Virus record (IMG/VR): IMGVR_UViG_3300032248_000400
Coordinates: 9,599 to 73,598 of that record
Direction: 5' to 3' (one strand)
DNA from: a virus
Taxonomy: Duplodnaviria; Caudoviricetes
DNA: 64,000 bases
In this document: piece after piece, positions 1 through 64,000 of the stretch
Numbering within the stretch: the stretch's first letter is position 1
Layout of the letters: each line of letters opens with the position of its first letter
Made by a program: the position numbers and the translations under genes
Notes under the pieces: model-generated
The model's database searches: none
Seen by the model: the letters and a program-made list of their open reading frames with translations, nothing else
Told to the model about the DNA's origin: nothing

Positions 1-1
1 A

Positions 2-370
2 CAGCAACCAGGTTATCCACACTTTTCATTTAGAAACAAAGGAAATGAGTTGAACTATTATGATGAAGAAATTCAATGTACATCACCGCACTTATTAGAT
101 TCATTACATTGGTTAGACCCTTCTGTTGAATTTCCAGATAAGATACAATATTATGGTACTCACTTTCATACAACATCAAGATGGGGGAATTGGACTAATA
201 ATCCAACTATGTACGATAAAGATTTTTATTTACAAACCGTTAGACAATTTGCCGGGGATGGAATAGCATTGGAAGGTAATATATCCAAATGGTGGGCACA
301 GCAAGAATTTGGAGTTGCACATGGTGAAGGATTGTTTAAACATAACGATTATGTAAAATACGGAAAATGA
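2..370 (+). CDS. 5'-truncated CDS, probably a glycosyltransferase-like protein of the glycan cluster
   Basis: Frame is open from position 2 (QQPGYPHFSFRNKGNELNYY...), so the TTG start at 50 is probably internal. Stop overlaps the next ATG. Confidence 0.55.
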   Translation, partial: QQPGYPHFSFRNKGNELNYYDEEIQCTSPHLLDSLHWLDPSVEFPDKIQYYGTHFHTTSRWGNWTNNPTMYDKDFYLQTVRQFAGDGIALEGNISKWWAQQEFGVAHGEGLFKHNDYVKYGK

Positions 371-1731
371 CAAAATTAATTATATTTGATTTAGATGGTG
401 TACTAGTTTCGGCAAAACAAATACACTTTGATACTCTTAATAGAGCCTTATATGAAATAGACCCATATTACATTATATCCGAAGCTGAACATCTTTCAAT
501 ATATGATGGATTAAAGACAACTCAAAAATTAGAACTGCTTACTAAGAATAAAGGATTAGATTCAAAATTTTATGATATTATTTGGAAAACAAAACAAGAT
601 TTGACGATTAGTGCTATTTCACAATTACAACCTGATTTAGAAAAAATTGAATTGTTTAAAGAATTAAGAGATAGAGGATATAAACTAGCATGCGCTTCAA
701 ACTCAATTAGAAGGTCTGTATTAGTTATGTTAGCAAAGATAGGTATAATTGAGTATATGGATTTAATCCTCTCTAATGAGGATGTAAAGAACTCTAAACC
801 ACATCCTGAAATGTATTGGAAGGCAATGAGTATGATGGGATGTTTACCAGAGGAAACTCTTATTGTAGAAGATTCACCACATGGACTTTTAGCCGCAAGT
901 AGAAGTAGAGCAAATATTTTGAGAGTAGATTCTCCAAAAGATTTGGTAATATCAAAAATTATTAGTAAATTAGATGAAACACAAAACACTATGAATATAC
1001 CAAAATGGCAAGGAGGCAAGATGAACATTCTTATTCCAATGGCAGGAGCAGGAAGCCGATTCGCAACAGCGGGTTACACATTTCCTAAACCACTAATTGA
1101 TGTAAAAGGAAAACCAATGATACAAGTTGTAGTTGATAATCTTAATATAGAAGCAACATACATTTATGTCGTTCAAAAAGAACACAGAGCAAAATATAAT
1201 TTGGATACTTTGTTAAACTTAATTACTCCTAATTGTAAAATTGTGGAAATTGAAGGAATCACAGAGGGTGCAGCATGTACTACATTATTAGCAAAAGAAT
1301 TTATTGATTCGGATACTCCATTACTTATGGCAAACTCCGACCAATTTGTAGAATGGGATAGTAATGAGTTTATGTATAAGATGATTGAACAAAAAGTAGA
1401 TGGTGGCATTTTAACATTCATTGGAACACATCCAAAGTATTCATTTGCAAAAGTAGATGAGTATGGATATGTTACTGAAGTCGCAGAGAAGAATCCAATT
1501 TCAGATATTGCAACTGTTGGAATTTATTATTGGTTAAAAGGTTCGGATTATGTAAAATATGCAGAACAAATGATTGATAATAATACTAAAACCAACAATG
1601 AATTTTATGTATGTCCTGTTTATAATGAAGCCATTAATGCTGGTAAAAAAATTAAAATATTCAATATAGATAAAATGTGGTCATTAGGTACACCCGAAGA
1701 TTTAAATTATTATTTAGAAAATTATAAATAA
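367..1731 (+). CDS. HAD-family phosphatase fused to a sugar-phosphate nucleotidyltransferase
   Basis: N-terminal FDLDGVL, KPHPE and VEDS HAD motifs. C-terminal LIPMAGAGSRF...PKPLI NTP-transferase signature. Confidence 0.9.
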   Translation: MTKLIIFDLDGVLVSAKQIHFDTLNRALYEIDPYYIISEAEHLSIYDGLKTTQKLELLTKNKGLDSKFYDIIWKTKQDLTISAISQLQPDLEKIELFKELRDRGYKLACASNSIRRSVLVMLAKIGIIEYMDLILSNEDVKNSKPHPEMYWKAMSMMGCLPEETLIVEDSPHGLLAASRSRANILRVDSPKDLVISKIISKLDETQNTMNIPKWQGGKMNILIPMAGAGSRFATAGYTFPKPLIDVKGKPMIQVVVDNLNIEATYIYVVQKEHRAKYNLDTLLNLITPNCKIVEIEGITEGAACTTLLAKEFIDSDTPLLMANSDQFVEWDSNEFMYKMIEQKVDGGILTFIGTHPKYSFAKVDEYGYVTEVAEKNPISDIATVGIYYWLKGSDYVKYAEQMIDNNTKTNNEFYVCPVYNEAINAGKKIKIFNIDKMWSLGTPEDLNYYLENYK

Positions 1732-2348
1732 TGAAAATTGGCCTAAATATAGTTGGTATAACACATGATGATGGTAGACATACTAATTGGCAAAAATCAA
1801 ATATAAAAGATAATATAATAAATATTCTTAATAAAAAATATGAAGTTAAAACATATTTGACCACATATTTTTCAGATAAAAATACAAAAAAAATAATAAA
1901 GCATTATTCTCCAATTAATGTTAATATATTAGATTGGGAAAATAGTCACCAACTATTGACATATATTGAATCTCTAAAATCATTATTAAATGAAGATTTG
2001 GATATAATAATTTCAACTAGATTTGATATATTTTTTAATCAAACATTTGATGAATTAAATATTGATTTTTCTAAATTTAATTTCTTATGTAAAGAATTAG
2101 ACCATTGGACTGATTATAAATTTACAAATGATAATTTTTACATTTTCCCTAAACAATATTTAGAAGAAGTTATTAACTCAATAGACGAAATGTATCAAAT
2201 CCCACCTAGAAAACATTGTTCAGATATGCATGGGCTGTATAATTTTATTTCATCTAAAATAAATCCAAATAATATTCATTTTATTTCTGAAGACCATATG
2301 TACTCCACAGAAAATAAATTTTATACTTTAACTAGATTTTTATCATAA
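1731..2348 (+). CDS. Glycosyltransferase-like protein (paralog family with 4780, 7064, 8910)
   Basis: MKIGLNIVG start, IISTRFDI motif and NDNF motif shared with the paralogs. Confidence 0.55.
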   Translation: MKIGLNIVGITHDDGRHTNWQKSNIKDNIINILNKKYEVKTYLTTYFSDKNTKKIIKHYSPINVNILDWENSHQLLTYIESLKSLLNEDLDIIISTRFDIFFNQTFDELNIDFSKFNFLCKELDHWTDYKFTNDNFYIFPKQYLEEVINSIDEMYQIPPRKHCSDMHGLYNFISSKINPNNIHFISEDHMYSTENKFYTLTRFLS

Positions 2349-2370
2349 TCAAAAAACAAATTAAAATAAA

Positions 2371-2402
2371 TTTGGAAAAGTTAAAAATTTTTATTAACTT
2401 GT
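2371..2402 (+). promoter_or_regulatory. Bacteroidota-type sigma70 promoter (imperfect -7 box)
   Basis: TTTG 2371-2374, 20-nt spacer, TAACTTG at 2395; intergenic upstream of 2444. Confidence 0.5.
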
Positions 2403-2443
2403 ATAATATTAAATCTAATAAGATTAATTAAAAAATAACCATA

Positions 2444-2893
2444 ATGATATTAATATCACATAGAGGTAATACCAACGGAAAGTTTGAATCATACGAAAAC
2501 GAACCAGCATATATTGACAAAGCAATATTGGAAGGATTTGATGTTGAAATAGATGTGTGGATGGTTGAAGGTCAATTATTTTTAGGACATGATATTCCAC
2601 AATATGGTGTTTCACAACATTGGTTTAGCAAAAGATTACAACATTTATGGATACATTGTAAAAATATAGAAGCAGTGGAATGGTTTAATATGCTTAATAG
2701 TTATCATTATTTTTGGCATGAAGGAGACACATTAACACTTACATCGATGAATGTTATTTGGGCATATCCTGGTAAACAACCAATCAAAGGAAGTATTGCA
2801 GTAATGCCTGAAATTCATAATGATGATTTGGAGAGTTGTATGGGAATTTGTTCGGATTATATAAACAATTATAAAATAAAAAATAATGAATAA
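2444..2893 (+). CDS. GDPD/PI-PLC-like phosphodiesterase-fold protein
   Basis: ISHRGN and DVEIDVW motifs. Confidence 0.75.
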   Translation: MILISHRGNTNGKFESYENEPAYIDKAILEGFDVEIDVWMVEGQLFLGHDIPQYGVSQHWFSKRLQHLWIHCKNIEAVEWFNMLNSYHYFWHEGDTLTLTSMNVIWAYPGKQPIKGSIAVMPEIHNDDLESCMGICSDYINNYKIKNNE

Positions 2894-3239
2894 ATACAAA
2901 AAAAATTATATCATATCTTCTCACAAATACTTTGAATTGTTTGGTAGTTATGATTTAAACGGATTAAAAGAAATCTATGATAGCAAAATCCATCTTATTG
3001 ATTGGAATGGTGAATGGTTAGGTTCAAAATCAGTATTAGAAATGAATGAGAATTTATTTAAAGCAACACCAATTATAACAGTTTTAGAAATAATTCAATC
3101 GGATAAAGAAATTAATGATATTCAAAGAACTTATTGTAAAATTCAAATTGAAATAAATGGTGTTACATTAAAAGTAATGGATGTTATTGATTGGAATGAT
3201 AATCATCAAATTATTAAAATAGAAGCATTTAACGGATAA
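2886..3239 (+). CDS. SnoaL/NTF2-like protein
   Basis: 117 aa, YFELF...DLNGLKEIY...DW pattern and VMDVIDW near the C-terminus. Confidence 0.55.
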   Translation: MNKYKKNYIISSHKYFELFGSYDLNGLKEIYDSKIHLIDWNGEWLGSKSVLEMNENLFKATPIITVLEIIQSDKEINDIQRTYCKIQIEINGVTLKVMDVIDWNDNHQIIKIEAFNG

Positions 3240-3248
3240 ACATAAAAT

Positions 3249-3590
3249 ATGGATATATTTAAAATAGAAGAAATGAAAGGAGGTTGGTTTGCAGGAAATT
3301 TTGAACCAACTGCATTTAAAACTGATAAGTTTGAAGCCGCAATTCATAGTTATAAAATGGGTGAAATAAAAGAAGCACATTTTCATAAAGAAGCAACGGA
3401 AGTTAATTATTTATTAGAAGGTAAATTTGTTCTTCAAAATTATGATGGAAATGGTTCATCAAAAGAATTAAATAAAGGTGATGTATTTATTATACATCCG
3501 TTTGAAATAGCAGACCCTTTGTTTTTAGAAGATTGTAAAATAATAGTTATAAAAACTCCATCAGTAATTGGAGACAAATACATAGTATAA
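3249..3590 (+). CDS. Cupin (RmlC-like) protein
   Basis: GWFAGNF start and HFHKEATEVNYLLEG cupin motif. Confidence 0.8.
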   Translation: MDIFKIEEMKGGWFAGNFEPTAFKTDKFEAAIHSYKMGEIKEAHFHKEATEVNYLLEGKFVLQNYDGNGSSKELNKGDVFIIHPFEIADPLFLEDCKIIVIKTPSVIGDKYIV

Positions 3591-4778
3591 ATGATAAACA
3601 TTTTTAGAAAAGAAGTAGATACAAATAAGTATTTTATTGTAACCTACGAATTAGCATCAGAAACAAATTTAAGAGATGCGGCATGGAATTTGGCAATAGG
3701 TCAAAGTGTAGGAAATCCAAATGTTAGAAACCAATGGGAAACTGATGAGTTGTTTGAAAATCATAGTTGTTTGGTATTGGCAAATGAAGATGAACTTAAA
3801 TCTACCAATAGTGGATTGGTTAACATTGCATTTCCAATTGCAAATATTGATTTTAAAACCGATGGTATTTCACATTTATTAGTGAATATTATGGGTGGAC
3901 AAATGGACATTGATAACATTACTAAATGTGCCGTTAAAGATATTTTCTTTCCACAACATATTGAAGATTTATTCTTAGGGCCTAAATTTGGTATCAAAGG
4001 AATTAGAGAATATACTAAAACATTTGATAAACCATTATTTGGTGCAATCGTAAAACCTAAAATTGGTATTAGTCCAGAAACATTGTTAGAAATGGTTAAA
4101 GAATTAGTAGAAGGTGGAGTAAATTTTATTAAAGAAGATGAGATTATGAGTAATCCGGCTTTTTGTACAATTGAAGAAAGGGTACCATTGATTGCAGAAT
4201 ACCTAAAAGATAAAAATGTAGTTTATTGTGTATCAATTCATTCAGATTATCCACACATTTTAGATAGAGTTAAAAGAGTATATGAATTGGGTGGTAATGG
4301 TGTTCATATCAATTTTTGGTGTGGATTGGGTGTTTATAAAGCAGTAAGAGAATTGGATTTACCTATCTTTATACACTTCCAAAAAAGTGGAGATAAAATT
4401 TTTACAAATAGAAACCATGCGTATTATATCGATTGGACTGTTGTATGTAAATTGGCAGGTATGATGGGAGTTGATTTTATTCATGCTGGTATGATTGGTG
4501 GATATTACAAATGGCCAGAAGATGAAGTTATTGATTCAATGAAAGTATTACATCAATATGGTGTAATGCCTGCATTAAGTTGTGGATTTCAACCTGGTCT
4601 TACTAAATGGGTAACCGATAGAGTTGGTATTGATTATATGGCAAATGTGGGTGGAGCTATACATGGTCATCCAATGGGAACATTATCTGGTGCAAAAGCA
4701 ATGAAACAAAGTATTGATGGGACATATGGTGATGAATATAATCATGCAATTGCAAAATGGGGATTAAAGACTAATTAA
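3591..4778 (+). CDS. RuBisCO-like protein (form IV RLP)
   Basis: IVKPKIG (K175/K177), NFIKEDE (K201/D203/E204), HAG (H327), SCG (S379/G381), GGAIHGHPMG. By manual alignment the loop-6 lysine (K334) position is Y and H294 appears to be Q. Confidence 0.92.
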   Translation: MINIFRKEVDTNKYFIVTYELASETNLRDAAWNLAIGQSVGNPNVRNQWETDELFENHSCLVLANEDELKSTNSGLVNIAFPIANIDFKTDGISHLLVNIMGGQMDIDNITKCAVKDIFFPQHIEDLFLGPKFGIKGIREYTKTFDKPLFGAIVKPKIGISPETLLEMVKELVEGGVNFIKEDEIMSNPAFCTIEERVPLIAEYLKDKNVVYCVSIHSDYPHILDRVKRVYELGGNGVHINFWCGLGVYKAVRELDLPIFIHFQKSGDKIFTNRNHAYYIDWTVVCKLAGMMGVDFIHAGMIGGYYKWPEDEVIDSMKVLHQYGVMPALSCGFQPGLTKWVTDRVGIDYMANVGGAIHGHPMGTLSGAKAMKQSIDGTYGDEYNHAIAKWGLKTN

Positions 4779-4779
4779 T

Positions 4780-5460
4780 ATGAAAGTTGCATTATTATTA
4801 ACCGGATTACCTAGAAAAGTTGAAGAAGGTTATATTCATTATTGGAAACATATTGTAGAAAACTATAATACAGATGTTTACTTACAATATTGGGAAGATG
4901 AAGAATATGAAAAAGTTTTGCAAGTGTATAAACCTGTAAAATACATTCAGGAAAAACCATTTAAATTTACAAAATACAAAGAAGGAATTAATTCTTTTTT
5001 TGCAGATGGTGTTAGACCGGATGATATGTCCAGACCATTACCACAATACGATGTAGCTGGAAATTTTAGAGGATTTCCTATGTTTTATAGTTGGCAAATT
5101 GGATATAATTTAATAGAAGGTGAATATGATTGTATTATAAGAAGTAGATACGATTTGGGTACACAAAATCCAATTAAATTAGAAAATTTAGATTTATCAA
5201 AAATAAACATTTCAAATTGGCATTGGGGTGGTTCGGAAATAATGGATGATAATATTTGTATAACAAACCAAACATTATCAGATATATTATTTAAAGATGT
5301 ATTTGATGAATTTATAAATTATTCAAAACAAACAGGTAAAATATTTTTTCAAGAAAAGAATTTTACTGAAATTTTAAATAGAAAAAATTTAAATAACTAT
5401 ATTTGTAAAACAAACGAATTGCCATTCACCTTATTAAGAGAGATGGGATTATGGTATTAA
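4780..5460 (+). CDS. Glycosyltransferase-like protein
   Basis: MKVALLLTGLPR start, PMFYS and YDCIIRSRYDL motifs typical of phage glycan clusters. Confidence 0.55.
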   Translation: MKVALLLTGLPRKVEEGYIHYWKHIVENYNTDVYLQYWEDEEYEKVLQVYKPVKYIQEKPFKFTKYKEGINSFFADGVRPDDMSRPLPQYDVAGNFRGFPMFYSWQIGYNLIEGEYDCIIRSRYDLGTQNPIKLENLDLSKINISNWHWGGSEIMDDNICITNQTLSDILFKDVFDEFINYSKQTGKIFFQEKNFTEILNRKNLNNYICKTNELPFTLLREMGLWY

Positions 5461-5470
5461 AACAAAAAAT

Positions 5471-6661
5471 ATGAAAAAAATAAACACACCAATTCAATTA
5501 TTTAAAGTGCATATGAATCCAAATGCAAAAATTGAAGTTGGTAAAATATTAGACAGTGGTTATATAGGACAAGGGCCTAAAGTAGATGAATTTGAAGTAA
5601 AATTAAATGAATACTTTAATTCGGATAGAGTTGTAACGCTTAATTCAGGTACATCTGGATTACATCTTGCATTACATCTATTAAAGAAATCATCGAATCC
5701 AGTAACGGCCGATGGTTATTCGGTTCATGAAAGAAATTGGCCAGGTATTCAAAGTGGTGATGAAATACTTGCAACTGCATTAACTTGTACCGCATCCAAC
5801 TGGCCTATACTTGCAAACGGATTAAAAATTAAATGGGTAGATATTGATGAGAAAACTCTTAATATGGACTTAGATGATTTAGAAAGAAAAATTTCACCAA
5901 ACACAAAAGCAATTATTGCAGTACATTGGGGAGGGTATCCATTGGATTTAGATAGATTGAAAAAAATACAAGATAAATCATTTGAGTTATATGGATTTAG
6001 ACCTGCAATCATAGAAGATGGGGCACACTCATTTGGTTCCGAATATAAAGGAAAAAAATTGGGTAATCACGGAAATATGGTTATGTATTCTTTACAGGCA
6101 ATCAAACACATTACTGCAATTGATGGTGGATTATTAATATTACCACATCAGGATTTATACAATAGAGCAAAGTTAATTCGTTGGTATGGTATTGACAGAG
6201 GTGGTAATAGAAAAGATTTTCGTTGTGAAGCGGATATTGTAGAGTGGGGATTTAAGTTCCATATGAATGATGTATGTGCAACGGTTGGTATGGAGAATTT
6301 AAAAGACGCTGAAACCATTATTGGAAAACATAGAGCAAACGCTAAATTTTATGATGAGAATTTAAAAGGTGTTAATGGTGTAACTCTATTAGAAAGAAAC
6401 CCAAACCATAATTCTGCATTTTGGATTTATAGTTTATTGGTTGAAAATAGAGATGGATTCTATAAACATATGAAAGATTGTGGAATTGTAGTATCACAGG
6501 TTCACGAAAGAAATGATAAACATACGGCAGTAAAAGAGTTTAGAAGTCCATTACCTACATTGGATAGAGTATTACCAAAAGTAGTTTCAATACCAGTAGG
6601 TTGGTGGATAACCGAAGAAGAAAGACAATACATCGTTGATTGTATTAAAAAAGGTTGGTAA
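5471..6661 (+). CDS. DegT/DnrJ/EryC1/StrS-family PLP sugar aminotransferase
   Basis: NSGTSGLHLAL, VHWGG, IIEDGAHSFG, SLQAIKHIT (PLP lysine). Confidence 0.93.
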   Translation: MKKINTPIQLFKVHMNPNAKIEVGKILDSGYIGQGPKVDEFEVKLNEYFNSDRVVTLNSGTSGLHLALHLLKKSSNPVTADGYSVHERNWPGIQSGDEILATALTCTASNWPILANGLKIKWVDIDEKTLNMDLDDLERKISPNTKAIIAVHWGGYPLDLDRLKKIQDKSFELYGFRPAIIEDGAHSFGSEYKGKKLGNHGNMVMYSLQAIKHITAIDGGLLILPHQDLYNRAKLIRWYGIDRGGNRKDFRCEADIVEWGFKFHMNDVCATVGMENLKDAETIIGKHRANAKFYDENLKGVNGVTLLERNPNHNSAFWIYSLLVENRDGFYKHMKDCGIVVSQVHERNDKHTAVKEFRSPLPTLDRVLPKVVSIPVGWWITEEERQYIVDCIKKGW

Positions 6662-7080
6662 TGAATTTAAGACAATTATCCATATCAGATTTATCATTTT
6701 TGTTAGAAGTCAGGAACGATGAAACAACAAGAGTAAATTTAGAAAACGATTCGGTATTTACATTAGCACAATGTGAAGAATGGTTTTTAATTAGGGAACC
6801 AAAGTGGTATATAATTGAAATTGATGGTAGTAGGGTTGGGTATATCAGAACAAATGGTGTTGAAGTTGGTATAGATATTCATCCAAATTATAGAAGAAAT
6901 GGATATGCAAGAGAAGCATATAAACTTTATTTAAAAGATAAACAATATGCATCTCTTTGGGTATTTGTTGATAATTTTGCCAAAACACTTTATACTCGAT
7001 TGGGATTTATAGAAAACGGAAATAAAAAAATAATTAGAGATAGAGAATACATACAAATGATTTATGAAAATAGGAATTAA
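6661..7080 (+). CDS. GNAT N-acetyltransferase (PseH-like)
   Basis: IHPNYRRNGYA acetyl-CoA motif; follows the aminotransferase. Confidence 0.8.
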   Translation: MNLRQLSISDLSFLLEVRNDETTRVNLENDSVFTLAQCEEWFLIREPKWYIIEIDGSRVGYIRTNGVEVGIDIHPNYRRNGYAREAYKLYLKDKQYASLWVFVDNFAKTLYTRLGFIENGNKKIIRDREYIQMIYENRN

Positions 7081-7777
7081 TTTAGTCGGCATATCTTATA
7101 ACGATGGTATAAATGGTGGTAGATATAGAAATTATCAGGATGCCATAGATGGATTTATGTTGAATATTGTCAATCCTTTAAAAAAAGAAGGCCACGAAAT
7201 AATATTTTACATTTATAGTTACGATAATATCAAAAAAAATGATATTTTAGAAGCATATCAACCTGTTAAAAAATATCATTTTACAGAACCATCAAATATA
7301 ACAATGGCCGGCCGAGATAAGTTACCAAATGGATTTAAAATGGTATCTTCAATGTATATTGGTAGTTTAATTGAACTTAAAGATGAAAATTTAGATTTAG
7401 TAATATCAACTCGTTTTGATATTAATTTTTTGAAAAATCCATTTAAAAAATATAATTATGATTTTACCAAATTTAATTTTTTATGGAGAGAACCTTACTT
7501 AACTCATATACCACTTATAACAGATGTATTTGTAGTATTTCCATATTCAATGTTAGATAATGTAATTGAATCTATTAAAGAACTGGAATTTAATCCAAAA
7601 GATGATATAAATATTTCAATGCACAATTGGTATGCACCTATGGTAAATCAAGTTGGAAAAGAAAATGTTCAATGGGTTTGTGATGAATTTCCTGATTCAA
7701 TTAGTAATGATGTATATAAATTAATGAGAAGTGAAGAGGGCCAGATTATTTACAATGATGGCCAAAAAGCCAATTAA
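7064..7777 (+). CDS. Glycosyltransferase-like protein, close paralog of 8910..9584
   Basis: MKIGINLVG, LDLVISTRFDINF, FLWREP, VGKENVQWVCDEF. Confidence 0.55.
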   Translation: MKIGINLVGISYNDGINGGRYRNYQDAIDGFMLNIVNPLKKEGHEIIFYIYSYDNIKKNDILEAYQPVKKYHFTEPSNITMAGRDKLPNGFKMVSSMYIGSLIELKDENLDLVISTRFDINFLKNPFKKYNYDFTKFNFLWREPYLTHIPLITDVFVVFPYSMLDNVIESIKELEFNPKDDINISMHNWYAPMVNQVGKENVQWVCDEFPDSISNDVYKLMRSEEGQIIYNDGQKAN

Positions 7778-7790
7778 AAAAATAAACACT

Positions 7791-8900
7791 ATGGAAAATA
7801 ATAGAGAACATTGTGTTTTGTGTGGTTCTGAAATTGTAGACAAATATACAACTAAAATGCCTGTATTTATGGGCACTATTGAAAATATTTTTAATTATAA
7901 AACAAATTCTTATACAATATGTGAATGTGTTAAGTGTGGTGAAATTATGATTAAAGAACTATTAAATTTAAAAGATGTTTATTTAAATAATCATAATATT
8001 GATGTTGTTGGTAATCTATGGAGTAATCATTATAATCAGTTTTCAAATTTTATTTTAAATGATATTGAAGATAAAATAATATTGGAAATTGGCGACCCAT
8101 CTGCAAAAATTGCAAGTATATCTAAAAAATTTAAAAAATGGTATATTGTAGAGCCAAATTTTAACAAATCAAATACGGATAATATTATTTTTATAAATAA
8201 TTTTTTTGATAATTCATTTGATACTATAAAAGATGTTGATGTTATTATCCATTCACATTACTTTGAACATTCATATGACCCAAATCAATTTTTAAAAAAA
8301 TGTAATGAAAATTTAAAAAATGATGGAACTATGTTTATGAGTGTTCCAAATATGGAATATCTTTTAAATAATAAAAAACAAATAGCATCTATACTTCATT
8401 TTGAGCATACGTTTTATTTAAATGACGAAATTATTACTTATTTATTAAATAAAAATGGATTTTCAATTGAATTGAAAGAAAATTATGAAAATCATTCTAT
8501 TTTTTATAAAATTAAAAAAACAGACAAATCAATAAAAAATATAAAATTAAAAATTTCATCTAAATTTAATAATACTTGGAATAAAACATTAATTAATATT
8601 CAAAATATAAATAACATATTAAAAAATATCAATCATACAAATATTTACATTTATGGTGCACATGTAAATACACAATTTTATTTATATAATGGAATTGATA
8701 TTAATAAAATAAAAGGAATTATAGATAATTCAAAAAGCAAAAAAAATAAAATACTTTATGGAACTAATAAAATGGTTAATAGTCCAGATAGTATTGAAAA
8801 TATGGATGAATGTATTGTTATTTGTAGTCACACCGGTGTATATTATAATGAAATATCACAACAATTAAAAAGTATAAATAAAAAAATAAAAATAATATAA
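7791..8900 (+). CDS. SAM-dependent methyltransferase, NDP-hexose C-methyltransferase-like
   Basis: N-terminal CxxC...CxxC, ILEIG motif, HYFEH, HFEHTFY, C-terminal IYGA...IIDN Rossmann-like domain. ATG 7791 preferred over 7731. Confidence 0.75.
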   Translation: MENNREHCVLCGSEIVDKYTTKMPVFMGTIENIFNYKTNSYTICECVKCGEIMIKELLNLKDVYLNNHNIDVVGNLWSNHYNQFSNFILNDIEDKIILEIGDPSAKIASISKKFKKWYIVEPNFNKSNTDNIIFINNFFDNSFDTIKDVDVIIHSHYFEHSYDPNQFLKKCNENLKNDGTMFMSVPNMEYLLNNKKQIASILHFEHTFYLNDEIITYLLNKNGFSIELKENYENHSIFYKIKKTDKSIKNIKLKISSKFNNTWNKTLINIQNINNILKNINHTNIYIYGAHVNTQFYLYNGIDINKIKGIIDNSKSKKNKILYGTNKMVNSPDSIENMDECIVICSHTGVYYNEISQQLKSINKKIKII

Positions 8901-8909
8901 AAACAACTT

Positions 8910-9584
8910 ATGAAAATAGGAATCAATTTAAACGGAGTATCGTATCACGATGGTTCAAGTTATAGACGTAGAAATTACGCAGATTCAATTGAAGGATTTA
9001 CAAATAATGTAATTAATCCACTTAAAGAAGCCGGACATGAAATATCATATTATTTATTTACATATGAGTCAGAAAAAAAGGATGAAATATTAAAAGCATA
9101 TAATCCAGTAAAATCAACATTCATTGCAACTGAAAGTAATTATAATAATTTAACAAGTGGTGATAGACTTCCAAATGGTTATAGAATGATGACGTTAACA
9201 ACAATAAATTCATTAAACGAATTAGTAGAGGAAGATTTGGATTTAGTTATATCTACAAGATTTGATATTAATTTTTTTAAAAATCCATTTGAAGAATACA
9301 ATTATGATTTTAGCAAATGTAACTTTTTGTGGAGAGAACCCGAATTTACTGATTTACCAATAGTTAATGATACGTTTATTGTATTTCCACATCATATGAT
9401 TGTCAGTTTAATGGAATCACTTATGGAACAAGAGGAAAATCCACCATATGGTGTAAATCCAGGAAATCATAACATTTATTTACCAATGATTAATAAAGTT
9501 GGAAAAGAAAATGTTCAATGGGTTTGTGATGAATTTGTAAATGTTAATACTAATACTTTATATAAATTAATGAGAAATGAGTAA
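8910..9584 (+). CDS. Glycosyltransferase-like protein, close paralog of 7064..7777
   Basis: Same motifs, plus a ~40-bp identical DNA block. Confidence 0.55.
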   Translation: MKIGINLNGVSYHDGSSYRRRNYADSIEGFTNNVINPLKEAGHEISYYLFTYESEKKDEILKAYNPVKSTFIATESNYNNLTSGDRLPNGYRMMTLTTINSLNELVEEDLDLVISTRFDINFFKNPFEEYNYDFSKCNFLWREPEFTDLPIVNDTFIVFPHHMIVSLMESLMEQEENPPYGVNPGNHNIYLPMINKVGKENVQWVCDEFVNVNTNTLYKLMRNE

Positions 9585-10344
9585 ATTAATAAGTGGTTAT
9601 TTATGGGCGTGGACAAACTATGAAGCCGGTCAAAAATCGGTTGGTAGTTTAAAGAAATTTTATCCAGATGCGGATATTTTTATAAATGTAGATTATGATG
9701 GAGATGTAACAAATTATGAAAAAATTTGTGATAAAAATGGATATACATTTAGTAGAAATAATTTTCAATTAGGATATTGTGGAAACTTTGGAAGTATAAA
9801 TGTTGGTAGAGATTGCTGGTCAAAGGAATCTACTTTTGAATGGGTTAGGGGAATATATGAAGCATGTTTTAAAACTGATTCAAAATATATTATACTATTA
9901 GAAGAGGATGATTTTATATTAAAACCAATTTCACAATTGCAAGAAGATGTTTCAATATCAATTCATCCAACGGCACCATCACCAACAGGTAGAAATAGAC
10001 CAAATGCAATACCAAACGCATTTACATTATATATAAATGATAATGATGGAAATCCTCTTTCACCAGGATATGCAGCAGGCGGTGGATGTTTTTTTAATAG
10101 AGAAGAATTCATAAAAGCTTGGGAAAATAATAAAGAAAAACTTTGGAAAGATTATGATTATTTAAAAAGTATAGACAAAATTATTGGTTGGGCCGATTAT
10201 ATATTACAATTCATCATGCAATTGGAAGGATATGAAGTAGTTCAAAATCACAAATTGTGTGAACATTGGGAATTAGGAGATAAATGGAATGAATTTGAAA
10301 TCGTAACAGGAATGAAAGATGTTGAAATAATAAAAAATTTATAA
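9577..10344 (+). CDS. Glycosyltransferase-like protein (GT-A fold)
   Basis: YIILLEEDD DxD-like motif; cluster context. Confidence 0.55.
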   Translation: MSKLISGYLWAWTNYEAGQKSVGSLKKFYPDADIFINVDYDGDVTNYEKICDKNGYTFSRNNFQLGYCGNFGSINVGRDCWSKESTFEWVRGIYEACFKTDSKYIILLEEDDFILKPISQLQEDVSISIHPTAPSPTGRNRPNAIPNAFTLYINDNDGNPLSPGYAAGGGCFFNREEFIKAWENNKEKLWKDYDYLKSIDKIIGWADYILQFIMQLEGYEVVQNHKLCEHWELGDKWNEFEIVTGMKDVEIIKNL

Positions 10345-10347
10345 AAT

Positions 10348-11025
10348 ATGAAAGGATATATTAATGGAAATGATAGATACAAAGTTACAAAAATTGTAGG
10401 AAGATACACATATGGTGATGAATTGATTACTATAAAAGAGCCTGGCGCCGATTTAACAATTGGTAGTTTTTGCGCCATAGGTCAATCTGTTAAAGTAATT
10501 TTGGGTTCATATCATAGAGTCGATTGGATAACATCTTTCCCCTTTGGTCAAAATAGTACGGATGTATTTACAAAGTTCAATCATTTACCATATAATTCAC
10601 ACAATGTTACTGTTACAAATGGTGATATTGTTATTGGTAATGATGTTTGGTTGGGCGATTGTGTAACTATTATGAGTGGTGTTACAATAGGACATGGTTG
10701 TGTTATTGGTGCACATAGTGTTGTGGCAAAAGATATTCCACCATATAGTGTTGTAGTGGGTAATCCGGGTAAAATAATAAGAAAGAAATTTAATGATGAC
10801 GATATTGAATTTTTATTAAATTTAAAATGGTGGGATTTACAAGATAGTATAATTAATGAAATTACTCCTATATTGTGTTCTGGAAATATTCAAAAATTAA
10901 GAGAATATTTTGAAATAAATCAAAAAATTTATATTGATAATCCAATTAATAAAAAATTAATATTAGATTGGTCAAATACAAGATGGAGTGATGGAAGCAA
11001 TTGTCCAATTGGATATAATACATAA
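10348..11025 (+). CDS. Hexapeptide-repeat O-acetyltransferase (CatB/Vat-like)
   Basis: GDIVIGNDVWLG...GVTIGHGCVIGAHSVVAKDIPPYSVVVGNPGK, LKWWD. Confidence 0.9.
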   Translation: MKGYINGNDRYKVTKIVGRYTYGDELITIKEPGADLTIGSFCAIGQSVKVILGSYHRVDWITSFPFGQNSTDVFTKFNHLPYNSHNVTVTNGDIVIGNDVWLGDCVTIMSGVTIGHGCVIGAHSVVAKDIPPYSVVVGNPGKIIRKKFNDDDIEFLLNLKWWDLQDSIINEITPILCSGNIQKLREYFEINQKIYIDNPINKKLILDWSNTRWSDGSNCPIGYNT

Positions 11026-11040
11026 TTAAAAAGTTATAAT

Positions 11041-11895
11041 ATGAAAGATGTAGTTATGGGGTGTATAACTGAATACACATTTGAACAAATAAAATTGTTT
11101 GTAAATTCAGTAGATAGAAGTGGATTCACCGGCCACAAAGTAATGATAGTTTATAATGTACCATTTTCAACTGTTGATGAATTGAGAAAACGAGAATGGA
11201 TTGTAGTTGCATTTAATGAAGATGTTCAAAATCAGAGATACACATATAGAGATAATTTTATAGTTACCGTTGATAGGCATTTGCACTATTATCTTACTTT
11301 AAAGCAATTAGCAGAAGAAACACCAGAAGGATTGAGATATGTATTAGCATTAGACCCAAAGGATGTAATATTCCAATACAATCCATCGGAGTGGTTAGAA
11401 AAAAATATAGGTGATAAAAAAATTAATGCAGGATGCGAGAGTGTTAAATATAAACACGAAGTTTGGGGTAGAAGTAATATGATTGAAAGTTTTGGCGAAG
11501 TTGTGTATGATAGATGTAAAGATAACATAACAGTAAACGCAGGAACAATATCAGGTGATTGGAAAACAATGTCTGAATTATTTTTGAATGTATATATAAT
11601 GTGCCAAGGAAGTCCAAGTGCAACTCCAGACCAAGCGGCAGTTAATGTGGCTTTATCATTTTCTCCATATAGAGAATTGACAAGATTCACAATGTCTGAG
11701 GAAGGATGGGCTGCACAATGTGGAACAACTGTTGACCCACGAATGGTTAATCAATATGGTGATAATTTATTAGAACCTGCACCGATTATGGAAGGAGATG
11801 TAGTTAAAACCAGTAAGGGTATTCCATTTGCAATTGTACATCAATATGATAGGATACCTGAGTGGAATAAAATAATTAGACAAAAATATAAATAA
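11041..11895 (+). CDS. Glycosyltransferase-like protein
   Basis: LDPKDVIFQYNP, VNAGTISG, DQAAVN, IVHQYDR motifs. Confidence 0.65.
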   Translation: MKDVVMGCITEYTFEQIKLFVNSVDRSGFTGHKVMIVYNVPFSTVDELRKREWIVVAFNEDVQNQRYTYRDNFIVTVDRHLHYYLTLKQLAEETPEGLRYVLALDPKDVIFQYNPSEWLEKNIGDKKINAGCESVKYKHEVWGRSNMIESFGEVVYDRCKDNITVNAGTISGDWKTMSELFLNVYIMCQGSPSATPDQAAVNVALSFSPYRELTRFTMSEEGWAAQCGTTVDPRMVNQYGDNLLEPAPIMEGDVVKTSKGIPFAIVHQYDRIPEWNKIIRQKYK

Positions 11896-11898
11896 GTT

Positions 11899-12387
11899 AT
11901 GATTATAGGTAAAGGCGATATCGCATCTATTTTGAACGATAGAGAAGGTGCAATATTTTTTGCATCTGGGGTTTCGAAAAGTAGTGAAACAAATGAGGCT
12001 GAATTTAATCGTGAAATTGAATTATTAAATAAGCAAGATAAAACTAAGTGTTTATTTTATTTCAGCTCTATTTCAATAGATGATACTCAAAAATTGTCAA
12101 ATAGATATTTACAACATAAAAAGAGTATGGAGGAATTAGTTAAATCCAATTTTAAAAATCATAACATCATACGAATTGGAAATATTACGTGGGGTAGTAA
12201 TCCAAACACTTTTATTAACTACATTAGGAACAAAATTAAAAATGGAGAACCTGTTGAAATAAAAGATGAGTTTAAGTATCTAATTGATAAAGAGCAATTG
12301 CTTCTATTAACCAATAATTTACCACTAACAGGTCAAAACAAAATAAGTATATTCGGGAGAATGGCCAAAGTAAAGGAATTGATATGA
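11899..12387 (+). CDS. Short NAD-dependent epimerase/dehydratase-like protein
   Basis: IIGKGDIA, FASGVS, FYFSS, YxxxK (YLQHK). Confidence 0.6.
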   Translation: MIIGKGDIASILNDREGAIFFASGVSKSSETNEAEFNREIELLNKQDKTKCLFYFSSISIDDTQKLSNRYLQHKKSMEELVKSNFKNHNIIRIGNITWGSNPNTFINYIRNKIKNGEPVEIKDEFKYLIDKEQLLLLTNNLPLTGQNKISIFGRMAKVKELI

Positions 12388-13277
12388 TAGAAATTGTAAT
12401 TTGGATAGCACCAACCGATATAGATGATTTAGAAAAGTCTTTGAATAGATTGAATATTGGAAAAGATTATCTAACAAAAGAACAATGTGACAATATTAAA
12501 TTCAATGTTGTTATGTGTGTTTCTGATGAAATAATTGATTGGAGTAAAAGTAGTGTTACGATTGAAGAAGTTACTGAAAAATTCTTAAAATTAAAACCAT
12601 TAACCGATTGGGCATCTCCTGGTATTTTTGAAACTACAACTACGATTAATGGTTGCACTTCTATGAGAAGATTATCTGGCTATTCTGATTCAAACTATTA
12701 TTTATGGTTAGATACTGATATTATATTTGACCCATTAACATTGGCACATTCAATAAATTCGATAGATATAATTGAAGGTGCTGGTATTACTAAATTTGTA
12801 TCTATTCCTGAAATTGTAAGACAATGGGATTCTACTTGGGATTGTTTAGTTAATGAACGATTTATAAATAAACCAATTGGATATCAGGCAACGAATAATC
12901 CACATATAGATGCTATTATTTACGATGAACCTGTATTGGAAGAAGTTCGTAATAATGTTTCAGGTCAACCATATATGAAATTTGGTGGTGGGTGGTTTGC
13001 ATTGATTTCAAAAGAATTAATGAAAACAATACCATTTCCAACGAACTATGGCCATTACGGATTGGATGATACCTATTTAATGTGGGGAGCAGAAATTTTG
13101 CAAGACCCAATGATAAAACAATTCAAAATAAAAAATATAATTGTATGTGAAAACTACTACGATAGAGGTATTACATACCCCAATCAGATACAATTTATAG
13201 ATAGAAGAGAGGAATATAAAAAGTATAATACGGAATTGGCCAATATTGCATTGGAAAATTTATTAAAGAATAAATAA
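12384..13277 (+). CDS. GT2-like glycosyltransferase
   Basis: YLWLDTDIIF, GGGWF, GHYGLDDTY. Confidence 0.65.
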   Translation: MIEIVIWIAPTDIDDLEKSLNRLNIGKDYLTKEQCDNIKFNVVMCVSDEIIDWSKSSVTIEEVTEKFLKLKPLTDWASPGIFETTTTINGCTSMRRLSGYSDSNYYLWLDTDIIFDPLTLAHSINSIDIIEGAGITKFVSIPEIVRQWDSTWDCLVNERFINKPIGYQATNNPHIDAIIYDEPVLEEVRNNVSGQPYMKFGGGWFALISKELMKTIPFPTNYGHYGLDDTYLMWGAEILQDPMIKQFKIKNIIVCENYYDRGITYPNQIQFIDRREEYKKYNTELANIALENLLKNK

Positions 13278-13281
13278 TTTT

Positions 13282-13290
13282 ATATTTATA
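13282..13290 (+). promoter_or_regulatory. ATATTTATA motif, candidate phage late promoter (also 19323, 20940, 23639 as ATACTTATA, 30419, 58534)
   Basis: Recurs 11-43 nt upstream of start codons in intergenic gaps, often right after a terminator. Confidence 0.6.
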
Positions 13291-13312
13291 TCAGTATATC
13301 AATCAATATAAT

Positions 13313-13699
13313 ATGAAATTTGAAATAACTCATCCAAAAATTTGGAAAAAACTGGCAGAAAAAAAGATACCAATGTCCCACAAAGTAAAAATCTACGAAA
13401 AATTAGGTGGAGCTTATAGACTTGGTGAAAATGGTGGTGAACAGGTGTTCAACAAAATGACCGAATTACTGAAATATAAAATAGATAATCCTATCAACGA
13501 AGGACCTGAAACAAAAGATCACGAAGTATCAATGGCAGGCGGGCAGTTGGATGATATCATTCGTAATGCTACCGAACTTAAAGGTAAAGTGGGAGAACAA
13601 GAAATGAACCTACCAGGTTGGATACAAGACCATATATCACAGGCACAAAACTTCATTAATCAGGCTAATACCGGATTTCATAAATTAGAACAGCAATAA
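13313..13699 (+). CDS. Hypothetical, putative virion protein
   Basis: DHEVSMA...LPGWIQDHIS motif; follows an ATATTTATA site. Confidence 0.5.
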   Translation: MKFEITHPKIWKKLAEKKIPMSHKVKIYEKLGGAYRLGENGGEQVFNKMTELLKYKIDNPINEGPETKDHEVSMAGGQLDDIIRNATELKGKVGEQEMNLPGWIQDHISQAQNFINQANTGFHKLEQQ

Positions 13700-14004
13700 T
13701 GGAAAATATCTACTCTGTATTAATAACAGCAATAAGCGTATTAGGTGGAACTACTGCGTTTCGTTTCTATGAAAAAAGATCAATGAGAAAAGAAAGAGAT
13801 GATGAATTTATTCGTCACGATTGTAAAGACCGTATCGCTAAATTAGAAGCCCTTTTAGAAGATTCATCTAAAGAAAAGGATATATTAAGAATTATGATAT
13901 TAGATTTAACTAAGAATGTTGCTGAGTTATCTGTTAAAGTTGAGTTTCTTACAAAAGAAAACGAAAAGCTATCAAAAACAACTAAGAAACAATTGAATGG
14001 GTAA
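13699..14004 (+). CDS. Membrane-anchored coiled-coil protein
   Basis: N-terminal hydrophobic helix followed by heptad repeats. Confidence 0.5.
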   Translation: MENIYSVLITAISVLGGTTAFRFYEKRSMRKERDDEFIRHDCKDRIAKLEALLEDSSKEKDILRIMILDLTKNVAELSVKVEFLTKENEKLSKTTKKQLNG

Positions 14005-14857
14005 TTTACTTAAAGAATTCTTTTTCGGCCAAAGATTTGCAAAGCTAGATGGTCGTAATATTGAATTGGGTAAAGTTTACGGAAACCCAATGGTAAATGC
14101 ATTCTCATCATTAGAAGAAGCTGAAAGTAAAAAATTAAGAGTATTTGATTTTGATGATACATTAGTTAAAACAAAATCACACATATACATTAAACATGGT
14201 GATGGTAAAGAATCAAAACTTACTCCAGGTGAATACGCAGTGTATGAACCAAAGGGAGATGATAAGTATGATTTTTCAGATTTTGAGCAAGTTAAACAAC
14301 CACAAGAAATAAAGGGAGTTACAAAGTTATTAAAAACAGTTGTAAAAGCAGAAGGTGAAAGAAAGGTTGTAATACTTACAGCAAGGAGTTCATATAAACC
14401 TGTTAAGGATTATTTAAAAGATATTGGGTTGGAAGGGATATATGTAGTTGCATTAGCAGATGCAGACCCACAAAAGAAAGCAGATTGGATTGAAGATAAA
14501 ATTAAAGCAGGATATGATGATGTATTTTTTATAGATGATTCACATAAAAATGTATCAGCAGTTTCAAAATTAAAAGATAAATATCCAAATATCAAAATGA
14601 AGGTTAGCCATGTCAAACACGATACCCCTGCGCCACCAAAACAATCCGATATGAAATCCCAAAAAGATAAGGAAGCAACTAAAAGAGTTGAACCTAAGAA
14701 AACGGATATGAGTTTAAAATCTTTATTACCAAAACAATTAGATAAAACTATTAAAAACCCAGAAACAGGTAATAAAATCAAAATCAAATCAGCATTACAA
14801 TACGATAAAAACACGCCAGCATATAAAGCGGCACAATTCGCATTAAAACAAAAATAA
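13997..14857 (+). CDS. HAD-family phosphatase (PNKP/RNA-repair type) with a basic C-terminal module
   Basis: VFDFDDTL, ILTAR, K, FIDDS HAD motifs; C-terminal KNPETGNKIKIKSALQY. Confidence 0.75.
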   Translation: MGNLLKEFFFGQRFAKLDGRNIELGKVYGNPMVNAFSSLEEAESKKLRVFDFDDTLVKTKSHIYIKHGDGKESKLTPGEYAVYEPKGDDKYDFSDFEQVKQPQEIKGVTKLLKTVVKAEGERKVVILTARSSYKPVKDYLKDIGLEGIYVVALADADPQKKADWIEDKIKAGYDDVFFIDDSHKNVSAVSKLKDKYPNIKMKVSHVKHDTPAPPKQSDMKSQKDKEATKRVEPKKTDMSLKSLLPKQLDKTIKNPETGNKIKIKSALQYDKNTPAYKAAQFALKQK

Positions 14858-14866
14858 GTTATAAAT

Positions 14867-15256
14867 ATGGCAGTTTACCTATTTACAGGTCAGCCCGGTA
14901 GTGGAAAAACTACACTGGCAAAAAAGTTACAATTTTGGTTACAAACGGATAAAAAGAACTGGAGGAAATCCGTATTTCACATAGATGAAAATCAAACAGA
15001 ACATCCTTTTGAAGTAGCACTATATTTAGATAAATATGGAAATGATGTTGTATTATCATTAATATCACCCAATAGAGAAATAAGAGAAAACTTTAAATCA
15101 AAATCCAAAGTAATTGAAATATATTGCCAATCAAAAAAAATGAGAAATCAATCTGTGGTTGAAAATTATGAACCACCAATCGATTTTTTTGTAGATTTAG
15201 ATACATCAGATTCAATTGATATAACTTTCAATAAACTGATTAAAATAATATCTTAA
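14867..15256 (+). CDS. P-loop kinase, adenylylsulfate-kinase-like
   Basis: FTGQPGSGKTT, SLISP...R, YEPP...LDT. Confidence 0.7.
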   Translation: MAVYLFTGQPGSGKTTLAKKLQFWLQTDKKNWRKSVFHIDENQTEHPFEVALYLDKYGNDVVLSLISPNREIRENFKSKSKVIEIYCQSKKMRNQSVVENYEPPIDFFVDLDTSDSIDITFNKLIKIIS

Positions 15257-15306
15257 TTAAAAAATAAATTTGATATACTTATTAGTATAAACAAATAGTT
15301 ATTAGT

Positions 15307-15870
15307 ATGGAAAATGAAAGTTTTTTTCCAAATTTAGAAGAAAAAGAAAAAATTACAAAAAGAGGGCTAGGTGCAAGACCTATATTGGAATCGCAAATAA
15401 AAGCCGCACAAGAAAAATCCCAATCCGCATTTGAAGCTGCAAGAACTTTAGGTATATCTTATAACACATATAAGAAGTATGCTAAACTATATGGTATATT
15501 TGAAGATTTAAAAAATCCATATGGTATTGGTATTCATAAGGCAAAAGCAATTAAGAATAAAAAATATCACATTGATGATTTGATTGCAGGAAAGCATTTG
15601 AAATATCCATTACATAAATTCAAAAATAAACTATTTGATAGTGGATATGTTCCAAAGGTATGTGGTAGTTGTGGATTTAGTGAAGAAAGAGTTACAGATA
15701 GTAAGATGCCATTACTAATAGATTTCTTAGATGGCAATTTGAACAACAGAGTATTGGATAATATACGACCTCTTTGTTATAATTGTTTTTTCCTATTAGT
15801 TGGAGAAAGAAACGTAAAAAATTGGTACGAAGAAAATGGAGGAATTCCAGATGAAGATATACAGGAGTAA
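15307..15870 (+). CDS. HTH plus HNH-like (CxxC...CxxC) protein
   Basis: AARTLGISYNT helix-turn-helix; CGSCG...DFLDGNLNN...NIRPLCYNC with the HNH histidines degenerate. Confidence 0.65.
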   Translation: MENESFFPNLEEKEKITKRGLGARPILESQIKAAQEKSQSAFEAARTLGISYNTYKKYAKLYGIFEDLKNPYGIGIHKAKAIKNKKYHIDDLIAGKHLKYPLHKFKNKLFDSGYVPKVCGSCGFSEERVTDSKMPLLIDFLDGNLNNRVLDNIRPLCYNCFFLLVGERNVKNWYEENGGIPDEDIQE

Positions 15871-16879
15871 GGCACCATTCAGGATTAGTTTTGCAGGTGG
15901 TGGTACTGATATAGAATCTTATACAAAGAACCACACAGGCGAAGTAATCAATACCACTATATCTCTATTTACTCATACATCTTTACAATTGAGGGATGAT
16001 ACTAAAGTTACATTTAAATGGGTAAATAAAGATGAATATGAGGAGCATGATTTTAGTGATGAGTTAGATTGTTCTTATGGATTAAAGCTCTTTAAAGCAA
16101 CCCACAATCACATATGTAAACGTTTTAACGTAAATCAATTTGGATGTGATATCATTTCATATCAAGATGTACCAACCGGAAGTGGATTGGGTACATCATC
16201 TACACTTATAATATCTTTAATTGGTGTGTATCAGGAATTATTTAATCTACCATTAGGAGAATATGATATTGCTGAAATGGCAGTTCAAATTGAAAGAAAT
16301 GAATTAAAAGAGAAAGGTGGAAAGCAAGATCAATATGCATCTGCATTTGGTGGGTTTAATCATATGGAATTTAAAAATGATAGAGTAATGGTAAATCCAT
16401 TAAAAATAAAAATGGAAATACAAAATGAATTGGAAAATAATATTCTTCTTTATTTTACAAATTTGACAAGAAATAGTTCGGATGTACTTACTGAACAAAT
16501 TGAAAAGATAAAAACAAATGATGAACAATCTATCGAATCATTACAATGTTTGGTAAAACAATCAAGGGATGTAAAAGATTGTTTGATGAAAGGTAATTTA
16601 GATAAACTTGGTAATATATTTCATAACGGGTTTCAGCAAAAGAAAAAATTAGCAAATGGGATTAGTACGGAGGAAATAGAACTACTTTACCAAACGGCAT
16701 TAAAAGCTGGGGCAACAGGTGGTAAGATAAGTGGTGCAGGTGGTGGTGGATTTTTATTTTTTTATTGTCCAAATAATACAAAATATAATGTAATAAAGGA
16801 GTTGGATAAATTAAAAATGGGATATCACCAACTATTTACTTTTAATAAATTTGGTATGAATAGTTGGCAGATTCAATAA
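15851..16879 (+). CDS. hddA: GHMP kinase, D-glycero-D-manno-heptose-7-phosphate kinase-like
   Basis: APFRISFAGGGTD, PTGSGLGTSS, GGKQDQYA, GKISGAGGGGF. Confidence 0.85.
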   Translation: MKIYRSKAPFRISFAGGGTDIESYTKNHTGEVINTTISLFTHTSLQLRDDTKVTFKWVNKDEYEEHDFSDELDCSYGLKLFKATHNHICKRFNVNQFGCDIISYQDVPTGSGLGTSSTLIISLIGVYQELFNLPLGEYDIAEMAVQIERNELKEKGGKQDQYASAFGGFNHMEFKNDRVMVNPLKIKMEIQNELENNILLYFTNLTRNSSDVLTEQIEKIKTNDEQSIESLQCLVKQSRDVKDCLMKGNLDKLGNIFHNGFQQKKKLANGISTEEIELLYQTALKAGATGGKISGAGGGGFLFFYCPNNTKYNVIKELDKLKMGYHQLFTFNKFGMNSWQIQ

Positions 16880-16898
16880 AATTGTATATATTTGTTGT

Positions 16899-17270
16899 AT
16901 GATATTAAAACCAATAAGAGTAGAAAAGATGTGGGGATATGAGTTGTGGATTCATAATGATTCTCAATATTGTGGAAAAAAATTAGTTTTTACAAAAGCT
17001 GGCAATCACTTCTCAATGCATTACCATATGATTAAAAACGAAACTTGGTATGTACAAGATGGTGAATTTCAATTTGATTGGATTGATACTAAAGATGGTA
17101 AAAGAAAATTCACAAATTTAAAGCCAGGAGATTGTGTATATGTTCAAAAAGGAATGCCACACAAACTTATTGCAAAGAGTGACATGGCAACTATATTTGA
17201 AGTAAGTACGGAACATTTAGACTCTGATTCTTACAGAATTTATAAAGATACCCCAAAAGATTTAATATGA
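16899..17270 (+). CDS. Cupin, mannose-6-phosphate-isomerase-like
   Basis: KMWGYE, SMHYHMIKNETWYV, PH...EVST. Confidence 0.8.
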   Translation: MILKPIRVEKMWGYELWIHNDSQYCGKKLVFTKAGNHFSMHYHMIKNETWYVQDGEFQFDWIDTKDGKRKFTNLKPGDCVYVQKGMPHKLIAKSDMATIFEVSTEHLDSDSYRIYKDTPKDLI

Positions 17271-17490
17271 AACCAACAAAAGAAACGGAAAAACCAAAAA
17301 AATTTGAACATATATATGAAGATGATGAAAGTACATCTATTTGGAAATATGACTTAGATAAGTTTCCAAGAGGACCGATATCCGTTGAATATAAATGGAA
17401 AGCACATTATTTAAAAGAATTAGAATTAAAAAAGAAACGTGGAAGATAAATCATTTTCCACATATTTAGATAACAACAAAAACAAAAACA

Positions 17491-17673
17491 ATGAGTAGTA
17501 AAAAAACAGAACTATTTGAGCAAATGAAAGGATTGTGGGAACAATTTGAAGTAGAACACAACAAAACAACAAAGGTATCACAAAAAAATGCAAGAACACT
17601 TATCGGTGATTTGAAAAAGTTAGTAACCGATTACAGACAAGCATCTGTTGAAGAAACTAAAGGAGTACAATAA
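17491..17673 (+). CDS. Small hypothetical protein
   Basis: 60-aa ORF with an A-rich upstream region, followed by a terminator. Confidence 0.55.
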   Translation: MSSKKTELFEQMKGLWEQFEVEHNKTTKVSQKNARTLIGDLKKLVTDYRQASVEETKGVQ

Positions 17674-17680
17674 AGAAATG

Positions 17681-17704
17681 GGGAAATAACTTTCCCTTTT
17701 TTTA
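17681..17704 (+). terminator. Intrinsic terminator
   Basis: GGGAAA-TAAC-TTTCCC followed by a T run. Confidence 0.8.
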
Positions 17705-17736
17705 TTTGGTAGTATCAAAAAATAATTGTATATTTA
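17705..17736 (+). promoter_or_regulatory. Bacteroidota-type sigma70 promoter
   Basis: TTTG-N20-TATATTTA. Confidence 0.75.
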
Positions 17737-17772
17737 CATTATAACAATAATTAAAAACAAAAACAAAAAGTT

Positions 17773-17979
17773 ATGGCAAAGTTTTATTCAGTACAAGTAG
17801 CAATCGAAGTTGAAGATGCGAAAGGTAAAATCAAAAAACAAAAAGAAAACTATTTAGTAGATGCAATGTCAGTTACAGAAGCAGAGGCTAAATTGGTAAA
17901 GAAATTTGTAGCAGAAGCAGTTAAGCTTGAATACGAAGTAGTTAAAGTATCAGAAACAAATGTTATCGAAGTATTCTAA
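17773..17979 (+). CDS. DUF4494-like protein
   Basis: KKQKENYLVDAMSVTEAEAKL resembles the Bacteroidota DUF4494 core. Confidence 0.65.
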   Translation: MAKFYSVQVAIEVEDAKGKIKKQKENYLVDAMSVTEAEAKLVKKFVAEAVKLEYEVVKVSETNVIEVF

Positions 17980-17994
17980 TAAAGTTTATATCGT

Positions 17995-18234
17995 ATGGCA
18001 ACAGAAACAATTCAAACAGTAGTTCTTAAAAGAGTTGCACCCGGAGATAGGTGGGTATTTCCTGAAAATTCAAAAACTATTTACCCATCTCTTACGGATG
18101 CATTAGAAGCTTATTACCAAAAAAGTGGTGATACACAATACTATATAGATGCAAGAGAAGGAACAATTAGTGTATTTGGAATCAGAGAATATGAAGAACC
18201 TATAAAGAGATTCTCATTGTATGGTGAAGACTAA
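17995..18234 (+). CDS. Hypothetical protein
   Basis: Tightly packed ORF. Confidence 0.5.
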   Translation: MATETIQTVVLKRVAPGDRWVFPENSKTIYPSLTDALEAYYQKSGDTQYYIDAREGTISVFGIREYEEPIKRFSLYGED

Positions 18235-18670
18235 GATATTAGTTATAGCTAGTGGTTATTTCAACCCAATTCATAAAGGACATATAGAATACCTCAATCG
18301 CTCAAAAGCGGTTGGGGATTTTCTATTTGTAATAGTGAATAATGATAAACAAAGAGAGCTGAAAGGGTCTAAATCATTTATGAACGAAGATGAAAGATTG
18401 ATAGTGGTATCAAATCTAAAATCGGTTGATAGTGCAATGATATCTATTGATAAAACCAATAGATTAGTTGAAAATTCTATTAAAAAAATATACAATGAAA
18501 TCGGTTCACAATTTGATAAAATTATATTTACCAATGGTGGTGATGTAATTGAAGAAACTATGGGTGAGTGGGCTATATGTAAAATTTTAGGAATAGATTT
18601 GGTATTTGGATTGGGAGATAAAATACAATCATCATCTCTTTTGATTAAAAAATATACCGATGAACATTAG
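18221..18670 (+). CDS. Cytidylyltransferase family (TagD/RfaE-C-like)
   Basis: SGYFNPIHKGHIEYL (HxGH), VNND, FTNGGD, SSS. Confidence 0.88.
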   Translation: MVKTKILVIASGYFNPIHKGHIEYLNRSKAVGDFLFVIVNNDKQRELKGSKSFMNEDERLIVVSNLKSVDSAMISIDKTNRLVENSIKKIYNEIGSQFDKIIFTNGGDVIEETMGEWAICKILGIDLVFGLGDKIQSSSLLIKKYTDEH

Positions 18671-19313
18671 TCGTACTAAATCCGAACTTTTAGGTGGATC
18701 GGGTGGTGTATATTACAATCCACTATACAATGGCGGTGGCACGACTATTGGATATGATATGTGTAAACACCCATCAGTATTAAAGCATATTATAAATGTA
18801 AATACTACATTGGAAATGTGTTCAGGCCCTGGATTTATTGGCTACTATTTATTATTTAATAATTTAACAAAAAGATTATGGTTATCAGATAAATTTGATG
18901 GTGTAATACCGGGCATTATTGAAACAAATAAAATTAATAATGTAGATGTTCCATTTATACATTCCGATTGCTTCCAAAATTTTCCAAAAGATTTAAAGTT
19001 TGACTTAATAATAAGTAATCCTCCACATTTTCAAAAAAATCACAAATACATATGGGATAAAGCAACAAAGGAGGAATTGGATGCTAGTTACCGAATCAAT
19101 CTTGATACGGATTTAAAATTTCACAAAGAATTTTTTAAAAATATAAAAAACCATTTAAACAAAAATGGTAAAATAATATTGGTTGAAAACCAATCATTTA
19201 TAAATGATAAAACCATAATTGAATTAGCTGAAACCGGATTTGAATATGAAGTTATAAACGGGCTATACAAGGATAATGAACTTTACTATATTATATTAAC
19301 TATCTTAAACTAA
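18660..19313 (+). CDS. Class I SAM methyltransferase (HemK/MTS-like)
   Basis: LEMCSGPGFIG and DLIISNPPH. Confidence 0.85.
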   Translation: MNISRTKSELLGGSGGVYYNPLYNGGGTTIGYDMCKHPSVLKHIINVNTTLEMCSGPGFIGYYLLFNNLTKRLWLSDKFDGVIPGIIETNKINNVDVPFIHSDCFQNFPKDLKFDLIISNPPHFQKNHKYIWDKATKEELDASYRINLDTDLKFHKEFFKNIKNHLNKNGKIILVENQSFINDKTIIELAETGFEYEVINGLYKDNELYYIILTILN

Positions 19314-19374
19314 AAATTTTATATATTTATATTTACTTAAAACAAGTTATTAAAAACAAAAAAAAACAACTATT

Positions 19375-19743
19375 ATGAAAAAATTATTTCAATTTATTAA
19401 AAATCTATTTGTAAAATTAGATGTTCTCGAAGAAAAAGTAGAAAAAGCCGTTGAGAGTTCTAAATTACTATCAGCTGAACAAAAAGCAAAAATCAAAAAG
19501 GGATTGAGCGATTTTGACAAATTTGAAGAAAATATTGAAGATGTTGTTGATGAATCAGAAATTGCAGCTGAAAAAATTAAAAAAGCAGTAAAATCTAAAA
19601 ATTTAACAGATGTAACTGCTGCAGTTGAATCTGTAAAAAAAGTTGGAAAAGAAGCTAAAGAAGTTGGTGATGATGCTAAAGCTGTAGCTAAAAAAGCTAA
19701 AGAAGCAAAAGCCAAAATGATAGCTAAGAAATCAAAAAAGTAG
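19375..19743 (+). CDS. K/E/A-rich helical hypothetical protein
   Basis: ORF follows an ATATTTATA motif. Confidence 0.55.
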   Translation: MKKLFQFIKNLFVKLDVLEEKVEKAVESSKLLSAEQKAKIKKGLSDFDKFEENIEDVVDESEIAAEKIKKAVKSKNLTDVTAAVESVKKVGKEAKEVGDDAKAVAKKAKEAKAKMIAKKSKK

Positions 19744-19768
19744 TAAAGTAAAATCGGAAGAATAACCT

Positions 19769-19891
19769 ATGGCTAGACTAAGCGGAGGAAACACAAAAGT
19801 TTCATTTGGTAAAAAGAAAAATAAAGCACAAAAATCTTTCAACAAAAACGATAGGAAAGAAAAAAACTATCGTGGACAGGGGAGGCTATAA
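19769..19891 (+). CDS. 40-aa basic peptide ending YRGQGRL (not in ORF track)
   Basis: MARLSGGNTKVSFGKKKNKAQKSFNKNDRKEKNYRGQGRL fills the intergenic gap exactly. Confidence 0.55.
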   Translation: MARLSGGNTKVSFGKKKNKAQKSFNKNDRKEKNYRGQGRL

Positions 19892-19893
19892 AA

Positions 19894-20919
19894 ATGATAA
19901 GGCTTAAAGACTTATTAAAAGAAGATGATGTTGTAAAAAACAAAAAGACAGGTAATGTCTATGTTGTAAAACAATTTGATCCAGCTAAACATGATAAGCC
20001 AACACCTGCCGAAGTTGAAAAATCAAAAGTAGCAAATGGTGGTAAATTACCAACAAGTGATACGGCAAAACCTGCAGCACAACCTGCAGTAGGAAAAACT
20101 GCACAACAAGCCCCTCAACAAAAATTAGGAGCTAGTGATTTCAAATCATCAGCTGAGAAACCAAAAAGTTCTAACGGAAGTAATGCGCCTGGTGGTGATA
20201 TAAATAAATTGAAAAGTTTAATGCCTAATGCACAGTTTGATAGAAAACCTTTATCAGCGGTATCACCAATTGATAGACAACGGATATCAACAAAGATAGA
20301 CCAGTTAGCAAAACTTGGTGCTGAAGCAAAAGCTAAAGGTGAAAAAGCACCTAATTACAATTTATGCAAAGTAACTGTTCCAGGAACAAATTTATATTGT
20401 AGTGGTAATAAAGGCATTCCGAGAGCAGAAATGCCTCAATTCAAAGGAACACCCGAACCCGGATCACCTGCGGATAAACTTCCGAGAGATAATGCAGGTG
20501 AAGTTGATACAGAAGAATTCTTCAAACAAATGTTAGAGAAGGATGGAGTTAACGTATCAGAACCTACTGAAGTTTCTCCAGACCGTTTAAAAGCAACACA
20601 GAGTGAGCTTGTAGGGGTTAAAGTAGCTGGAATGAGTCAAGTATTGGATAATCCTAATCACCCTGCGTATGACAAAATAACCGCACCTATATATGTTTCA
20701 AATGATGGATATGTATTAGATGGACATCATAGATGGGCAGCATTAGTTGCACATAATGCAAAGAATCCAGATAATCAGATACCAATGAAAGTTAGGGTAA
20801 TAGATGAACCAATTGAACCATTAGTAAAACGTTCTAATAAATTCGCAGAAGATATTGGAATTAAAGCAAAAGCAGCCGATACGGGCGCAGCTGGTGGGCC
20901 ATCACCAATATCAAAATAG
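19894..20919 (+). CDS. ParB/Srx-like domain protein with a low-complexity N-terminus
   Basis: LKATQSE...YVSNDGYVLDGHHRWAA; starts MIRLKDLLKE. Confidence 0.75.
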   Translation: MIRLKDLLKEDDVVKNKKTGNVYVVKQFDPAKHDKPTPAEVEKSKVANGGKLPTSDTAKPAAQPAVGKTAQQAPQQKLGASDFKSSAEKPKSSNGSNAPGGDINKLKSLMPNAQFDRKPLSAVSPIDRQRISTKIDQLAKLGAEAKAKGEKAPNYNLCKVTVPGTNLYCSGNKGIPRAEMPQFKGTPEPGSPADKLPRDNAGEVDTEEFFKQMLEKDGVNVSEPTEVSPDRLKATQSELVGVKVAGMSQVLDNPNHPAYDKITAPIYVSNDGYVLDGHHRWAALVAHNAKNPDNQIPMKVRVIDEPIEPLVKRSNKFAEDIGIKAKAADTGAAGGPSPISK

Positions 20920-20967
20920 ATATTTTTAAAAATAAGGTTATATTTATACTAAATAAAACATATAACC

Positions 20968-21807
20968 ATGATATTAAAAAAAGGCGATAATAACGAAAAC
21001 GTAAAATTGATGCAGGAGAAACTTGGTATATCTCCAGCAGTAACAAACTTCGGACCTAAAACCGAAGCAGCAGTAAAAGAATTTCAAGCAAAAAACGGAT
21101 TGCCAGCAGATGGTATCGTAGGTGATAAAACTTGGGCTATGATTATGTCGCAAGGACAATTTCAACCCAAAGAAGTTGTAGTTGCACCTGTTGTATCAAC
21201 AGGCGGACTAAAATTAGATAAATTAAAAGGACATATTCCTGATGCAGTTATTGGAATGATACCTGCAGTAGCACAAAAGTTTCAAATAGATTCTGCATTG
21301 AGATTAGCACACTTTTTAGCACAATGTGGACATGAAAGTGGTGGATTCCGTGCAACACAAGAAAATCTAAACTATTCAGCAAAGGGATTAATGGGTATAT
21401 TTAAAAAATATTTCCCAGATGCAGCAACTGCGGCAGCTTACGAAAGAAAGCCAGAAAAGATTGCGAATAAAGTATATGCAAATAGAATGGGTAATGGACT
21501 CGAATCAAGTGGTGAAGGATATAAATTTCGTGGTCGGGGATATATCCAATTGACAGGAAAGGATAACTATACAGCATTTGGTAAATCAATCGGTGAAGAT
21601 ATTCCATCTAATCCAGATGTAGTAGCATCTAAATATGCATTACTATCGGCTGCATGGTTCTTTAATAAGAATGGATTACATAAGATGGCAGATGAAGGTG
21701 CAAGTGATGTAGTTGTAACAAAAATTACTAAACGAGTTAATGGTGGAACAATTGGATTACCAGATAGGATAAAACATTTCAAAGAGTATTACGAATTATT
21801 ATCTTAA
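20968..21807 (+). CDS. Endolysin: peptidoglycan-binding domain plus GH19
   Basis: FGPKTEAAVKEFQ...GLPADGIVG PG-binding motif; HFLAQCGHESGG, FRGRGYIQLTG, KRVNGG. Confidence 0.92.
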   Translation: MILKKGDNNENVKLMQEKLGISPAVTNFGPKTEAAVKEFQAKNGLPADGIVGDKTWAMIMSQGQFQPKEVVVAPVVSTGGLKLDKLKGHIPDAVIGMIPAVAQKFQIDSALRLAHFLAQCGHESGGFRATQENLNYSAKGLMGIFKKYFPDAATAAAYERKPEKIANKVYANRMGNGLESSGEGYKFRGRGYIQLTGKDNYTAFGKSIGEDIPSNPDVVASKYALLSAAWFFNKNGLHKMADEGASDVVVTKITKRVNGGTIGLPDRIKHFKEYYELLS

Positions 21808-21826
21808 AGTTAAGTTAACAATAATA

Positions 21827-22513
21827 ATGAATCAACAATTAACTATAATTATCCCTTGTAAAAATGAAGGTAAAGGAATAATTGACGTAGTTAAATTAAT
21901 TTTATCGCAAATTGATTGCAGAATAATAGTAGCTGATTCCTCAACTGAGGAATCTTCTATTTTGATATTAACAACATATCAATCAACTCATAACAATATA
22001 GAAATAATTAAAGGTGGATTACCCGCTATTGCTAGAAATAATGGAGCAAAATTAGTTACAACTCCTTATATTTTATTTTTAGATGCAGATACATACCCAG
22101 AACAAAATACAATTAAAAATTCTATTGAAATTGCTATTAATTATAATTATGATTTAGTTACTTGCAAATTTAAAACTGATAAAAAATATAATTGGGTATA
22201 TAGAATTTTTGATTTAATACAATGGTTTAGTTCAAAAACCAAACCATTTGCATTGGGAGGTTTTATGTTATTTAAAACAGAAGTATTTAATAAATTAGGA
22301 GGATTTAATGAAGAAGATAAAATTGCAGAAGATTATCACATCAGTTCCAAAATTAAACCTAATCGTTTTAAAATCACAAATGATTTCGTTTATACTCCAA
22401 GTAGAAGATTTCATAAAAAAGGTATATGGTATATGATTGTATTAGCTTACAAATCATGGTTAAATAGAAATAATGATGAATTTTTTAAACAAGATTTTAA
22501 CTATTGGAAATGA
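21827..22513 (+). CDS. GT2 glycosyltransferase
   Basis: IIIPCKNE, ARNNGA, FLDAD, AED, SRRF. Confidence 0.9.
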   Translation: MNQQLTIIIPCKNEGKGIIDVVKLILSQIDCRIIVADSSTEESSILILTTYQSTHNNIEIIKGGLPAIARNNGAKLVTTPYILFLDADTYPEQNTIKNSIEIAINYNYDLVTCKFKTDKKYNWVYRIFDLIQWFSSKTKPFALGGFMLFKTEVFNKLGGFNEEDKIAEDYHISSKIKPNRFKITNDFVYTPSRRFHKKGIWYMIVLAYKSWLNRNNDEFFKQDFNYWK

Positions 22514-23256
22514 AAAATTACAGAGCAATAATTGTATCGGATTTACATTTAGGAACTAAAGACTCTAAAGCTGAAGAATTTTTAGAATTTTTAGAAAAAC
22601 ATCCTACGGATCTTTTAATTTTAAATGGAGATATAATTGATGGCTGGGCATTGAACAGAGGAAGTAAGTGGAAAAAACAACATACTAAAGTATTAGGTAA
22701 AATTTTAAAACTATCCAATAAAATACAAGTAATTTGGATTAGAGGTAATCACGATGAATTTATTCAGGAATTTATAGGATCACATTTTGGAGGCATAGAA
22801 TTTAGAGAAGATTATAAAATTGAATATGCTGAACACATAGAATACGATAATTGGGAAAGAAAATGTTTTTATGTTTTTCATGGTGATGTGATTGATGTAT
22901 TTATAACCAAATATACGTGGTTATCTAAAATAGGAGCAGTTGGATATGATGTGGCATTAACTCTCAATCGTTGGTACAACAAATATCGTAAATGGCGTAA
23001 GTTACCATATCAATCTATATCTCAAAAAATAAAAAGTAGTGTAAAAACAGCAACAAACTATGTTAATGATTTTGAAGTAACTGCGCTTAAAATGGCAGAA
23101 AAAAAAGGATGTGATGGTGTTATTTGTGGACATATTCACCAACCAGAAGATAGAATTATTAATGGCAAACGATATCTCAATAGTGGAGATTGGGTAGAAA
23201 ATATGAGTGCTATACTTATTGATACATATGGAAAAATTTACATCTATAATAATTAA
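22510..23256 (+). CDS. Metallophosphoesterase, UDP-2,3-diacylglucosamine hydrolase (LpxH)-like
   Basis: SDLHLG, NGDIIDGW, GNHD, HGD, CGHIH, YLNSGDWVE. Confidence 0.85.
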   Translation: MKNYRAIIVSDLHLGTKDSKAEEFLEFLEKHPTDLLILNGDIIDGWALNRGSKWKKQHTKVLGKILKLSNKIQVIWIRGNHDEFIQEFIGSHFGGIEFREDYKIEYAEHIEYDNWERKCFYVFHGDVIDVFITKYTWLSKIGAVGYDVALTLNRWYNKYRKWRKLPYQSISQKIKSSVKTATNYVNDFEVTALKMAEKKGCDGVICGHIHQPEDRIINGKRYLNSGDWVENMSAILIDTYGKIYIYNN

Positions 23257-23425
23257 ACTATGTATAAAATTTTAGATTTACTATTAAATTTCAACACAGG
23301 TAAAAAAATTAATTTTGAAAGAAGTATAGTATGGGGATTTATTATATTCTTTTTACTTTTTGCTTTGATTAAATTAATTGTATAATTTATTTGGTATATT
23401 AAAAAATTATTATTATATTAGTGTT

Positions 23426-23614
23426 ATGGAAAAATTTAAAATAACACTTAATGTAATAGTAGTTACATCAGTAATTGGATTGGCAGTATCATACGTTAGT
23501 CAGTTGTTGACTATTGTACCTGATATTAATTTTTTGGAAGCAGTTGGAATTTATTGTTTATGGACACCCATACATCATTATTTCAATTCATTTTCACAAA
23601 AAGATAATATCTAA
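23426..23614 (+). CDS. Small membrane protein, possibly near-leaderless
   Basis: Promoter TTTG 23390-N20-TATATTAG 23414 lies just upstream of ATG 23426; two hydrophobic segments. Confidence 0.5.
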   Translation: MEKFKITLNVIVVTSVIGLAVSYVSQLLTIVPDINFLEAVGIYCLWTPIHHYFNSFSQKDNI

Positions 23615-23663
23615 ACTGAAATATTTGGTTCTTTTTTTATACTTATAGTAGAGAATAACTACT

Positions 23664-24317
23664 ATGAAACAAAAAGTAACCGCACTGGCTATAAGCCTAA
23701 AGGAGAAACTATTACACACGTTTCTCATATCTGTCCTATTATTTGTAATAGGAGCATTAGCATTTCAATTATTTTTTGTATTTTTAGAAATTACGGGTAA
23801 AACCGAATTTGCTTCACAAATCTCTAAAGAAATAAGCTGGAGAATGGATGGTACATTTAAAAACAATCCAAATAATATTTCCTATGTAGCAGAGAATCAT
23901 ATTTGGGTTGAGAGTGTAACCAATGAAGTAAAAATTGGAAAATTAGCAGGAAATAGAAACTTAGCATTTGGTGTTAAAAATGTATTAGAGGAGTTTTTAC
24001 AAGAGAAGGGGTATGATTTAACCCCTGCAGCTCCTTACAAATTACAAGTTCAAATTGTATATTTAGATGTTCTTACTACAAAAAAGAACATATCGGTTTT
24101 TCATAAAAATGAGGAAGAAGTTGTTATCAGAATGAAGGGTATCCTTTATAAAGATGGCAAAAAAGATAAAGAGGTTATGATTGAAGAAAGTTCATCAGAA
24201 ATCTCTATGTCAACTCTCATAGTAGATGAAGGTGGAAAGTTCAATCAGACTTCATTGAGCAATGCTCTTAAAAAAGGTTCTGAAAAACTAATCACTAAAC
24301 TACTAGAACAAAAATGA
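23664..24317 (+). CDS. Membrane-anchored CsgG/TolB-N-like alpha-beta protein
   Basis: N-terminal TM helix; NLAFGVKNVLEEFLQ and FNQTSLSNALKK resemble the 30443 protein. Confidence 0.5.
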   Translation: MKQKVTALAISLKEKLLHTFLISVLLFVIGALAFQLFFVFLEITGKTEFASQISKEISWRMDGTFKNNPNNISYVAENHIWVESVTNEVKIGKLAGNRNLAFGVKNVLEEFLQEKGYDLTPAAPYKLQVQIVYLDVLTTKKNISVFHKNEEEVVIRMKGILYKDGKKDKEVMIEESSSEISMSTLIVDEGGKFNQTSLSNALKKGSEKLITKLLEQK

Positions 24318-25978
24318 AAAAACTATTATTAAGTTTGTCACTAATTTTAACAACATTTGTGACAAATGCGCAATTAACTGTCAATCAATCTGTAACACCA
24401 ACGACTGGATTAAAAGTGGGTGATACAATTTCTGTTAAATACACCATTGCAAAATCAACAACAACACCTCGTTATTTTTGGTTAAGGTATCAGTATAATA
24501 ATAAGGCTTTGACATTTGTTCCTAATAGCACTACATTTACACAGGGAACATCCGTTCAAACATATTATACACTTTGGAATAATTACAAATTCAATGCAAA
24601 CGGAACCAAAGCGGCAACTCAGTTGTATGAGCAATACAAATTATCACCTTGGGGATATACATCTAATGTCGATTGGAATGCCGCACAAATAACTATTCAA
24701 AGAACGGATGCATCCATTGATGGTGATGCGGTAACTCAAAAATATATAATCAAAGATTTAGGTGATTATACTGATATTCATAAATTGGACTTATCTTATT
24801 CTATTGATGCAGCTGGAGCATACATTTCCACAATTACAACAAATCCTGGTACCCTATCCCTATCAAATGTAATTGGTAATAGTTCTCAATTCAAAGTTAG
24901 AGTTTTATTTCCACAAGGATACGATATAAGTGCACATAGTGTTTCATTGATACCATTAACGACTACTGGTAATGTCAATTTGGCAGGAACACCTATTGCA
25001 ACAAAAACATTAGATGGTAGTGGTGAGGCGATTTTTACAACTGAAGTTAAAGTTGGTGATAGTTTAGCTGTAGTTGTAAATGCGGCATCTCAAAAAACGT
25101 TTATGAATAATATCGTAACTGTATCGGATGCATATAAAGCATTCTTAGGAATATCTCAAACCGATATAATGGGAAATTCTACTTATTTTACAAGACCAGT
25201 TTTAGAAAAGAAAATTGCATATATAACAAAAGATAAGCCAGCATTTAGTGAAAGTGACTCATATTATATGTTCGCATATGTTATGGGAATTGATGTTGCA
25301 AATAAAGCATACATACCAACAAATGCAGCACCTATAAATAATGTTGCAAATTATAAATGGTATAGTGGTTTGTTGAATGATAGTTGGTTAAATGGTACAC
25401 CTACATATAAAACAAAGATTACATCACCAATTCAAGCAGTTGATGCTGTATTTGCATGGGGTGGTGACTTAGATTGGTCTCACTCATCTGACCCAACTGA
25501 AATAGCAGCTAGAATTGCAAGTGGTAACTATTCTAATTCAGCAAATAAGTTAGTTATTAATTCAATCAAATCAAGCGCTTATACATCTATGGAATATCAA
25601 CAACCTGTTTTAGAAAAAGCAACCCTGTCAGTTGCATCTAAATTGGAAAATGGTAAGGTTGTATTAATGACTACTTTAACAAAAGAAGGTTTAGCAGGAT
25701 TGCAAGTTATTATGAACTACGATGATAGTAAATTATCATTAGATAATGTAGTATTTGATGCAGGTAGTTCAATAACAAACTTTTCAACTCATAACAATGG
25801 TAGGTTGACATTTGGTTCTATTGACCAATTAAAAACAGCTAGAATAAAAACTGGTACACCATACAAATTGATATTTACACCAAAGGAAACATTATCCAAT
25901 ACATCTGGATTGTTTTACTTTGTATTATCTGATGCAGTTGATGCAAACGGAAACAAGATTAATTTAATAATTGAGTAA
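24314..25978 (+). CDS. Secreted protein: cohesin-like domains plus degenerate dockerin-like motif
   Basis: Signal peptide, LRYQYNNKALTF, IVTVSDAY, AWGGDLDWSHS, GLQVIMNYDDSKL. Confidence 0.6.
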   Translation: MKKLLLSLSLILTTFVTNAQLTVNQSVTPTTGLKVGDTISVKYTIAKSTTTPRYFWLRYQYNNKALTFVPNSTTFTQGTSVQTYYTLWNNYKFNANGTKAATQLYEQYKLSPWGYTSNVDWNAAQITIQRTDASIDGDAVTQKYIIKDLGDYTDIHKLDLSYSIDAAGAYISTITTNPGTLSLSNVIGNSSQFKVRVLFPQGYDISAHSVSLIPLTTTGNVNLAGTPIATKTLDGSGEAIFTTEVKVGDSLAVVVNAASQKTFMNNIVTVSDAYKAFLGISQTDIMGNSTYFTRPVLEKKIAYITKDKPAFSESDSYYMFAYVMGIDVANKAYIPTNAAPINNVANYKWYSGLLNDSWLNGTPTYKTKITSPIQAVDAVFAWGGDLDWSHSSDPTEIAARIASGNYSNSANKLVINSIKSSAYTSMEYQQPVLEKATLSVASKLENGKVVLMTTLTKEGLAGLQVIMNYDDSKLSLDNVVFDAGSSITNFSTHNNGRLTFGSIDQLKTARIKTGTPYKLIFTPKETLSNTSGLFYFVLSDAVDANGNKINLIIE

Positions 25979-28283
25979 GATGAAACAATTTGTTACTATT
26001 TTATTTTTGTTAATTTCTTATTTAGGGTTTGGACAGTCTGTAACTGCTCCAGACCCTAAAACATATATTCTAAATACAACTGCACAAGATGGTAGTGGAT
26101 TTGTATTGAGTGGGTTTAATGGTAGTGATATATTACTAACATCAATAAGTTTAATTAACCCATCAACAAATACAACATTTTATTTAAACACTACTACGGG
26201 ATTGACTGCGGCAATAGGATTTACATTGACCGGTAATAAAACTAGATTGGTGGTTACCGGAACAATGGTAAATATTAATACAGCATTGGCATCGTTAAAA
26301 ATTAATACGGGTTTAGTAAGTGGTGATGTAAACATATCAGTAGCAGCAACGGTAAATCCAACGGGATACTATTACAATGGAGTAAATGGGCATTTTTATA
26401 AACCCGTATCAACCGGTGTATATTATTCAAATGCAAAAATAAATGCACATGCTACTACATTTAAAGGACAAGAAGGGTATTTATTAACACTTACATCTGC
26501 GAATGAAGAAGATTTTATAAAATTAAATGTTCCACAAAATAATATTTGGTTTGCGGCAACTGATAAAGTAACTGATGGAACTTGGGTGATAGATGACGGG
26601 CCTGAAATTGGTACAGTAATGAAAACACAAAACGGACAACTTAACGGAAATATTGCAGGTGTATATAATAACTGGTGTGGCGGTGAACCAAATGGTAGTA
26701 ATCATAGTGAAGATTATCCCGTAGCAAAATGGAATGGTGCGGCTTGCTGGAATGATTTATCAAATAACTGGAATAATCCATATGTAATTGAATATGGAAC
26801 TTGGAGCAACCCTGATGATGCAACATTTAGTGAATTTTATACTAACAGTGTATCTCATTCAAACGGAGAAACATTAAAAGCATTATTCACTTTTGATTTT
26901 GGAAGTGGTATAGATAAAACTAAATTCTTAGCACAGGTGTTTAAAAGAAATAATTTAACTTCTGCATGGCAATCAACAACTGGATATAAAGCATTGAGTG
27001 GTTTAGGTAAAATCTTTGTTTCAAATCAATTAGATACAGCAAAAATAGCATCTGGAACATATAAAGCAACTATATCACCAGTTGGAGCGGAATGGGCATA
27101 TGTAAATCCAAATTTAACTTTTTTGAATGGTAATAGTAGATTATTGATTGATATGAGGCAAGTTGGTAATATAGACCCAACTAAAATACTAAACATAAAA
27201 ATATTAGATGCATATGATGGACCGGTTACATATGTATCACATGATACTAATGGTTGGGCGATATATACCGTCCCATCACCATTAACAAAAGTAACCGATG
27301 GAACTTCTGCATATAACCAATATATTAGAAATGTAAATGGAACAAATTCTGATTACGCTTTTCAATGTTCAGTTGGCATTGTACAACAAAATTCATACAA
27401 ACAACATAAATTAGAATTACAAGAATACGATAGTATACAATTAAAAACTTTGTATAATAGTATTGTGACTGTATCGGATGTTTATTTGGCATTTAAAGAA
27501 TTAGCAAATAGTGGAATTATGGGTAACCAAACTGGTAATGAATTTACATATGGTATTCAATATAAAAACGCAGATATTAATAATGATAATGTATTTAATG
27601 AAGCCGATTGTTTTATATTATTACAAAACTTAATGGGTGTTAAAAATTTAATTAGTTCATATACTTTATCTAATACAATACATCTATACCCACAATCTAC
27701 ATATTACTCAATTGGTAAATCTAATTGGAATACATACTCATCTTATTTAGGAACTGCGTATCCATTTAATTTATTAAATAATGTAGTGAATTATGATTTT
27801 GATGTATCAGTAGCATGGAAAGGTGATGTAAATTTATCACATTCACCAACTCCGCCATCAAATGGTGTAACAACAACTTCGGCATATGGAATAAAATCAA
27901 AAGTTATTAGTAATGAAATCAATGCATCAATTTTGACTGAAATAGTAGGTGATAGTGTTTATGCATATATTACATTAGACCCATTACAACAAAATGTAGT
28001 AGGCACACAATTTCAATTAAATTATGATAATGTAATGCTAAAGTTTAGTAATGTAAAATTTATAACAAAAGGTGCACCAATGAATTATGCAAATAATACT
28101 GGAACTTATGTTAATATTGGGTCTTTAATTACTGATGGTGCATCGATATTAGATAATAAAACGCAATATAAGATAGTATTCTCAGCAAAAGAAAAAATAG
28201 AAAATGTATTGGGGTTGATTTCAATAGGAATAACCGATGCTGTTAATCAAATTGGTTCACAATTAAAAATAAGAATGAACTAA
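25971..28283 (+). CDS. Secreted protein: cadherin-like region, C-type lectin, dockerin/EF-hand and cohesin domains
   Basis: Signal peptide; NGHFY...GYLLTLTSANE...YNNWCGGEPN...WNDL lectin; ADINNDNVFNEAD; AWKGDVNLSHS; GTQFQLNYD. Confidence 0.7.
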   Translation: MSKMKQFVTILFLLISYLGFGQSVTAPDPKTYILNTTAQDGSGFVLSGFNGSDILLTSISLINPSTNTTFYLNTTTGLTAAIGFTLTGNKTRLVVTGTMVNINTALASLKINTGLVSGDVNISVAATVNPTGYYYNGVNGHFYKPVSTGVYYSNAKINAHATTFKGQEGYLLTLTSANEEDFIKLNVPQNNIWFAATDKVTDGTWVIDDGPEIGTVMKTQNGQLNGNIAGVYNNWCGGEPNGSNHSEDYPVAKWNGAACWNDLSNNWNNPYVIEYGTWSNPDDATFSEFYTNSVSHSNGETLKALFTFDFGSGIDKTKFLAQVFKRNNLTSAWQSTTGYKALSGLGKIFVSNQLDTAKIASGTYKATISPVGAEWAYVNPNLTFLNGNSRLLIDMRQVGNIDPTKILNIKILDAYDGPVTYVSHDTNGWAIYTVPSPLTKVTDGTSAYNQYIRNVNGTNSDYAFQCSVGIVQQNSYKQHKLELQEYDSIQLKTLYNSIVTVSDVYLAFKELANSGIMGNQTGNEFTYGIQYKNADINNDNVFNEADCFILLQNLMGVKNLISSYTLSNTIHLYPQSTYYSIGKSNWNTYSSYLGTAYPFNLLNNVVNYDFDVSVAWKGDVNLSHSPTPPSNGVTTTSAYGIKSKVISNEINASILTEIVGDSVYAYITLDPLQQNVVGTQFQLNYDNVMLKFSNVKFITKGAPMNYANNTGTYVNIGSLITDGASILDNKTQYKIVFSAKEKIENVLGLISIGITDAVNQIGSQLKIRMN

Positions 28284-28630
28284 TGAGGATTATTACGATT
28301 ATATTATTTTTTCTTATATCATTATCAGCTTGTAAAAAAGTAGATATTATAATACCAAAAAAACCCATTACTAATATCTTTGATAATAACGAAGTGAGTA
28401 TAAAGAATGGGCAGGAAATACAATTTGAATTAATAAAAGATGGAATATATACATTAACTTTAGGTGATGAAATAGGCAATCAAGTTTTGACAAGAGAAAG
28501 ATTTAATGGAAAAATTGGAATAAATAAAATGAAAATATACACCAAATCAATCTCAATTAAATATTTATATTTGTTATTAGAAGATGAAACTAAAACCAAA
28601 ATTGGAAAAACAACAATAATAATCAATTAA
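28283..28630 (+). CDS. Lipoprotein, T9SS C-terminal-domain-like
   Basis: LSAC lipobox; beta-rich body similar to the 28632 protein. Confidence 0.5.
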   Translation: MRIITIILFFLISLSACKKVDIIIPKKPITNIFDNNEVSIKNGQEIQFELIKDGIYTLTLGDEIGNQVLTRERFNGKIGINKMKIYTKSISIKYLYLLLEDETKTKIGKTTIIIN

Positions 28631-28631
28631 A

Positions 28632-28997
28632 ATGAAAAAAGTATTTTTAGTAGTGTTCGCATTAGTATTTTTATTTGGATGCAGAAAAATGGATATTCCC
28701 GTTATACCTGAAATAAATAAAGAACTTAACATTGAAGCTGCAGTTGGATTAAAGCTACAATCACCATTTGTAACAGAAGAAGTTGTTATGAATGTAAAAA
28801 GTGATGTGGCACAATCGGTTACTATTAAAATATTTGACATCGCTAATAGAGTAGTATCCAAAGAAACTATGAATGTAAACGTAGGTGATAATATACTAAA
28901 AGTATACACCAAAATACTACCTTCATCAGCATACAGAATTGGACTTTACAGCACTAAAGGAAGTGAGTTAGGTATAACCGATTTTAACAAATTGTAA
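28632..28997 (+). CDS. Lipoprotein consisting mostly of a T9SS type A sorting-domain-like fold
   Basis: LFGC lipobox; TIKIFDIANRVV...GDN...LPSSAYRIGL pattern. Confidence 0.6.
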   Translation: MKKVFLVVFALVFLFGCRKMDIPVIPEINKELNIEAAVGLKLQSPFVTEEVVMNVKSDVAQSVTIKIFDIANRVVSKETMNVNVGDNILKVYTKILPSSAYRIGLYSTKGSELGITDFNKL

Positions 28998-29015
28998 ACT
29001 AAAAAAACAAATAAA

Positions 29016-29324
29016 ATGGCAGAAGAAGTAGAACAAGAATCAACCGGTAAATCATTTAAGAATATCATTATCGGTTTAGTAAGTACAGTAACATTAGGCA
29101 TTGGTGGATTTATCACAAACAAATTAACAGGTGGTGATGATGAAAAAGCACCAGTACAACAAGCAGCACCAGTAATTAATATTCAAAATAACCAAACTCA
29201 ACAAGCGGGTGGTGGTAAAACTGTAATCATCAACAAAGGTGGTGATACTAAACCAACACAACCTGTAGTTAAACCTAAGAAGAAAGAAGGTGATGAGTTT
29301 AAAGAGAAAGAGCCTGAATGGTAG
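29016..29324 (+). CDS. Membrane-anchored hypothetical protein
   Basis: One TM helix, then PVINIQNN. Confidence 0.55.
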   Translation: MAEEVEQESTGKSFKNIIIGLVSTVTLGIGGFITNKLTGGDDEKAPVQQAAPVINIQNNQTQQAGGGKTVIINKGGDTKPTQPVVKPKKKEGDEFKEKEPEW

Positions 29325-29348
29325 TTTAACTTATAAAAAATTATAAAA

Positions 29349-29948
29349 ATGGTAGAACAACCAACTGGGTTTAAAAACCTATTAAATAAAATGATGGCCA
29401 GAAGATGGTACATCACTGCATTAGTATTGGGTGGATTTATGTTAATAATTGGAGGCATATTTGCTGCTGTATTAGGAAAATCTCCAATAGCAGGGGAATG
29501 GAAAGAACTTCTATTATTATTATTAGGAGCATTCATAGGTTCTTATGGTAAAATCATCGACTATTGGTTTAGTGATACTGATAAGGATAAAATGTTAGTT
29601 CAGAAAATGGATGAGGAAGATGGTACTACATTGAGTAATACAGCAGATATGCCAAACAATCCAATTGTTCCAACGAATATATCTCCATTAGCATTACCAA
29701 CATCAGAACCAAATAATCCACAACATATTGAATCTCCTTTCAAACCTGAAACAAAAGTAGGTGTTGAAGTGGATGAAGATGGTGATGGTGTAATGGATGG
29801 TATAGATAACGATGGTGATGGTAAAATAGATGAATACTTTACACATAGGCAATGTGAACACATCTGGGGTGATAGTGATGGTGATGGCGATTTAGAGTGT
29901 TTAAAATGCGGAAAAATAAAAGATGAAGATGCAGAGCAAGTGGGATAA
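29349..29948 (+). CDS. Two-TM protein with DxDGDG Ca-binding loops and a C-terminal Cys/His cluster
   Basis: DEDGDG, DNDGDG, CEHIWGDSDGDGDLECLKCG. Confidence 0.6.
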   Translation: MVEQPTGFKNLLNKMMARRWYITALVLGGFMLIIGGIFAAVLGKSPIAGEWKELLLLLLGAFIGSYGKIIDYWFSDTDKDKMLVQKMDEEDGTTLSNTADMPNNPIVPTNISPLALPTSEPNNPQHIESPFKPETKVGVEVDEDGDGVMDGIDNDGDGKIDEYFTHRQCEHIWGDSDGDGDLECLKCGKIKDEDAEQVG

Positions 29949-30113
29949 TCAAAGAGAAGATAAGCTAGCTAGAATTATCAAAATGGAATTAGAAATAATA
30001 GAAGCAATCAGAAATGGCCATAAACCTGCTGATAATGATGAATTCAAAAGTTACAGAGAAGAAATGAATAGGTTACGAATTGAATTAAAACTAAAATAAA
30101 AAGGAGTAACACT

Positions 30114-30383
30114 ATGGGATTTATTAAAGAACTTTTCAAAGACAACAATGACATAAACGAAAAATCAGTAGTTGGTTTCTTGTCATTCACATGTATGGTA
30201 GCTGCATTAGCAGTAGACCTTATAACCGGTTGGATGGGTAGACCATTGGAAATCAATGAGTACATTTTTAACGGATTTTTAGTAATAACATTAGGTTCAT
30301 TTGGCATTGCATCGGTTGATAAATACATTAACCGAAAAGCAGAACACGATGCAGCTAAGTTGGAAGCTGAAGAGGAAGGATAA
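30114..30383 (+). CDS. Small two-TM membrane protein (holin-like)
   Basis: Two hydrophobic helices with a charged C-terminus. Confidence 0.45.
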   Translation: MGFIKELFKDNNDINEKSVVGFLSFTCMVAALAVDLITGWMGRPLEINEYIFNGFLVITLGSFGIASVDKYINRKAEHDAAKLEAEEEG

Positions 30384-30391
30384 AAATTTAG

Positions 30392-30418
30392 AAAGGGAGT
30401 TAAATACTCCCTTTTTTT
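30392..30418 (+). terminator. Intrinsic terminator
   Basis: AAAGGGAGT-TAAAT-ACTCCCTTT followed by a T run. Confidence 0.85.
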
Positions 30419-30442
30419 ATATTTATACTAAACAATTTATGT

Positions 30443-31165
30443 ATGGGAAAATTATTCACATTATTAAGTTTCTTTTTGTTAAGCGTTGTTGCCGCTAATT
30501 CGCAAACAATAGGAAGCACTAAAACAGAACAATACAAAGCATCATTTGAAACAGCAATTGATATTTCTCAATTTTTAGATTATGATGGACCACAAATTCC
30601 AATTCAAATATTAAAGTGTGGTATATCTGATGAGATGTATGAAATGTATCCTGAACTTAAAGAAAAAAGAGTAGGATTGGGTGTTGCTAACATATCAATG
30701 GAGTATTTGGAAAACCTTAATCGTTTCAAATTTACCGAAGATAAAACAGAAATTAAGAATAGGATGGTTAAACAATTCCAAGCATCTCAAGCTGGTATTT
30801 CTGAAAACAAATTAGATGGTAGGGGAAAGATTAACTTAGCAAAATACTTTGTAACGATTGAGTGTTATGATTATTCCGTATCAGAAGATGAGACAGTAAA
30901 TTTGAAAGATGGTATTAAAAATCTAATGGTGACTCGTATTGGTTTACAAGTTCGTTTTACTGATGCAGAAACAGGCGTAGTATTTGGAGCAAGTGGATTG
31001 GGTGAAGCTAAAACTACAAGAGAGTTAACCTTATTATCAGATGCAACTGTGGATCCAGTTAAGTTCAATCAATCAACTATCTCTATTGCAACTAAAAAAG
31101 CATTGGATATAGCATGTGCAAGGATTTTGGATAGAATGATTAAAAAACAAATATTTACAAAATAA
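30443..31165 (+). CDS. CsgG/curli-assembly-like secreted protein
   Basis: Signal peptide; GLGVANISMEYLENLNRFKFTE, IGLQVRFTDAETGVV, ATKKALD. Confidence 0.65.
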   Translation: MGKLFTLLSFFLLSVVAANSQTIGSTKTEQYKASFETAIDISQFLDYDGPQIPIQILKCGISDEMYEMYPELKEKRVGLGVANISMEYLENLNRFKFTEDKTEIKNRMVKQFQASQAGISENKLDGRGKINLAKYFVTIECYDYSVSEDETVNLKDGIKNLMVTRIGLQVRFTDAETGVVFGASGLGEAKTTRELTLLSDATVDPVKFNQSTISIATKKALDIACARILDRMIKKQIFTK

Positions 31166-31289
31166 CAAACTATGGGTAGCGCACCAAAAAAACCAAGACC
31201 AATGAAATCTAGACGTAATGGATTAAAACATCGTGATAGAATTAATAAGAACAATGAAGTAATAAAAAAACTAAGTAAAAGTTAAATCT

Positions 31290-31595
31290 ATGAAAAATTT
31301 TTTAATTTTATTTATTCTTGCATTTATGGGATGTACGACTACACAATATGTAATGGTAGACCCGAAAGATTCTACTAAACTTGTTGAAGTTCATAAAAGA
31401 ATAATTTATGATGATATGTATTTTAGTTCACCATTTTATTATAATTATGACTGGTATAATAGGAACTATTATTATCAACGACCAATGATTGTTCCAAATT
31501 ATAGACCTATAATAATTCATACACCCGATAGAGGACAACCGCATCATAGAGAAGGGAGTGCACCAATTAGAACATTTCCGAAAAGAAAAGATTAA
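31290..31595 (+). CDS. Lipoprotein, Tyr/Pro/Arg-rich
   Basis: FMGC lipobox. Confidence 0.6.
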   Translation: MKNFLILFILAFMGCTTTQYVMVDPKDSTKLVEVHKRIIYDDMYFSSPFYYNYDWYNRNYYYQRPMIVPNYRPIIIHTPDRGQPHHREGSAPIRTFPKRKD

Positions 31596-31600
31596 TACAA

Positions 31601-32980
31601 ATGAAAAGATACATACTCTGTTTGTTTGTATTAATTATTTGTGCATTAACTCAAAAAGTAAATGGACAAACGTATTCGCAAACATTCATAGATAAGTGTA
31701 CAGGCGAAACCAAAATAGCAACTACCACATATATAAATGGTAATGCTTATGTATCTTTCTATAATCAATCAAAAGTATTCACGCCACTTGAAGTTCAAAG
31801 TGGAGTATTGCAAGCATGGTTACTTGCAACAAAATCATCATACGAAGCATTAACTTGTCCCGTTACAAACAATCCTATTGTTCAACAAACGGTAACACAG
31901 GCGGTAACACAAGCTACATCACAGGCTGCATCAACTGCAGCAACTACTGCAGCAACTGCCGCTGCAAGTGCAGCATCTTCATCCGCATCTGCAGCAGCAA
32001 GTAGTTCAGCATCCACTGCCGCTTCATCGGTAGTCGCCCCACCACAAACAAATGTAGCACCTACGGCGGCACCACCACCTGCAAGTGGTAGTAGTTCTAC
32101 ACCACCTGCACAGAGTGGTAGTTCATCATCTTCATCCAGTAGTTCATCTTCATCATCTGAAAGTAAAACTGAAAGTAGTTCAACATCATCCGAGTCAAAG
32201 AGCGAGAGTAAATCGGAAAGCAAAACGGAAGAGAAAAAAGAAGAATCTAAATCTGAAAGTAAAGAAGAAAAAAAAGAAGAGAAGAAAACGGAATCTAAAA
32301 AAGAAGAAAAGAAGAAATCACAAAATATAAACCCAACATTATTAGCATCCGATTTAACAACGGCACAAAACCCTGATAAGAGATTTAATGTTATGTTATC
32401 AGTTGGGGTATCACATTCATCTATGGCAGGTGACAAATCATACTCTCTGAATGGTATAATTTGGAGTTCACTAAATCAATTTGCATTATCATCTGGCTAT
32501 ACTAAAATGGAATTTGAAGATGGTAAGTTAAATGCTATACACTCATACGGAGTTACTGCCGCATACCTAATTGGAAACTACATGAATATGGTATCATATA
32601 CTTACATAAAACCTGATCCAAAATATGGTACGTATGGTTGTAATGTTGGAGTGATAGGTTTACTTTTAAAAAATCAAAAAGGTGGATTTGATTTCAATGT
32701 GGTATCATCCGCTGTAGGATTTTGGACAAAGCAGTACCCTGTAAATAGGAAATTAGTTTTATCACCGCAAATATTTACAATGGTATCACCATTATCTTAT
32801 AATTCAAATGCAAATAATAGTACAAAAAATTCAAACGCAGGATTTCTAATTGGGTCATCTTTTGATTATAAATTAAGTAAGAGATTTGGTTTCAGTTTTA
32901 ATTACAAAGCAAATATGAATACACAGCCTGGCTCACCTATATTACATAATTTTTTAATAGGTAGTAGAGTTATTTTATAA
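31601..32980 (+). CDS. Secreted protein with a long Ala/Ser/Glu/Lys-rich linker and a C-terminal beta-barrel-like domain
   Basis: Signal peptide, low-complexity region at ~31900-32330, amphipathic strands ending FLIGSRVIL. Confidence 0.6.
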   Translation: MKRYILCLFVLIICALTQKVNGQTYSQTFIDKCTGETKIATTTYINGNAYVSFYNQSKVFTPLEVQSGVLQAWLLATKSSYEALTCPVTNNPIVQQTVTQAVTQATSQAASTAATTAATAAASAASSSASAAASSSASTAASSVVAPPQTNVAPTAAPPPASGSSSTPPAQSGSSSSSSSSSSSSSESKTESSSTSSESKSESKSESKTEEKKEESKSESKEEKKEEKKTESKKEEKKKSQNINPTLLASDLTTAQNPDKRFNVMLSVGVSHSSMAGDKSYSLNGIIWSSLNQFALSSGYTKMEFEDGKLNAIHSYGVTAAYLIGNYMNMVSYTYIKPDPKYGTYGCNVGVIGLLLKNQKGGFDFNVVSSAVGFWTKQYPVNRKLVLSPQIFTMVSPLSYNSNANNSTKNSNAGFLIGSSFDYKLSKRFGFSFNYKANMNTQPGSPILHNFLIGSRVIL

Positions 32981-33265
32981 TCGTATATTTATTCAAAAGT
33001 TATTCATTATTAACGAAATAAATCATTAATGAAAGAGGGTGAGGAACGGATTAAAAAAACTCCACGAAAGGAGAATGGAATACTCAAAAAACTTATTGCT
33101 GATGTTAGCAATGTTTTTCAATCCATTCGGGTTCGATGCACTTTTCAAATTAACGATGGATTTGACAGGTTCTTATTGGATTACGGACGTAATATTTTAT
33201 TGCGTTTCGGGTCTCTTATTTGGTTCATATTTATTATTATCAAATTATCAAAATAAAAAAACTCA

Positions 33266-33868
33266 ATGAAAAAAATAGTTGTTCTTATATCTTTACTTTT
33301 AATTTCAATTTTTGTATGTTCACAAGATACAATTCGAGTAAAAAATAAAGTATTTGAAGTTTTATATTCACAAAACTTAGAACAACCACTTTGGATAAAA
33401 TACCATTCAACAAATAGACCTACAAATGTTAATAGGGGAGCAATGGATTTTTATAAAGAACCTAATATCAAAACATCAGATGCAGATGATTATAAAGCAA
33501 ATGTATACGATAAAGGACATGGTGCACCCGCTGCTTCATTCTCTGATAATATGGTAAACCTAAAACAAACATTCTCTTATCTGAATTGTATATTACAAAA
33601 TCAATATCTTAATAGAGGTGAATGGAGATTGTTAGAAGAGCAAGAAAGAAGATGGGATGATTTAGAAAATCTGACAGTAATAATTAAAGTATTCTTTGAT
33701 GAATCTGTTAAAAGATTACCAACAAACGTAGCAATACCTTCTTATTTAGAAAAACACATATATTTTGAAAAATCTAAACAATGGAAATGTTTTGTATTTT
33801 TAAATCAAAAACCTGAATACCATTGGCAGCAATTAGAACTGACATGTGAACCAAACGCTCACAAATAA
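33266..33868 (+). CDS. DNA/RNA non-specific endonuclease (NucA-like)
   Basis: YDKGHGAP, TFSYLN, LNRGEWRLLE. Confidence 0.88.
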   Translation: MKKIVVLISLLLISIFVCSQDTIRVKNKVFEVLYSQNLEQPLWIKYHSTNRPTNVNRGAMDFYKEPNIKTSDADDYKANVYDKGHGAPAASFSDNMVNLKQTFSYLNCILQNQYLNRGEWRLLEEQERRWDDLENLTVIIKVFFDESVKRLPTNVAIPSYLEKHIYFEKSKQWKCFVFLNQKPEYHWQQLELTCEPNAHK

Positions 33869-34323
33869 TGTTTAGACCTAATCATTTACACTTATTAGTT
33901 AAGGGTTATTTAAAAACCCCACCTAAAACAGAAAAGATTCTTAATATCTTTTTTACACAATTAGTTAGTAATGTCGGAATGAAAGTAGTAGCCGGGCCTA
34001 CATCGGTTTATGTGAATGAGCCGGGTAATGAAGGTATAACGGGAACTGTCACCTTAGCTACATCGCACGCATCAATTCACGTATGGGATGCAGAGAAGCC
34101 AGCAATGTTTCAGTTCGACCTGTATAGTTGTTCAGAGTTTACACCATCGCAAGTTCTAAATGAAATTGATTATTGGTTTGGACTTGATTCAGCAAATTGG
34201 GTAATGATTGATAGAAACCATAGCAAATTCTTTGAACTATCACATGGTGAATGGAAACAAAAAGGGGCTGGGGATAAAACAGTCGTTAAAGAAGGAAAAT
34301 TTTTTGATAGTAATGAGCGATAA
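33868..34323 (+). CDS. Pyruvoyl-dependent S-adenosylmethionine decarboxylase family (SpeD/SpeH-like)
   Basis: GITGTVTLATSHASIHVW...FDLYSC; canonical ESH reads TSH. Confidence 0.8.
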   Translation: MFRPNHLHLLVKGYLKTPPKTEKILNIFFTQLVSNVGMKVVAGPTSVYVNEPGNEGITGTVTLATSHASIHVWDAEKPAMFQFDLYSCSEFTPSQVLNEIDYWFGLDSANWVMIDRNHSKFFELSHGEWKQKGAGDKTVVKEGKFFDSNER

Positions 34324-34415
34324 CAGCATAAATAACATCTGCCCACTATGCGCCAAGCTCCTCTCAGGAGACGGGATATGTTGGCCATGCACTTTAGAAC
34401 GAAATACCTAAACCT

Positions 34416-34928
34416 ATGAGAGCCATAAAATTAGTAAGCCAAACCGAAGAAACCGAATTGATGATACGATTGGGTAACGAATTGAGTACCGCCGGATTCA
34501 ATGCCGATACGGCGTGTATTATAACTGTTTCTACGGATTATAGTTCCGTGGTAGGTCAATACCTTCGGCACCGATTATCGAGCGGTGGTGAGGTTTGTGA
34601 GGGGTTTGGAGTGGATGTTCCATACCCTGATGAGAATTGGGATGATACGTATCAAACCGGATTGGCACGTGCATTCACCAACAACATGTCCATACTGAGA
34701 AAGCGGACCCCAATACTGGTTGAAGCCGGTGTGATTAGGGGTGGTAACTACGAATGGATTACAAATTGGATGCGAAAATATTTGGCATTTGATAAAAAAA
34801 TTATTACATTAGCACTATATGAAAACCTACACTCTCGGTTTAAATCGGATTTTGTAGGCGAATACTATGATAACGAAACCGAAGATTTAACTTTTTGGTG
34901 GGAACGAGAAAACCGGCATTGGAAATAA
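34416..34928 (+). CDS. Phosphoribosyltransferase-like protein
   Basis: Degenerate PRPP loop ILVEAGVIRGGNY; C-terminal DFVG...FWWE. Confidence 0.5.
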   Translation: MRAIKLVSQTEETELMIRLGNELSTAGFNADTACIITVSTDYSSVVGQYLRHRLSSGGEVCEGFGVDVPYPDENWDDTYQTGLARAFTNNMSILRKRTPILVEAGVIRGGNYEWITNWMRKYLAFDKKIITLALYENLHSRFKSDFVGEYYDNETEDLTFWWERENRHWK

Positions 34929-35142
34929 AAACAAAAGAATGAAGATTAAGAATTGGGAGAAATTTGTAACAACAGATGAAGAACCCCCAAAATTCCAAAA
35001 GAAAAAACCCAAATCAAAGCGTATGTTGGGTGAAGAATGGATAAAATCGGGTAAAAAACCGGTTGAAAAGAGGCGTTTGAGGCCTGAATAGGGTTAGTGT
35101 GTAATTGCCTAATTCGTTGAAAACCAATGATATAAAAATTTA

Positions 35143-35211
35143 TTTGGCGGATTGAAATATTTATGGTATATTTGTATTCATCCGTTAAATAATCGGATTA
35201 GTTCTTTAAAA
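35143..35211 (+). promoter_or_regulatory. tmRNA promoter with hairpin and boxA-like element
   Basis: TTTG 35143-N20-TATATTTG 35167; hairpin ATCCG...CGGAT; GTTCTTTAAAA 35201-35211. Confidence 0.7.
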
Positions 35212-35214
35212 TAT

Positions 35215-35626
35215 GGGGATGTTTGGAATCGATTGCTATGCAAAAGATAGTACCACATGCAGAGATATCGTATTAGTTCTCTTTAAATCTATACGAAACA
35301 ATAACTGACGCTAAGTCAACAATGACCTTCGATGACCTTATGGCATTCGTAGGTGCGGATTACGCTGTAGCAGCCTAGTCCAACTCGGGTGAGTAACCTA
35401 GGAACAGAACTACTCTGAGCGTTCACGATCGACTCATTAAATAAAGATAGTGGAAATGGTTTTCTTTGTTTCATAAAACAAAGTGGTGGACTCGGCCCAT
35501 AAAACGGTCAACCCTATACGGTGCAGACCATTTCGTTGGTATCAACAAAATGGCCAGTACTAAGCATGTGAATCTCTGGTATTATAGTTTCTTAGTAAGA
35601 CGCGAGTTCGAATCTCGCCATCTCCA
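35215..35626 (+). ncRNA. ssrA: tmRNA, tag (A)DAKSTMTFDDLMAFVGADYAVAA
   Basis: Acceptor stem GGGGAUG/CAUCUCC with G3:U wobble and discriminator A; T-arm GCGAG-TTCGAAT-CTCGC; tag ORF 35307-35378 after ATAACT. Confidence 0.93.
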
Positions 35627-35729
35627 CGAATATTATTTAAGTATGGTAATCCTACTAACACAACTAGCGGACTTGAATAATAAATAAAAAAAGATTTGGT
35701 GAATTGAAAAATTTATCCTATCTTACATT

Positions 35730-35811
35730 TAAGATGGTTGATTGAAGCCAACAACTAATAAAACCGATTGTGTGACCCCGTAAGGAATAAAGCCGGATAT
35801 CGAACATCTTA
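35730..35811 (+). ncRNA. Candidate small structured RNA 1
   Basis: Own promoter (TTTG 35695-N20-TATCTTAC); closed by TAAGATG/CATCTTA; internal GTTG/CAAC and CC-GTAA-GG hairpins. Confidence 0.5.
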
Positions 35812-35852
35812 AAAAAAGATTTGGTAGATTGAAAAAAATATCTTATCTTTAT

Positions 35853-35910
35853 AAAGATTCAGAAATAAAGTAGTTGATTGGTTCGCCAGAAAACAAAATT
35901 GAGAATCTTT
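35853..35910 (+). ncRNA. Candidate small structured RNA 2
   Basis: Own promoter (TTTG 35820-N20-TATCTTTA); closed by AAAGATTC/GAATCTTT; shares GTTGATTG with RNA 1. Confidence 0.4.
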
Positions 35911-35979
35911 AAAAATAAATTTGGTAGATTGAAAAAGATTTCGTATCTTTAATTCTAACAAAGAAGTTCTTTAACATAA

Positions 35980-36858
35980 TGAATAATTTACATAGTGAGT
36001 TCGTCTCACATAGTAAATAACCGCCGCCTATGGTGGTTAAATAAACTACGAAAGTAGGATAAAGTGAGTGTATTGGTTTAATACATTTGCGGCTACTCTC
36101 CCCGTAAGGAGAGATTAGCTTGAGTAGGCAAGTGGGGTATCACTTGGGCTTTGTACGAAAGGGTAACACTATATCGGAAGAGTTTGAGTGACCGGGGTAA
36201 GTAGATACTTCGGTTGAGTTCGGAAGAACAATAAGAATAACCCATAGAATTTATGTAAGAAATCAGAACTTAATCCCTTCTGACTATTGCGTGATTCAAT
36301 ATTAGAGTGGTCTTAACATCAAGCTATCCGAAAGGACGTAAGATAAGACTGTGTACAGGTGGTGCTGTTACTATCCTTTTATAAAGTGTACCAACGCTTA
36401 TAAATGAAGATGACTCAAAATATGGTGATAGGGATATCACATCGGGTAGTTTAGTATTTCGTTTTTCAAAAGAAAACGGAGCTTGGGGCAAACCACTATC
36501 TGAATCCATCTACAAACCACAAACTTTTATCAAATGGAATTTGATTATTCAATAACAATAAAAGCATAAGTGTTTGCCAGTTACGGACGAAAGGTGTGTA
36601 CATAGTAGGGAGTTGTTCTCTGCCACGATACCTCCGCAAGAGGTCTGTGATTCTATCTAAAAGTTTCTAATTCCGCAAGAACTAATCAGGCTGCGAGGCT
36701 TGAGGAAATGGAGTAAATAGAGAGTAAGACGTAACTCAAAGACTGATAGTCTCAAATCATCCACATTGTATCGGTACTACTCAAAAGGTAGTGGATAAGA
36801 AAGGAAACAAATAATCTTTCTAAAGTTGGTACACCTGAAGAGGTAATCTCACTCTTTT
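35980..36858 (+). ncRNA. Large ornate structured RNA, GOLLD-like (boundaries approximate)
   Basis: ~880 nt with no credible ORF; own promoter and boxA; several GNRA-capped hairpins; perfect 10-bp long-range helix 36386-36395/36825-36834; abuts a tRNA. Confidence 0.7.
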
Positions 36859-36862
36859 ATTA

Positions 36863-36933
36863 GCGGAATTAGTGTAACGGTAGCACACTTACCTTCCAGG
36901 TGAGAGGATGGAGTTCAATTCTCTGGTCCCGCT
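36863..36933 (+). tRNA. tRNA-Gly(TCC)
   Basis: Cloverleaf with CT-TCC-AG loop, TTCAATT T-loop, discriminator U; one acceptor mismatch; CCA not encoded. Confidence 0.85.
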
Positions 36934-36949
36934 CTATATGATATAAGTT

Positions 36950-37618
36950 ATGAGTGATTTGAATTTTAATTGGGTAAAGGAAAACTTTGAAACTCAAGAA
37001 AATTTTGTATTTTTTGATATTGGTTGTGCTATTTTAAAACATTCATCAACATCAGAGATGCAAAAAATTTTACCAAATGGTAAATATTACGCATTTGAAG
37101 CAGCAAATCATTGGAACGATATTAATGGTGAATGTGATAATAAAGAATATGCAAAAGAAGCAGGAATAAATTATTATCATTGCGCAGTATCTGATATTGA
37201 TGGTGAAATTGATTTAATACCATCTCTTACAGAAAACGGCCAACGACATCCGTGGTCAAGTAGTATTTTTAAAATGAATGATGCTACATCTACAAAAATA
37301 TATGGTAATCCCTACTCTGTCAAATCAATTCGTTTGGAAACTTTTTGTAAAGAAAATAATGTAACTCCTGATTTTATTCATATAGATGTAGAAGGTGCTG
37401 AACTAAAAGTTTTTAAAAATATTGGCCAATATAAACCAAAATTTATATGGGCAGAAACATGTACGTTTCAACATTATGATACAAAAATTACTACCAAAGA
37501 ATTTCACAAATATATGGAAAGTATTGGATATCATATAATTAGTTATTCAAATGGAAATGATACTCTATATGGCTTAGATGGATTTAAAACAACACCATAC
37601 TGCAGTAAATTTTTATAA
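36950..37618 (+). CDS. FkbM-family methyltransferase
   Basis: FFDIGC, YAFEA, DFIHIDVEGAELKVF. Confidence 0.88.
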   Translation: MSDLNFNWVKENFETQENFVFFDIGCAILKHSSTSEMQKILPNGKYYAFEAANHWNDINGECDNKEYAKEAGINYYHCAVSDIDGEIDLIPSLTENGQRHPWSSSIFKMNDATSTKIYGNPYSVKSIRLETFCKENNVTPDFIHIDVEGAELKVFKNIGQYKPKFIWAETCTFQHYDTKITTKEFHKYMESIGYHIISYSNGNDTLYGLDGFKTTPYCSKFL

Positions 37619-37626
37619 AATAGTTT

Positions 37627-37902
37627 ATGAAAGAATTTAAAGATTTAATATTTAAGACACGTTTTACAGGCGAAGGTATAATTTCCAGATTACAATTTGA
37701 TAATGGATACGGAGTATCGGTAGCAAAACACGATAGTTCCTATGGCGGAAAGCTAGGACTTTACGAATTAGCAGTATTGGATAGTTATGGTGAGTTACAT
37801 TACGATAACCCTGTTGCTAAAGGTGATGTTGTTGGATATTTACGTGAGGAAGATGTAACGGATGCAATGGCACTTATTCAGAAATTTGAACCATTGCAAT
37901 AA
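37627..37902 (+). CDS. Hypothetical phage protein
   Basis: FDNGYGVSV...SYG...LYELAVL. Confidence 0.6.
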   Translation: MKEFKDLIFKTRFTGEGIISRLQFDNGYGVSVAKHDSSYGGKLGLYELAVLDSYGELHYDNPVAKGDVVGYLREEDVTDAMALIQKFEPLQ

Positions 37903-37907
37903 ACTAT

Positions 37908-37994
37908 GCCCCGGTGGTGAAATTGGTAGACACGCAGGACTTAAAATCCTGTTCGCCGAAAAAGCGAGTGCGGGTTCAAGTCCCGCTTGGGGCA
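37908..37994 (+). tRNA. tRNA-Leu(TAA)
   Basis: GCCCCGG/TTGGGGC acceptor, CAGGA-CTTAAAA-TCCTG anticodon arm, long variable arm, GCGGG-TTCAAGT-CCCGC T-arm. Confidence 0.95.
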
Positions 37995-38000
37995 CAATAT

Positions 38001-38347
38001 ACTATCGTTCTTTGACATATAAGGAGACACACATTATGGAAACATTATCATTCATTTTAGGGATAGCGTTGGTGGTGGTTATTGCTCTTGCAATAGTTGC
38101 TGTTTATGCTTTCGTTAAGGTAGGAAAATTAGAAAACCAAATTAGAGATTTTGATAACAGAGAGCAAGGTATTTATCGAGCACTTAGTGATCAAGCTGAT
38201 TGGATAAGTAAACGAATTGATGAAACTGAACGTAATATCAACGACTTGGAAAAAGAAGTATTTTCTCAATTAGATTCACGTTTAGACAAATTAGAAAACA
38301 AATTAATTAATAACAAAAAATAAAAATTAAAGTCAAAGAACGATAGT
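38001..38347. repeat. Perfect 16-bp inverted repeat flanking one gene
   Basis: ACTATCGTTCTTTGAC 38001-38016 and GTCAAAGAACGATAGT 38332-38347. Confidence 0.85.
38036..38323 (+). CDS. TM plus coiled-coil protein
   Basis: AAGGAG upstream of ATG 38036; the track's 37862 start overlaps tRNA-Leu. Confidence 0.65.
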   Translation: METLSFILGIALVVVIALAIVAVYAFVKVGKLENQIRDFDNREQGIYRALSDQADWISKRIDETERNINDLEKEVFSQLDSRLDKLENKLINNKK

Positions 38348-38365
38348 TATATTAAATTATTTTTT

Positions 38366-38923
38366 ATGAGAGTAAATTGGAAAAAATTAATAATAGCAAT
38401 AATATTAACAATAATATTGGGTTGGTTAATGTACTTAATATATCAATCAAGAATAGATAAGCCATTTAACGTAGTAAATTTATCTTTTAAAAATAAAATA
38501 ATAAATGAGGAGTTTCCCGCTTATTATGATACCATATTGAGTGTTGGTTTAGATAATATCAACATAAGGGATATAACCATTGAATTACATCAAATATCAG
38601 AATCAACAAAAACAAAACTAGAAGGTGTTGAAATAAAAGCACATTTAAGATATTCGGATGGTATATACTATCTATTCGTTGATAAGTGGGGTAGAGATGA
38701 AACAATTACAATACTATCACATGAACTTATACACATTATGCAATATCATAGTGGTATTTTATATTATATGGATGGAATAGTGTTTTGGCAAAGTGCACCC
38801 AATTTAATTCACTACGAAGAATATGATTTAAATAATACAGACTATGTTAGCAGACCATGGGAAGATGATGCTTTCAAAAAGCAAAACGATATGGAACGTA
38901 GTATAACGGATATATTATATTAA
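38366..38923 (+). CDS. Membrane-anchored HExxH metallopeptidase-like protein
   Basis: N-terminal TM helix, LSHELIHIMQY, PWEDDA. Confidence 0.65.
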   Translation: MRVNWKKLIIAIILTIILGWLMYLIYQSRIDKPFNVVNLSFKNKIINEEFPAYYDTILSVGLDNINIRDITIELHQISESTKTKLEGVEIKAHLRYSDGIYYLFVDKWGRDETITILSHELIHIMQYHSGILYYMDGIVFWQSAPNLIHYEEYDLNNTDYVSRPWEDDAFKKQNDMERSITDILY

Positions 38924-38981
38924 AATATGGGCATTAGTGGATATGCCAAAAAGAAAAATAGATGTTTTTCATCCACTTATC

Positions 38982-39053
38982 GCAGGTATAGTACAATTGT
39001 AAGTGCTCTGATATTCCAAATCAGAAAAGGTCAGTTCGATCCTGACACCTGTT
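38982..39053 (+). tRNA. Atypical or degenerate tRNA-Gly(TCC)
   Basis: T-arm GTCAG-TTCGATC-CTGAC, anticodon arm CTGAT-ATTCCAA-ATCAG; acceptor only 6 bp; D-loop lacks GG. Confidence 0.65.
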
Positions 39054-39072
39054 CAAATCTAACTATAATGCA

Positions 39073-39137
39073 TAACTGGTTGATTACTAATGTATTAAAA
39101 ATATATTTGGTAATATCAGGTATTTGTCGTATCTTAC
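39073..39137 (+). promoter_or_regulatory. IHF-consensus site plus Bacteroidota-type promoter
   Basis: Minus-strand AATCAACCAGTTA at 39073-39085; TTTG 39106-N20-TATCTTAC. Confidence 0.6.
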
Positions 39138-39568
39138 ATATCAATCAAAAAATAAAATTATGTTATTTATTATTTATTTAGTATCTGTAACTTATTGCAT
39201 TTTCAAAATGTATCGTAGTTACAAAAAAAGGGGAATTGACCCAATCTACGCAACACCGGGATTAGAAACAATGGCAATTATTGCAATGGCACCTGTATTG
39301 ATGGCAGTTGATGTATCAATGACTTGGATTAGAGTATATAAAGAAGCTGAAGAATCTCGTATTAGAAGAAATAAAATTGAATTTGATTTTACTGATGATA
39401 AAGGTGAGATATTTTAATATATGAAATACATTTTAATAATTGCACTTATTATCATTAGTAATATAACTAATGCACAGAATGTTCCAATAAAGCCCAAACA
39501 AAAATGGGCCCGGATTGGTTTAATAACAAGCTCAATAGAATTAAATAATAGACAGGTTAGATAAACGT

Positions 39569-40051
39569 ATGGAAAAGAAAAAAATATATTTGTATTTAGA
39601 TGATGTCAGAATTCCAACCGAAGGTGAGTGGGAAGTTGTCCGAAACTATGATGAGTTTGTGAAACATATACTTTTGAACGGATTGGAAAACTATGAAGCA
39701 ATATCACTAGATCACGATTTAGGTGAAGGTGCTATGGTTGAATATTATAGTAATGTTAAACCAAACTATGAATTAGATTATAAACGTATACCGGAAAAAA
39801 CAGGAATGGATTGTGTACGATTTTTAATATTGGAGGTTATGAATAAAAATATATCATTACCAAAAATATATGTACATTCAGCCAATCCAATAGGAGCAGC
39901 AAATATGATGGGATATATAAATAATTATTTCAGAAATAATGGATTACCTGAGGATTGTGTAAAAGTGAAGATTGCCCATACCTATTCAAAGGAAATGAGT
40001 TTAGAAGAAAGAGAAAATAGATATAAAATTATTAACAAATATAAAAAATAA
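39569..40051 (+). CDS. Cyclic-phosphate-processing receiver-like domain protein
   Basis: YLDDVR, ISLDHDLG, TGMDC, VHSANPIG. Confidence 0.7.
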   Translation: MEKKKIYLYLDDVRIPTEGEWEVVRNYDEFVKHILLNGLENYEAISLDHDLGEGAMVEYYSNVKPNYELDYKRIPEKTGMDCVRFLILEVMNKNISLPKIYVHSANPIGAANMMGYINNYFRNNGLPEDCVKVKIAHTYSKEMSLEERENRYKIINKYKK

Positions 40052-40209
40052 GTTATGTTAGGATTTGGAATTGGATTTATAGTAGTAGGATTATGGTTAG
40101 CATTTGAGGTTTGGAGAGCACCTATGATAGATGAGTATACAGGTAGAATACTTAGACCTACTAAAAAATTAAGTGATTTATTTAAAAAAAATAATAAAAA
40201 CAAATAGTT

Positions 40210-40782
40210 ATGGATGTAGAATTTAAAGCATCGTTTTTTGAAAGTGTACAGAAGGTTATTTGGTATGATACTAAGCTATGGAAAGCTTGGAATTTCATCA
40301 AAAGAGGTTTACCGAATTTTTTCAAAAACATATGGAGATTTAGGAAAGAGTTATATAACCATCAATGGTGGGATTACCATTTCACATTGGAAATGTTGTA
40401 TCGTTCTCTGTCCATAGTGGAAAAAGGTATATCTGAACGAGGGATTGAAGTAGATGAGAGTAAAAATATAAAGGTAGTTAAAATGCGTAGAGCATTAGAA
40501 CTACTTAATCATAAATTGGATAATGATTATGTGGAAAGAGCAGAATTGGAATTTGGTGGAATAGTATTTAAACCATTTAATCTTGAAGAATTGGAAAATG
40601 GAAATTATCGTTTATCATTAAATGAAACTCCTGCTGAAAAGAAACATTCGCGTAAGGTCTTTAAAAGAGCGGCGCAATTGGAAGATGCAGAGTGGAAGGA
40701 ATTGTGGGAAATTTTTAAAGGAAAGAACTTTAAAACAATTGAAAGCTTTGATGGTAGTGATATGAGGACTTGGTGGGATTAA
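40210..40782 (+). CDS. Hypothetical phage protein
   Basis: 190-aa ORF, WDY...WWD. Confidence 0.6.
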   Translation: MDVEFKASFFESVQKVIWYDTKLWKAWNFIKRGLPNFFKNIWRFRKELYNHQWWDYHFTLEMLYRSLSIVEKGISERGIEVDESKNIKVVKMRRALELLNHKLDNDYVERAELEFGGIVFKPFNLEELENGNYRLSLNETPAEKKHSRKVFKRAAQLEDAEWKELWEIFKGKNFKTIESFDGSDMRTWWD

Positions 40783-41202
40783 TTTAAATCAATTATAAAC
40801 AAATATACAACAATCACCATTATGAGCACTTTAATCGTTATCGGCCTCGTCCTACTCGTTACAATTCCCATTTCAATATTATGGGCAAAAGGAATTTCAA
40901 ACATGAAAGAAAACCACCCAACCTATAAAGGTGATGATTTTTTAAGTACAGCCGCCGGCAGAGATGCTTGGGATGATGCTCATACAGAAGCAGAAATTTA
41001 AAAACAAATATAATATATGAAAAGAATACCGACATTAATCGTAAAATGGCTTGCTAATAAACTAGGATATAAAATTGCAATGCTCAAAGCGGCAAAGGGA
41101 ATAACAACAATTGAAGGTGATAAAGAATTACTTCGATATGTAGACATAGCCGGTTATTTCTTTAAAAAAGAGCCAATAAAAAGAACTTATTAATAATAAA
41201 AT

Positions 41203-41544
41203 ATGAAAGAATGGATAGCAAAATACCAAAAAGCAATAGTTGGTACGGGAGCAATATCGGTACTACTGATATGCTATTTACAGCAAAAAGAATTAACAAA
41301 ACTGCGTAGTGAAAGAAATGGTTTAATAGAACATATGGTTGATGCGCATGCCATGCAAGGTGGTGATATTGCAAAAGCACAATATATTGATTCATTACAA
41401 AAAGTAACTGATAGTTTATATGGTGAATTATTTCCTGCTCAAGTAGAACTTGGTAGATATAAAGTTGCTTATGAAATCTTTGTGGAAAGAAACCCAAAAG
41501 CAGCAAAGCAATACGGTGATATAATTTCAAATGAAACAGAATAA
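41203..41544 (+). CDS. TM-anchored hypothetical protein
   Basis: N-terminal hydrophobic helix. Confidence 0.5.
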   Translation: MKEWIAKYQKAIVGTGAISVLLICYLQQKELTKLRSERNGLIEHMVDAHAMQGGDIAKAQYIDSLQKVTDSLYGELFPAQVELGRYKVAYEIFVERNPKAAKQYGDIISNETE

Positions 41545-41735
41545 TATGCAACACGATTTTGATATATTAGTTACTCTATGCGAAATTAGAGACCTATTAA
41601 AAAAACAAAATGAGATATTAGAAAATCAACAATCACAATCACAAACTAAAATTACAGTCGTTGGAAATAAGGTTAACCCGAATACCAAAGGACTGAAAAG
41701 TAAAGAAGATTTTACCCTATAAATAGTGGGTTTTA

Positions 41736-41860
41736 TAACTGGTTGATAATCAAAGACTTACATATGTAGGTCTTTTTTTATGCGTATTACATTGGTAATC
41801 AATGAGTTATGGGATATGGAAAAATAAATTTGGCCATATCAAAAAAATGTCGTATATTTA
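41736..41860 (+). promoter_or_regulatory. IHF sites, hairpin and promoter cassette
   Basis: WATCAANNNNTTR matches at 41736-41748 (-), 41748-41760 (+), 41797-41809 (+); hairpin 41753-41774 plus T run; TTTG 41829-N20-TATATTTA. Confidence 0.7.
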
Positions 41861-41909
41861 CATATATTCACAAATTAATCACAATAAAAACAACAAAAAT
41901 TTCCGAGCT

Positions 41910-44150
41910 ATGAGTTGGTACACAAATTTTAAGAAGGGCACAAAAGATGCCGTAGTAAATGCTAAATCAAAAGTATCATCCTTTTGGTATGATGATTATG
42001 ATACATCATTTGACTATTTAGAAGAATATGGTTCAATGAAGTCAAGTGACTTGAATGCGTATAAAAATACACATAACCTATATAAGTTATCATCTGTTAG
42101 AAGGGCGATATCAAATTTCGTACAAATTGTAACTAACAAATCAATCCCTGTTTCTTTCGCTACAAAGAGTGATAGTAAAACAGATGGTAAAAAAGTTATC
42201 CTATCAGCTGATGTTGATGATAATTTTGATGTATCAGTTGGTTTGGCATTGCACGAAGGTTCACATATCATTCTTTCAGATTTCAAATTATTGTATTGTA
42301 TGAGTCAGATGCGAATTAATACTGATAACGCTGATATACGTTTAAAACATCAACAACAATATCGGATTGATAATAACGAACAACCTTTATCAGATGATGA
42401 AATTGCAAAAATGTTGGAAGATACTATAAAAGATAATATTCAAAAATATGCACCAAATTATCAATCACAAATGATGGATATCTATTCCAATACGGGTAAG
42501 ATTGGCAGTATGGGTTGGCCGGTATCTGAAACAATTGATACAATACAAGCTTTGACTAATTGGATTGAAGATAGACGTATTGACCAATACATATATAATT
42601 CAGCACCCGGTTATAGAGATTACTATACTCAAATGTATAATCACTATTTCAATGATAAGATAGTTAGTAAAGGTATTGCAAGTGATGAATTTACCGAAGA
42701 AACTATGCAGAGTTATATGTTCCGTATCATTAATCTAATGAATGAGAATACCGACTTGAGTAAGTTGAAAGGATTGAGAACAATTTATCGTATGATGGAT
42801 TTTAAGAACGTTGCTAGATTGAAAACTACAACGGAATCATTGACTCTTGCAATTGATATTGTTGCTGAAATACTAAAACGTATAAAAGCTGAACCACAGC
42901 AATCAGGCCAACAACAACAATCAGCCGGTGGGAATGGTAATATGGATAATGGTGCCGATATTAATGAAGATGGTGAAAATGAAGAGAATGAAATGGGTGG
43001 TACTAATATGGATATTGATATAGCCGGCAATCAAACAGGCGAAGGTAAAGATATGTTATCTAAAACTGCAGCTCAACAATTATTAAAGAAATTCGAAAAA
43101 CAAAAAGATTTTCTTAATGGGCAATTAAAGAAAAAAACTATAACCAAATCAGAACAAACAAAATTAGATACCATTCAAGAATCAGGTACTGAATTGGTTC
43201 GTGTTGGTATGGACTATGAAGGTGGCCGACTAGCTAAAGGTGTTGATTGTATCGTAGTGAAGAAGATTACATCTGATTTATTAAATAGTTCAGATTTTCC
43301 ATTTACACAAAAGAGTTGGTCATCTGATGAACTTTGTGTATATCACGAAGATGAAGTAAGACGTGGTACTGTATTAGGTACTCTATTGGGTAAGAAACTA
43401 CAAATCAGAAGTGAAAGTCGTGAGACAGTTTTCAGTAGATTGAAGAAGGGTAAGATTGATGGTAGAATGATTGCTTCATTGGGATATGATAATGAGAATG
43501 TGTTTTACACAAATGAGATAGACCAATTTAAGAAAGGCAACTTACATATATCAATTGATTACTCCGGCTCAATGCATGGTGGAAACTTAAAGAAATGTAT
43601 TGTATCAACCGTTGCCATAGTGAAAGCTTGCCAGATGGCTCGTAATATCAATGTGCAAGTATCAATACGTTCAACCGATACGGGTGGTAAATGTTTACCA
43701 TATATTGCATTGGTGTATGATAGCCGTAGAGATACATTCCGTCAGTTCTGTCGTTATATGAGTGTAATGAATTGTACTAATACAACACCCGAAGGTTTGT
43801 GTTTTGAAGCAATTATGAAAGAACTTATCCCATCAACAAATGATATGGATAGTTATTTCTTAAATTTCTCAGATGGTGAACCTTGTTTCAATATCAGCAC
43901 TGGTACTGATGAAATTCATTATGGAGGTGATACCGCTGCAACGCATACTGCAAAGCAAGTGAAGAAAATGAAGAAAAATGGTATAAATGTACTTTCATAT
44001 TTCATTTCTAATTATAGTCGGGATATAGAAGGTAATTCATCGTGGCAAACATTCAAAAAATGTTATGGTAATGACTCAAAGCATGTAAATGTAGAAAATA
44101 TGTTTGAAGTTGCTAAAACAATGAATGAATTATTTTTAAAGAAACAATAG
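41910..44150 (+). CDS. HExxH-domain plus vWA (CobT/CbbO-like) protein
   Basis: ALHEGSH, WIEDRRID, IDYSGSM (MIDAS), TPEG, SDGEP. ATG 41910 lies downstream of the promoter. Confidence 0.82.
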   Translation: MSWYTNFKKGTKDAVVNAKSKVSSFWYDDYDTSFDYLEEYGSMKSSDLNAYKNTHNLYKLSSVRRAISNFVQIVTNKSIPVSFATKSDSKTDGKKVILSADVDDNFDVSVGLALHEGSHIILSDFKLLYCMSQMRINTDNADIRLKHQQQYRIDNNEQPLSDDEIAKMLEDTIKDNIQKYAPNYQSQMMDIYSNTGKIGSMGWPVSETIDTIQALTNWIEDRRIDQYIYNSAPGYRDYYTQMYNHYFNDKIVSKGIASDEFTEETMQSYMFRIINLMNENTDLSKLKGLRTIYRMMDFKNVARLKTTTESLTLAIDIVAEILKRIKAEPQQSGQQQQSAGGNGNMDNGADINEDGENEENEMGGTNMDIDIAGNQTGEGKDMLSKTAAQQLLKKFEKQKDFLNGQLKKKTITKSEQTKLDTIQESGTELVRVGMDYEGGRLAKGVDCIVVKKITSDLLNSSDFPFTQKSWSSDELCVYHEDEVRRGTVLGTLLGKKLQIRSESRETVFSRLKKGKIDGRMIASLGYDNENVFYTNEIDQFKKGNLHISIDYSGSMHGGNLKKCIVSTVAIVKACQMARNINVQVSIRSTDTGGKCLPYIALVYDSRRDTFRQFCRYMSVMNCTNTTPEGLCFEAIMKELIPSTNDMDSYFLNFSDGEPCFNISTGTDEIHYGGDTAATHTAKQVKKMKKNGINVLSYFISNYSRDIEGNSSWQTFKKCYGNDSKHVNVENMFEVAKTMNELFLKKQ

Positions 44151-44193
44151 GCTCGGAAAGCCCCTATGTAGTGGGGCTTTACAACCCCCTACA

Positions 44194-44307
44194 TAACTCG
44201 TTGATAATCAAAGGAATACATATTATTCCTTTTTTTATTGCGTAAAACGTTACAAATCAATGACTTATAAATACTTTTGGCTATGTCAAAAAAAAGTTGT
44301 ATATTTG
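44194..44307 (+). promoter_or_regulatory. IHF sites, hairpin and promoter cassette (paralog of 41736)
   Basis: IHF matches 44194-44206 (-) and 44255-44267 (+); TTTG 44276-N20-TATATTTG. Confidence 0.7.
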
Positions 44308-44340
44308 ATATAATCAATCACCAATTAAAAGGATAATTTT

Positions 44341-45663
44341 ATGCCTAAAACAAATGTAAAAAAATCACAAACTACTAAAACAAAAAAAATGGTAAAAAGA
44401 AAAACAACGCCTCGTAAGACAGTTAAACGTGTTAGTACAAAAAAATCAACAACAGATATTAATGTTGGTTTTACTACTGAATGTTACAAAGTAATTCAAA
44501 TGGGTAGAACGTTCGCAATGTTAACTACGAAAAATGATGTAGTTCAGAAATTGGCCGGTGTATCTAAACAAAAGATGAAACAGGCTCATACCGAAGGTAA
44601 AGCAATTCGTGGGTATGTTGGTAAAACCGGCTCACTTACTTATAAAATGGTAGAGATGGATGATTTCAAAAAACTGGCAAACACAATCAATGATGAAGCA
44701 TGTGATAGTGTAAGTGAAGCATTTGAAACACACGAACATCTTAAACAATTCATTCATACTAAAGGTATGGAACTGAAACCCGAAGGATTGTTTATTGAAC
44801 AATTGAAGTGGAAATATCTTCTTCGTTCAGCAGTTAGGGGTAAGAACATAATGATGCTTGGCCCAACCGGTTGTGGTAAAACACTTGCCGCTCAATCTTT
44901 GGTTAAATCATTGAAACGACCTGATTTCTATTTCAACTTAGGTGCTACGCAAGATGCTAGAGCAGCTCTTATTGGTAACACACATTTTGATAAAATTAAA
45001 GGTACGTTCTTTAGTGAATCCGCTTTCGTTAAAGCAATCAAAACTCCAAACGCAATCATCTTATTGGATGAGTTGAGTAGAGCACATCCAGAAGCTGCGA
45101 ATATCTTAATGACTGTATTAGATGCAGGACAACGATATCTTCGTTTAGATGAGGCTGATGGTTCACCAATTGTAAAAGTTGCAAGTGGTGTTACATTCAT
45201 CGCTACCGCTAACGTAGGTAATGAGTACACAGCGACTCGTATTATGGATAGGGCTCTATTGGATAGGTTCGTAACTATTGAAATGGATTTGTTGGATAAG
45301 CAAAGTGAATATGAATTATTGAAATTCAAATTCCCTGAAGCAAACGATTACGAATTGAACGCATTGGCTGAGATTGCTGATACGACTCGCCAGTTAATCA
45401 AAACTGATATGAGTAAGGTATCAACGATTGTATCTACCCGTGTTAACGTAGAGGCAGCTGGATTGATATATGATGGCTTCTCTCTAATGGAGGCGGCTGA
45501 GATTGCAATCCTTCCATACTTTTCAAATGATGGTGGACTTGATTCGGAGCGTGTGTTCATTAAGCAATTGGTTCAGAAATTTATTAAATCCGCTGATGAA
45601 TCAGAACTTTTTACAGAAGTGAAAGATGAAGAAGGACAGGATGAAGAAACTATCAAGTGGTAG
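44341..45663 (+). CDS. MoxR/CbbQ/NorQ-family AAA+ ATPase
   Basis: GPTGCGKT, ILLDELSR, FIATAN, DRALLDRF, STR. Confidence 0.9.
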   Translation: MPKTNVKKSQTTKTKKMVKRKTTPRKTVKRVSTKKSTTDINVGFTTECYKVIQMGRTFAMLTTKNDVVQKLAGVSKQKMKQAHTEGKAIRGYVGKTGSLTYKMVEMDDFKKLANTINDEACDSVSEAFETHEHLKQFIHTKGMELKPEGLFIEQLKWKYLLRSAVRGKNIMMLGPTGCGKTLAAQSLVKSLKRPDFYFNLGATQDARAALIGNTHFDKIKGTFFSESAFVKAIKTPNAIILLDELSRAHPEAANILMTVLDAGQRYLRLDEADGSPIVKVASGVTFIATANVGNEYTATRIMDRALLDRFVTIEMDLLDKQSEYELLKFKFPEANDYELNALAEIADTTRQLIKTDMSKVSTIVSTRVNVEAAGLIYDGFSLMEAAEIAILPYFSNDGGLDSERVFIKQLVQKFIKSADESELFTEVKDEEGQDEETIKW

Positions 45664-45683
45664 TAGTTTAATGGTGATTAGTT

Positions 45684-45717
45684 AAGGGGGGACTTCGGTC
45701 CCTCTTTTTCTTTTTTT
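45684..45717 (+). terminator. Intrinsic terminator
   Basis: GGGGGAC-TTCG-GTCCCTC followed by a T run. Confidence 0.9.
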
Positions 45718-45745
45718 AGTATATTTAAGATATAAAAGTAAAGTT

Positions 45746-46483
45746 ATGAAAACAATAGTATTAGGTGATACGCATGGACGTTCCAATTGGAAACTTGCGA
45801 TACATCAAGACAACCCGGATAGAGTTATCTTTATAGGTGATTACTTTGATTCATATGAGATTAGTGGGGTAGAACAGATTGATAATTTTAAACAAATAAT
45901 CCAATACAAAGAAAATAACCCACAAGTTGAAGTTATAATGTTGATTGGTAACCACGATCATCATTACTTTCCTGAAATTGGTTACACCGGAACTAGTGGG
46001 TATCAATCAGGAGTTGGCCACTCAATTACTCAAGTTATAGATGAAAATAGACATCACCTACAAATGGCTTATGGTTTTGAAGATTATTTATTCACCCATG
46101 CTGGAGTTAGTCCTGTGTTTATGGACCAAGTATTTGGTACTGATGGTTGGAATGAGGAGAGTGTTATAGTAGACTTAAATGAGTTGTTTAGATATAAACC
46201 TAGAGCATTCCTATTCAATGGGTTTGATTCAAGTGGTGATAGTCAAACACAAACTCCAATTTGGATTAGACCTGGATCATTAATGTCTGTGAATAAGAAA
46301 CATAAAAAAGGTTTAAAGAAAGACTACATTCAAATTGTAGGTCATACTCAAATGAAGAAACTTGATTTAGTGGGTAGTGATAAATTTACGGGTGGAAGAT
46401 ATTATTTTATAGATACTATGGACACATCGGGACAATATTTGATAATAGAAGATAGTACATTAAAAGTAAATTCAGTAAGATAA
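45746..46483 (+). CDS. Calcineurin-like metallophosphoesterase
   Basis: GDTHG, GDYFD, GNHD, THAG, VGHT. Confidence 0.9.
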   Translation: MKTIVLGDTHGRSNWKLAIHQDNPDRVIFIGDYFDSYEISGVEQIDNFKQIIQYKENNPQVEVIMLIGNHDHHYFPEIGYTGTSGYQSGVGHSITQVIDENRHHLQMAYGFEDYLFTHAGVSPVFMDQVFGTDGWNEESVIVDLNELFRYKPRAFLFNGFDSSGDSQTQTPIWIRPGSLMSVNKKHKKGLKKDYIQIVGHTQMKKLDLVGSDKFTGGRYYFIDTMDTSGQYLIIEDSTLKVNSVR

Positions 46484-46488
46484 AAGTT

Positions 46489-47064
46489 ATGAAAGTAGAT
46501 AGAGAAAAGTTGGAATGGTATTTAAAAAATATCAGAAGGGATAATGAGAATATATCAGATACCGAATTGATAAATAAATTGGCAAATTGGATAGAAAGAA
46601 ATCCAGGTTGTATTGATGCGAATGGTGTATCGGATCGAGGTCGTTATTATTATTCAACGGTCGGTTATGGTATATTCAGTTTGTTAGGTGAGAGATATCG
46701 AATGGGTAGAATAGAAGTGTTTGATAAACAAACTGAAAGTAATTATCAAATAGATGAAGGAAGTTATTGTATGCCGTTTGTAGCAGCAAATCAATTTGAG
46801 GATTTCATAGAATCTTTACAAACTGATTTACCAATTCATATCGAAATGGGTAGTGTTGATGAATGTAATAGAGCAACCGCTGAAGAGTTGGGAATAGAAC
46901 CCGATAAGATGCATGATAAAGAAACAATAAAAGAAGTTTACAAAAAGAAAAATGATATCTACGCAAAAGAGCAAGGATATAAAGATTGGGATGATTTATT
47001 AGCACATTCAAAATTTGGACCTAAAAATAAAGACAATGACACGAACACAACAAAAAACAAATAA
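46489..47064 (+). CDS. Hypothetical protein
   Basis: Tightly packed + strand ORF. Confidence 0.55.
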   Translation: MKVDREKLEWYLKNIRRDNENISDTELINKLANWIERNPGCIDANGVSDRGRYYYSTVGYGIFSLLGERYRMGRIEVFDKQTESNYQIDEGSYCMPFVAANQFEDFIESLQTDLPIHIEMGSVDECNRATAEELGIEPDKMHDKETIKEVYKKKNDIYAKEQGYKDWDDLLAHSKFGPKNKDNDTNTTKNK

Positions 47065-47623
47065 GGAAAGACTTATATTAAAAGAACTCATTGATAAGAT
47101 GTTTGAAATAGCAGGACACCCTCTTAAATTTGAAGATGTAGAAGGTAGAACCGATAATTGGTTTCAACAATACACTATGACTGAAGCTCAAAATACAGAG
47201 TGGCGAGATTGGGGTACTAAATTTATAAGTAAGAAACGTCGCTTTGGTATAAAATTAGCTGATCGTGAAATGAGAATGCTAGACTTATATTGTGGATTAA
47301 GTATATCAGATAGTAGATTTGCAAAAGAAGAAAACAAAATAACTATGAAAGAACAAAAGAAGTTGCTTATTGAAATAATGGAATCAGATGCTAAGGATGG
47401 TTTGTATAAACAACAAACATCAGTAGAATGGCTATTCATTCAGTTATATGAAAAGTTTGAGATGAAGGGTGATGGTAAAGAGATGAATGCGATACTCGAA
47501 CAAGCCAAAGCAATGGAAGCTGATAAAATAGTAACCGCTTATGAAACCGGATGGGTTAATGGTGATTTAAAGAAAGCTCCCAGATTTGGAAGTGATTATT
47601 ACGAACAAACATTTAATAAATAA
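47015..47623 (+). CDS. Hypothetical composite protein (start may be ~47036)
   Basis: C-terminal QTSVEWL...EQAKAME...YYEQTF module. Confidence 0.5.
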   Translation: MDLKIKTMTRTQQKTNKERLILKELIDKMFEIAGHPLKFEDVEGRTDNWFQQYTMTEAQNTEWRDWGTKFISKKRRFGIKLADREMRMLDLYCGLSISDSRFAKEENKITMKEQKKLLIEIMESDAKDGLYKQQTSVEWLFIQLYEKFEMKGDGKEMNAILEQAKAMEADKIVTAYETGWVNGDLKKAPRFGSDYYEQTFNK

Positions 47624-47642
47624 AAAGTAAAAAAATAAAGTT

Positions 47643-48125
47643 ATGGGATTTTTTAGTTGGAAAACACAAGACACGGATAGAAGTATTTGTAACTCATACT
47701 CAAATAGAGTGCCATTTTTAGTTCAAATGGTTGATAACAATGGGAATGTATGGAGTGAAAACGAATATGATGGGTATGGTAGATTTGGTAATAAAGATTA
47801 TTACGAACTACTTGCTGAAATGAACGGAATTGAATGCGATTTGATTGGTGAAGAATATACCTACTATATGAGAGGTGCAGGTATTGATTTAGCATTTAAA
47901 AATAATCCATCGGGTGTAGGAACAGAAGGTGTATTATATCCTAACTTAGTTGAGATGGCTAAGGGATGGGAATATGAACGGATGGGACCTGATACTTGTG
48001 ACTTTCAGGGATATTTTTATGATGAAGAAGAACATTTAACCGATACGATGTCAGAAGATAAGTATTGGAAAGCAGTAACAACGTATAGTGAAAGAAATTC
48101 AATTACAGATGAAGATTTGTGGTAA
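47643..48125 (+). CDS. Hypothetical phage protein
   Basis: MGFFSW...YDGYGRFG..DYYELLA. Confidence 0.6.
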   Translation: MGFFSWKTQDTDRSICNSYSNRVPFLVQMVDNNGNVWSENEYDGYGRFGNKDYYELLAEMNGIECDLIGEEYTYYMRGAGIDLAFKNNPSGVGTEGVLYPNLVEMAKGWEYERMGPDTCDFQGYFYDEEEHLTDTMSEDKYWKAVTTYSERNSITDEDLW

Positions 48126-48486
48126 TAAAAAATAAACAATATGCTTAAGATAGTTAATACGGGTGAGTTATATAAGATAGTATCACATGATGTTAGGATT
48201 ACGGATATAATAGTTGAGCCTGATTTTTATAGATTTAATTTCAGACATGAGGCATATCCAACAAAGGATTTTGATTATCATTTACAGAGGGATAGTTTGT
48301 ATAGTTTTGATGCAACAAATTATTTATATAAGGGGTGGTTGCATTATGGAAACAATAACAGTATTTATTCCATAAACAAAAATTCCCTATTGGCAACATG
48401 CAACTTTTTAGATTTCTTATCAGATTCAGTACACGATTGGGATTTCGTAACAAACAAATAAACATTAAAAATTAAAAATAAACATT

Positions 48487-49113
48487 ATGCCAAATTGGTG
48501 CAGTAACACATTAGAAGTTAGAGGTAACGTAGAACAACTTAAAGAATTTACAGAAAAATCATTCATAGCAGAGACTGGTAAATTTACAATGGATGGGCTA
48601 TTACCAACTCCAAAAGAATTAACAGAAGTGACTTCGCCTGTTATGTGGAGAGGTGATGAAACGGATCTAGAAGGTAAGGCTACATTTGAAGCCGAAGCAA
48701 AACGAATTGAGGAAACTTATGGACATGCTGATTGGTATTCGTGGAATACAACTAATTGGGGAACTAAATGGGATGTGGCGGAATCAACTATTGGATTTAT
48801 GGATGATGATGCACTTATTGTTTCATATGATACGGCTTGGAGCCCTAATATAAATTGGGTGGAACAAGTTAGTAAAATGTTTCCTGATTTGGAATTTAGA
48901 TTAAGTTTTATGGAGCCAGGTTGTAATTTTTGTGGAGTAGCACATTGTGTAGATGGTGAAGTAGAAGTTTCGGAAGGTGATATTGAATGGACAGATGAAG
49001 ATGGAAATCCGGTTGCAACAAATGATGATGGTAGGTGGTATCGTACAGATACAAATGAAATAATTGAGGATGAAGATTTTTATCCGTTTGAAAATAACCC
49101 ATTTGATTATTAA
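48487..49113 (+). CDS. DUF1281/YubB ferredoxin-like domain protein
   Basis: MPNWCSNTL, WYSWNTTNWGTKWD, YDTAWSP, EPG. Confidence 0.75.
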   Translation: MPNWCSNTLEVRGNVEQLKEFTEKSFIAETGKFTMDGLLPTPKELTEVTSPVMWRGDETDLEGKATFEAEAKRIEETYGHADWYSWNTTNWGTKWDVAESTIGFMDDDALIVSYDTAWSPNINWVEQVSKMFPDLEFRLSFMEPGCNFCGVAHCVDGEVEVSEGDIEWTDEDGNPVATNDDGRWYRTDTNEIIEDEDFYPFENNPFDY

Positions 49114-49319
49114 ATAAATTTATTATGAACATAATACAAAAAGTAAGTGAAGATGAATTTGCAGATGAATACATCTTATTGAGTAAAGAATCAGTTGATA
49201 GATTGGTAAAACGAAGTGAATTTAAAGATGATGAACTGACTCAGAAAGTAATTGTCCAATTTGGTAAATGGATACACGCAAATAATTTAATAGAGGAAGA
49301 TAATTAAAAAATAAGTTAT

Positions 49320-50429
49320 ATGATTTTAGATACAATATACAAAAAGACACAAACGGGTGCAACACAAGAGTGGACTATTGAAGTAGTAGGTAACAAATAC
49401 AGAACACATAGTGGCCAAGTTGGTGGTATCATAACTACAAACGAATGGACAGTTGTTTATGGTAAGAACGTTGGTAAAGCAAATGGTACTACTGATGGTG
49501 AACAATGTATGAAAGAAGCAGTTGCAAAGAGAACAAAGAAGTTAGAGAGTGGTTACTTTGAAAACATTAAACACATAAACAAAACACAATACTTTGAACC
49601 AATGTTGGCGAGTAAGTGGGAAGATAGTAAGGATAAGATTAGTTACCCAATATTCTCACAACCAAAATTGGATGGTATTAGATGTATCGTTACAAAGGAT
49701 GGTATGTTTAGTAGAAATGGTAAACCAATTATTTCAGCACCACACATTAGAGAAAGTTTAAGTGAAGTGTTTGATGTATATCCTGAATTGATATTGGATG
49801 GTGAGTTATATGCTGACAAGTTCGCAAATGACTTTAATAAGATTGTATCATTGGTAAAGAAAACAAAACCAACTGATGCTGACTTAAAAGAAAGTAAAAA
49901 GAATATTCAGTATTGGATATATGATTTACCAGATAATGATATTCAATTTGGTGATAGATGTGATAGATTGAATGAATTGTTTGAAAACTGCATTGCATTC
50001 AAAAAACATTGTGTTGAAGTTGAAACACATATTTGTAACAATGAAAACGAAGTGATGGAATTATATGAGAAGTATGTGAACGATGGATTTGAAGGTCAGA
50101 TGTTAAGAACAAATGGTAAGTATGAAAACAAACGTAGTAAAAACTTATTGAAACATAAATCATTTATTGATGAGGAATATACAATCGTTGATATTTGTGA
50201 AGGTGAAGGTAACAGAACCGGAACTGCCGGTTATATGGTATTCGAAACTGCTGACGGTAAAACATTCAAATCAAATGTGAAAGGAACGTGGGAAGAAACT
50301 GCTGAGATGTTAAAGAGTAAAAAGAAACTAATTGGTAAAGAAGCAACCATTAAGTATTTCAATTTAACACCGGATGGCATACCCCGTTTTCCATATGTTA
50401 CTGCTATTGATAGGAAAAGCTATGAATAG
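49320..50429 (+). CDS. ATP-dependent DNA ligase
   Basis: QPKLDGIR, LDGELY, FEGQMLR, KRSKNLLKHK, GIPRFP. Confidence 0.93.
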   Translation: MILDTIYKKTQTGATQEWTIEVVGNKYRTHSGQVGGIITTNEWTVVYGKNVGKANGTTDGEQCMKEAVAKRTKKLESGYFENIKHINKTQYFEPMLASKWEDSKDKISYPIFSQPKLDGIRCIVTKDGMFSRNGKPIISAPHIRESLSEVFDVYPELILDGELYADKFANDFNKIVSLVKKTKPTDADLKESKKNIQYWIYDLPDNDIQFGDRCDRLNELFENCIAFKKHCVEVETHICNNENEVMELYEKYVNDGFEGQMLRTNGKYENKRSKNLLKHKSFIDEEYTIVDICEGEGNRTGTAGYMVFETADGKTFKSNVKGTWEETAEMLKSKKKLIGKEATIKYFNLTPDGIPRFPYVTAIDRKSYE

Positions 50430-50456
50430 GTATCATATATAAAAAACCATAATATG

Positions 50457-50631
50457 TAACCGGTTGATACTCAATACAACCCGGCTAACTGGTTGATTAT
50501 CAATGAAAAAAAAGTTTATTGATAATCAACCAGTTATGTTATGCTAAATACCTACTCTCGCTAACTCGTTGATTATCAACAAACTTTTTTTCTAAAAAAT
50601 TTGGCCATTAACTTAAAAATCCGTATCTTTA
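50457..50631 (+). promoter_or_regulatory. Cluster of four IHF-consensus sites plus promoter
   Basis: Matches at 50457-50469 (-), 50486-50498 (-), 50524-50536 (+), 50562-50574 (-); TTTG 50600-N20-TATCTTTA. Confidence 0.75.
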
Positions 50632-50694
50632 CGAAGTAAAGTTAATAACAATTTTATATGGGGGTGTATATTGCCCCTTTTTTAATGTCTAAAA

Positions 50695-51546
50695 ATGTAT
50701 ATTATGAGTAAGTTAAAATTCACAACAATTTCCGCCGCTAAGAAATCAACCGGTCTATCTTATTTAGGTAGTGTTGCTTCATCATCTAAAATCGCTAAGG
50801 GGTTGAAGTATAACGAAATGACTTATATATTGTATCTTGCTCCGGCTGATATGAGTGGTTATAATGTTTGTCCTATGGCGAGTGCCGAATGTAAAGAAGC
50901 TTGTTTGAGTGAATCGGGTCACAATCGTATTGATGTTAAAAAGAATAATATCAACAAAGCACGTATCAAAAAAACTAAATTGTTTTTTGAACATAGAGAA
51001 TTCTTTATGCATTGGTTACACGCTGAGATTTGTAACGCTAAGTTGAAAGCTGAAGATTTGGGTATGAGATTTTCAGTTCGTATCAATGGTACATCTGATA
51101 TTTCATTAGAGAGTTTCAAAATCTATGGTATGAATATATTGGAGTTTTTCAATGATGTTCAATTTTATGATTACACTAAGGTTGTTAATCGTTTCAAATT
51201 GTTAGATAAATATCCTAACTACGATTTGACTTACTCTTATAGTGGACACAATATGTTACATTCATTAGCATTATTAGAAGGTAAGAAGGGACGCGTGGCT
51301 ATGGTGTTTGAAGGTAAACAATTACCAAAAACATTTATGGGTTTCAAAGTAATTGATGGTGATGAATATGATATGAGATATTTGGATGAGCAAGGTGTAA
51401 TTGTAGGATTGAAGTTTAAGAAAGTTCGTAACAAAATTGATACATCAAACAACGTATTCATCATTCCAATGAATAGTGAATTTAGTGTGTATGATGTTAA
51501 TCCAATGTTGACTAAAGCAGCACAATCAAAAATCAAAGTGAAGTAA
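50695..51546 (+). CDS. Gp88-like (radical-SAM-like) protein
   Basis: CPMASAECKEACL, VRINGTSD, QFYDYTK, DLTYSYS, DGDEYDMRYLD. Confidence 0.75.
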   Translation: MYIMSKLKFTTISAAKKSTGLSYLGSVASSSKIAKGLKYNEMTYILYLAPADMSGYNVCPMASAECKEACLSESGHNRIDVKKNNINKARIKKTKLFFEHREFFMHWLHAEICNAKLKAEDLGMRFSVRINGTSDISLESFKIYGMNILEFFNDVQFYDYTKVVNRFKLLDKYPNYDLTYSYSGHNMLHSLALLEGKKGRVAMVFEGKQLPKTFMGFKVIDGDEYDMRYLDEQGVIVGLKFKKVRNKIDTSNNVFIIPMNSEFSVYDVNPMLTKAAQSKIKVK

Positions 51547-52470
51547 TATGAACGATTCATTAATTAGAGCATTTGTTAAAAAAGTAAAATCAGAAAATAT
51601 GAGTAAATTAGATAAACTTAAAACCGAATTGAAACAATGGGAAGATATGGTACCTGTAAATAATATGGGTAAGTGGGCACGTCAGTCTAAGATTGATAAA
51701 CTTAAACAACTGATTGAAGATAATGAAGACTTAGGACCTGAATTTGATGGTGCTGGGTTTAGTGAAGATGATAGAATTGTAAACGGACAATATATGGTAA
51801 ACGAAAAAAATAAGAAGTAATATGCAAGTGAAAGAATCAAAAACAAATTGGCACTTTAGAATTAGTGTAGCTAAATCAATATTAAGAATCGCCGCAGGTA
51901 TGGCACTTTGTAAATCAGATTTCGTTTCATCGGGTATCTTATTCGTTGTGGCTGAAATGTTAGGAATTGTTGAAGAACTTTAAAATTAATAATATGAGTA
52001 AAGTAAAAGTAAAATTAGAAATGATGCCGTGTATAAAATGTAATAACGATATGCCGGTATTACGATTCACAAAGTATGGTTACAAACATTGTGTTAATTG
52101 TAGTTCAGTTGAACGTGTTGGTGGAGTTCAAATAGCAAACCACAAAACAGGCAATGAGATACAGGTCTTACCAATGGAAGTTGCCAATAACCTTAATCGT
52201 TTAGCACAACGTAGTGGTTATGGAGTTATGAAAGGTATGAAACATAATTAAAATAAAATATATGATATACACAAAATCAGAATTAAGAGAAATGGAAACC
52301 ATTGAGCAAGCTTGGGATGGTGATGAACTTAAAGTAGAATGTAATGACTTTAGAGTTTGGTTAGTTCATCCTGAAAATCGTAAATGGAATGGTGATTACG
52401 TTGTTGAAATTAATAACAATGGTAAATGGGAACAGAGAAGTTATTCTTTCTAAAAATAAAATAAAATTAT

Positions 52471-52827
52471 ATGAGTAAAGTAAAAGTATTAGGTAAAAAG
52501 TATGGTATTGAAATTACAAAGCCGTGGAGTAACGAAATGTATAATCACAATGATAAAGTTGGTGCTATAATGAAAGAGAACATCTTACAAGCCCTAACCG
52601 AAGTGTATAAAAAAAATGATGAAGCCGCTCTAAGAGAAATTGGTAAATCGGTATTGGCTTATGGATTTGGACAGGGTTATAGTATGGATGAAATGTATAA
52701 TGAAATTTGTAGTGAGTTAGATGTAGTTCAGAACTTTTGGTTGAATGATGAATATCCTTACTTAGCAAAGAAGGGATATGTGAGAGTAGTTGAAATCGGA
52801 TTTGTTGGTTATGATAAAAATATATAA
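52471..52827 (+). CDS. Hypothetical protein
   Basis: One of many small tandem ORFs at 51.5-58.5 kb. Confidence 0.55.
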   Translation: MSKVKVLGKKYGIEITKPWSNEMYNHNDKVGAIMKENILQALTEVYKKNDEAALREIGKSVLAYGFGQGYSMDEMYNEICSELDVVQNFWLNDEYPYLAKKGYVRVVEIGFVGYDKNI

Positions 52828-53178
52828 TATGAATTACGAAAATGTTATTTGTTGTAAAGGTAGAGATTGCCAAAAGACAACCGCCGATGAAGATGTTTAT
52901 GTAGAATTACGAAGTGACAATTATGGTATTCCTACGGGGTATTATTGTGATGATTGTTATGAAAACAATTATCCATATCGTAGGGATAACTACTATGACT
53001 ATATGAACGCGGGTGAGTATTTAAATGATGATTATTAAAAAAGAAAAGTATGAAAATGATAGTAAGAACTATTAAGAAGTTAGTTAACAATTGGTTAATG
53101 CTTGAGGATAGTGATGAGGTTAAGTTATTAGAAAAACAATGGCAAGAAAGATTAAAAGAAATACAAAATAAATAAATT

Positions 53179-53529
53179 ATGAGAGCAACTGATGAAAAAG
53201 CAATAGAGTATATTAAGAGTAATCCTATTGTAAAGAAGTTTATTGATGAAGTGAATACAAAACGATTAAACTATTATACTACGGCTAATATGGTTAATCA
53301 ATATAAAGAATTGACAGTTGAAATTGGTAATAAGTATATTCGTTTATGGACGGGAACTACGTGTTGGGGTTTCATTAGTAGAGTTGATGGTGATTTGAAA
53401 GGTGCACCAATTAAGAAAGGTGATTTATTAAAACCGGCAACTTGGAAAGCTCCGGCAAAGCATGCAAGGGGTAACATATTGGAAGGAACTGCTATGTGGG
53501 GTGAATACGGCCCGTCATACATTAAATAA
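53179..53529 (+). CDS. Conserved phage hypothetical protein
   Basis: GDLLKPATWKAPAKHARGNI motif. Confidence 0.65.
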   Translation: MRATDEKAIEYIKSNPIVKKFIDEVNTKRLNYYTTANMVNQYKELTVEIGNKYIRLWTGTTCWGFISRVDGDLKGAPIKKGDLLKPATWKAPAKHARGNILEGTAMWGEYGPSYIK

Positions 53530-54294
53530 AAAATCATAAAATGATACAAACAATACTGATAATTTGGTTTTTTCTAACATTACCAATAGTATATCAAGTG
53601 AACAAATCACTAAAAAATACAAAAGATGAATGGGTATCGGAAAGTTTTATGTTTCAGATTACTTTGATAATAAAAGCATTTTTCAAAGTACCACAATATT
53701 ACATCTTAACAATAATAATGTTATTCAAAAAATAAAAAATAAAATATGTTTAAAGAAATTTCAGAGAGAATACAAAAGACAAATGACCAAAGAGTTAAAA
53801 TGGCATTAACAATTATTAATGTTATGGAAACATCAAAAGATATTGCACTGAAAACAGCAGTAGCTACATCTATGTTGGAAATGTTAAGTACATCAATGAT
53901 ACCAGAAGATGGTGCTTTGGTTAATTTAATCAATAACTCAATTGATAAAGTGTGTGATATCATTTCAAATGAAACAGGTGTTTCAGATATCAAAGATAGA
54001 TTGTTTACTATACTAAATGAATCAAAAGAAAAGATAGATAGGATAGAGGCTGGTAATTCAATACTCAATAACATTAACTATAACTAAAATAAAACAAAAT
54101 GGAAAAATTAAATGACTCCTTATTAAAAGAAGCAATTGAAATGTTTGGAAGTGATACTGTCCACGAAGTAAGAACTATTGTAGAACTATCTGATATAGAT
54201 GGAGCTATAAGTATGTTTGAAGATATGAGTAAATTTGACCACGCAGATTGTGTTCAATTTTTGTATATAACAGATGAATATTAAAATAAAAATT

Positions 54295-54663
54295 ATGGGA
54301 TTAGATATGTACGCTTACGCTACTAAAGCAAAACCTGCAAAGGAAGTAGATTTTTCAACCGATGAGAATGATGAACAAATATATTATTGGAGAAAGCATC
54401 CTAACTTACATGGTTGGATGGAAAACTTATATAATGAGAAAGGTGGTTCAAAGGATAGTTTCAATTGTGTGCCAGTTGTATTAGATAGTGAAGATTTGGA
54501 TATGTTAGAACAGGATGTTAAGGATGGAAATCTGCCCGATACGTCTGGTTTCTTTTTTGGTGCAAGTAGTGACGAAGTTGATGAAGCTGATTTGGAATTT
54601 GTAACTGAAGCTCGTAGATTGATTGTAGAAGGTTACACAATATATTACACAAGTTGGTGGTAA
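54295..54663 (+). CDS. Conserved phage hypothetical protein
   Basis: MGLDMY...YWRKHPNLHGWM...GFFFG...YYTSWW. Confidence 0.65.
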   Translation: MGLDMYAYATKAKPAKEVDFSTDENDEQIYYWRKHPNLHGWMENLYNEKGGSKDSFNCVPVVLDSEDLDMLEQDVKDGNLPDTSGFFFGASSDEVDEADLEFVTEARRLIVEGYTIYYTSWW

Positions 54664-54679
54664 AATTAAAAACAAAAAT

Positions 54680-55042
54680 ATGAAATTTAAATCACATTAT
54701 CCACCCTTATCATATAAAGGTGCGATTAGTAATAAATGGTATGTTATATGTAGTTCGGATGGCGATGGTTGGGTTGAAGTTAATAGGCACTATCCGTGGA
54801 ATGAGTTGGAAAAGTTGTGGGATAAAATTGAGTATGCAAAACCAAAAGAGTTTAGTAAAGTCAAAGTGAAAAAAGAGTACAAAGTAAATGGAAGTAAAGG
54901 TAATGTATATAGTGTAGTGAATGATGATGATTTTTGGACTTGTAGTTGTCCTGCGCATGGGTTTGGTAGGGGAAAGGATTGTAAACATATAAAACAAGTA
55001 AAAGATGAAACATCTAAAAAAGGAAGTAGAAAAAAAGTATAA
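54680..55042 (+). CDS. SWIM zinc-finger protein
   Basis: WTCSCP...CKHI. Confidence 0.8.
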   Translation: MKFKSHYPPLSYKGAISNKWYVICSSDGDGWVEVNRHYPWNELEKLWDKIEYAKPKEFSKVKVKKEYKVNGSKGNVYSVVNDDDFWTCSCPAHGFGRGKDCKHIKQVKDETSKKGSRKKV

Positions 55043-55255
55043 AGTAGATGAATATCAACGTGATTCTCTATTCGCTGAACTAAATCAATTTTGTACATTC
55101 TCTATTGGAAAAAATGGTGATTACATTGAAGTGACTGAATGGGCAAATGGTGAGGGAATGGATATTGATATTGAAACATCACAAAGACAAAGATTTCAGT
55201 TGAGTTGGGGTCAATATGAAGCTATGAAACATTTAATTTCTATAATAGAAAAAAA

Positions 55256-55609
55256 ATGAAAATAATTCCATCGAGAAGAATATTGTGTAAAGAGTGTAAA
55301 AAACTAAAACACGCAAAAAAATACCAATGGAGGGTTAAGGATGGTGTAACTACTCTTGATTCTAAAACTTGTTTGACTTGTAAAAGTGAAAACGTTAAAG
55401 CATTGCGTAAATTAAAAGTAAAACATCCACAACCCAAAAATTCAAAGTGCCAATGTTGTGGTAAAAAAACAAAATTACATTGCGATCATTCACATAACAA
55501 AAGTAAAAGGTTTAGAGGATGGCTGTGTAGTAAGTGTAATGTTGGGATTGGTAATTTGGGTGATACCATAGTAGGATTAAAGAGAGCATTAAAGTATTTA
55601 TCAAAATAA
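55256..55609 (+). CDS. Endonuclease VII-like (His-Me finger) nuclease
   Basis: CQCCG...HCDHSH...FRGWLCSKCNVGIGNLGD. Confidence 0.85.
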   Translation: MKIIPSRRILCKECKKLKHAKKYQWRVKDGVTTLDSKTCLTCKSENVKALRKLKVKHPQPKNSKCQCCGKKTKLHCDHSHNKSKRFRGWLCSKCNVGIGNLGDTIVGLKRALKYLSK

Positions 55610-55627
55610 GTTTAAAACAAATTAAAG

Positions 55628-56221
55628 ATGAAAGCAAAAGAAAAAAGATTCATACAATGGGTCAAAAAACAATGTAAAGAAAATGGTATCAAATGTGATT
55701 TACGCAAAGTGAAGTATTTGAAGCTAAGTGGTAATATAAAATGTAGTGGTTACTTTGATGATGAAGAAAGAAAATTAGTAGTAGCAATGAATAGACCTGA
55801 TTGGTTAGGTATATTGGTACATGAGTATTGCCATTTAACACAATGGGCTGACGGTATTAAAATTTGGACGCAAGGTTGTGAATCTTTATCAAAAGTAGAT
55901 GTTTGGTTAGCAGGTAAAAGTGTTAGAGGTATCAAAACTGCATTAGAACAAAGTAGAGACTTAGAGTTGGATAACGAAAAGAGGTCGGTTGCTTTGATGC
56001 AGAAATGGGATTTGGATATTGATGTTGATGAGTATATCAGAAAAGCAAACGCTTATGTAATGTTTTACAATTATATGTATCACAGTCGTAAATGGAGTTC
56101 GCCTGGTAATTCACCTTACACAAACCAAACGATTATATCTAATATGAGTAACAAATTCAATATGCGATACAATAAAATGAGTGAACGATTAGTAAAATTA
56201 TACAAAGAACAAAATATATAA
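55628..56221 (+). CDS. HExxH metalloprotease-like protein
   Basis: LVHEYCH...LELDNEKR. Confidence 0.6.
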   Translation: MKAKEKRFIQWVKKQCKENGIKCDLRKVKYLKLSGNIKCSGYFDDEERKLVVAMNRPDWLGILVHEYCHLTQWADGIKIWTQGCESLSKVDVWLAGKSVRGIKTALEQSRDLELDNEKRSVALMQKWDLDIDVDEYIRKANAYVMFYNYMYHSRKWSSPGNSPYTNQTIISNMSNKFNMRYNKMSERLVKLYKEQNI

Positions 56222-57011
56222 ACAATGTTGAATATAGAAAATATACATAGAATTGAAGGGCTGACTGCAAATCAAAGATACATTTCTCATGCAGGTGAAA
56301 CATCATTAACAATTAATGGAAGTAGTGGTGATTATTATGAATTTGTTATCAACAAACAAGCTGATGGTATAGATTATAATAATGAATTGAGAGTAGTTTT
56401 ATATAGAAAACCAAATGGGCTTGGACTATATTCATTATTTTGTATGGGATTACAAATTGTAACAGAAATACAATTACATAGAAGGGAAATTACTCAACCA
56501 TCTGATTTAGCTAACAACATACGCAGTGTATTACAAAATGTATACGCATATTATAACAAATAAAACAAAAACAAAACAAAATGGAACAAAACACATTCAA
56601 AAGATTAGAAGATGATAGAATTGCATTAAACGGATTAATTTGGGGAAATGACCCTGCTAAAGCAATTGATATCAAAAACGAACTAACTGGTAACAAAGTA
56701 CATTCAATTAAATTGGAAGGAACTTATTACTATCCGTATTCAATTTATACACCTAAAACAAAAAAGTAATATATGAAAAAACAATTTAAAATTGGCGAAT
56801 ACGCAATCGGTGGAATTATCGCTATTGAAACAAAAAATGATGTGATGAAAATTGAAGCATTGGACTATGTATCAAAAAACGTAGTGATGGAAGATAAGTT
56901 TCATATGCAAAATTATAATTTCATAAATCAGATTGATAGTTTTTTAAATGAACTGACTACGTCATACTACGCTGATAAGATAATCAATTATATTAAAGAT
57001 AAAAAATAAAA

Positions 57012-57605
57012 ATGGGACAGTATTACAAAATAGTTAATATAAAGAAAAAACAATACATTACCCCACACGTATTTGGTGATGGTGCAAAGTTAATGGAATT
57101 TAGTATGAGTGCTAATGGTGTATTAGCTGGATTGGCAATATTACTTGCTGATGGAAATGGTAGAGGTGGAGGTGACCTAAATAGTGATAACAAAATTGTA
57201 GGTAGTTGGGCTGGTGATAATATTGTGATTGCAGGTGATTACGCTGATGTGGGTAGGTTTGTAAAAGAACCCAAACAAAATTTATACGAAGTTTGTCAGG
57301 CAGAAGGTGAAGATATATCCATAAAAGTATTGGATGCATTATTTGATGATCGGTATTTCTTTGAAGAGTTTAGAAAAAATAGAGCAAGTTGGACATCCAT
57401 TGTTGAAGTAGATAGCTTGATTAAAACAAAATTAAAAGAAAAGGGTCTATCAGAAACAAAAACATTTAATATACGTTCATCAAAAGATACAAATGTTACC
57501 TACAAAGTAACTGATGATAATGGAACATGGGAATGTGATTGCCCTTCATTTACTTACACAGGTGGAAAGGAATGTAAACATATCAGAGAAGCCAAAGCAA
57601 AATAA
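57012..57605 (+). CDS. Hypothetical domain plus C-terminal SWIM finger
   Basis: MGQYY...GSWAGDNIVIAGDY; WECDCP...CKHI. Confidence 0.7.
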   Translation: MGQYYKIVNIKKKQYITPHVFGDGAKLMEFSMSANGVLAGLAILLADGNGRGGGDLNSDNKIVGSWAGDNIVIAGDYADVGRFVKEPKQNLYEVCQAEGEDISIKVLDALFDDRYFFEEFRKNRASWTSIVEVDSLIKTKLKEKGLSETKTFNIRSSKDTNVTYKVTDDNGTWECDCPSFTYTGGKECKHIREAKAK

Positions 57606-58553
57606 AATGAAAACATATTACGATATAACTATAAATTCTCAATCGGGTGATGCTATAAACATTAAAGGAGTATCGTATTCACAGATGATGAAGATAGTTA
57701 ACGATAATCCAACTTTACAAAAGCTGGAAATATTAAAAGAATATTCAAAAAAAATTAGTAAATATTAAATTATGATAAAAAGTAAAGTAGAAAAAACAGG
57801 AATTGAAATTGATTTGACGGGGCCAGATGGCAATGCGTTTACATTAATTGGGTATGGTAGTAGATTGGCCAAACAATTAGGATTAGATAAAGATGCCATT
57901 CAAAAAGAAATGATGAGCGGTGATTATGAGAACTTATTGAAAGTGTTTGATAAATATTTTGGTGAGTTCGTAACATTGTATAGATAAATTTTGTAAAACA
58001 AAATAATTGTTGTACATTTATAAAAATAAAATAATATGAGCAGAATGAATGAATTGTTTATGAAAAAATCACAAAGTGAAGGTGACCAGTTTTTGGATGA
58101 GGAATATCAATATAAAGAATATTTGAAATCCGTAGCTGAAGCAGATAAAAAACTTAGTGATGAATTTTTTGAGCAATTAAGTATTGAAGAAACAAAAACA
58201 AACGAAAGTGGAAATACTAAGTGAAATAATTGAACTATCAAATGAAATGATAGATACGCTTGATGAAAGTGGTTTTTTTGAAGAGCATGTCTTTTTGGAA
58301 AGATTACCATTGAAACGTAAATTACAAATTGTAATGCAAAGGAAATGGGAGCAAGAAGGTGAAATAAAATTATCGGATTCGGAATTTCTTTCCGTATGTA
58401 ATTCAGCAATAGGTGATAATATTGCTGATACGCTTGGTAGCTTAGTTAATAAGGGAGCAGTGTATATGAATGTAGATTCAACAGGTGAAATAAGTTATAC
58501 AGCAAATAAGGGATTTGATTTGAATAATATATAATATTTATAGTAAATAAAAT

Positions 58554-59237
58554 ATGGCATTTACATCCGTTCACACAATAGATGAGGCTTCATTAAATAG
58601 AGTTTATCAACACGTTTCTGGAAATAAGAATGTTAAATCATGGGGAATGATTACGGCATTTAGATATGCTAATAACAAAAAAGAAAATCTAAATGCTAAT
58701 AAAAGTTTAGAAAATGATTTAAGAGGAAAGGGTTTAGGATTTTTCAGAGTTGAAGGTCATTGGCAAGAATGTCAGAACAAAGATATTCCATACGCTGAAT
58801 GTCCAAAAGAACAATTAATGGACTCTACTGAAACATCTTTTTTTGTTCCAAATATAAAAAAAGAAGATTTGCACGGTTTGTGTAAAAAGTATGAGCAAGA
58901 TGCCGTAGTTTATGGTGGTGAAGATACTAACAAAGAAGCTACATTGGTATTTAAAGATGGTAGTGAGGAAAGTGTTGGTACATTTAAACCTGATAAAGTT
59001 CAGCAAGCATATTCTAAATTGAAGGGAGGTAAAACATTTGCTTTCAATAAAGATGAACCAAAGAAAAAAGATGAACCCGTTAAACTTTCAGATAAACTAC
59101 CAAAGAATGTAGCAAATCTGAAAATCAAAAATCCTAAAACTGGAAATGATATCAAAGTGAAAAGTGCATTAGGATATGGAAAAGACTCGCCAGTATATAA
59201 ATTGGCACAAAATATGATTAAAAAACAAAAACAATAA
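58554..59237 (+). CDS. Putative virion protein with a C-terminal KNPKTGNDIKVKSALGY module
   Basis: EASLNRVYQH, TAFR, EQDAV; ATATTTATA upstream. Confidence 0.55.
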   Translation: MAFTSVHTIDEASLNRVYQHVSGNKNVKSWGMITAFRYANNKKENLNANKSLENDLRGKGLGFFRVEGHWQECQNKDIPYAECPKEQLMDSTETSFFVPNIKKEDLHGLCKKYEQDAVVYGGEDTNKEATLVFKDGSEESVGTFKPDKVQQAYSKLKGGKTFAFNKDEPKKKDEPVKLSDKLPKNVANLKIKNPKTGNDIKVKSALGYGKDSPVYKLAQNMIKKQKQ

Positions 59238-59257
59238 AATTTAAAATTTAAAAAGTT

Positions 59258-60016
59258 ATGACACACAAAGAAGCAAAGAAAGCATACCCATCGGTATTTA
59301 CAGCGGTACACTACGATACAAAAGTTTCAGTAGAAATAGACCATAGTGATTTGGATTTAGATAAAGTTATGGATGCATTCCAAACACTAATTATAGGAAT
59401 GGGATATCACGATGAAGCATTTAAACATTGGGTATTGGATAGAGCAGATGAGTATAGAGAAACTGATAGAGAAGATTTTAAAGAAAAATTAAACGAGTGG
59501 AAGTTTGATGATGAAGATATTGAAGTTCCACATTCAAACGAACATTGGAATGCCGATGAAAGTGATTTCTTTGGTGTAAGTGATGAACTTACTGAAAAAG
59601 AAGAATGGTTAGAAAATAGATTATCAGAAGATTCATTTCCACATTATGTAACCAACGAAGAAGCCGATGAGGACTTTCTTTCTACATTAGAGCAAGATGA
59701 GCAAAGGTATGAAGATTCACATATGTTGACTAGTTTTCCTATTGTAGACCCGTTTACATCTGAAACTAAATCAAATTTCAATGGAGCTACTCAATTCATT
59801 TTAGATTTTGTTGAAATGCAAGGCGATGCTACTTATACCGAAATGAATAATTACTATCGTAAAGCATTTGGTTCAAATAGTTTTTCACACATTCTAAAGA
59901 GTTTAATTATACCTTATAAGAATAGACCAACACGTCGTTATTTAGTTAAAACAGGTGGTGGGAATTATGAAGTGAAAGTAGCTACACCTTCTAATTGGAT
60001 TGATTTAAATTCATAA
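59258..60016 (+). CDS. Acidic hypothetical protein
   Basis: 252-aa ORF with a D/E-rich middle region. Confidence 0.55.
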   Translation: MTHKEAKKAYPSVFTAVHYDTKVSVEIDHSDLDLDKVMDAFQTLIIGMGYHDEAFKHWVLDRADEYRETDREDFKEKLNEWKFDDEDIEVPHSNEHWNADESDFFGVSDELTEKEEWLENRLSEDSFPHYVTNEEADEDFLSTLEQDEQRYEDSHMLTSFPIVDPFTSETKSNFNGATQFILDFVEMQGDATYTEMNNYYRKAFGSNSFSHILKSLIIPYKNRPTRRYLVKTGGGNYEVKVATPSNWIDLNS

Positions 60017-60178
60017 ACATGGGGTATCACCACCATCATTTGTCAAGCGTTGAACAATTGAAATCACAATTGGAAAATGATGGTGTTGAAGCTTTCGTAA
60101 AACGATATTCAAAATATGAGTGTATACTTGGTGAAACAGATAGAGTTGAGTTTGTTAAAAAAATAATTAAAGAATTTA

Positions 60179-60550
60179 ATGAAAAACGAACCATTAATAC
60201 TACACATTGATTTAGGCAATCAATCGGTTTCAAATTGGTTAAGAGAAAATAAATACATTATATTCTCTGAATTAGTTAGATATGCCGATAAGTTAATTAA
60301 AGATGACTTGGAGTTAATTCAGGCCATTATGGTATCTAATTTGGCTGATAACATTGTGTTTATATTGAAGCGAGAAAATATTGATTTGATGTTAGATAAG
60401 GCAATGGAATACTTTATGTCAATTGAGGAATACGAAAAATGTGCTGAAATTCGTAATTTATATATACTTATTCAAAAATCAAAAGATGAAACAAAGTATA
60501 TTAAAGATTGTGACTCAAATAAAAGAGCACCTAAAACAAATAGACGATGA
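60179..60550 (+). CDS. Hypothetical protein with a UVR-like motif
   Basis: AMEYFMSIEEYEKCAEIRN. Confidence 0.5.
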   Translation: MKNEPLILHIDLGNQSVSNWLRENKYIIFSELVRYADKLIKDDLELIQAIMVSNLADNIVFILKRENIDLMLDKAMEYFMSIEEYEKCAEIRNLYILIQKSKDETKYIKDCDSNKRAPKTNRR

Positions 60551-60683
60551 TGGAATTTCGCATCCATTGTTGGAAGATGTTTACGAATCTTTAAATCTTA
60601 TTGAAGATGAAGTTTATGACGATGACGCTCGTGGACTATCATTTGATATGGATGATGAAGATTTTTAATTAAAAAAAACAAAA

Positions 60684-61025
60684 ATGAATAAGTTACTTTT
60701 AGGTATTGTGTTTGGTTTCCTAGCACAAATAATTACTTTTTTGCAATTACAAGGAAATATTAAATACAATTGGTATCAAAGATTTCCAATATTGGTTTTA
60801 GCTACGGCAATTCCAATCAGTTGGTTATTTATTAAATCAGTAGAATCATTTGTATTAGCATTCAATGGTGAGATATGGCCATCGAGATTAATAGGATTTG
60901 CTATTGGTATAATTGTATTTGGTATTATGAGTCATTTTTTATTTAAAGAGCCGGTTACTATAAAAACATTTGTATGTTTGATGTTAGCCTGCTGTATATT
61001 AGGAGTTCAAATTTTTTGGAAATGA
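60684..61025 (+). CDS. Four-TM small membrane protein (SMR/EamA-like)
   Basis: Four hydrophobic helices, FLFKEPVT. Confidence 0.55.
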   Translation: MNKLLLGIVFGFLAQIITFLQLQGNIKYNWYQRFPILVLATAIPISWLFIKSVESFVLAFNGEIWPSRLIGFAIGIIVFGIMSHFLFKEPVTIKTFVCLMLACCILGVQIFWK

Positions 61026-61262
61026 GAAAACCAGAATTAGTCAAAGTTGGTGAGGAGCTATATGAAATAGTTAGAAGGTTTCCAATCAGTAAATTTTCAG
61101 TTGAGATAACCGGTGGTGATGCAGAATTTCTAAGAGAATATTATAGAGTTGAAAAAATACTAAGGAGTGCGCAGACAAGTGAATATCTTTTTGTAAATCA
61201 AATCCAAGACATTGAATACGAAAATTTAGTTGATTAAAATAAACATCTTGCATGCCGTACAT

Positions 61263-61332
61263 AAAAGGGGACATTTATTAATTAAATGTTCCCTTTTTTA
61301 TTTGGTAAAGTGAAATAATTATTGTATATTTA
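61263..61332 (+). promoter_or_regulatory. Terminator followed by a Bacteroidota-type promoter for thyA
   Basis: AAAAGGGGACATTT/AAATGTTCCCTTTT hairpin plus T run; TTTG 61301-N20-TATATTTA. Confidence 0.75.
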
Positions 61333-61347
61333 AATATAAACAAAACT

Positions 61348-62499
61348 ATGAATAATATAGATAGGCAATACAAAGAGTTATTATTAGATATAATACATTT
61401 TGGAATTGATAAAGCAGATAGGACAGGAACGGGAACAAAATCCTTATTCGGTAGGCAAATCAGACACAATATGAAAGAGGGGTTTCCATTACTTACAACA
61501 AAAAAAATGGCTTGGAAATCAATCGTGACTGAGTTACTCTGGTTTTTAAGAGGTGATACCAATATTAAATACCTTTTAGAAAATGGTTGCCATATATGGA
61601 CAGGAGACGCATATAAACAATATAGAGAAACTAACGAAATAAAAAGACAGTACGATAATAATGGGGATGTTGCGGATATAAAAGAATTTGGAGAATTAAT
61701 TTTACAAGATGATGATTTTGCAAAAGAGTTTGGTGAGTTAGGACCAATCTATGGTGCACAATGGAGAAATTGGTTGAATGTTCCAAATGAACTATATAAT
61801 GGTGGTATAGACCAAATCCAAAAACTAATCAACAAACTTAAAACAAATCCTGATAGTAGAAGATTGATGGTTAGTGCTTGGAATGTAGGTGAATTAAATC
61901 AAATGGTATTACCACCTTGTCACTATGGATTTCAAGTTTATACAAGAGAGTTGAGTTTTGAAGAACGAAAAAACAGTTCATTCCTTTACAGTAAATTAAA
62001 AACACAAACACCAATATTAGCATCTTTTATTGAGGATATTCTTCCTACAAATGAAAATAGATGGAATAACTTATTTGATGAATTAAACATTCCAACTAGA
62101 GCAATATCACTAATGTGGAATCAGAGAAGTGTAGATACATTTTTAGGATTACCATTCAACATAGCATCTTATGGATTGTTATTAGAAATAATTGCTGTAT
62201 CAGTTAATATGATTCCAGATGAATTAATTGGTAATTTAGGTGATGTTCATTTGTATAACAATCATTTAGAGCAAGCGGCAGAACAATGTAGTAGAATATC
62301 ATATGAGTTGCCTAAATTAAATATCAATACCGAATTCTGGCCAACCGAAAATGGATCTTGTGGCGAGGGCCCATTAGATGCGGTGGCAGTATTCAAATCA
62401 TTTAAAGATGAAAACTTTTGTAAGTGTCTATTAGAAGAAGATATCCAGCTATACGATTATCAATCACATCCAGCAATTAAAGCTTTACTTTCCAACTAA
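61348..62499 (+). CDS. thyA: Thymidylate synthase
   Basis: DRTGTGT, FPLLTTKK, GPIYGAQWR, SRR, LPPCH, QRSVDTFLGLPFNIASY, HLYNNH. Confidence 0.97.
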   Translation: MNNIDRQYKELLLDIIHFGIDKADRTGTGTKSLFGRQIRHNMKEGFPLLTTKKMAWKSIVTELLWFLRGDTNIKYLLENGCHIWTGDAYKQYRETNEIKRQYDNNGDVADIKEFGELILQDDDFAKEFGELGPIYGAQWRNWLNVPNELYNGGIDQIQKLINKLKTNPDSRRLMVSAWNVGELNQMVLPPCHYGFQVYTRELSFEERKNSSFLYSKLKTQTPILASFIEDILPTNENRWNNLFDELNIPTRAISLMWNQRSVDTFLGLPFNIASYGLLLEIIAVSVNMIPDELIGNLGDVHLYNNHLEQAAEQCSRISYELPKLNINTEFWPTENGSCGEGPLDAVAVFKSFKDENFCKCLLEEDIQLYDYQSHPAIKALLSN

Positions 62500-63766
62500 T
62501 CTTAAAATAAACATTTAATTAATTAATATGATAGAAATAAGATTTAAAGATACAGATCCAGATACAGGAAAAATATCGCAGGATCAACAAATAGCATTAT
62601 GTGAAAATGAAAATATGGCAAAGTTAGTATTATATGCATTGAATATGGCACTAAAAGAAGATAGTAACCCAAATCGTGAAATATATTCGTTGTATGGGAA
62701 ACTTAATAGTGTATTCATTGAATATGGTACAGAGCCGTACATTAAAAATTTAAAATAAAAAAATGAAAAACAAAAAATGGTTTACAGCAAATAATAAATT
62801 TGCTAAGAACAAAGAAGTAGTTAACTTATTACCTTTCGTAAAGATATGGTATAGCAGTAGTTATTATTTAGAAACAGGTGTATTTACTCCAGCATTTGGA
62901 ATAGCAATTAGCTTTTTGAAGTGGAATTATTATTATACAATACAACGTAAGCATTAATATGATTGATTTAATTGGTTATGTAGCAATGATAGGAACAATC
63001 GCATCATTTTGGTTTAGCAAACAATCAATGATACGATTAATAAATACTTTGGCATCTATAATATGGATATGGTATTCAGTATTAGTTCATAACATGCCAT
63101 CATTGTTAGTAAATATATTTGTAATAGCAATGCATCTGATTTGGTTTATAAAATACAAAATCAATGCGAAAAAATAATCACATGGCACTTTTCAAAGAAA
63201 TAAAAAATTTGAAGCAACAGATAAATTATTGGGAAAGTTATGAACCTGTTAATTGGTTAGGTAAATGGAGTCGTGGTGTCAGATTACAAAGTTTGAAAGC
63301 AAGGTATTTATTAATAGAGAAAAAAATACAAATTTTAAAAAATAAAAAATAAAATTATGGATTACATATTAGGTATATGTTTATTATTTATGGTAGCACA
63401 TTCTATATTCGGAATTATGGATATATTTATTCAAACCAGTAAAATAAAAGATGATGATGAAATTGATAAAACAAATTAAAAAACAAAAATGGAAGTATTT
63501 AATTTTCAGGACTGGGGAAGTCCTAAAGCATTTTGGAAAGGATTAGTATTAGGGTTAATGGCATTTGGTTTGCTATTAGTTACAATGTTGAGTATTCTTT
63601 AAGATTAATAAATAAAAAAATTATAAACTATGGAACAAACATTACAAGAAATAAAAGAATTAGCTGAAAGAATGTGGGAAGGCTGCCATGGATGTGATGA
63701 GAATGATAAACAAATGTGGATTAATGGATTTGTAACAGGTTATTTAATGTCTAAATCAGAATAAAC

Positions 63767-64000
63767 ATGACACCAAAAGAAAAAGCAGAAGAGTTCACAA
63801 ATAAGTTCTGTACTCATCTTATAAGCATAGAACAAGCTCAACGATGTGCATTAATAGCAGTGGATGAAATAATTGAAAGTAGAAAAGATGATAGCATGTT
63901 TGGTGATACATTGTTATCTACAAGTAGTGAATATTATAATCCACACCCAATGTATTTAACTTATTGGTTACAAGTAAAACAAGAAATAGAAAAGTTATGA
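63767..64000 (+). CDS. Hypothetical phage protein
   Basis: MTPKEKA...CALIAVDEI...YWLQVKQEIEKL. Confidence 0.6.
   Translation: MTPKEKAEEFTNKFCTHLISIEQAQRCALIAVDEIIESRKDDSMFGDTLLSTSSEYYNPHPMYLTYWLQVKQEIEKL

What the first reader, a model, noticed from the sequence alone, without database searches (positions are those of the whole stretch)
2444..4778. Virus-borne RuBisCO-like protein embedded in a nucleotide-sugar biosynthesis operon
Seen: GDPD-like, SnoaL-like, cupin and RLP genes overlap or nearly abut (the cupin stop at 3590 is followed directly by the RLP ATG at 3591). They share one candidate promoter and sit next to a HAD-nucleotidyltransferase fusion and many glycosyltransferases. The RLP keeps K175/K177, K201-x-D203-E204, H327 and S379/G381, but by manual alignment has Y at K334 and Q/K at H294/R295. 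Known: form IV RLPs lacking K334 do not fix CO2; characterised ones are methionine-salvage enolases/isomerases or act in sugar-acid catabolism. Inference: no methionine-salvage or catabolic genes are nearby, so this RLP may have an anabolic role, making an unusual (possibly branched or isomerised) sugar or polyol phosphate that is activated by the nucleotidyltransferase and transferred onto virion or host glycans.
Basis: partly seen in the sequence, partly recalled or inferred. Interest (0 to 1): 0.88.

Follow-up and report, generated by a model that had tools for sequence, protein, structure and literature searches.

The report
Phage RuBisCO-like sugar-activation cassette
A large T4-like phage carries an intact RuBisCO relative that cannot fix CO2 and that sits, here and in many other phages, some tiny archaea and one cultured actinomycete, beside a sugar-activating enzyme, a small cupin and a miniature phosphodiesterase, which suggests an untested sugar-building job for the RuBisCO fold.

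Summary
Window 2444-4778 encodes four abutting genes: a 149-aa miniature GDPD-like phosphodiesterase, a 117-aa SnoaL-like protein, a 113-aa cupin and a 395-aa RuBisCO-like protein (RLP). The residue calls are correct: K175, K177, K201, D203, E204, H327, S379 and G381 are kept, while H294 is Q, R295 is K and K334 is Y.

The RLP belongs to a well-supported separate clade with one uniform active-site signature. It scores below every curated cutoff for MtnW, OiaX and form III.

In 46 dereplicated viral loci, a homologous nucleotidyltransferase (NTase) lies nearby in 44, the cupin in 35 and the mini-GDPD in 36. RLP-NTase, NTase-cupin and HAD-NTase fusions exist. The full four-gene set also occurs in the cultured Nonomuraea rosea JCM 17326, and RLP with the NTase recurs in DPANN archaea. 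The nearest outgroup RLPs sit in sugar-catabolic operons with kinases.

Best reading: an enolising keto-sugar-phosphate isomerase or epimerase that feeds a nucleotide-sugar for the phage's glycosyltransferase island. The substrate is unknown.

Phage RLPs were published in 2019 (Jaffe et al.) without a function. This scan has already reported the same cassette on many other genomes. The SnoaL-like gene and the "single promoter" are not conserved or supported features.

The parts
367..1731 (+). HAD (beta-phosphoglucomutase-family) domain fused to a sugar-1-phosphate-type nucleotidyltransferase. It is the only NTase in the 73.6-kb record.
   Evidence: HAD_2 6.6e-30 and NTP_transferase 3.4e-12. 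NCBIfam bPGM-family score 82 bits, below cutoff. The NTase domain is 39-65% identical to RLP-linked NTases. The family profile hits PDB 4evw at 1.2e-36, then GDP-Man pyrophosphorylase, RmlA and HddC-type enzymes. No second NTase in the record.
1731..2348 (+). 205-aa protein of unknown family. It is a paralog of 7064-7777 and 8910-9584 and is not part of the conserved cassette.
   Evidence: No Pfam or NCBIfam hit. Its family occurs in only 4 of 83 loci.
2349..2443 (.). 95-bp AT-rich intergenic gap, the only sizeable spacer in the gene row. A promoter here is possible but untested.
   Evidence: Sequence read. Promoter-like sites are not enriched over shuffles.
2444..2893 (+). Miniature GDPD-like phosphodiesterase (149 aa), a conserved cassette member.
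   Evidence: Invariant H6, R7, E18, N19, E35, D37, G48, H49, H71 and K73 (alignment A1). GDPD PDB hits at 1.7e-4. AF2 pLDDT 96, with GDPDs as top Foldseek hits. Present in 36 of 46 dereplicated loci. Orthologs in Nonomuraea (BLASTP E 2.6e-30) and in L168.
2886..3239 (+). SnoaL/NTF2-like small protein (117 aa), a local accessory.
   Evidence: SnoaL_2 1.6e-3. ESM Atlas score 0.96 to SnoaL_2 clusters. Found in 1 of 83 loci.
3249..3590 (+). Small metal-binding cupin (113 aa), a putative sugar-phosphate isomerase and a conserved cassette member. Its stop codon abuts the RLP start codon.
   Evidence: Cupin_2 2.6e-6. Invariant H44-x-H46...E51 (alignment A2). AF2 pLDDT 94. The closest small structures are Thermococcus phosphomannose isomerases 7zvm and 7zvy (TM 0.68) and KdgF. 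It lies directly upstream of the RLP in 25 of 46 loci, plus 2 more as NTase-cupin fusions. Fused to the NTase in at least 7 loci.
3591..4778 (+). RuBisCO-like protein (395 aa) of the phage-type clade. It keeps the Mg/carbamate enolisation core and lacks the carboxylation and C-C cleavage residues.
   Evidence: PF00016 2.2e-32. Residue map. Clade supported at SH-aLRT 100. Below all NCBIfam cutoffs.
4780..5460 (+). 226-aa protein of an unassigned viral family (motif GQxR..DxFxHxW..YDxVxRxRxD). It is a frequent neighbour of the cassette and is fused to the mini-GDPD in one locus.
   Evidence: Family present in 36 loci. Alignment A4. No PDB or Pfam relative. Only viral clusters in ESM Atlas. L008 carries a 356-aa fusion.
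5471..7080 (+). DegT-type aminotransferase (5471-6661) and GNAT acetyltransferase (6655-7080). These are downstream tailoring enzymes of the same gene row, given as context.
   Evidence: DegT_DnrJ_EryC1 6.5e-69 and Acetyltransf_1 4e-7.

Best explanation
The RLP is the signature enzyme of a conserved four-gene cassette: nucleotidyltransferase, small cupin, RLP and miniature GDPD-like phosphodiesterase. The cassette most likely makes an unusual nucleotide-activated sugar for the glycosyltransferases of the surrounding island.

Proposed order of steps (inferred, not shown):
1. The RLP uses its retained Mg2+/carbamate core (K175, K177, K201, D203, E204) to enolise a keto-sugar phosphate. It then reprotonates it, acting as an isomerase or epimerase. 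It has lost the residues RuBisCO needs for CO2 addition and C-C cleavage (E60, N123, H294, K334). Clade-invariant Q264 and Y305 replace H294 and K334.
2. The cupin interconverts ketose and aldose phosphate.
3. In this phage, the HAD domain fused to the nucleotidyltransferase acts as a phosphatase or mutase and delivers the sugar 1-phosphate.
4. The nucleotidyltransferase forms the NDP-sugar.

The role of the mini-GDPD is open. One possibility is hydrolysis of a cyclic or diester phosphate intermediate or by-product.

What is shown: gene identities, active-site content, clade membership, conserved linkage and fusions. What is inferred: the reaction, the substrate and the acceptor.
For: Active site. 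The enolisation core is invariant across 40 clade members, and the carboxylation residues are uniformly replaced.

Linkage in 46 dereplicated viral loci (RLPs under 90% identical):
- NTase present in 44, and within 3 genes of the RLP in 40.
- Cupin present in 35.
- Mini-GDPD present in 36.
- All three present in 26.
- Cupin directly upstream of the RLP in 25, plus 2 more as NTase-cupin fusions.

Fusions:
- P0122 (667 aa) is RLP plus NTase.
- NTase-cupin proteins of 346-471 aa occur in at least 7 loci.
- HAD-NTase occurs here and in L005, L006 and L012, and NTase-HAD in L024.

Same partners outside viruses:
- Nonomuraea rosea JCM 17326 has mini-GDPD, RLP, cupin (hhalign E 1.5e-44) and NTase, followed by a GT2.
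- DPANN MAGs have the RLP plus an orthologous NTase. One of them also has a GHMP-kinase-NTase fusion, a full-length GDPD, a GT2 and an FkbM methyltransferase.
- Bacterial metagenome loci L168 and L169 carry the RLP with a cupin-sized gene and an NTase. The cupin ortholog was confirmed in L169 and the mini-GDPD ortholog in L168.

NTase type. Its family profile is closest to anomeric sugar-1-phosphate NTases (E 1e-11 to 1e-8). IspD and TarI score only 1e-5 to 4e-4.

Outgroups. The nearest outgroup RLPs lie in sugar operons with kinases. P0134 sits with an FGGY kinase, a split transketolase, a class II aldolase and a GPI-type cupin directly upstream. P0201 sits with a PFK-family kinase, an SDR and an ABC sugar transporter. 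This fits a keto-sugar-phosphate substrate.

Context here. Glycosyltransferases, methyltransferases, DegT, GNAT and an acetyltransferase surround the cassette.
Against: - No biochemical data exist for any member of this clade.
- The core cassette has no kinase or mutase, so the source of a sugar 1-phosphate is unexplained in most loci.
- The role of the GDPD-like protein does not follow from any known nucleotide-sugar pathway.
- The NTase-cupin pair works without an RLP in cultured cyanophage Bellamy, and HAD-NTase occurs without RLP or cupin in S-CAM9. The RLP is therefore an optional add-on, not a necessary step of the NTase pathway.
- The position equivalent to H327 varies within the clade (H in 27 and Q in 13 of 40 sequences).
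- Neighbours beyond the core vary even among RLPs that are 91% identical.
Confidence: 0.55

Rival explanations
1. Salvage or catabolic auxiliary gene. The RLP-cupin pair recycles a by-product of infection, such as 5-methylthioribulose-1-P or 5-deoxyribulose-1-P from SAM-dependent enzymes, or ribose phosphates from nucleotide turnover. This would resemble the DeepYkr RLP plus cupin methylsulfurylase of the MTA-isoprenoid shunt, or the form III nucleoside pathway.
For: An RLP next to a cupin is exactly the arrangement of the Rhodospirillum and Rhodopseudomonas MTA-isoprenoid shunt (PMC5893883). The best HMM and PDB scores of the RLP are to form III enzymes. SAM-dependent methyltransferases, and in some loci radical-SAM genes, are frequent neighbours. 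The Nonomuraea locus adds a SAH-hydrolase-like enzyme and a nucleoside-kinase-like protein.
Against: No MtnP, MtnA, MtnK, AMP phosphorylase or R15P isomerase was seen in the window or in the related loci whose genes were scanned against Pfam. The clade is separate from all other RLP groups in the tree. Fusion to, and near-universal linkage with, a nucleotidyltransferase has no place in a salvage route. The phage cupin has no detectable sequence similarity to the GPI-type cupin of the catabolic sister locus. Its similarity to the methylsulfurylase could not be tested.
Confidence: 0.12
2. The chemistry is the same, but the activated sugar is used to hypermodify phage DNA rather than virion or host glycans, as with glycosylated hydroxymethyl-pyrimidines in T4-like phages.
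For: The phage is T4-like, with a clamp loader just upstream. A ThyA-family gene of unusual length (383 aa) lies in the window, and another lies about 5 kb downstream of the RLP in L002. In several loci the cassette sits beside replication genes, namely a DnaB-like helicase and phage replication genes.
Against: The cassette also occurs in Nonomuraea and DPANN loci with GT2, FkbM and other surface-glycan-type genes. The island here has amino-sugar, acetyl and methyl tailoring genes typical of glycans. No DNA glycosyltransferase was identified.
Confidence: 0.12
3. The RLP works on a bisphosphate of the RuBP type, for example by epimerising ribulose-1,5-bisphosphate to xylulose-1,5-bisphosphate. 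The fused HAD then removes one phosphate before nucleotidyl transfer.
For: K175, K177 and K201 are all retained as in true RuBisCO, which is unusual for RLPs. HAD domains are fused to the NTase in two independent orientations. The HAD is of the family that also gives weak NCBIfam matches to a ribulose-1,5-bisphosphate 5-phosphatase model, among many sugar phosphatases. Outgroup P0201 sits next to a PFK-type kinase, an enzyme type that makes ketose 1,6-bisphosphates.
Against: The distal phosphate site is not conserved: R295 is K, R or S, H298 is D, and H327 is H or Q. Most cassettes have no HAD. No source of RuBP is encoded.
Confidence: 0.08
4. The gene is a decaying or non-catalytic RuBisCO remnant with no enzymatic role.
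For: Several canonical RuBisCO residues are missing.
Against: The frame is full length. 76 columns are invariant across 40 homologs of 55-91% identity, including the metal and carbamate residues. There are thousands of close homologs in metagenomes. Synteny and fusions are conserved.
Confidence: 0.03

Closest known systems
'Form IV-like' RuBisCO-related proteins of phages and Beckwithbacteria (Jaffe, Castelle, Dupont & Banfield 2019, Mol Biol Evol; PMC6389311)
   Same: They are phage-encoded, found on IMG/VR contigs including roughly 200-kb myovirus-type genomes. They are highly divergent from other RLPs, keep some RuBisCO residues and lack others, and have no known function. This window is an IMG/VR record of a T4-like phage, and its RLP forms a separate clade.
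   Different: In the passages read, the paper reports the clade without assigning a function or describing the nucleotidyltransferase, cupin and GDPD partners, the fusions, or the Nonomuraea and DPANN cassettes. Identity with their sequences could not be checked directly because no sequences were at hand.
DeepYkr RLP (5-methylthioribulose-1-P 1,3-isomerase) with adjacent cupin methylsulfurylase; MTA-isoprenoid shunt of Rhodospirillum rubrum and Rhodopseudomonas palustris (PMC5893883)
   Same: An RLP that enolises and isomerises a 1-phospho-2-ketose is encoded next to a small cupin that acts on its product. This is the best functional analogy for an RLP-cupin pair.
   Different: That pathway is salvage and needs MtnP and MtnA, which are absent here. 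It has no nucleotidyltransferase and no GDPD. The phage clade is separate from the other RLP groups in the tree.
Bifunctional type II phosphomannose isomerase / GDP-mannose pyrophosphorylase (ManC/AlgA type), and the GDP-heptose route GmhA-HddA-GmhB-HddC (own knowledge)
   Same: These combine a nucleotidyltransferase with a cupin sugar-phosphate isomerase, sometimes in one polypeptide. The heptose route uses an isomerase, an anomeric kinase, a HAD phosphatase and an NTase. Here there are NTase-cupin fusions, HAD-NTase fusions, a GHMP-kinase-NTase fusion in a DPANN locus and an HddA-like kinase in the window.
   Different: The cupin does not reach the PF01050 model, and the fused proteins have no ManC-type Pfam hit. 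No known pathway of this kind contains a RuBisCO-fold enzyme or a GDPD-like protein.
Characterised catabolic RLPs: MtnW (DK-MTP-1-P enolase) and OiaX (3-oxo-isoapionate-4-P decarboxylase)
   Same: They share the fold and Mg/carbamate-dependent enolisation of an alpha-phospho-ketone. Identity is 28-30%.
   Different: NCBIfam scores are 149 bits (MtnW model NF007095, cutoff 409), 122.5 bits (TIGR03332, cutoff 513.6) and 140 bits (OiaX, cutoff 700). The active-site signature differs: K177 is kept, and Q and Y sit at the H294 and K334 positions. The genomic context is different.
Form III RuBisCO of the archaeal/CPR nucleoside (AMP) pathway
   Same: It gives the highest HMM and PDB scores: rubisco_III 177 bits, 8dht 1.5e-36 and T. 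kodakarensis 3a13 2.9e-35. The K175-K177-K201-D203-E204 core is identical.
   Different: The score is below the cutoff of 497. E60, N123, H294, R295 and K334 are replaced, so carboxylation is not expected. No AMP phosphorylase or R15P isomerase is present.

Membership tests
RuBisCO large-subunit superfamily | Catalytic TIM-barrel domain (PF00016) plus N-terminal domain (PF02788) | tested here: met
   PF00016 scores 113 bits (cutoff 30.1). PF02788 scores 20.8 bits (cutoff 20.7).
Bona fide RuBisCO (forms I-III) | Complete catalytic set including E60, N123, H294, R295 and K334 | tested here: not met
   E60G, N123G, H294Q, R295K and K334Y, aligned together with canonical form III sequences. NCBIfam rubisco_III scores 177 bits against a cutoff of 497.
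Bona fide RuBisCO (forms I-III) | Carbamylatable K201 with Mg ligands D203 and E204, and K175 | tested here: met
   K181, D183, E184 and K155 are invariant in 40 of 40 clade members.
MtnW/YkrW DK-MTP-1-P enolase | Score above the curated equivalog cutoffs, and placement in the clade | tested here: not met
   NF007095 scores 149 bits (cutoff 409). TIGR03332 scores 122.5 bits (cutoff 513.6). In the tree, the group with the MtnW-like signature (my own reading; N123K, K177V) lies far from the phage clade.
OiaX 3-oxo-isoapionate-4-P decarboxylase | Score above the curated cutoff | tested here: not met
   140 bits against a cutoff of 700. Identity to annotated OiaX on plasmids is 28-30%.
DeepYkr MTRu-1-P 1,3-isomerase | Clade membership, and co-occurrence with mtnP/mtnA and the cupin methylsulfurylase | tested here: inconclusive
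   No reference sequence or model was available. An adjacent cupin is present, but no mtnP or mtnA was found. No R. rubrum-type RLP is among the 60 best PDB matches.
Phage 'form IV-like' RLP clade (Jaffe et al. 2019) | Phage-encoded, divergent outgroup-like RLPs with a partial RuBisCO residue set | tested here: inconclusive
   The description matches. It comes from the same source collection (IMG/VR), where 208 stretches encode relatives. The published sequences could not be compared.
Glycerophosphodiester phosphodiesterase (GDPD) family, for the 149-aa protein | Catalytic motifs HR(G)..EN..ExD..HD | tested here: met
   H6, R7, E18, N19, E35, D37 and H49 are invariant. They align to the same motifs of 7e0v and 3i10.
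Glycerophosphodiester phosphodiesterase (GDPD) family, for the 149-aa protein | Full-length (beta/alpha)8 barrel of about 240 aa matching PF03009 | tested here: not met
   The protein is 149 aa with no Pfam hit. The Foldseek TM-score normalised to the target is only 0.14-0.39 for the listed GDPD-type hits. The PDB profile match covers only the first 53 positions.
Cupin superfamily, for the 113-aa protein | Double-stranded beta-helix with an HxH...E metal motif | tested here: met
   Cupin_2 scores 27.5 bits (cutoff 27.2). H44, H46 and E51 are invariant. 281 PDB cupin matches have E <= 1e-3.
Type II phosphomannose isomerase cupin (PF01050) | Match to the MannoseP_isomer model | tested here: not met
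   No PF01050 hit for the cupin or for the NTase-cupin fusions. There is only fold-level likeness to Thermococcus PMI.
Sugar-1-phosphate nucleotidyltransferase (PF00483) | N-terminal GxGxR...PK signature and the domain match | tested here: met
   PF00483 scores 46.9 bits. The motif P-x-A-G-x-G-x-R-F...PKP is conserved. The profile hits 4evw at 1.2e-36, and then RmlA and GDP-Man pyrophosphorylases.
Beta-phosphoglucomutase (HAD) equivalog | Score above the curated cutoff | tested here: not met
   TIGR01990 scores 74.7 bits (cutoff 189). TIGR02009 scores 82.4 bits (cutoff 153). This gives family-level membership only, so mutase and phosphatase cannot be told apart.

The most novel reading that the evidence does not exclude
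The RuBisCO fold has a widespread anabolic use. The RLP epimerises or isomerises a 1-phospho-2-ketose, and the cupin interconverts that ketose phosphate with an aldose phosphate. Together they would turn a common host sugar phosphate into a rare one that the nucleotidyltransferase activates directly, without a dedicated kinase or mutase. The mini-GDPD would resolve a cyclic or diester phosphate intermediate. This would be a new route to nucleotide-sugars, used by abundant marine and freshwater T4-like phages, DPANN archaea and some actinomycetes to build surface or DNA glycans.
Probability: 0.12. Interest if true: 0.85.

Novelty: new variant of a known kind. Interest (0 to 1): 0.62.

Why it matters
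Every characterised RuBisCO-like protein works in salvage or catabolism. A clade that is wired, and sometimes fused, to a sugar-activating enzyme inside glycan gene islands would give the RuBisCO fold a biosynthetic role and probably define a new nucleotide-sugar.

The family is abundant. The first search returned 2594 cluster representatives (clusters at 90% identity), many from ocean surveys, and 208 IMG/VR stretches encode relatives. The product may therefore be a common component of phage or infected-cell surfaces in aquatic systems.

The cassette also occurs in a cultured strain, Nonomuraea rosea JCM 17326, and cultured cyanophage Bellamy carries the NTase-cupin pair without the RLP. This makes the question directly testable.

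Two points limit novelty. The phage RLP clade was published in 2019, and this scan has already flagged the same cassette on many other genomes.

Tried and rejected
- Complex prediction of an RLP dimer with the cupin gave no verdict. It is not used as evidence either way.
- tblastn of the RLP against 50,697 GenBank phage records found nothing.
- The plasmid collection holds only OiaX-type RLPs at 28-30% identity.
- The promoter and terminator scan was uninformative: 52 sites against 52.5 expected, and one terminator-like site on the wrong strand.
- The 226-aa neighbour family has no PDB relative and only unnamed viral clusters in ESM Atlas.
- The GPI-type cupin of the sister catabolic locus shows no significant profile similarity to the phage cupin (probability 1%). 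The cupin pairing in the two clades is an analogy of fold, not shown homology.
- The apparent mini-GDPD-RLP fusion P0150 lies on a contig where the RLP is split into two ORFs. I do not count it as a reliable fusion.
- The 158-aa gene after the NTase in L169 is not a mini-GDPD.
- The Tabita et al. 2007 review (for the 'IV-GOS' group) and the Carter et al. 2018 apiose paper are not held. Identity with IV-GOS and an apiose link for the sister operon remain untested recollections.
- A CO2-fixing RuBisCO is rejected on residues.


Full report
**What the window is.** The window is bases 9599-73598 of a 73.6-kb linear IMG/VR virus record that CheckV rates 33% complete. GC is about 30%, and essentially all long ORFs are on the + strand. 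A clamp loader (AAA plus Phage_clamp_A) and a PD-(D/E)XK nuclease lie just upstream. A DNA ligase, a ThyA-family gene, an endolysin and a CobS-like ATPase lie downstream. Together these mark a large T4-like phage. The ligase is closest to an uncultured 595-kb phage and to phages of Alphaproteobacteria.

**The observation.** ORFs 2444-2893, 2886-3239, 3249-3590 and 3591-4778 overlap or abut exactly as described. The cupin TAA at 3588-3590 is followed directly by the RLP ATG.
- The 395-aa protein matches both RuBisCO large-subunit domains.
- The 113-aa protein is a cupin with an invariant HxH...E motif and a confident model.
- The 149-aa protein has no Pfam hit, but its family keeps the GDPD catalytic motifs as invariant. 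Its profile hits solved GDPDs, and its model (pLDDT 96) finds GDPDs first. It is a GDPD barrel cut to about 60% of normal length.
- The 117-aa protein is SnoaL/NTF2-like on weak Pfam evidence plus Atlas evidence.
- The residue calls were verified against T. kodakarensis RbcL and against canonical form III enzymes in one alignment. K175, K177, K201, D203, E204, H327, S379, G381, G403 and G404 are kept. The changes are E60G, T65N, W66P, N123G, H294Q, R295K, H298D, K334Y and G380C.
- The 'single promoter' is not supported, because promoter-like sites match chance expectation.

**Which RLP it is.** NCBIfam scores fall far below every curated cutoff:

| Model | Score (bits) | Cutoff (bits) |
|---|---|---|
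| Form III | 177 | 497 |
| MtnW (NF007095) | 149 | 409 |
| MtnW (TIGR03332) | 122.5 | 513.6 |
| OiaX | 140 | 700 |

The exhaustive representative search found a set at 36-66% identity and then a drop to about 31-33%. I built a 143-row tree from viral loci, representatives and named genomes. In it, 41 rows form one clade with SH-aLRT 100: the viral sequences, two SAR11/alphaproteobacterial single-cell contigs, four DPANN MAG sequences (Woese-, Pace- and Nanoarchaeia-type plus one unclassified archaeon), Nonomuraea and unnamed metagenomic representatives. All of the complete sequences in the clade share one active-site signature: G-N-P-G at the four N-terminal-domain sites (E60, T65, W66, N123), KKKDE in the core, Q-[K/R/S]-[H/Q]-Y, then S-C-G. 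The clade is not nested in any other RLP group or in bona fide RuBisCO. One caveat applies: no DeepYkr reference sequence was available.

**Linkage.** IMG/VR holds 208 stretches that encode relatives, and I analysed the best 80. I dereplicated to 46 loci with RLPs under 90% identical and at least 3 kb on both sides:

| Partner | Loci of 46 |
|---|---|
| NTase anywhere in locus | 44 |
| NTase within 3 genes of the RLP | 40 |
| Cupin present | 35 |
| Cupin directly upstream of the RLP | 25 (plus 2 as NTase-cupin fusions) |
| Mini-GDPD present | 36 |
| All three present | 26 |

The next most common neighbours are generic tailoring enzymes, counted on the raw set of 83 loci: an SDR epimerase/dehydratase in 33 loci and two methyltransferase families in 30 and 27 loci. 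The SnoaL-like gene and the 205-aa gene are local features, found in 1 and 4 loci.

Fusions tie the partners together:
- P0122 is RLP plus NTase.
- NTase-cupin proteins occur in at least seven loci.
- HAD is fused to the NTase at either end.
- One apparent mini-GDPD-RLP fusion is unreliable because the RLP on that contig is split.

**Beyond viruses.**
- Nonomuraea rosea JCM 17326, a cultured isolate, has mini-GDPD, RLP, cupin and NTase in a row. These are followed by a GT2, a SAH-hydrolase-like enzyme and a nucleoside-kinase-like protein, on a segment flanked by an integrase and a transposase.
- Three DPANN MAGs have the RLP next to an orthologous NTase. One of them adds a GHMP-kinase-NTase fusion, a full-length GDPD, a GT2, an FkbM methyltransferase and a B12-radical-SAM enzyme.
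- Two bacterial metagenome loci repeat the set.
- The sister sequence P0134 lies in a sugar-catabolic operon, directly after a GPI-type cupin. That operon also has an FGGY kinase, a split transketolase, a class II aldolase, glycoside hydrolases and an ABC transporter.
- Another outgroup, P0201, sits between an SDR and a PFK-family kinase.

The relatives outside the clade therefore handle phosphorylated keto-sugars. The clade itself has moved into a biosynthetic context.

**The partners.** The NTase family profile hits the uncharacterised structure 4evw at 1.2e-36 over its full length. It then hits anomeric sugar-1-phosphate NTases (GDP-mannose pyrophosphorylases, RmlA, an HddC-like enzyme, GlmU). 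IspD and TarI score much more weakly. This favours an NDP-aldose-type product over a CDP-polyol.

In this phage the only NTase is the HAD-fused form. That form also exists at about 60% identity in cultured cyanophages such as S-CAM9 and S-PRM1, in glycosyltransferase clusters with neither RLP nor cupin. Cyanophage Bellamy has an NTase-HAD fusion followed by a cupin ortholog, again without an RLP. The NTase-cupin pair is therefore a working unit on its own, reminiscent of bifunctional PMI/GDP-mannose pyrophosphorylases. The RLP is an added step.

**Mechanism.** The residues RuBisCO uses to enolise its substrate are kept. Those used for CO2 addition, hydration and C-C cleavage are replaced by clade-invariant Q264 and Y305 and by an invariant GQSVGNP..R loop from the N-terminal domain. 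The proximal phosphate site (G381, G403, G404) is kept, while the distal one is not conserved.

From established RuBisCO and RLP enzymology, I infer enolisation of a phosphorylated alpha-hydroxy-ketone followed by reprotonation. That makes the enzyme an isomerase or epimerase. The cupin would then carry out ketose-aldose interconversion, and the NTase would perform activation. The HAD here would supply the 1-phosphate, acting as a phosphatase or a mutase. The role of the mini-GDPD is unexplained. These steps are inference, and no member of the clade has been assayed.

**Comparison with what is known.** Phage RLPs were reported by Jaffe et al. (2019) as a divergent form IV-like clade of unknown function. 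The literature searches found no paper that assigns a function or describes the cassette. The RLP-plus-cupin pairing has a precedent in the MTA-isoprenoid shunt, which is a salvage pathway.

This scan has already followed up the same cassette on many other genomes and reached the same reading. My tests here are independent repeats. They add the complete cassette in Nonomuraea rosea, the Bellamy comparator without an RLP and the PFK-linked outgroup.

**Verdict.** The feature is real and conserved, and it has no assigned function. A biosynthetic role is the best-supported reading (0.55). The substrate, the product and the acceptor remain open.

Noticed in passing
window 13997-18670: A second sugar-activation module lies in the same island. 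It has a DUF2608 protein (13997-14857), an APS-kinase-like P-loop protein (14867-15256), an HddA-like heptose-7-P kinase (15836-16879; 341 bits, cutoff 600), a second cupin with D-lyxose/mannose-6-P isomerase-type hits (16899-17270) and a CTP_transf_like nucleotidyltransferase (18221-18670).
   Followed up: partly
window 61348-62499: A ThyA-family protein of 383 aa matches the thymidylate synthase model in two stretches, so it carries an insertion. It could be a thymidylate synthase or a pyrimidine hydroxymethylase, which bears on possible DNA modification.
   Followed up: no
P0183; loci L179 1873-3624 and L180 262-2013: A metagenomic 583-aa protein fuses a TIR domain to a RuBisCO-like protein whose K201 position is F. 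It is followed by a histidine phosphatase and, in L180, a 746-aa protein. This may be a defence-type operon that uses the RuBisCO fold.
   Followed up: partly
L091 (Nonomuraea rosea JCM 17326) 7462-12908: A cultured actinomycete carries the complete cassette, followed by a GT2, a divergent SAH-hydrolase-like enzyme and a deoxynucleoside-kinase-like protein. The segment is flanked by an integrase and a transposase. The genome also has a second RuBisCO-family gene elsewhere.
   Followed up: partly
L176 (Synechococcus phage Bellamy) 3835-5309; L165 (S-CAM9) 7001-8386: Cultured cyanophages carry the NTase-HAD plus cupin pair (Bellamy genes 206-207), or the HAD-NTase alone (S-CAM9), inside glycosyltransferase clusters with no RLP.
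   Followed up: partly
window 4780-5460 and 36 related loci (alignment A4): An unassigned viral protein family of about 220-290 aa has the motif GQxR..DxFxHxW..YDxVxRxRxD. It is a frequent neighbour of the cassette and is fused to the mini-GDPD in L008. It has no Pfam or PDB relative.
   Followed up: partly
window 1731-2348, 7064-7777, 8910-9584: Three paralogous genes of unknown family are interleaved with the tailoring enzymes of the island. The family occurs in only 4 of 83 loci.
   Followed up: no
P0157, P0187 (metagenomic): These are fusions of an IF-2B-family (ribose-1,5-bisphosphate isomerase-like) domain with a form III-type RuBisCO. That puts two consecutive steps of the nucleoside pathway in one protein.
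   Followed up: no
L085 (Pelagibacteraceae single-cell assembly AG-447-J13) 2175-5584: A 7.3-kb contig of a SAR11 single-cell genome carries NTase-RLP-mini-GDPD-epimerase. Its RLP and NTase are 72% and 78% identical to those of viral loci. It is either a phage caught in an infected cell or a host copy, which is a clue to the host.
   Followed up: no

What the first reader, a model, noticed from the sequence alone, without database searches (positions are those of the whole stretch)
35920..36858. ~880-nt ornate non-coding RNA (GOLLD-like) with its own promoter and boxA, abutting tRNA-Gly
Seen: no credible ORF in an otherwise densely coding genome. Promoter TTTG 35920-N20-TATCTTTA and AGTTCTTTAACA at 35965. 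Hairpins include TAACCGCC/GGTGGTTA (36018-36039), CTAC-GAAA-GTAG (36046-36057), CTCTCC/GGAGAG (36096-36113), TCC-GAAA-GGA (36327-36336), two GCAA loops (36636, 36675), a GCGA loop and a 3' AAGAG/CTCTT hairpin. A perfect long-range helix pairs GTGTACCAAC (36386) with GTTGGTACAC (36825). Known: GOLLD RNAs are ~800 nt, phage-associated, often next to tRNAs and of unknown function. Inference: this is a GOLLD member or a new giant RNA class in a Bacteroidota phage.
Basis: partly seen in the sequence, partly recalled or inferred. Interest (0 to 1): 0.85.

Follow-up and report, generated by a model that had tools for sequence, protein, structure and literature searches.

The report
GOLLD phage RNA with boxA leader
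This gene-free stretch encodes a genuine copy of GOLLD, a known giant phage RNA that builds protein-free cages and has no known function; it is an ordinary new member of that family, but it sits behind the promoter and boxA signal that Bacteroidota use for their ribosomal RNA genes.

Summary
Window 36442-36855 matches Rfam GOLLD (RF02032) over the whole model at 270.7 bits (threshold 150). The upstream half, 36018-36441, is the GOLLD 5' domain. It aligns to the 5' end of env-38, the GOLLD solved by cryo-EM as a 14-mer cage, and to more than 100 IMG/VR phage contigs. On 64 non-redundant relatives, 95% of cells in 228 predicted pairs are paired (40-43% in slid controls) and 166 pairs show changes on both sides.

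The promoter (TTTG-N20-TATCTTTA) and the boxA-like AGTTCTTTAACA are real and conserved. 79 of 82 distinct relatives carry GTTCTTTR before the core. The same 9-mer stands on the sense strand of Bacteroidota 16S leaders (33/75, antisense 0) and 16S-23S spacers (18/71, antisense 1). It also precedes the phage's tmRNA and many phage tRNAs.

The "perfect long-range helix" is not conserved (26% of cells paired). It competes with a covarying local helix.

Verdict: a new member of a known family, probably made through rRNA-type antitermination. The function of GOLLD remains unknown. This scan has already reached the same reading on other phage genomes. I found no paper linking GOLLD and boxA.

The parts
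35920..35951 (+). Proximal promoter P3 of Bacteroidota type: -33 TTTG (35920-35923), 20-nt spacer, -7 TATCTTTA (35944-35951)
   Evidence: Sequence. It is one of three 43-nt repeats and the pattern gives 3 matches vs 0 expected. 67 of 79 box-bearing relatives have TAnnTTTR upstream of the box; its spacing to the box peaks at 34-36 nt and is 22 nt here. Bacteroidota 16S promoters show the same TAnnTTTG.
35684..35915 (+). Two further copies of the same promoter (35695-35726, 35820-35851). Each is followed by a hairpin-closed unit (35728-35813 and 35848-35915) with no T-run after it. They are read here as tandem upstream promoters and leader units that may also feed GOLLD.
   Evidence: Close relatives carry 2-4 such promoters with the same conserved small units, and in L138 unit B lies between the last promoter and the box. 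No terminator-like site was found here. No Rfam match.
35965..35976 (+). boxA-like element AGTTCTTTAACA in the transcribed leader
   Evidence: 79/82 and 52/53 relatives carry it; the same 9-mer is on the sense strand of Bacteroidota 16S leaders (33/75 vs 0) and of 16S-23S spacers (18/71 vs 1). It also precedes the tmRNA and phage tRNAs.
35987..36017 (+). Leader hairpin (TTTAC..GTGAG-TTCGT-CTCAC..GTAAA) between the box and the GOLLD core. Its size varies in the family.
   Evidence: Sequence. The aligned hairpins of close relatives change on both sides, TGAG/CTCA to TAAC/GTTA or TAGA/TCTA (columns 200-290). It lies upstream of the env-38 construct start.
36018..36441 (+). GOLLD 5' domain (the cap of the cage in env-38)
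   Evidence: It aligns to the first 116 nt of the env-38 construct. nhmmer finds it in 111 loci. Helices 3-22 covary.
36442..36858 (+). GOLLD 3' domain (the ring of the cage in env-38). It includes the variable A-rich linker at about 36497-36568 and the terminal hairpin 36838-36857.
   Evidence: Rfam RF02032, 36442-36855, 270.7 bits, E 4e-76. Helices 23-43 covary. The loop at 36673-79 switches GC/CG among relatives, like L21a.
36863..36934 (+). tRNA-Gly(tcc), starting 5 nt after the element's end at 36858. It is probably co-transcribed, so RNase P cleavage at its 5' end would release the GOLLD 3' end.
   Evidence: ARAGORN and Rfam. 27 of 96 relatives have a same-strand tRNA 1-18 nt after GOLLD. 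The processing step is inferred.
35143..35629 (+). tmRNA gene with the same leader plan: TTTG (35143-46), N20, TATATTTG (35167-74), hairpin 35180-35198, AGTTCTTTAA 35200-35209, mature 5' end at 35215

Best explanation
Window 36018-36858 (+) is a full-length GOLLD RNA of the env-38 architecture: a 5' cap domain at 36018-36441 and a 3' ring domain at 36442-36858. It lies in the stable-RNA region (tmRNA, tRNAs) of a large uncultured phage whose host is probably a Bacteroidota bacterium.

Shown here: family membership, conservation and covariation of both domains, the conserved promoter and box, and the identity of the box with the rRNA-operon boxA of Bacteroidota.

Inferred: host RNA polymerase starts at one to three tandem TTTG/TAnnTTTG promoters and transcribes the boxA (35965-35976). 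NusB/NusE and the other Nus factors then assemble on the boxA as they do on rRNA operons. This makes the long untranslated transcript resistant to Rho and may assist its co-transcriptional folding. The 3' end is released by RNase P at the abutting tRNA-Gly, or at the terminal hairpin plus U-run.

Inferred by homology with env-38 and the S. agalactiae GOLLD: the RNA then self-assembles into a protein-free homo-oligomeric cage, most likely a 14-mer, during lytic growth. What the cage does is unknown. The company it keeps (tmRNA, tRNAs, rRNA-type control) points to a role in translation or stable-RNA handling, but this is the weakest step.
For: -: RF02032 at 270.7 bits vs 150, full model.
- the env-38 construct (PMC12286853, supplementary file 1) aligns from window 36017 onward. 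The core is 841 nt against 833 nt for env-38.
- at least 119 IMG/VR contigs hold the 5' motif, and 111 loci hold full-length relatives.
- 228 pairs, 95.2% of cells paired vs 40-43% in slid controls, 166 pairs changed on both sides vs 72-95, covariation score 0.572 vs about 0.1, 0 of 500 shuffles as high.
- the L21a-like loop switches GC/CG as reported for the cage bridge B8.
- the box is in 79 of 82 relatives and a -7 box in 67.
- an independent sample gives 52 of 53.
- 16S leaders 33/75 sense vs 0 antisense.
- 16S-23S spacers 18/71 sense vs 1 antisense, and 0 inside 16S.
- the same box precedes the tmRNA and 42 of 667 phage tRNA/tmRNA genes, with 0 antisense, against a 0.5% background.
- the source is an IMG/VR virus record.
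- PMC12286853 and PMC12990946: GOLLD forms 14-mer and 12-mer cages.
Against: - Transcription start, 3' end and abundance are therefore unmeasured.
- The boxA function rests on sequence identity and position only. No Nus binding or Rho assay exists for Bacteroidota phages.
- The exact 9-mer is found in only 44% of the sampled 16S leaders; variants were not counted.
- The consensus structure was derived from the same alignment on which the pairs were counted, which inflates the gap to the controls somewhat.
- Oligomer number depends on small structural differences within the family (10-, 12- and 14-mers are reported), so '14-mer' is a guess.
- In L. brevis a GOLLD was reported dispensable for phage production (as cited in PMC7567579).
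Confidence: 0.85

Rival explanations
1. The GTTCTTTRA box is not an antitermination signal. It is either part of the GOLLD fold (a 5' strand pairing with GAGUA..GC at 36122-36129) or a processing or stability signal for stable-RNA precursors.
For: RNAalifold pairs the box with 36122-36129 at 94-96% of cells (helices 1-2). In phage tRNA and tmRNA genes the box starts only 10-30 nt before the mature 5' end, which would also suit a processing signal.
Against: Helices 1-2 show no change on both sides, so they carry no information. The env-38 RNA that folds into the 14-mer starts downstream of the box. The same box precedes unrelated RNAs (tmRNA, tRNAs, 16S, 23S), where that pairing partner is absent. 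Its leader-plus-spacer distribution in rrn operons is that of boxA.
Confidence: 0.15
2. Only the proximal promoter (35920-35951) drives GOLLD. The two upstream promoter copies make two separate tiny RNAs (35728-35813 and 35848-35915) with functions of their own.
For: Each unit is closed by its own stem (I2 and I5). Unit A (GGTTGAAGCC...AAAGCCGGATA) is conserved with its own promoter in at least six close relatives.
Against: No T-run or terminator-like site follows either unit. In L138 unit B lies between the last promoter and the box, so there it is part of the GOLLD leader. Tandem promoters are the rule in rrn operons (general knowledge).
Confidence: 0.4
3. The 10-bp complement 36386-36395 / 36825-36834 is a real long-range helix that clamps the 5' domain to the 3' end.
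For: It is a perfect 10-mer complement (I13). It appears in both the MFE and the centroid fold of this one sequence.
Against: Only 26% of cells pair in 64 relatives. The closest relatives (70-82% identity) keep 4-8 of the 10 pairs in register, with no complementary run longer than 6. Both arms sit in conserved, covarying local helices: helix 21 with its ACCAA loop, and helix 39, which is the Rfam pairing 36768-74 / 36826-32. In env-38 the two domains fold separately (PMC12286853). A second perfect 10-mer pair occurs by chance in the same 1.3 kb (I14).
Confidence: 0.04
4. It is a new class of giant RNA, a self-splicing intron, RNase P, or a stretch of degraded coding sequence, and not GOLLD.
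For: None beyond the absence of ORFs.
Against: The gathering-threshold scan of all 4227 Rfam families gives only GOLLD here. There is homology to env-38 in both halves and strong RNA-type covariation.
Confidence: 0.01

Closest known systems
GOLLD env-38 RNA (833 nt, marine metagenome; D7 14-mer nanocage, PDB 9MEE; Kretsch et al. 2025, PMC12286853)
   Same: The 5' domain starts the same way (ATGGCCGC.TATGGTCGT.AAATAAA.TACGAAAGTAGGATAAAGTG...). The 3' domain starts the same way (UCGGGUAGUU.AGUAUU). The length is nearly equal (841 vs 833 nt). It has the two-domain plan, a variable linker after the first 3'-domain helix, a GC in the L21a-like loop, and a neighbouring tRNA.
   Different: This is a different phage and the sequence has diverged. 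It carries clade-specific insertions (CTCTCC..GGAGAG hairpin at 36096-36113; TCC-GAAA-GGA arm at 36315-36345). The oligomeric state is untested. The published construct lacks the promoter, boxA and leader described here.
Streptococcus agalactiae GOLLD (700 nt, 12-mer, PDB 9L0R; 3' domain 10-mer, 9LMF; reviewed in PMC12990946)
   Same: Same family, with a conserved 3' domain (P14-P27) that oligomerises.
   Different: The Sag RNA lacks P9, P11a-c and P21b and is about 140 nt shorter. The window RNA is of the long env-38 type. The host phylum also differs.
rrn operon antitermination leader (boxB-boxA-boxC; NusA/B/E/G, SuhB; E. coli boxA GCUCUUUAACAA, from memory)
   Same: AGTTCTTTAACA differs from the E. 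coli boxA core at one position. It equals the motif found here in Bacteroidota 16S leaders and 16S-23S spacers. It lies just after a strong host-type promoter. Tandem promoters are present. Many relatives, and the tmRNA leader, have a small hairpin before the box.
   Different: What follows is a phage RNA, not rRNA. No boxC-like element was recognised. In this window the hairpin follows the box instead of preceding it. No biochemical evidence exists.
ROOL RNA (phage and prophage RNA forming 6- or 8-mer cages)
   Same: A large ornate phage-associated RNA near tRNAs that forms a cage. Some human-gut ROOL rows in the supplement of PMC12286853 begin UGUUCUUUGAUAUG, which is a boxA-like 5' end.
   Different: The sequence and fold are unrelated. 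There is no Rfam ROOL match here.
Mycobacterium tRNA-array GOLLD (Morgado et al. 2020, cited in PMC12990946)
   Same: A GOLLD embedded among tRNA genes on a mobile element.
   Different: There the array is cellular or plasmid-borne and a tRNA-Phe sits inside J13/15. Here the element is on a phage, the linker holds no tRNA, and the subtype was not found in 185,579 species genomes.

Membership tests
GOLLD RNA (Rfam RF02032) | Covariance-model score at or above the curated gathering score, over the whole model | tested here: met
   270.7 bits vs 150, E 4.3e-76, model 1-416/416, window 36442-36855. The same value comes from the genome search.
GOLLD RNA (Rfam RF02032) | Conserved, covarying multi-helix 3' domain | tested here: met
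   Helices 23-43 on 64 relatives are mostly 92-100% paired, and most pairs change on both sides. Caveat: the structure was derived from the same alignment.
GOLLD RNA (Rfam RF02032) | A large structured 5' domain upstream, giving about 800 nt in all | tested here: met
   36018-36441 aligns to the env-38 5' end, is found in 111 loci, and helices 3-22 covary. Total length 841 nt.
GOLLD RNA (Rfam RF02032) | Phage or prophage location, often beside tRNA genes | tested here: met
   IMG/VR virus record. The tmRNA lies about 390 nt upstream of the core and tRNA-Gly about 5 nt downstream. 27 of 96 relatives abut a tRNA.
GOLLD RNA (Rfam RF02032) | Palindromic dinucleotide in loop L21a that covaries GC/CG (intermolecular bridge B8 of the cage) | tested here: inconclusive
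   The loop at 36673-36679 reads CCGCAAG. Among relatives, GC forms (CCGCAAG, TCGCAAG) occur 43 times and CG forms (..TCGAA) 13 times. The assignment of this loop to L21a rests on position arithmetic from env-38 numbering, not on a full alignment.
GOLLD RNA (Rfam RF02032) | Self-assembly into an RNA-only homo-oligomeric cage | not testable with these tools
   Known for env-38 and Sag GOLLD (PMC12286853, PMC12990946). It needs mass photometry or cryo-EM of this transcript.
rrn-type boxA antitermination leader | Sequence equal to the boxA of the host phylum's rRNA operons | tested here: met
   GTTCTTTRA is on the sense strand of 33/75 Bacteroidota 16S leaders, 0 antisense. The extended match is AGTTCTTTGACATATTG vs AGTTCTTTAACATAATG.
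rrn-type boxA antitermination leader | In rrn operons the motif occurs both in the leader and in the 16S-23S spacer | tested here: met
   Spacer region 18/71 sense, 1 antisense, 0 in the 16S body. This shows that the comparison motif behaves as boxA.
rrn-type boxA antitermination leader | Lies in the transcript, shortly downstream of the promoter, on the sense strand | tested here: inconclusive
   The position fits: the -7 box ends at 35951 and the box starts at 35966. The spacing is conserved in 67 relatives. The transcription start was not measured, because no RNA data were obtainable.
rrn-type boxA antitermination leader | Binds NusB-NusE and confers Rho-resistant elongation | not testable with these tools
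   Needs biochemistry or genetics. No phage NusG was found in this 73.6-kb fragment (13.7 bits, below the cut-off).

The most novel reading that the evidence does not exclude
Large Bacteroidota phages run a stable-RNA regulon (GOLLD, tmRNA, tRNA blocks, small leader RNAs) on their host's rRNA transcription programme: host-type tandem promoters plus boxA. The Nus-modified polymerase, which acts as an RNA-folding chaperone for rRNA, would then be what allows an 840-nt RNA to fold and assemble into cages in vivo. GOLLD would be a phage counterpart of a ribosomal-type stable RNA that acts on translation together with the phage tmRNA and tRNAs. I found no paper that links GOLLD with boxA, although this scan has noted the link on several other phage genomes.
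Probability: 0.35. Interest if true: 0.6.

Novelty: new member of a known kind. Interest (0 to 1): 0.35.

Why it matters
GOLLD is one of the largest bacterial-world RNAs whose function is still unknown. Its cage structure was solved only in 2025, and from in-vitro transcripts that start at the folded core.

This locus adds no new class. Together with more than 100 relatives, it shows what lies in front of the core in the natural gene: a host-type promoter at fixed spacing and the host phylum's rRNA boxA, both shared with the phage's tmRNA and tRNA genes.

That yields a testable account of how such a long untranslated RNA escapes Rho and gets made in quantity. It also puts GOLLD in the same expression class as rRNA, tRNA and tmRNA, which narrows the search for its function towards translation. 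In practice it supplies natural 5' boundaries and promoters for expressing GOLLD in Bacteroidota hosts.

Tried and rejected
- The long-range helix was rejected.
- The RNAalifold pairing of the box with 36122-29 is uninformative because there is no compensatory change. It is also unnecessary, since env-38 lacks the box.
- The Rfam scan at E <= 1 of 35630-36030 found nothing, so the leader and the small units match no described family.
- Scanning 185,579 species genomes with the 5'-domain motif gave 0 matches, so there are no prophage copies and no direct host assignment.
- The literature searches for a Bacteroidota boxA paper gave nothing usable. The GOLLD + promoter search returned 740 papers, none of the 12 listed relevant.
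- GOLLD + antitermination hits were unrelated. GOLLD + boxA returned 0 papers.
Pfam gives no match, so it was not used.
- No phage NusG was found in the record.
- My first regular expression for the 16S 3' end caught only 2 operons. I replaced it with a distance window.
- One row of alignment A3 (L205) had a wrong minus-strand range and should be ignored.
- No covariance model of the whole 5' domain was built because it exceeds the tool's size limit.

Full report
**What is there.** The stretch 35960-36858 holds no plausible gene. The only ORFs are four minus-strand frames of 35-61 aa. A gathering-threshold scan of the whole window against all 4227 Rfam families gives five matches. These are GOLLD (RF02032) at 36442-36855, a tmRNA at 35215-35629 and three tRNAs (ARAGORN agrees). 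The GOLLD match has 270.7 bits against a threshold of 150, E 4e-76, and covers model positions 1-416 of 416. The window is part of a 73.6-kb IMG/VR virus record that CheckV rates at about 33% complete. Neighbouring genes are typical accessory genes of a large phage. They encode a non-specific endonuclease, an AdoMet decarboxylase, an FkbM methyltransferase, a cREC_REC protein, a MoxR/CbbQ ATPase, an ATP-dependent DNA ligase, a GP88-family protein and a thymidylate synthase.

**The 5' half.** The Rfam model covers only the universally conserved 3' domain. In GenBank phages, blastn finds two huge uncultured phages (LR756502 of 642 kb, LR745206 of 635 kb). One matches the 5' half and the other the 3' half. 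Both carry a full Rfam GOLLD next to tRNAs and align with the window along the whole element. After removal of near-duplicates, 64 sequences of 58-82% identity to the window were aligned.

The supplement of Kretsch et al. 2025 (PMC12286853) prints the env-38 construct used for the 14-mer cryo-EM structure. Its first 116 nt align to the window from 36017 onward with high identity. The start of its 3' domain (UCGGGUAGUUAAGUAUU) matches window 36442. The folded core is therefore 36018-36858, 841 nt against 833 nt for env-38, with the 5' 'cap' domain at 36018-36441 and the 3' 'ring' domain at 36442-36858.

**Covariation.** An RNAalifold consensus for each domain was counted on the 64 sequences.
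- There are 228 pairs in 43 helices.
- 95.2% of cells are paired, against 40-43% when the 3' partners are slid by 1-3 columns.
- 166 pairs have changes on both sides, against 72-95 in the slid controls.
- The covariation score is 0.572 against about 0.1.
- None of 500 shuffles reaches any observed measure.

Both domains contribute. The structure was derived from the same alignment, which favours it, but the margin is very large and the 3' part agrees with the curated Rfam structure. The single sequence folds with z = -3.6. The CTCTCC/GGAGAG hairpin and the TCC-GAAA-GGA arm are insertions shared only with close relatives.

**The long-range helix.** The complement 36386-95 / 36825-34 exists and appears in the single-sequence MFE and centroid folds. 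It is not conserved.
- Only 26% of its cells pair in the 64 relatives.
- The closest relatives keep 4-8 of the 10 pairs in register, and their longest complementary run is 4-6.
- The 3' arm belongs to a local helix (36768-74 with 36826-32 in the Rfam alignment). That helix is kept through compensatory changes: GTATCGG/TTGGTAC, GAATTGG/CTGGTTC, GTTAGGA/ATCTAAC and GACTTGA/ACAGGTC (helix 39, 62).
- The 5' arm is a small conserved hairpin with an ACCAA loop (helix 21).
- A second perfect 10-mer complement in the same 1.3 kb shows that such pairs arise by chance here (I14).

**Promoter and leader.** The promoter is TTTG-N20-TATCTTTA at 35920-35951. It is the last of three near-identical 43-nt copies. 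It has the -33 TTTG / -7 TAnnTTTG form known for Bacteroidota (from memory: Bayley et al. 2000). The same form is seen in the Bacteroidota 16S promoters fetched (TACATTTGCAGCC, TATCTTTGCACCC and others). Of 82 distinct upstream regions of relatives, 79 carry GTTCTTTR 20-130 nt before the core. 67 of those have a TAnnTTTR box upstream, with spacing sharply peaked at 34-36 nt. An independent sample drawn through a 3'-domain motif gives 52 of 53, plus 3 of 5 more divergent GOLLDs.

**Is the box a boxA?** Four lines of evidence say yes.
- The window's AGTTCTTTAACA differs at one base from the E. coli rrn boxA core GCTCTTTAACA (from memory).
- I fetched about 120 mostly Bacteroidota 16S loci through the CF319a probe site. 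The exact 9-mer GTTCTTTRA stands on the sense strand in 33 of 75 leaders and in none on the antisense strand. It is mostly 70-130 nt before 16S, with a second copy right after the promoter in some.
- In the 16S-23S spacer it occurs in 18 of 71 operons on the sense strand, in 1 on the antisense strand, and never inside 16S. There it reads AGTTCTTTGACATATTG, against AGTTCTTTAACATAATG in the window. Leader-plus-spacer distribution is the hallmark of rrn boxA.
- The box is not specific to GOLLD. The tmRNA gene of this window has the same plan: TTTG, N20, TATATTTG, a hairpin, AGTTCTTTAA, then the mature 5' end 6 nt later. In relatives the box sits just upstream of tRNA genes. Over all fetched phage loci, 42 of 667 distinct tRNA/tmRNA genes have it within 60 nt upstream on the sense strand and none on the antisense strand, against a background of 0.5%.

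RNAalifold's suggestion that the box pairs with 36122-29 has no compensatory support (helices 1-2). That pairing is also unnecessary, because the env-38 RNA folds without the box.

**How it most likely works.** Host polymerase starts at the proximal promoter, and possibly also at the two upstream copies. Neither small unit is followed by a terminator, and in L138 one of these units is part of the GOLLD leader. The nascent boxA recruits NusB-NusE and the remaining Nus factors, as on rRNA operons. This protects the 0.9-kb untranslated transcript from Rho and may chaperone its folding. These steps are inferred. The 3' end would be set by RNase P at tRNA-Gly, which begins 5 nt after the element's end at 36858. 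27 of 96 relatives have such an abutting tRNA, mostly tRNA-Met. Where no tRNA abuts, the terminal hairpin plus U-run would set the end.

By homology the RNA then assembles into a protein-free cage, with the 5' domains forming the caps and the 3' domains the rings. The variable A-rich linker (about 36497-36568) would point inward (PMC12286853). The loop at 36673-79 shows the GC/CG switch reported for the inter-subunit bridge B8. The biological role is unknown. Published ideas are encapsulation of tRNAs, ribosomes or other cargo (PMC12286853, PMC12990946). In L. brevis the RNA accumulates in lytic growth but was dispensable (as cited in PMC7567579).

**Host.** The motif scan of 185,579 species genomes found no copy of this GOLLD subtype, so there is no prophage evidence. 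The Bacteroidota assignment rests on the promoter type and on the boxA match. A suggested T9SS marker was not confirmed by Pfam. No phage NusG is present in this fragment.

**Novelty.** The RNA is a new member of a known family, and an ordinary one. The rRNA-type leader lies outside the published GOLLD boundaries. I found no paper that holds both GOLLD and boxA. This scan has already reached the same reading on several other phage genomes, and I reached it here independently before reading those notes. Expression data could not be obtained.

Noticed in passing
window 35143-35629: The phage tmRNA (tag DAKSTMTFDDLMAFVGADYAVAA by ARAGORN) has the same promoter, hairpin and AGTTCTTTAA leader as GOLLD. 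The box ends 6 nt before the mature 5' end.
   Followed up: partly
window 35728-35813 and 35848-35915: Two hairpin-closed small units each sit behind a copy of the GOLLD promoter. Unit A (GGTTGAAGCC...AAAGCCGGATA) and unit B (AAGATTC..GTAGTTGATTGG..GAATCTT) recur with their promoters upstream of GOLLD in close relatives (L235, L173, L170, L076, L134, L138). A third unit (CTTATAGGYGATGAAAGATACTCGG) recurs in others. None matches Rfam.
   Followed up: partly
window 38007-38015: A further sense-strand GTTCTTTGA lies 12 nt after tRNA-Leu. It is followed by AAGGAGA and an ATG at 38037 that opens a short hydrophobic frame. The listed ORF 37862-38323 overlaps the tRNA and is probably not the real gene.
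   Followed up: no
PMC12286853, supplementary file 5 (ROOL alignment): Several human-gut ROOL sequences begin UGUUCUUUGAUAUGAAAAUG. This is a boxA-like motif at the 5' edge of the other cage-forming phage RNA.
   Followed up: no
window 39569-40051: A protein with a cREC_REC domain (cyclic-phosphate processing receiver, PF20274, 75 bits) is encoded about 500 nt downstream of the last tRNA of the cluster (tRNA-Gly 38981-39054). This may be a link to RNA repair.
   Followed up: no
L002 (LR756502, 642 kb) and L003 (LR745206, 635 kb): Two of the largest deposited phage genomes carry full GOLLD RNAs of this type next to tRNAs (Rfam 275 and 287 bits). The records have no annotation.
   Followed up: partly
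relatives in loci L123-L236: Where a tRNA abuts the GOLLD 3' end (27 of 96 loci) it is tRNA-Met in most cases, as for env-38, which was found beside a tRNA-Met. The window has tRNA-Gly instead.
   Followed up: partly
Genome-contig collection: The env-38-type 5'-domain motif has no exact match in one genome for each of 185,579 prokaryote species, while it saturates the viral-contig scan. This GOLLD type seems confined to free (probably virulent) phages.
   Followed up: partly
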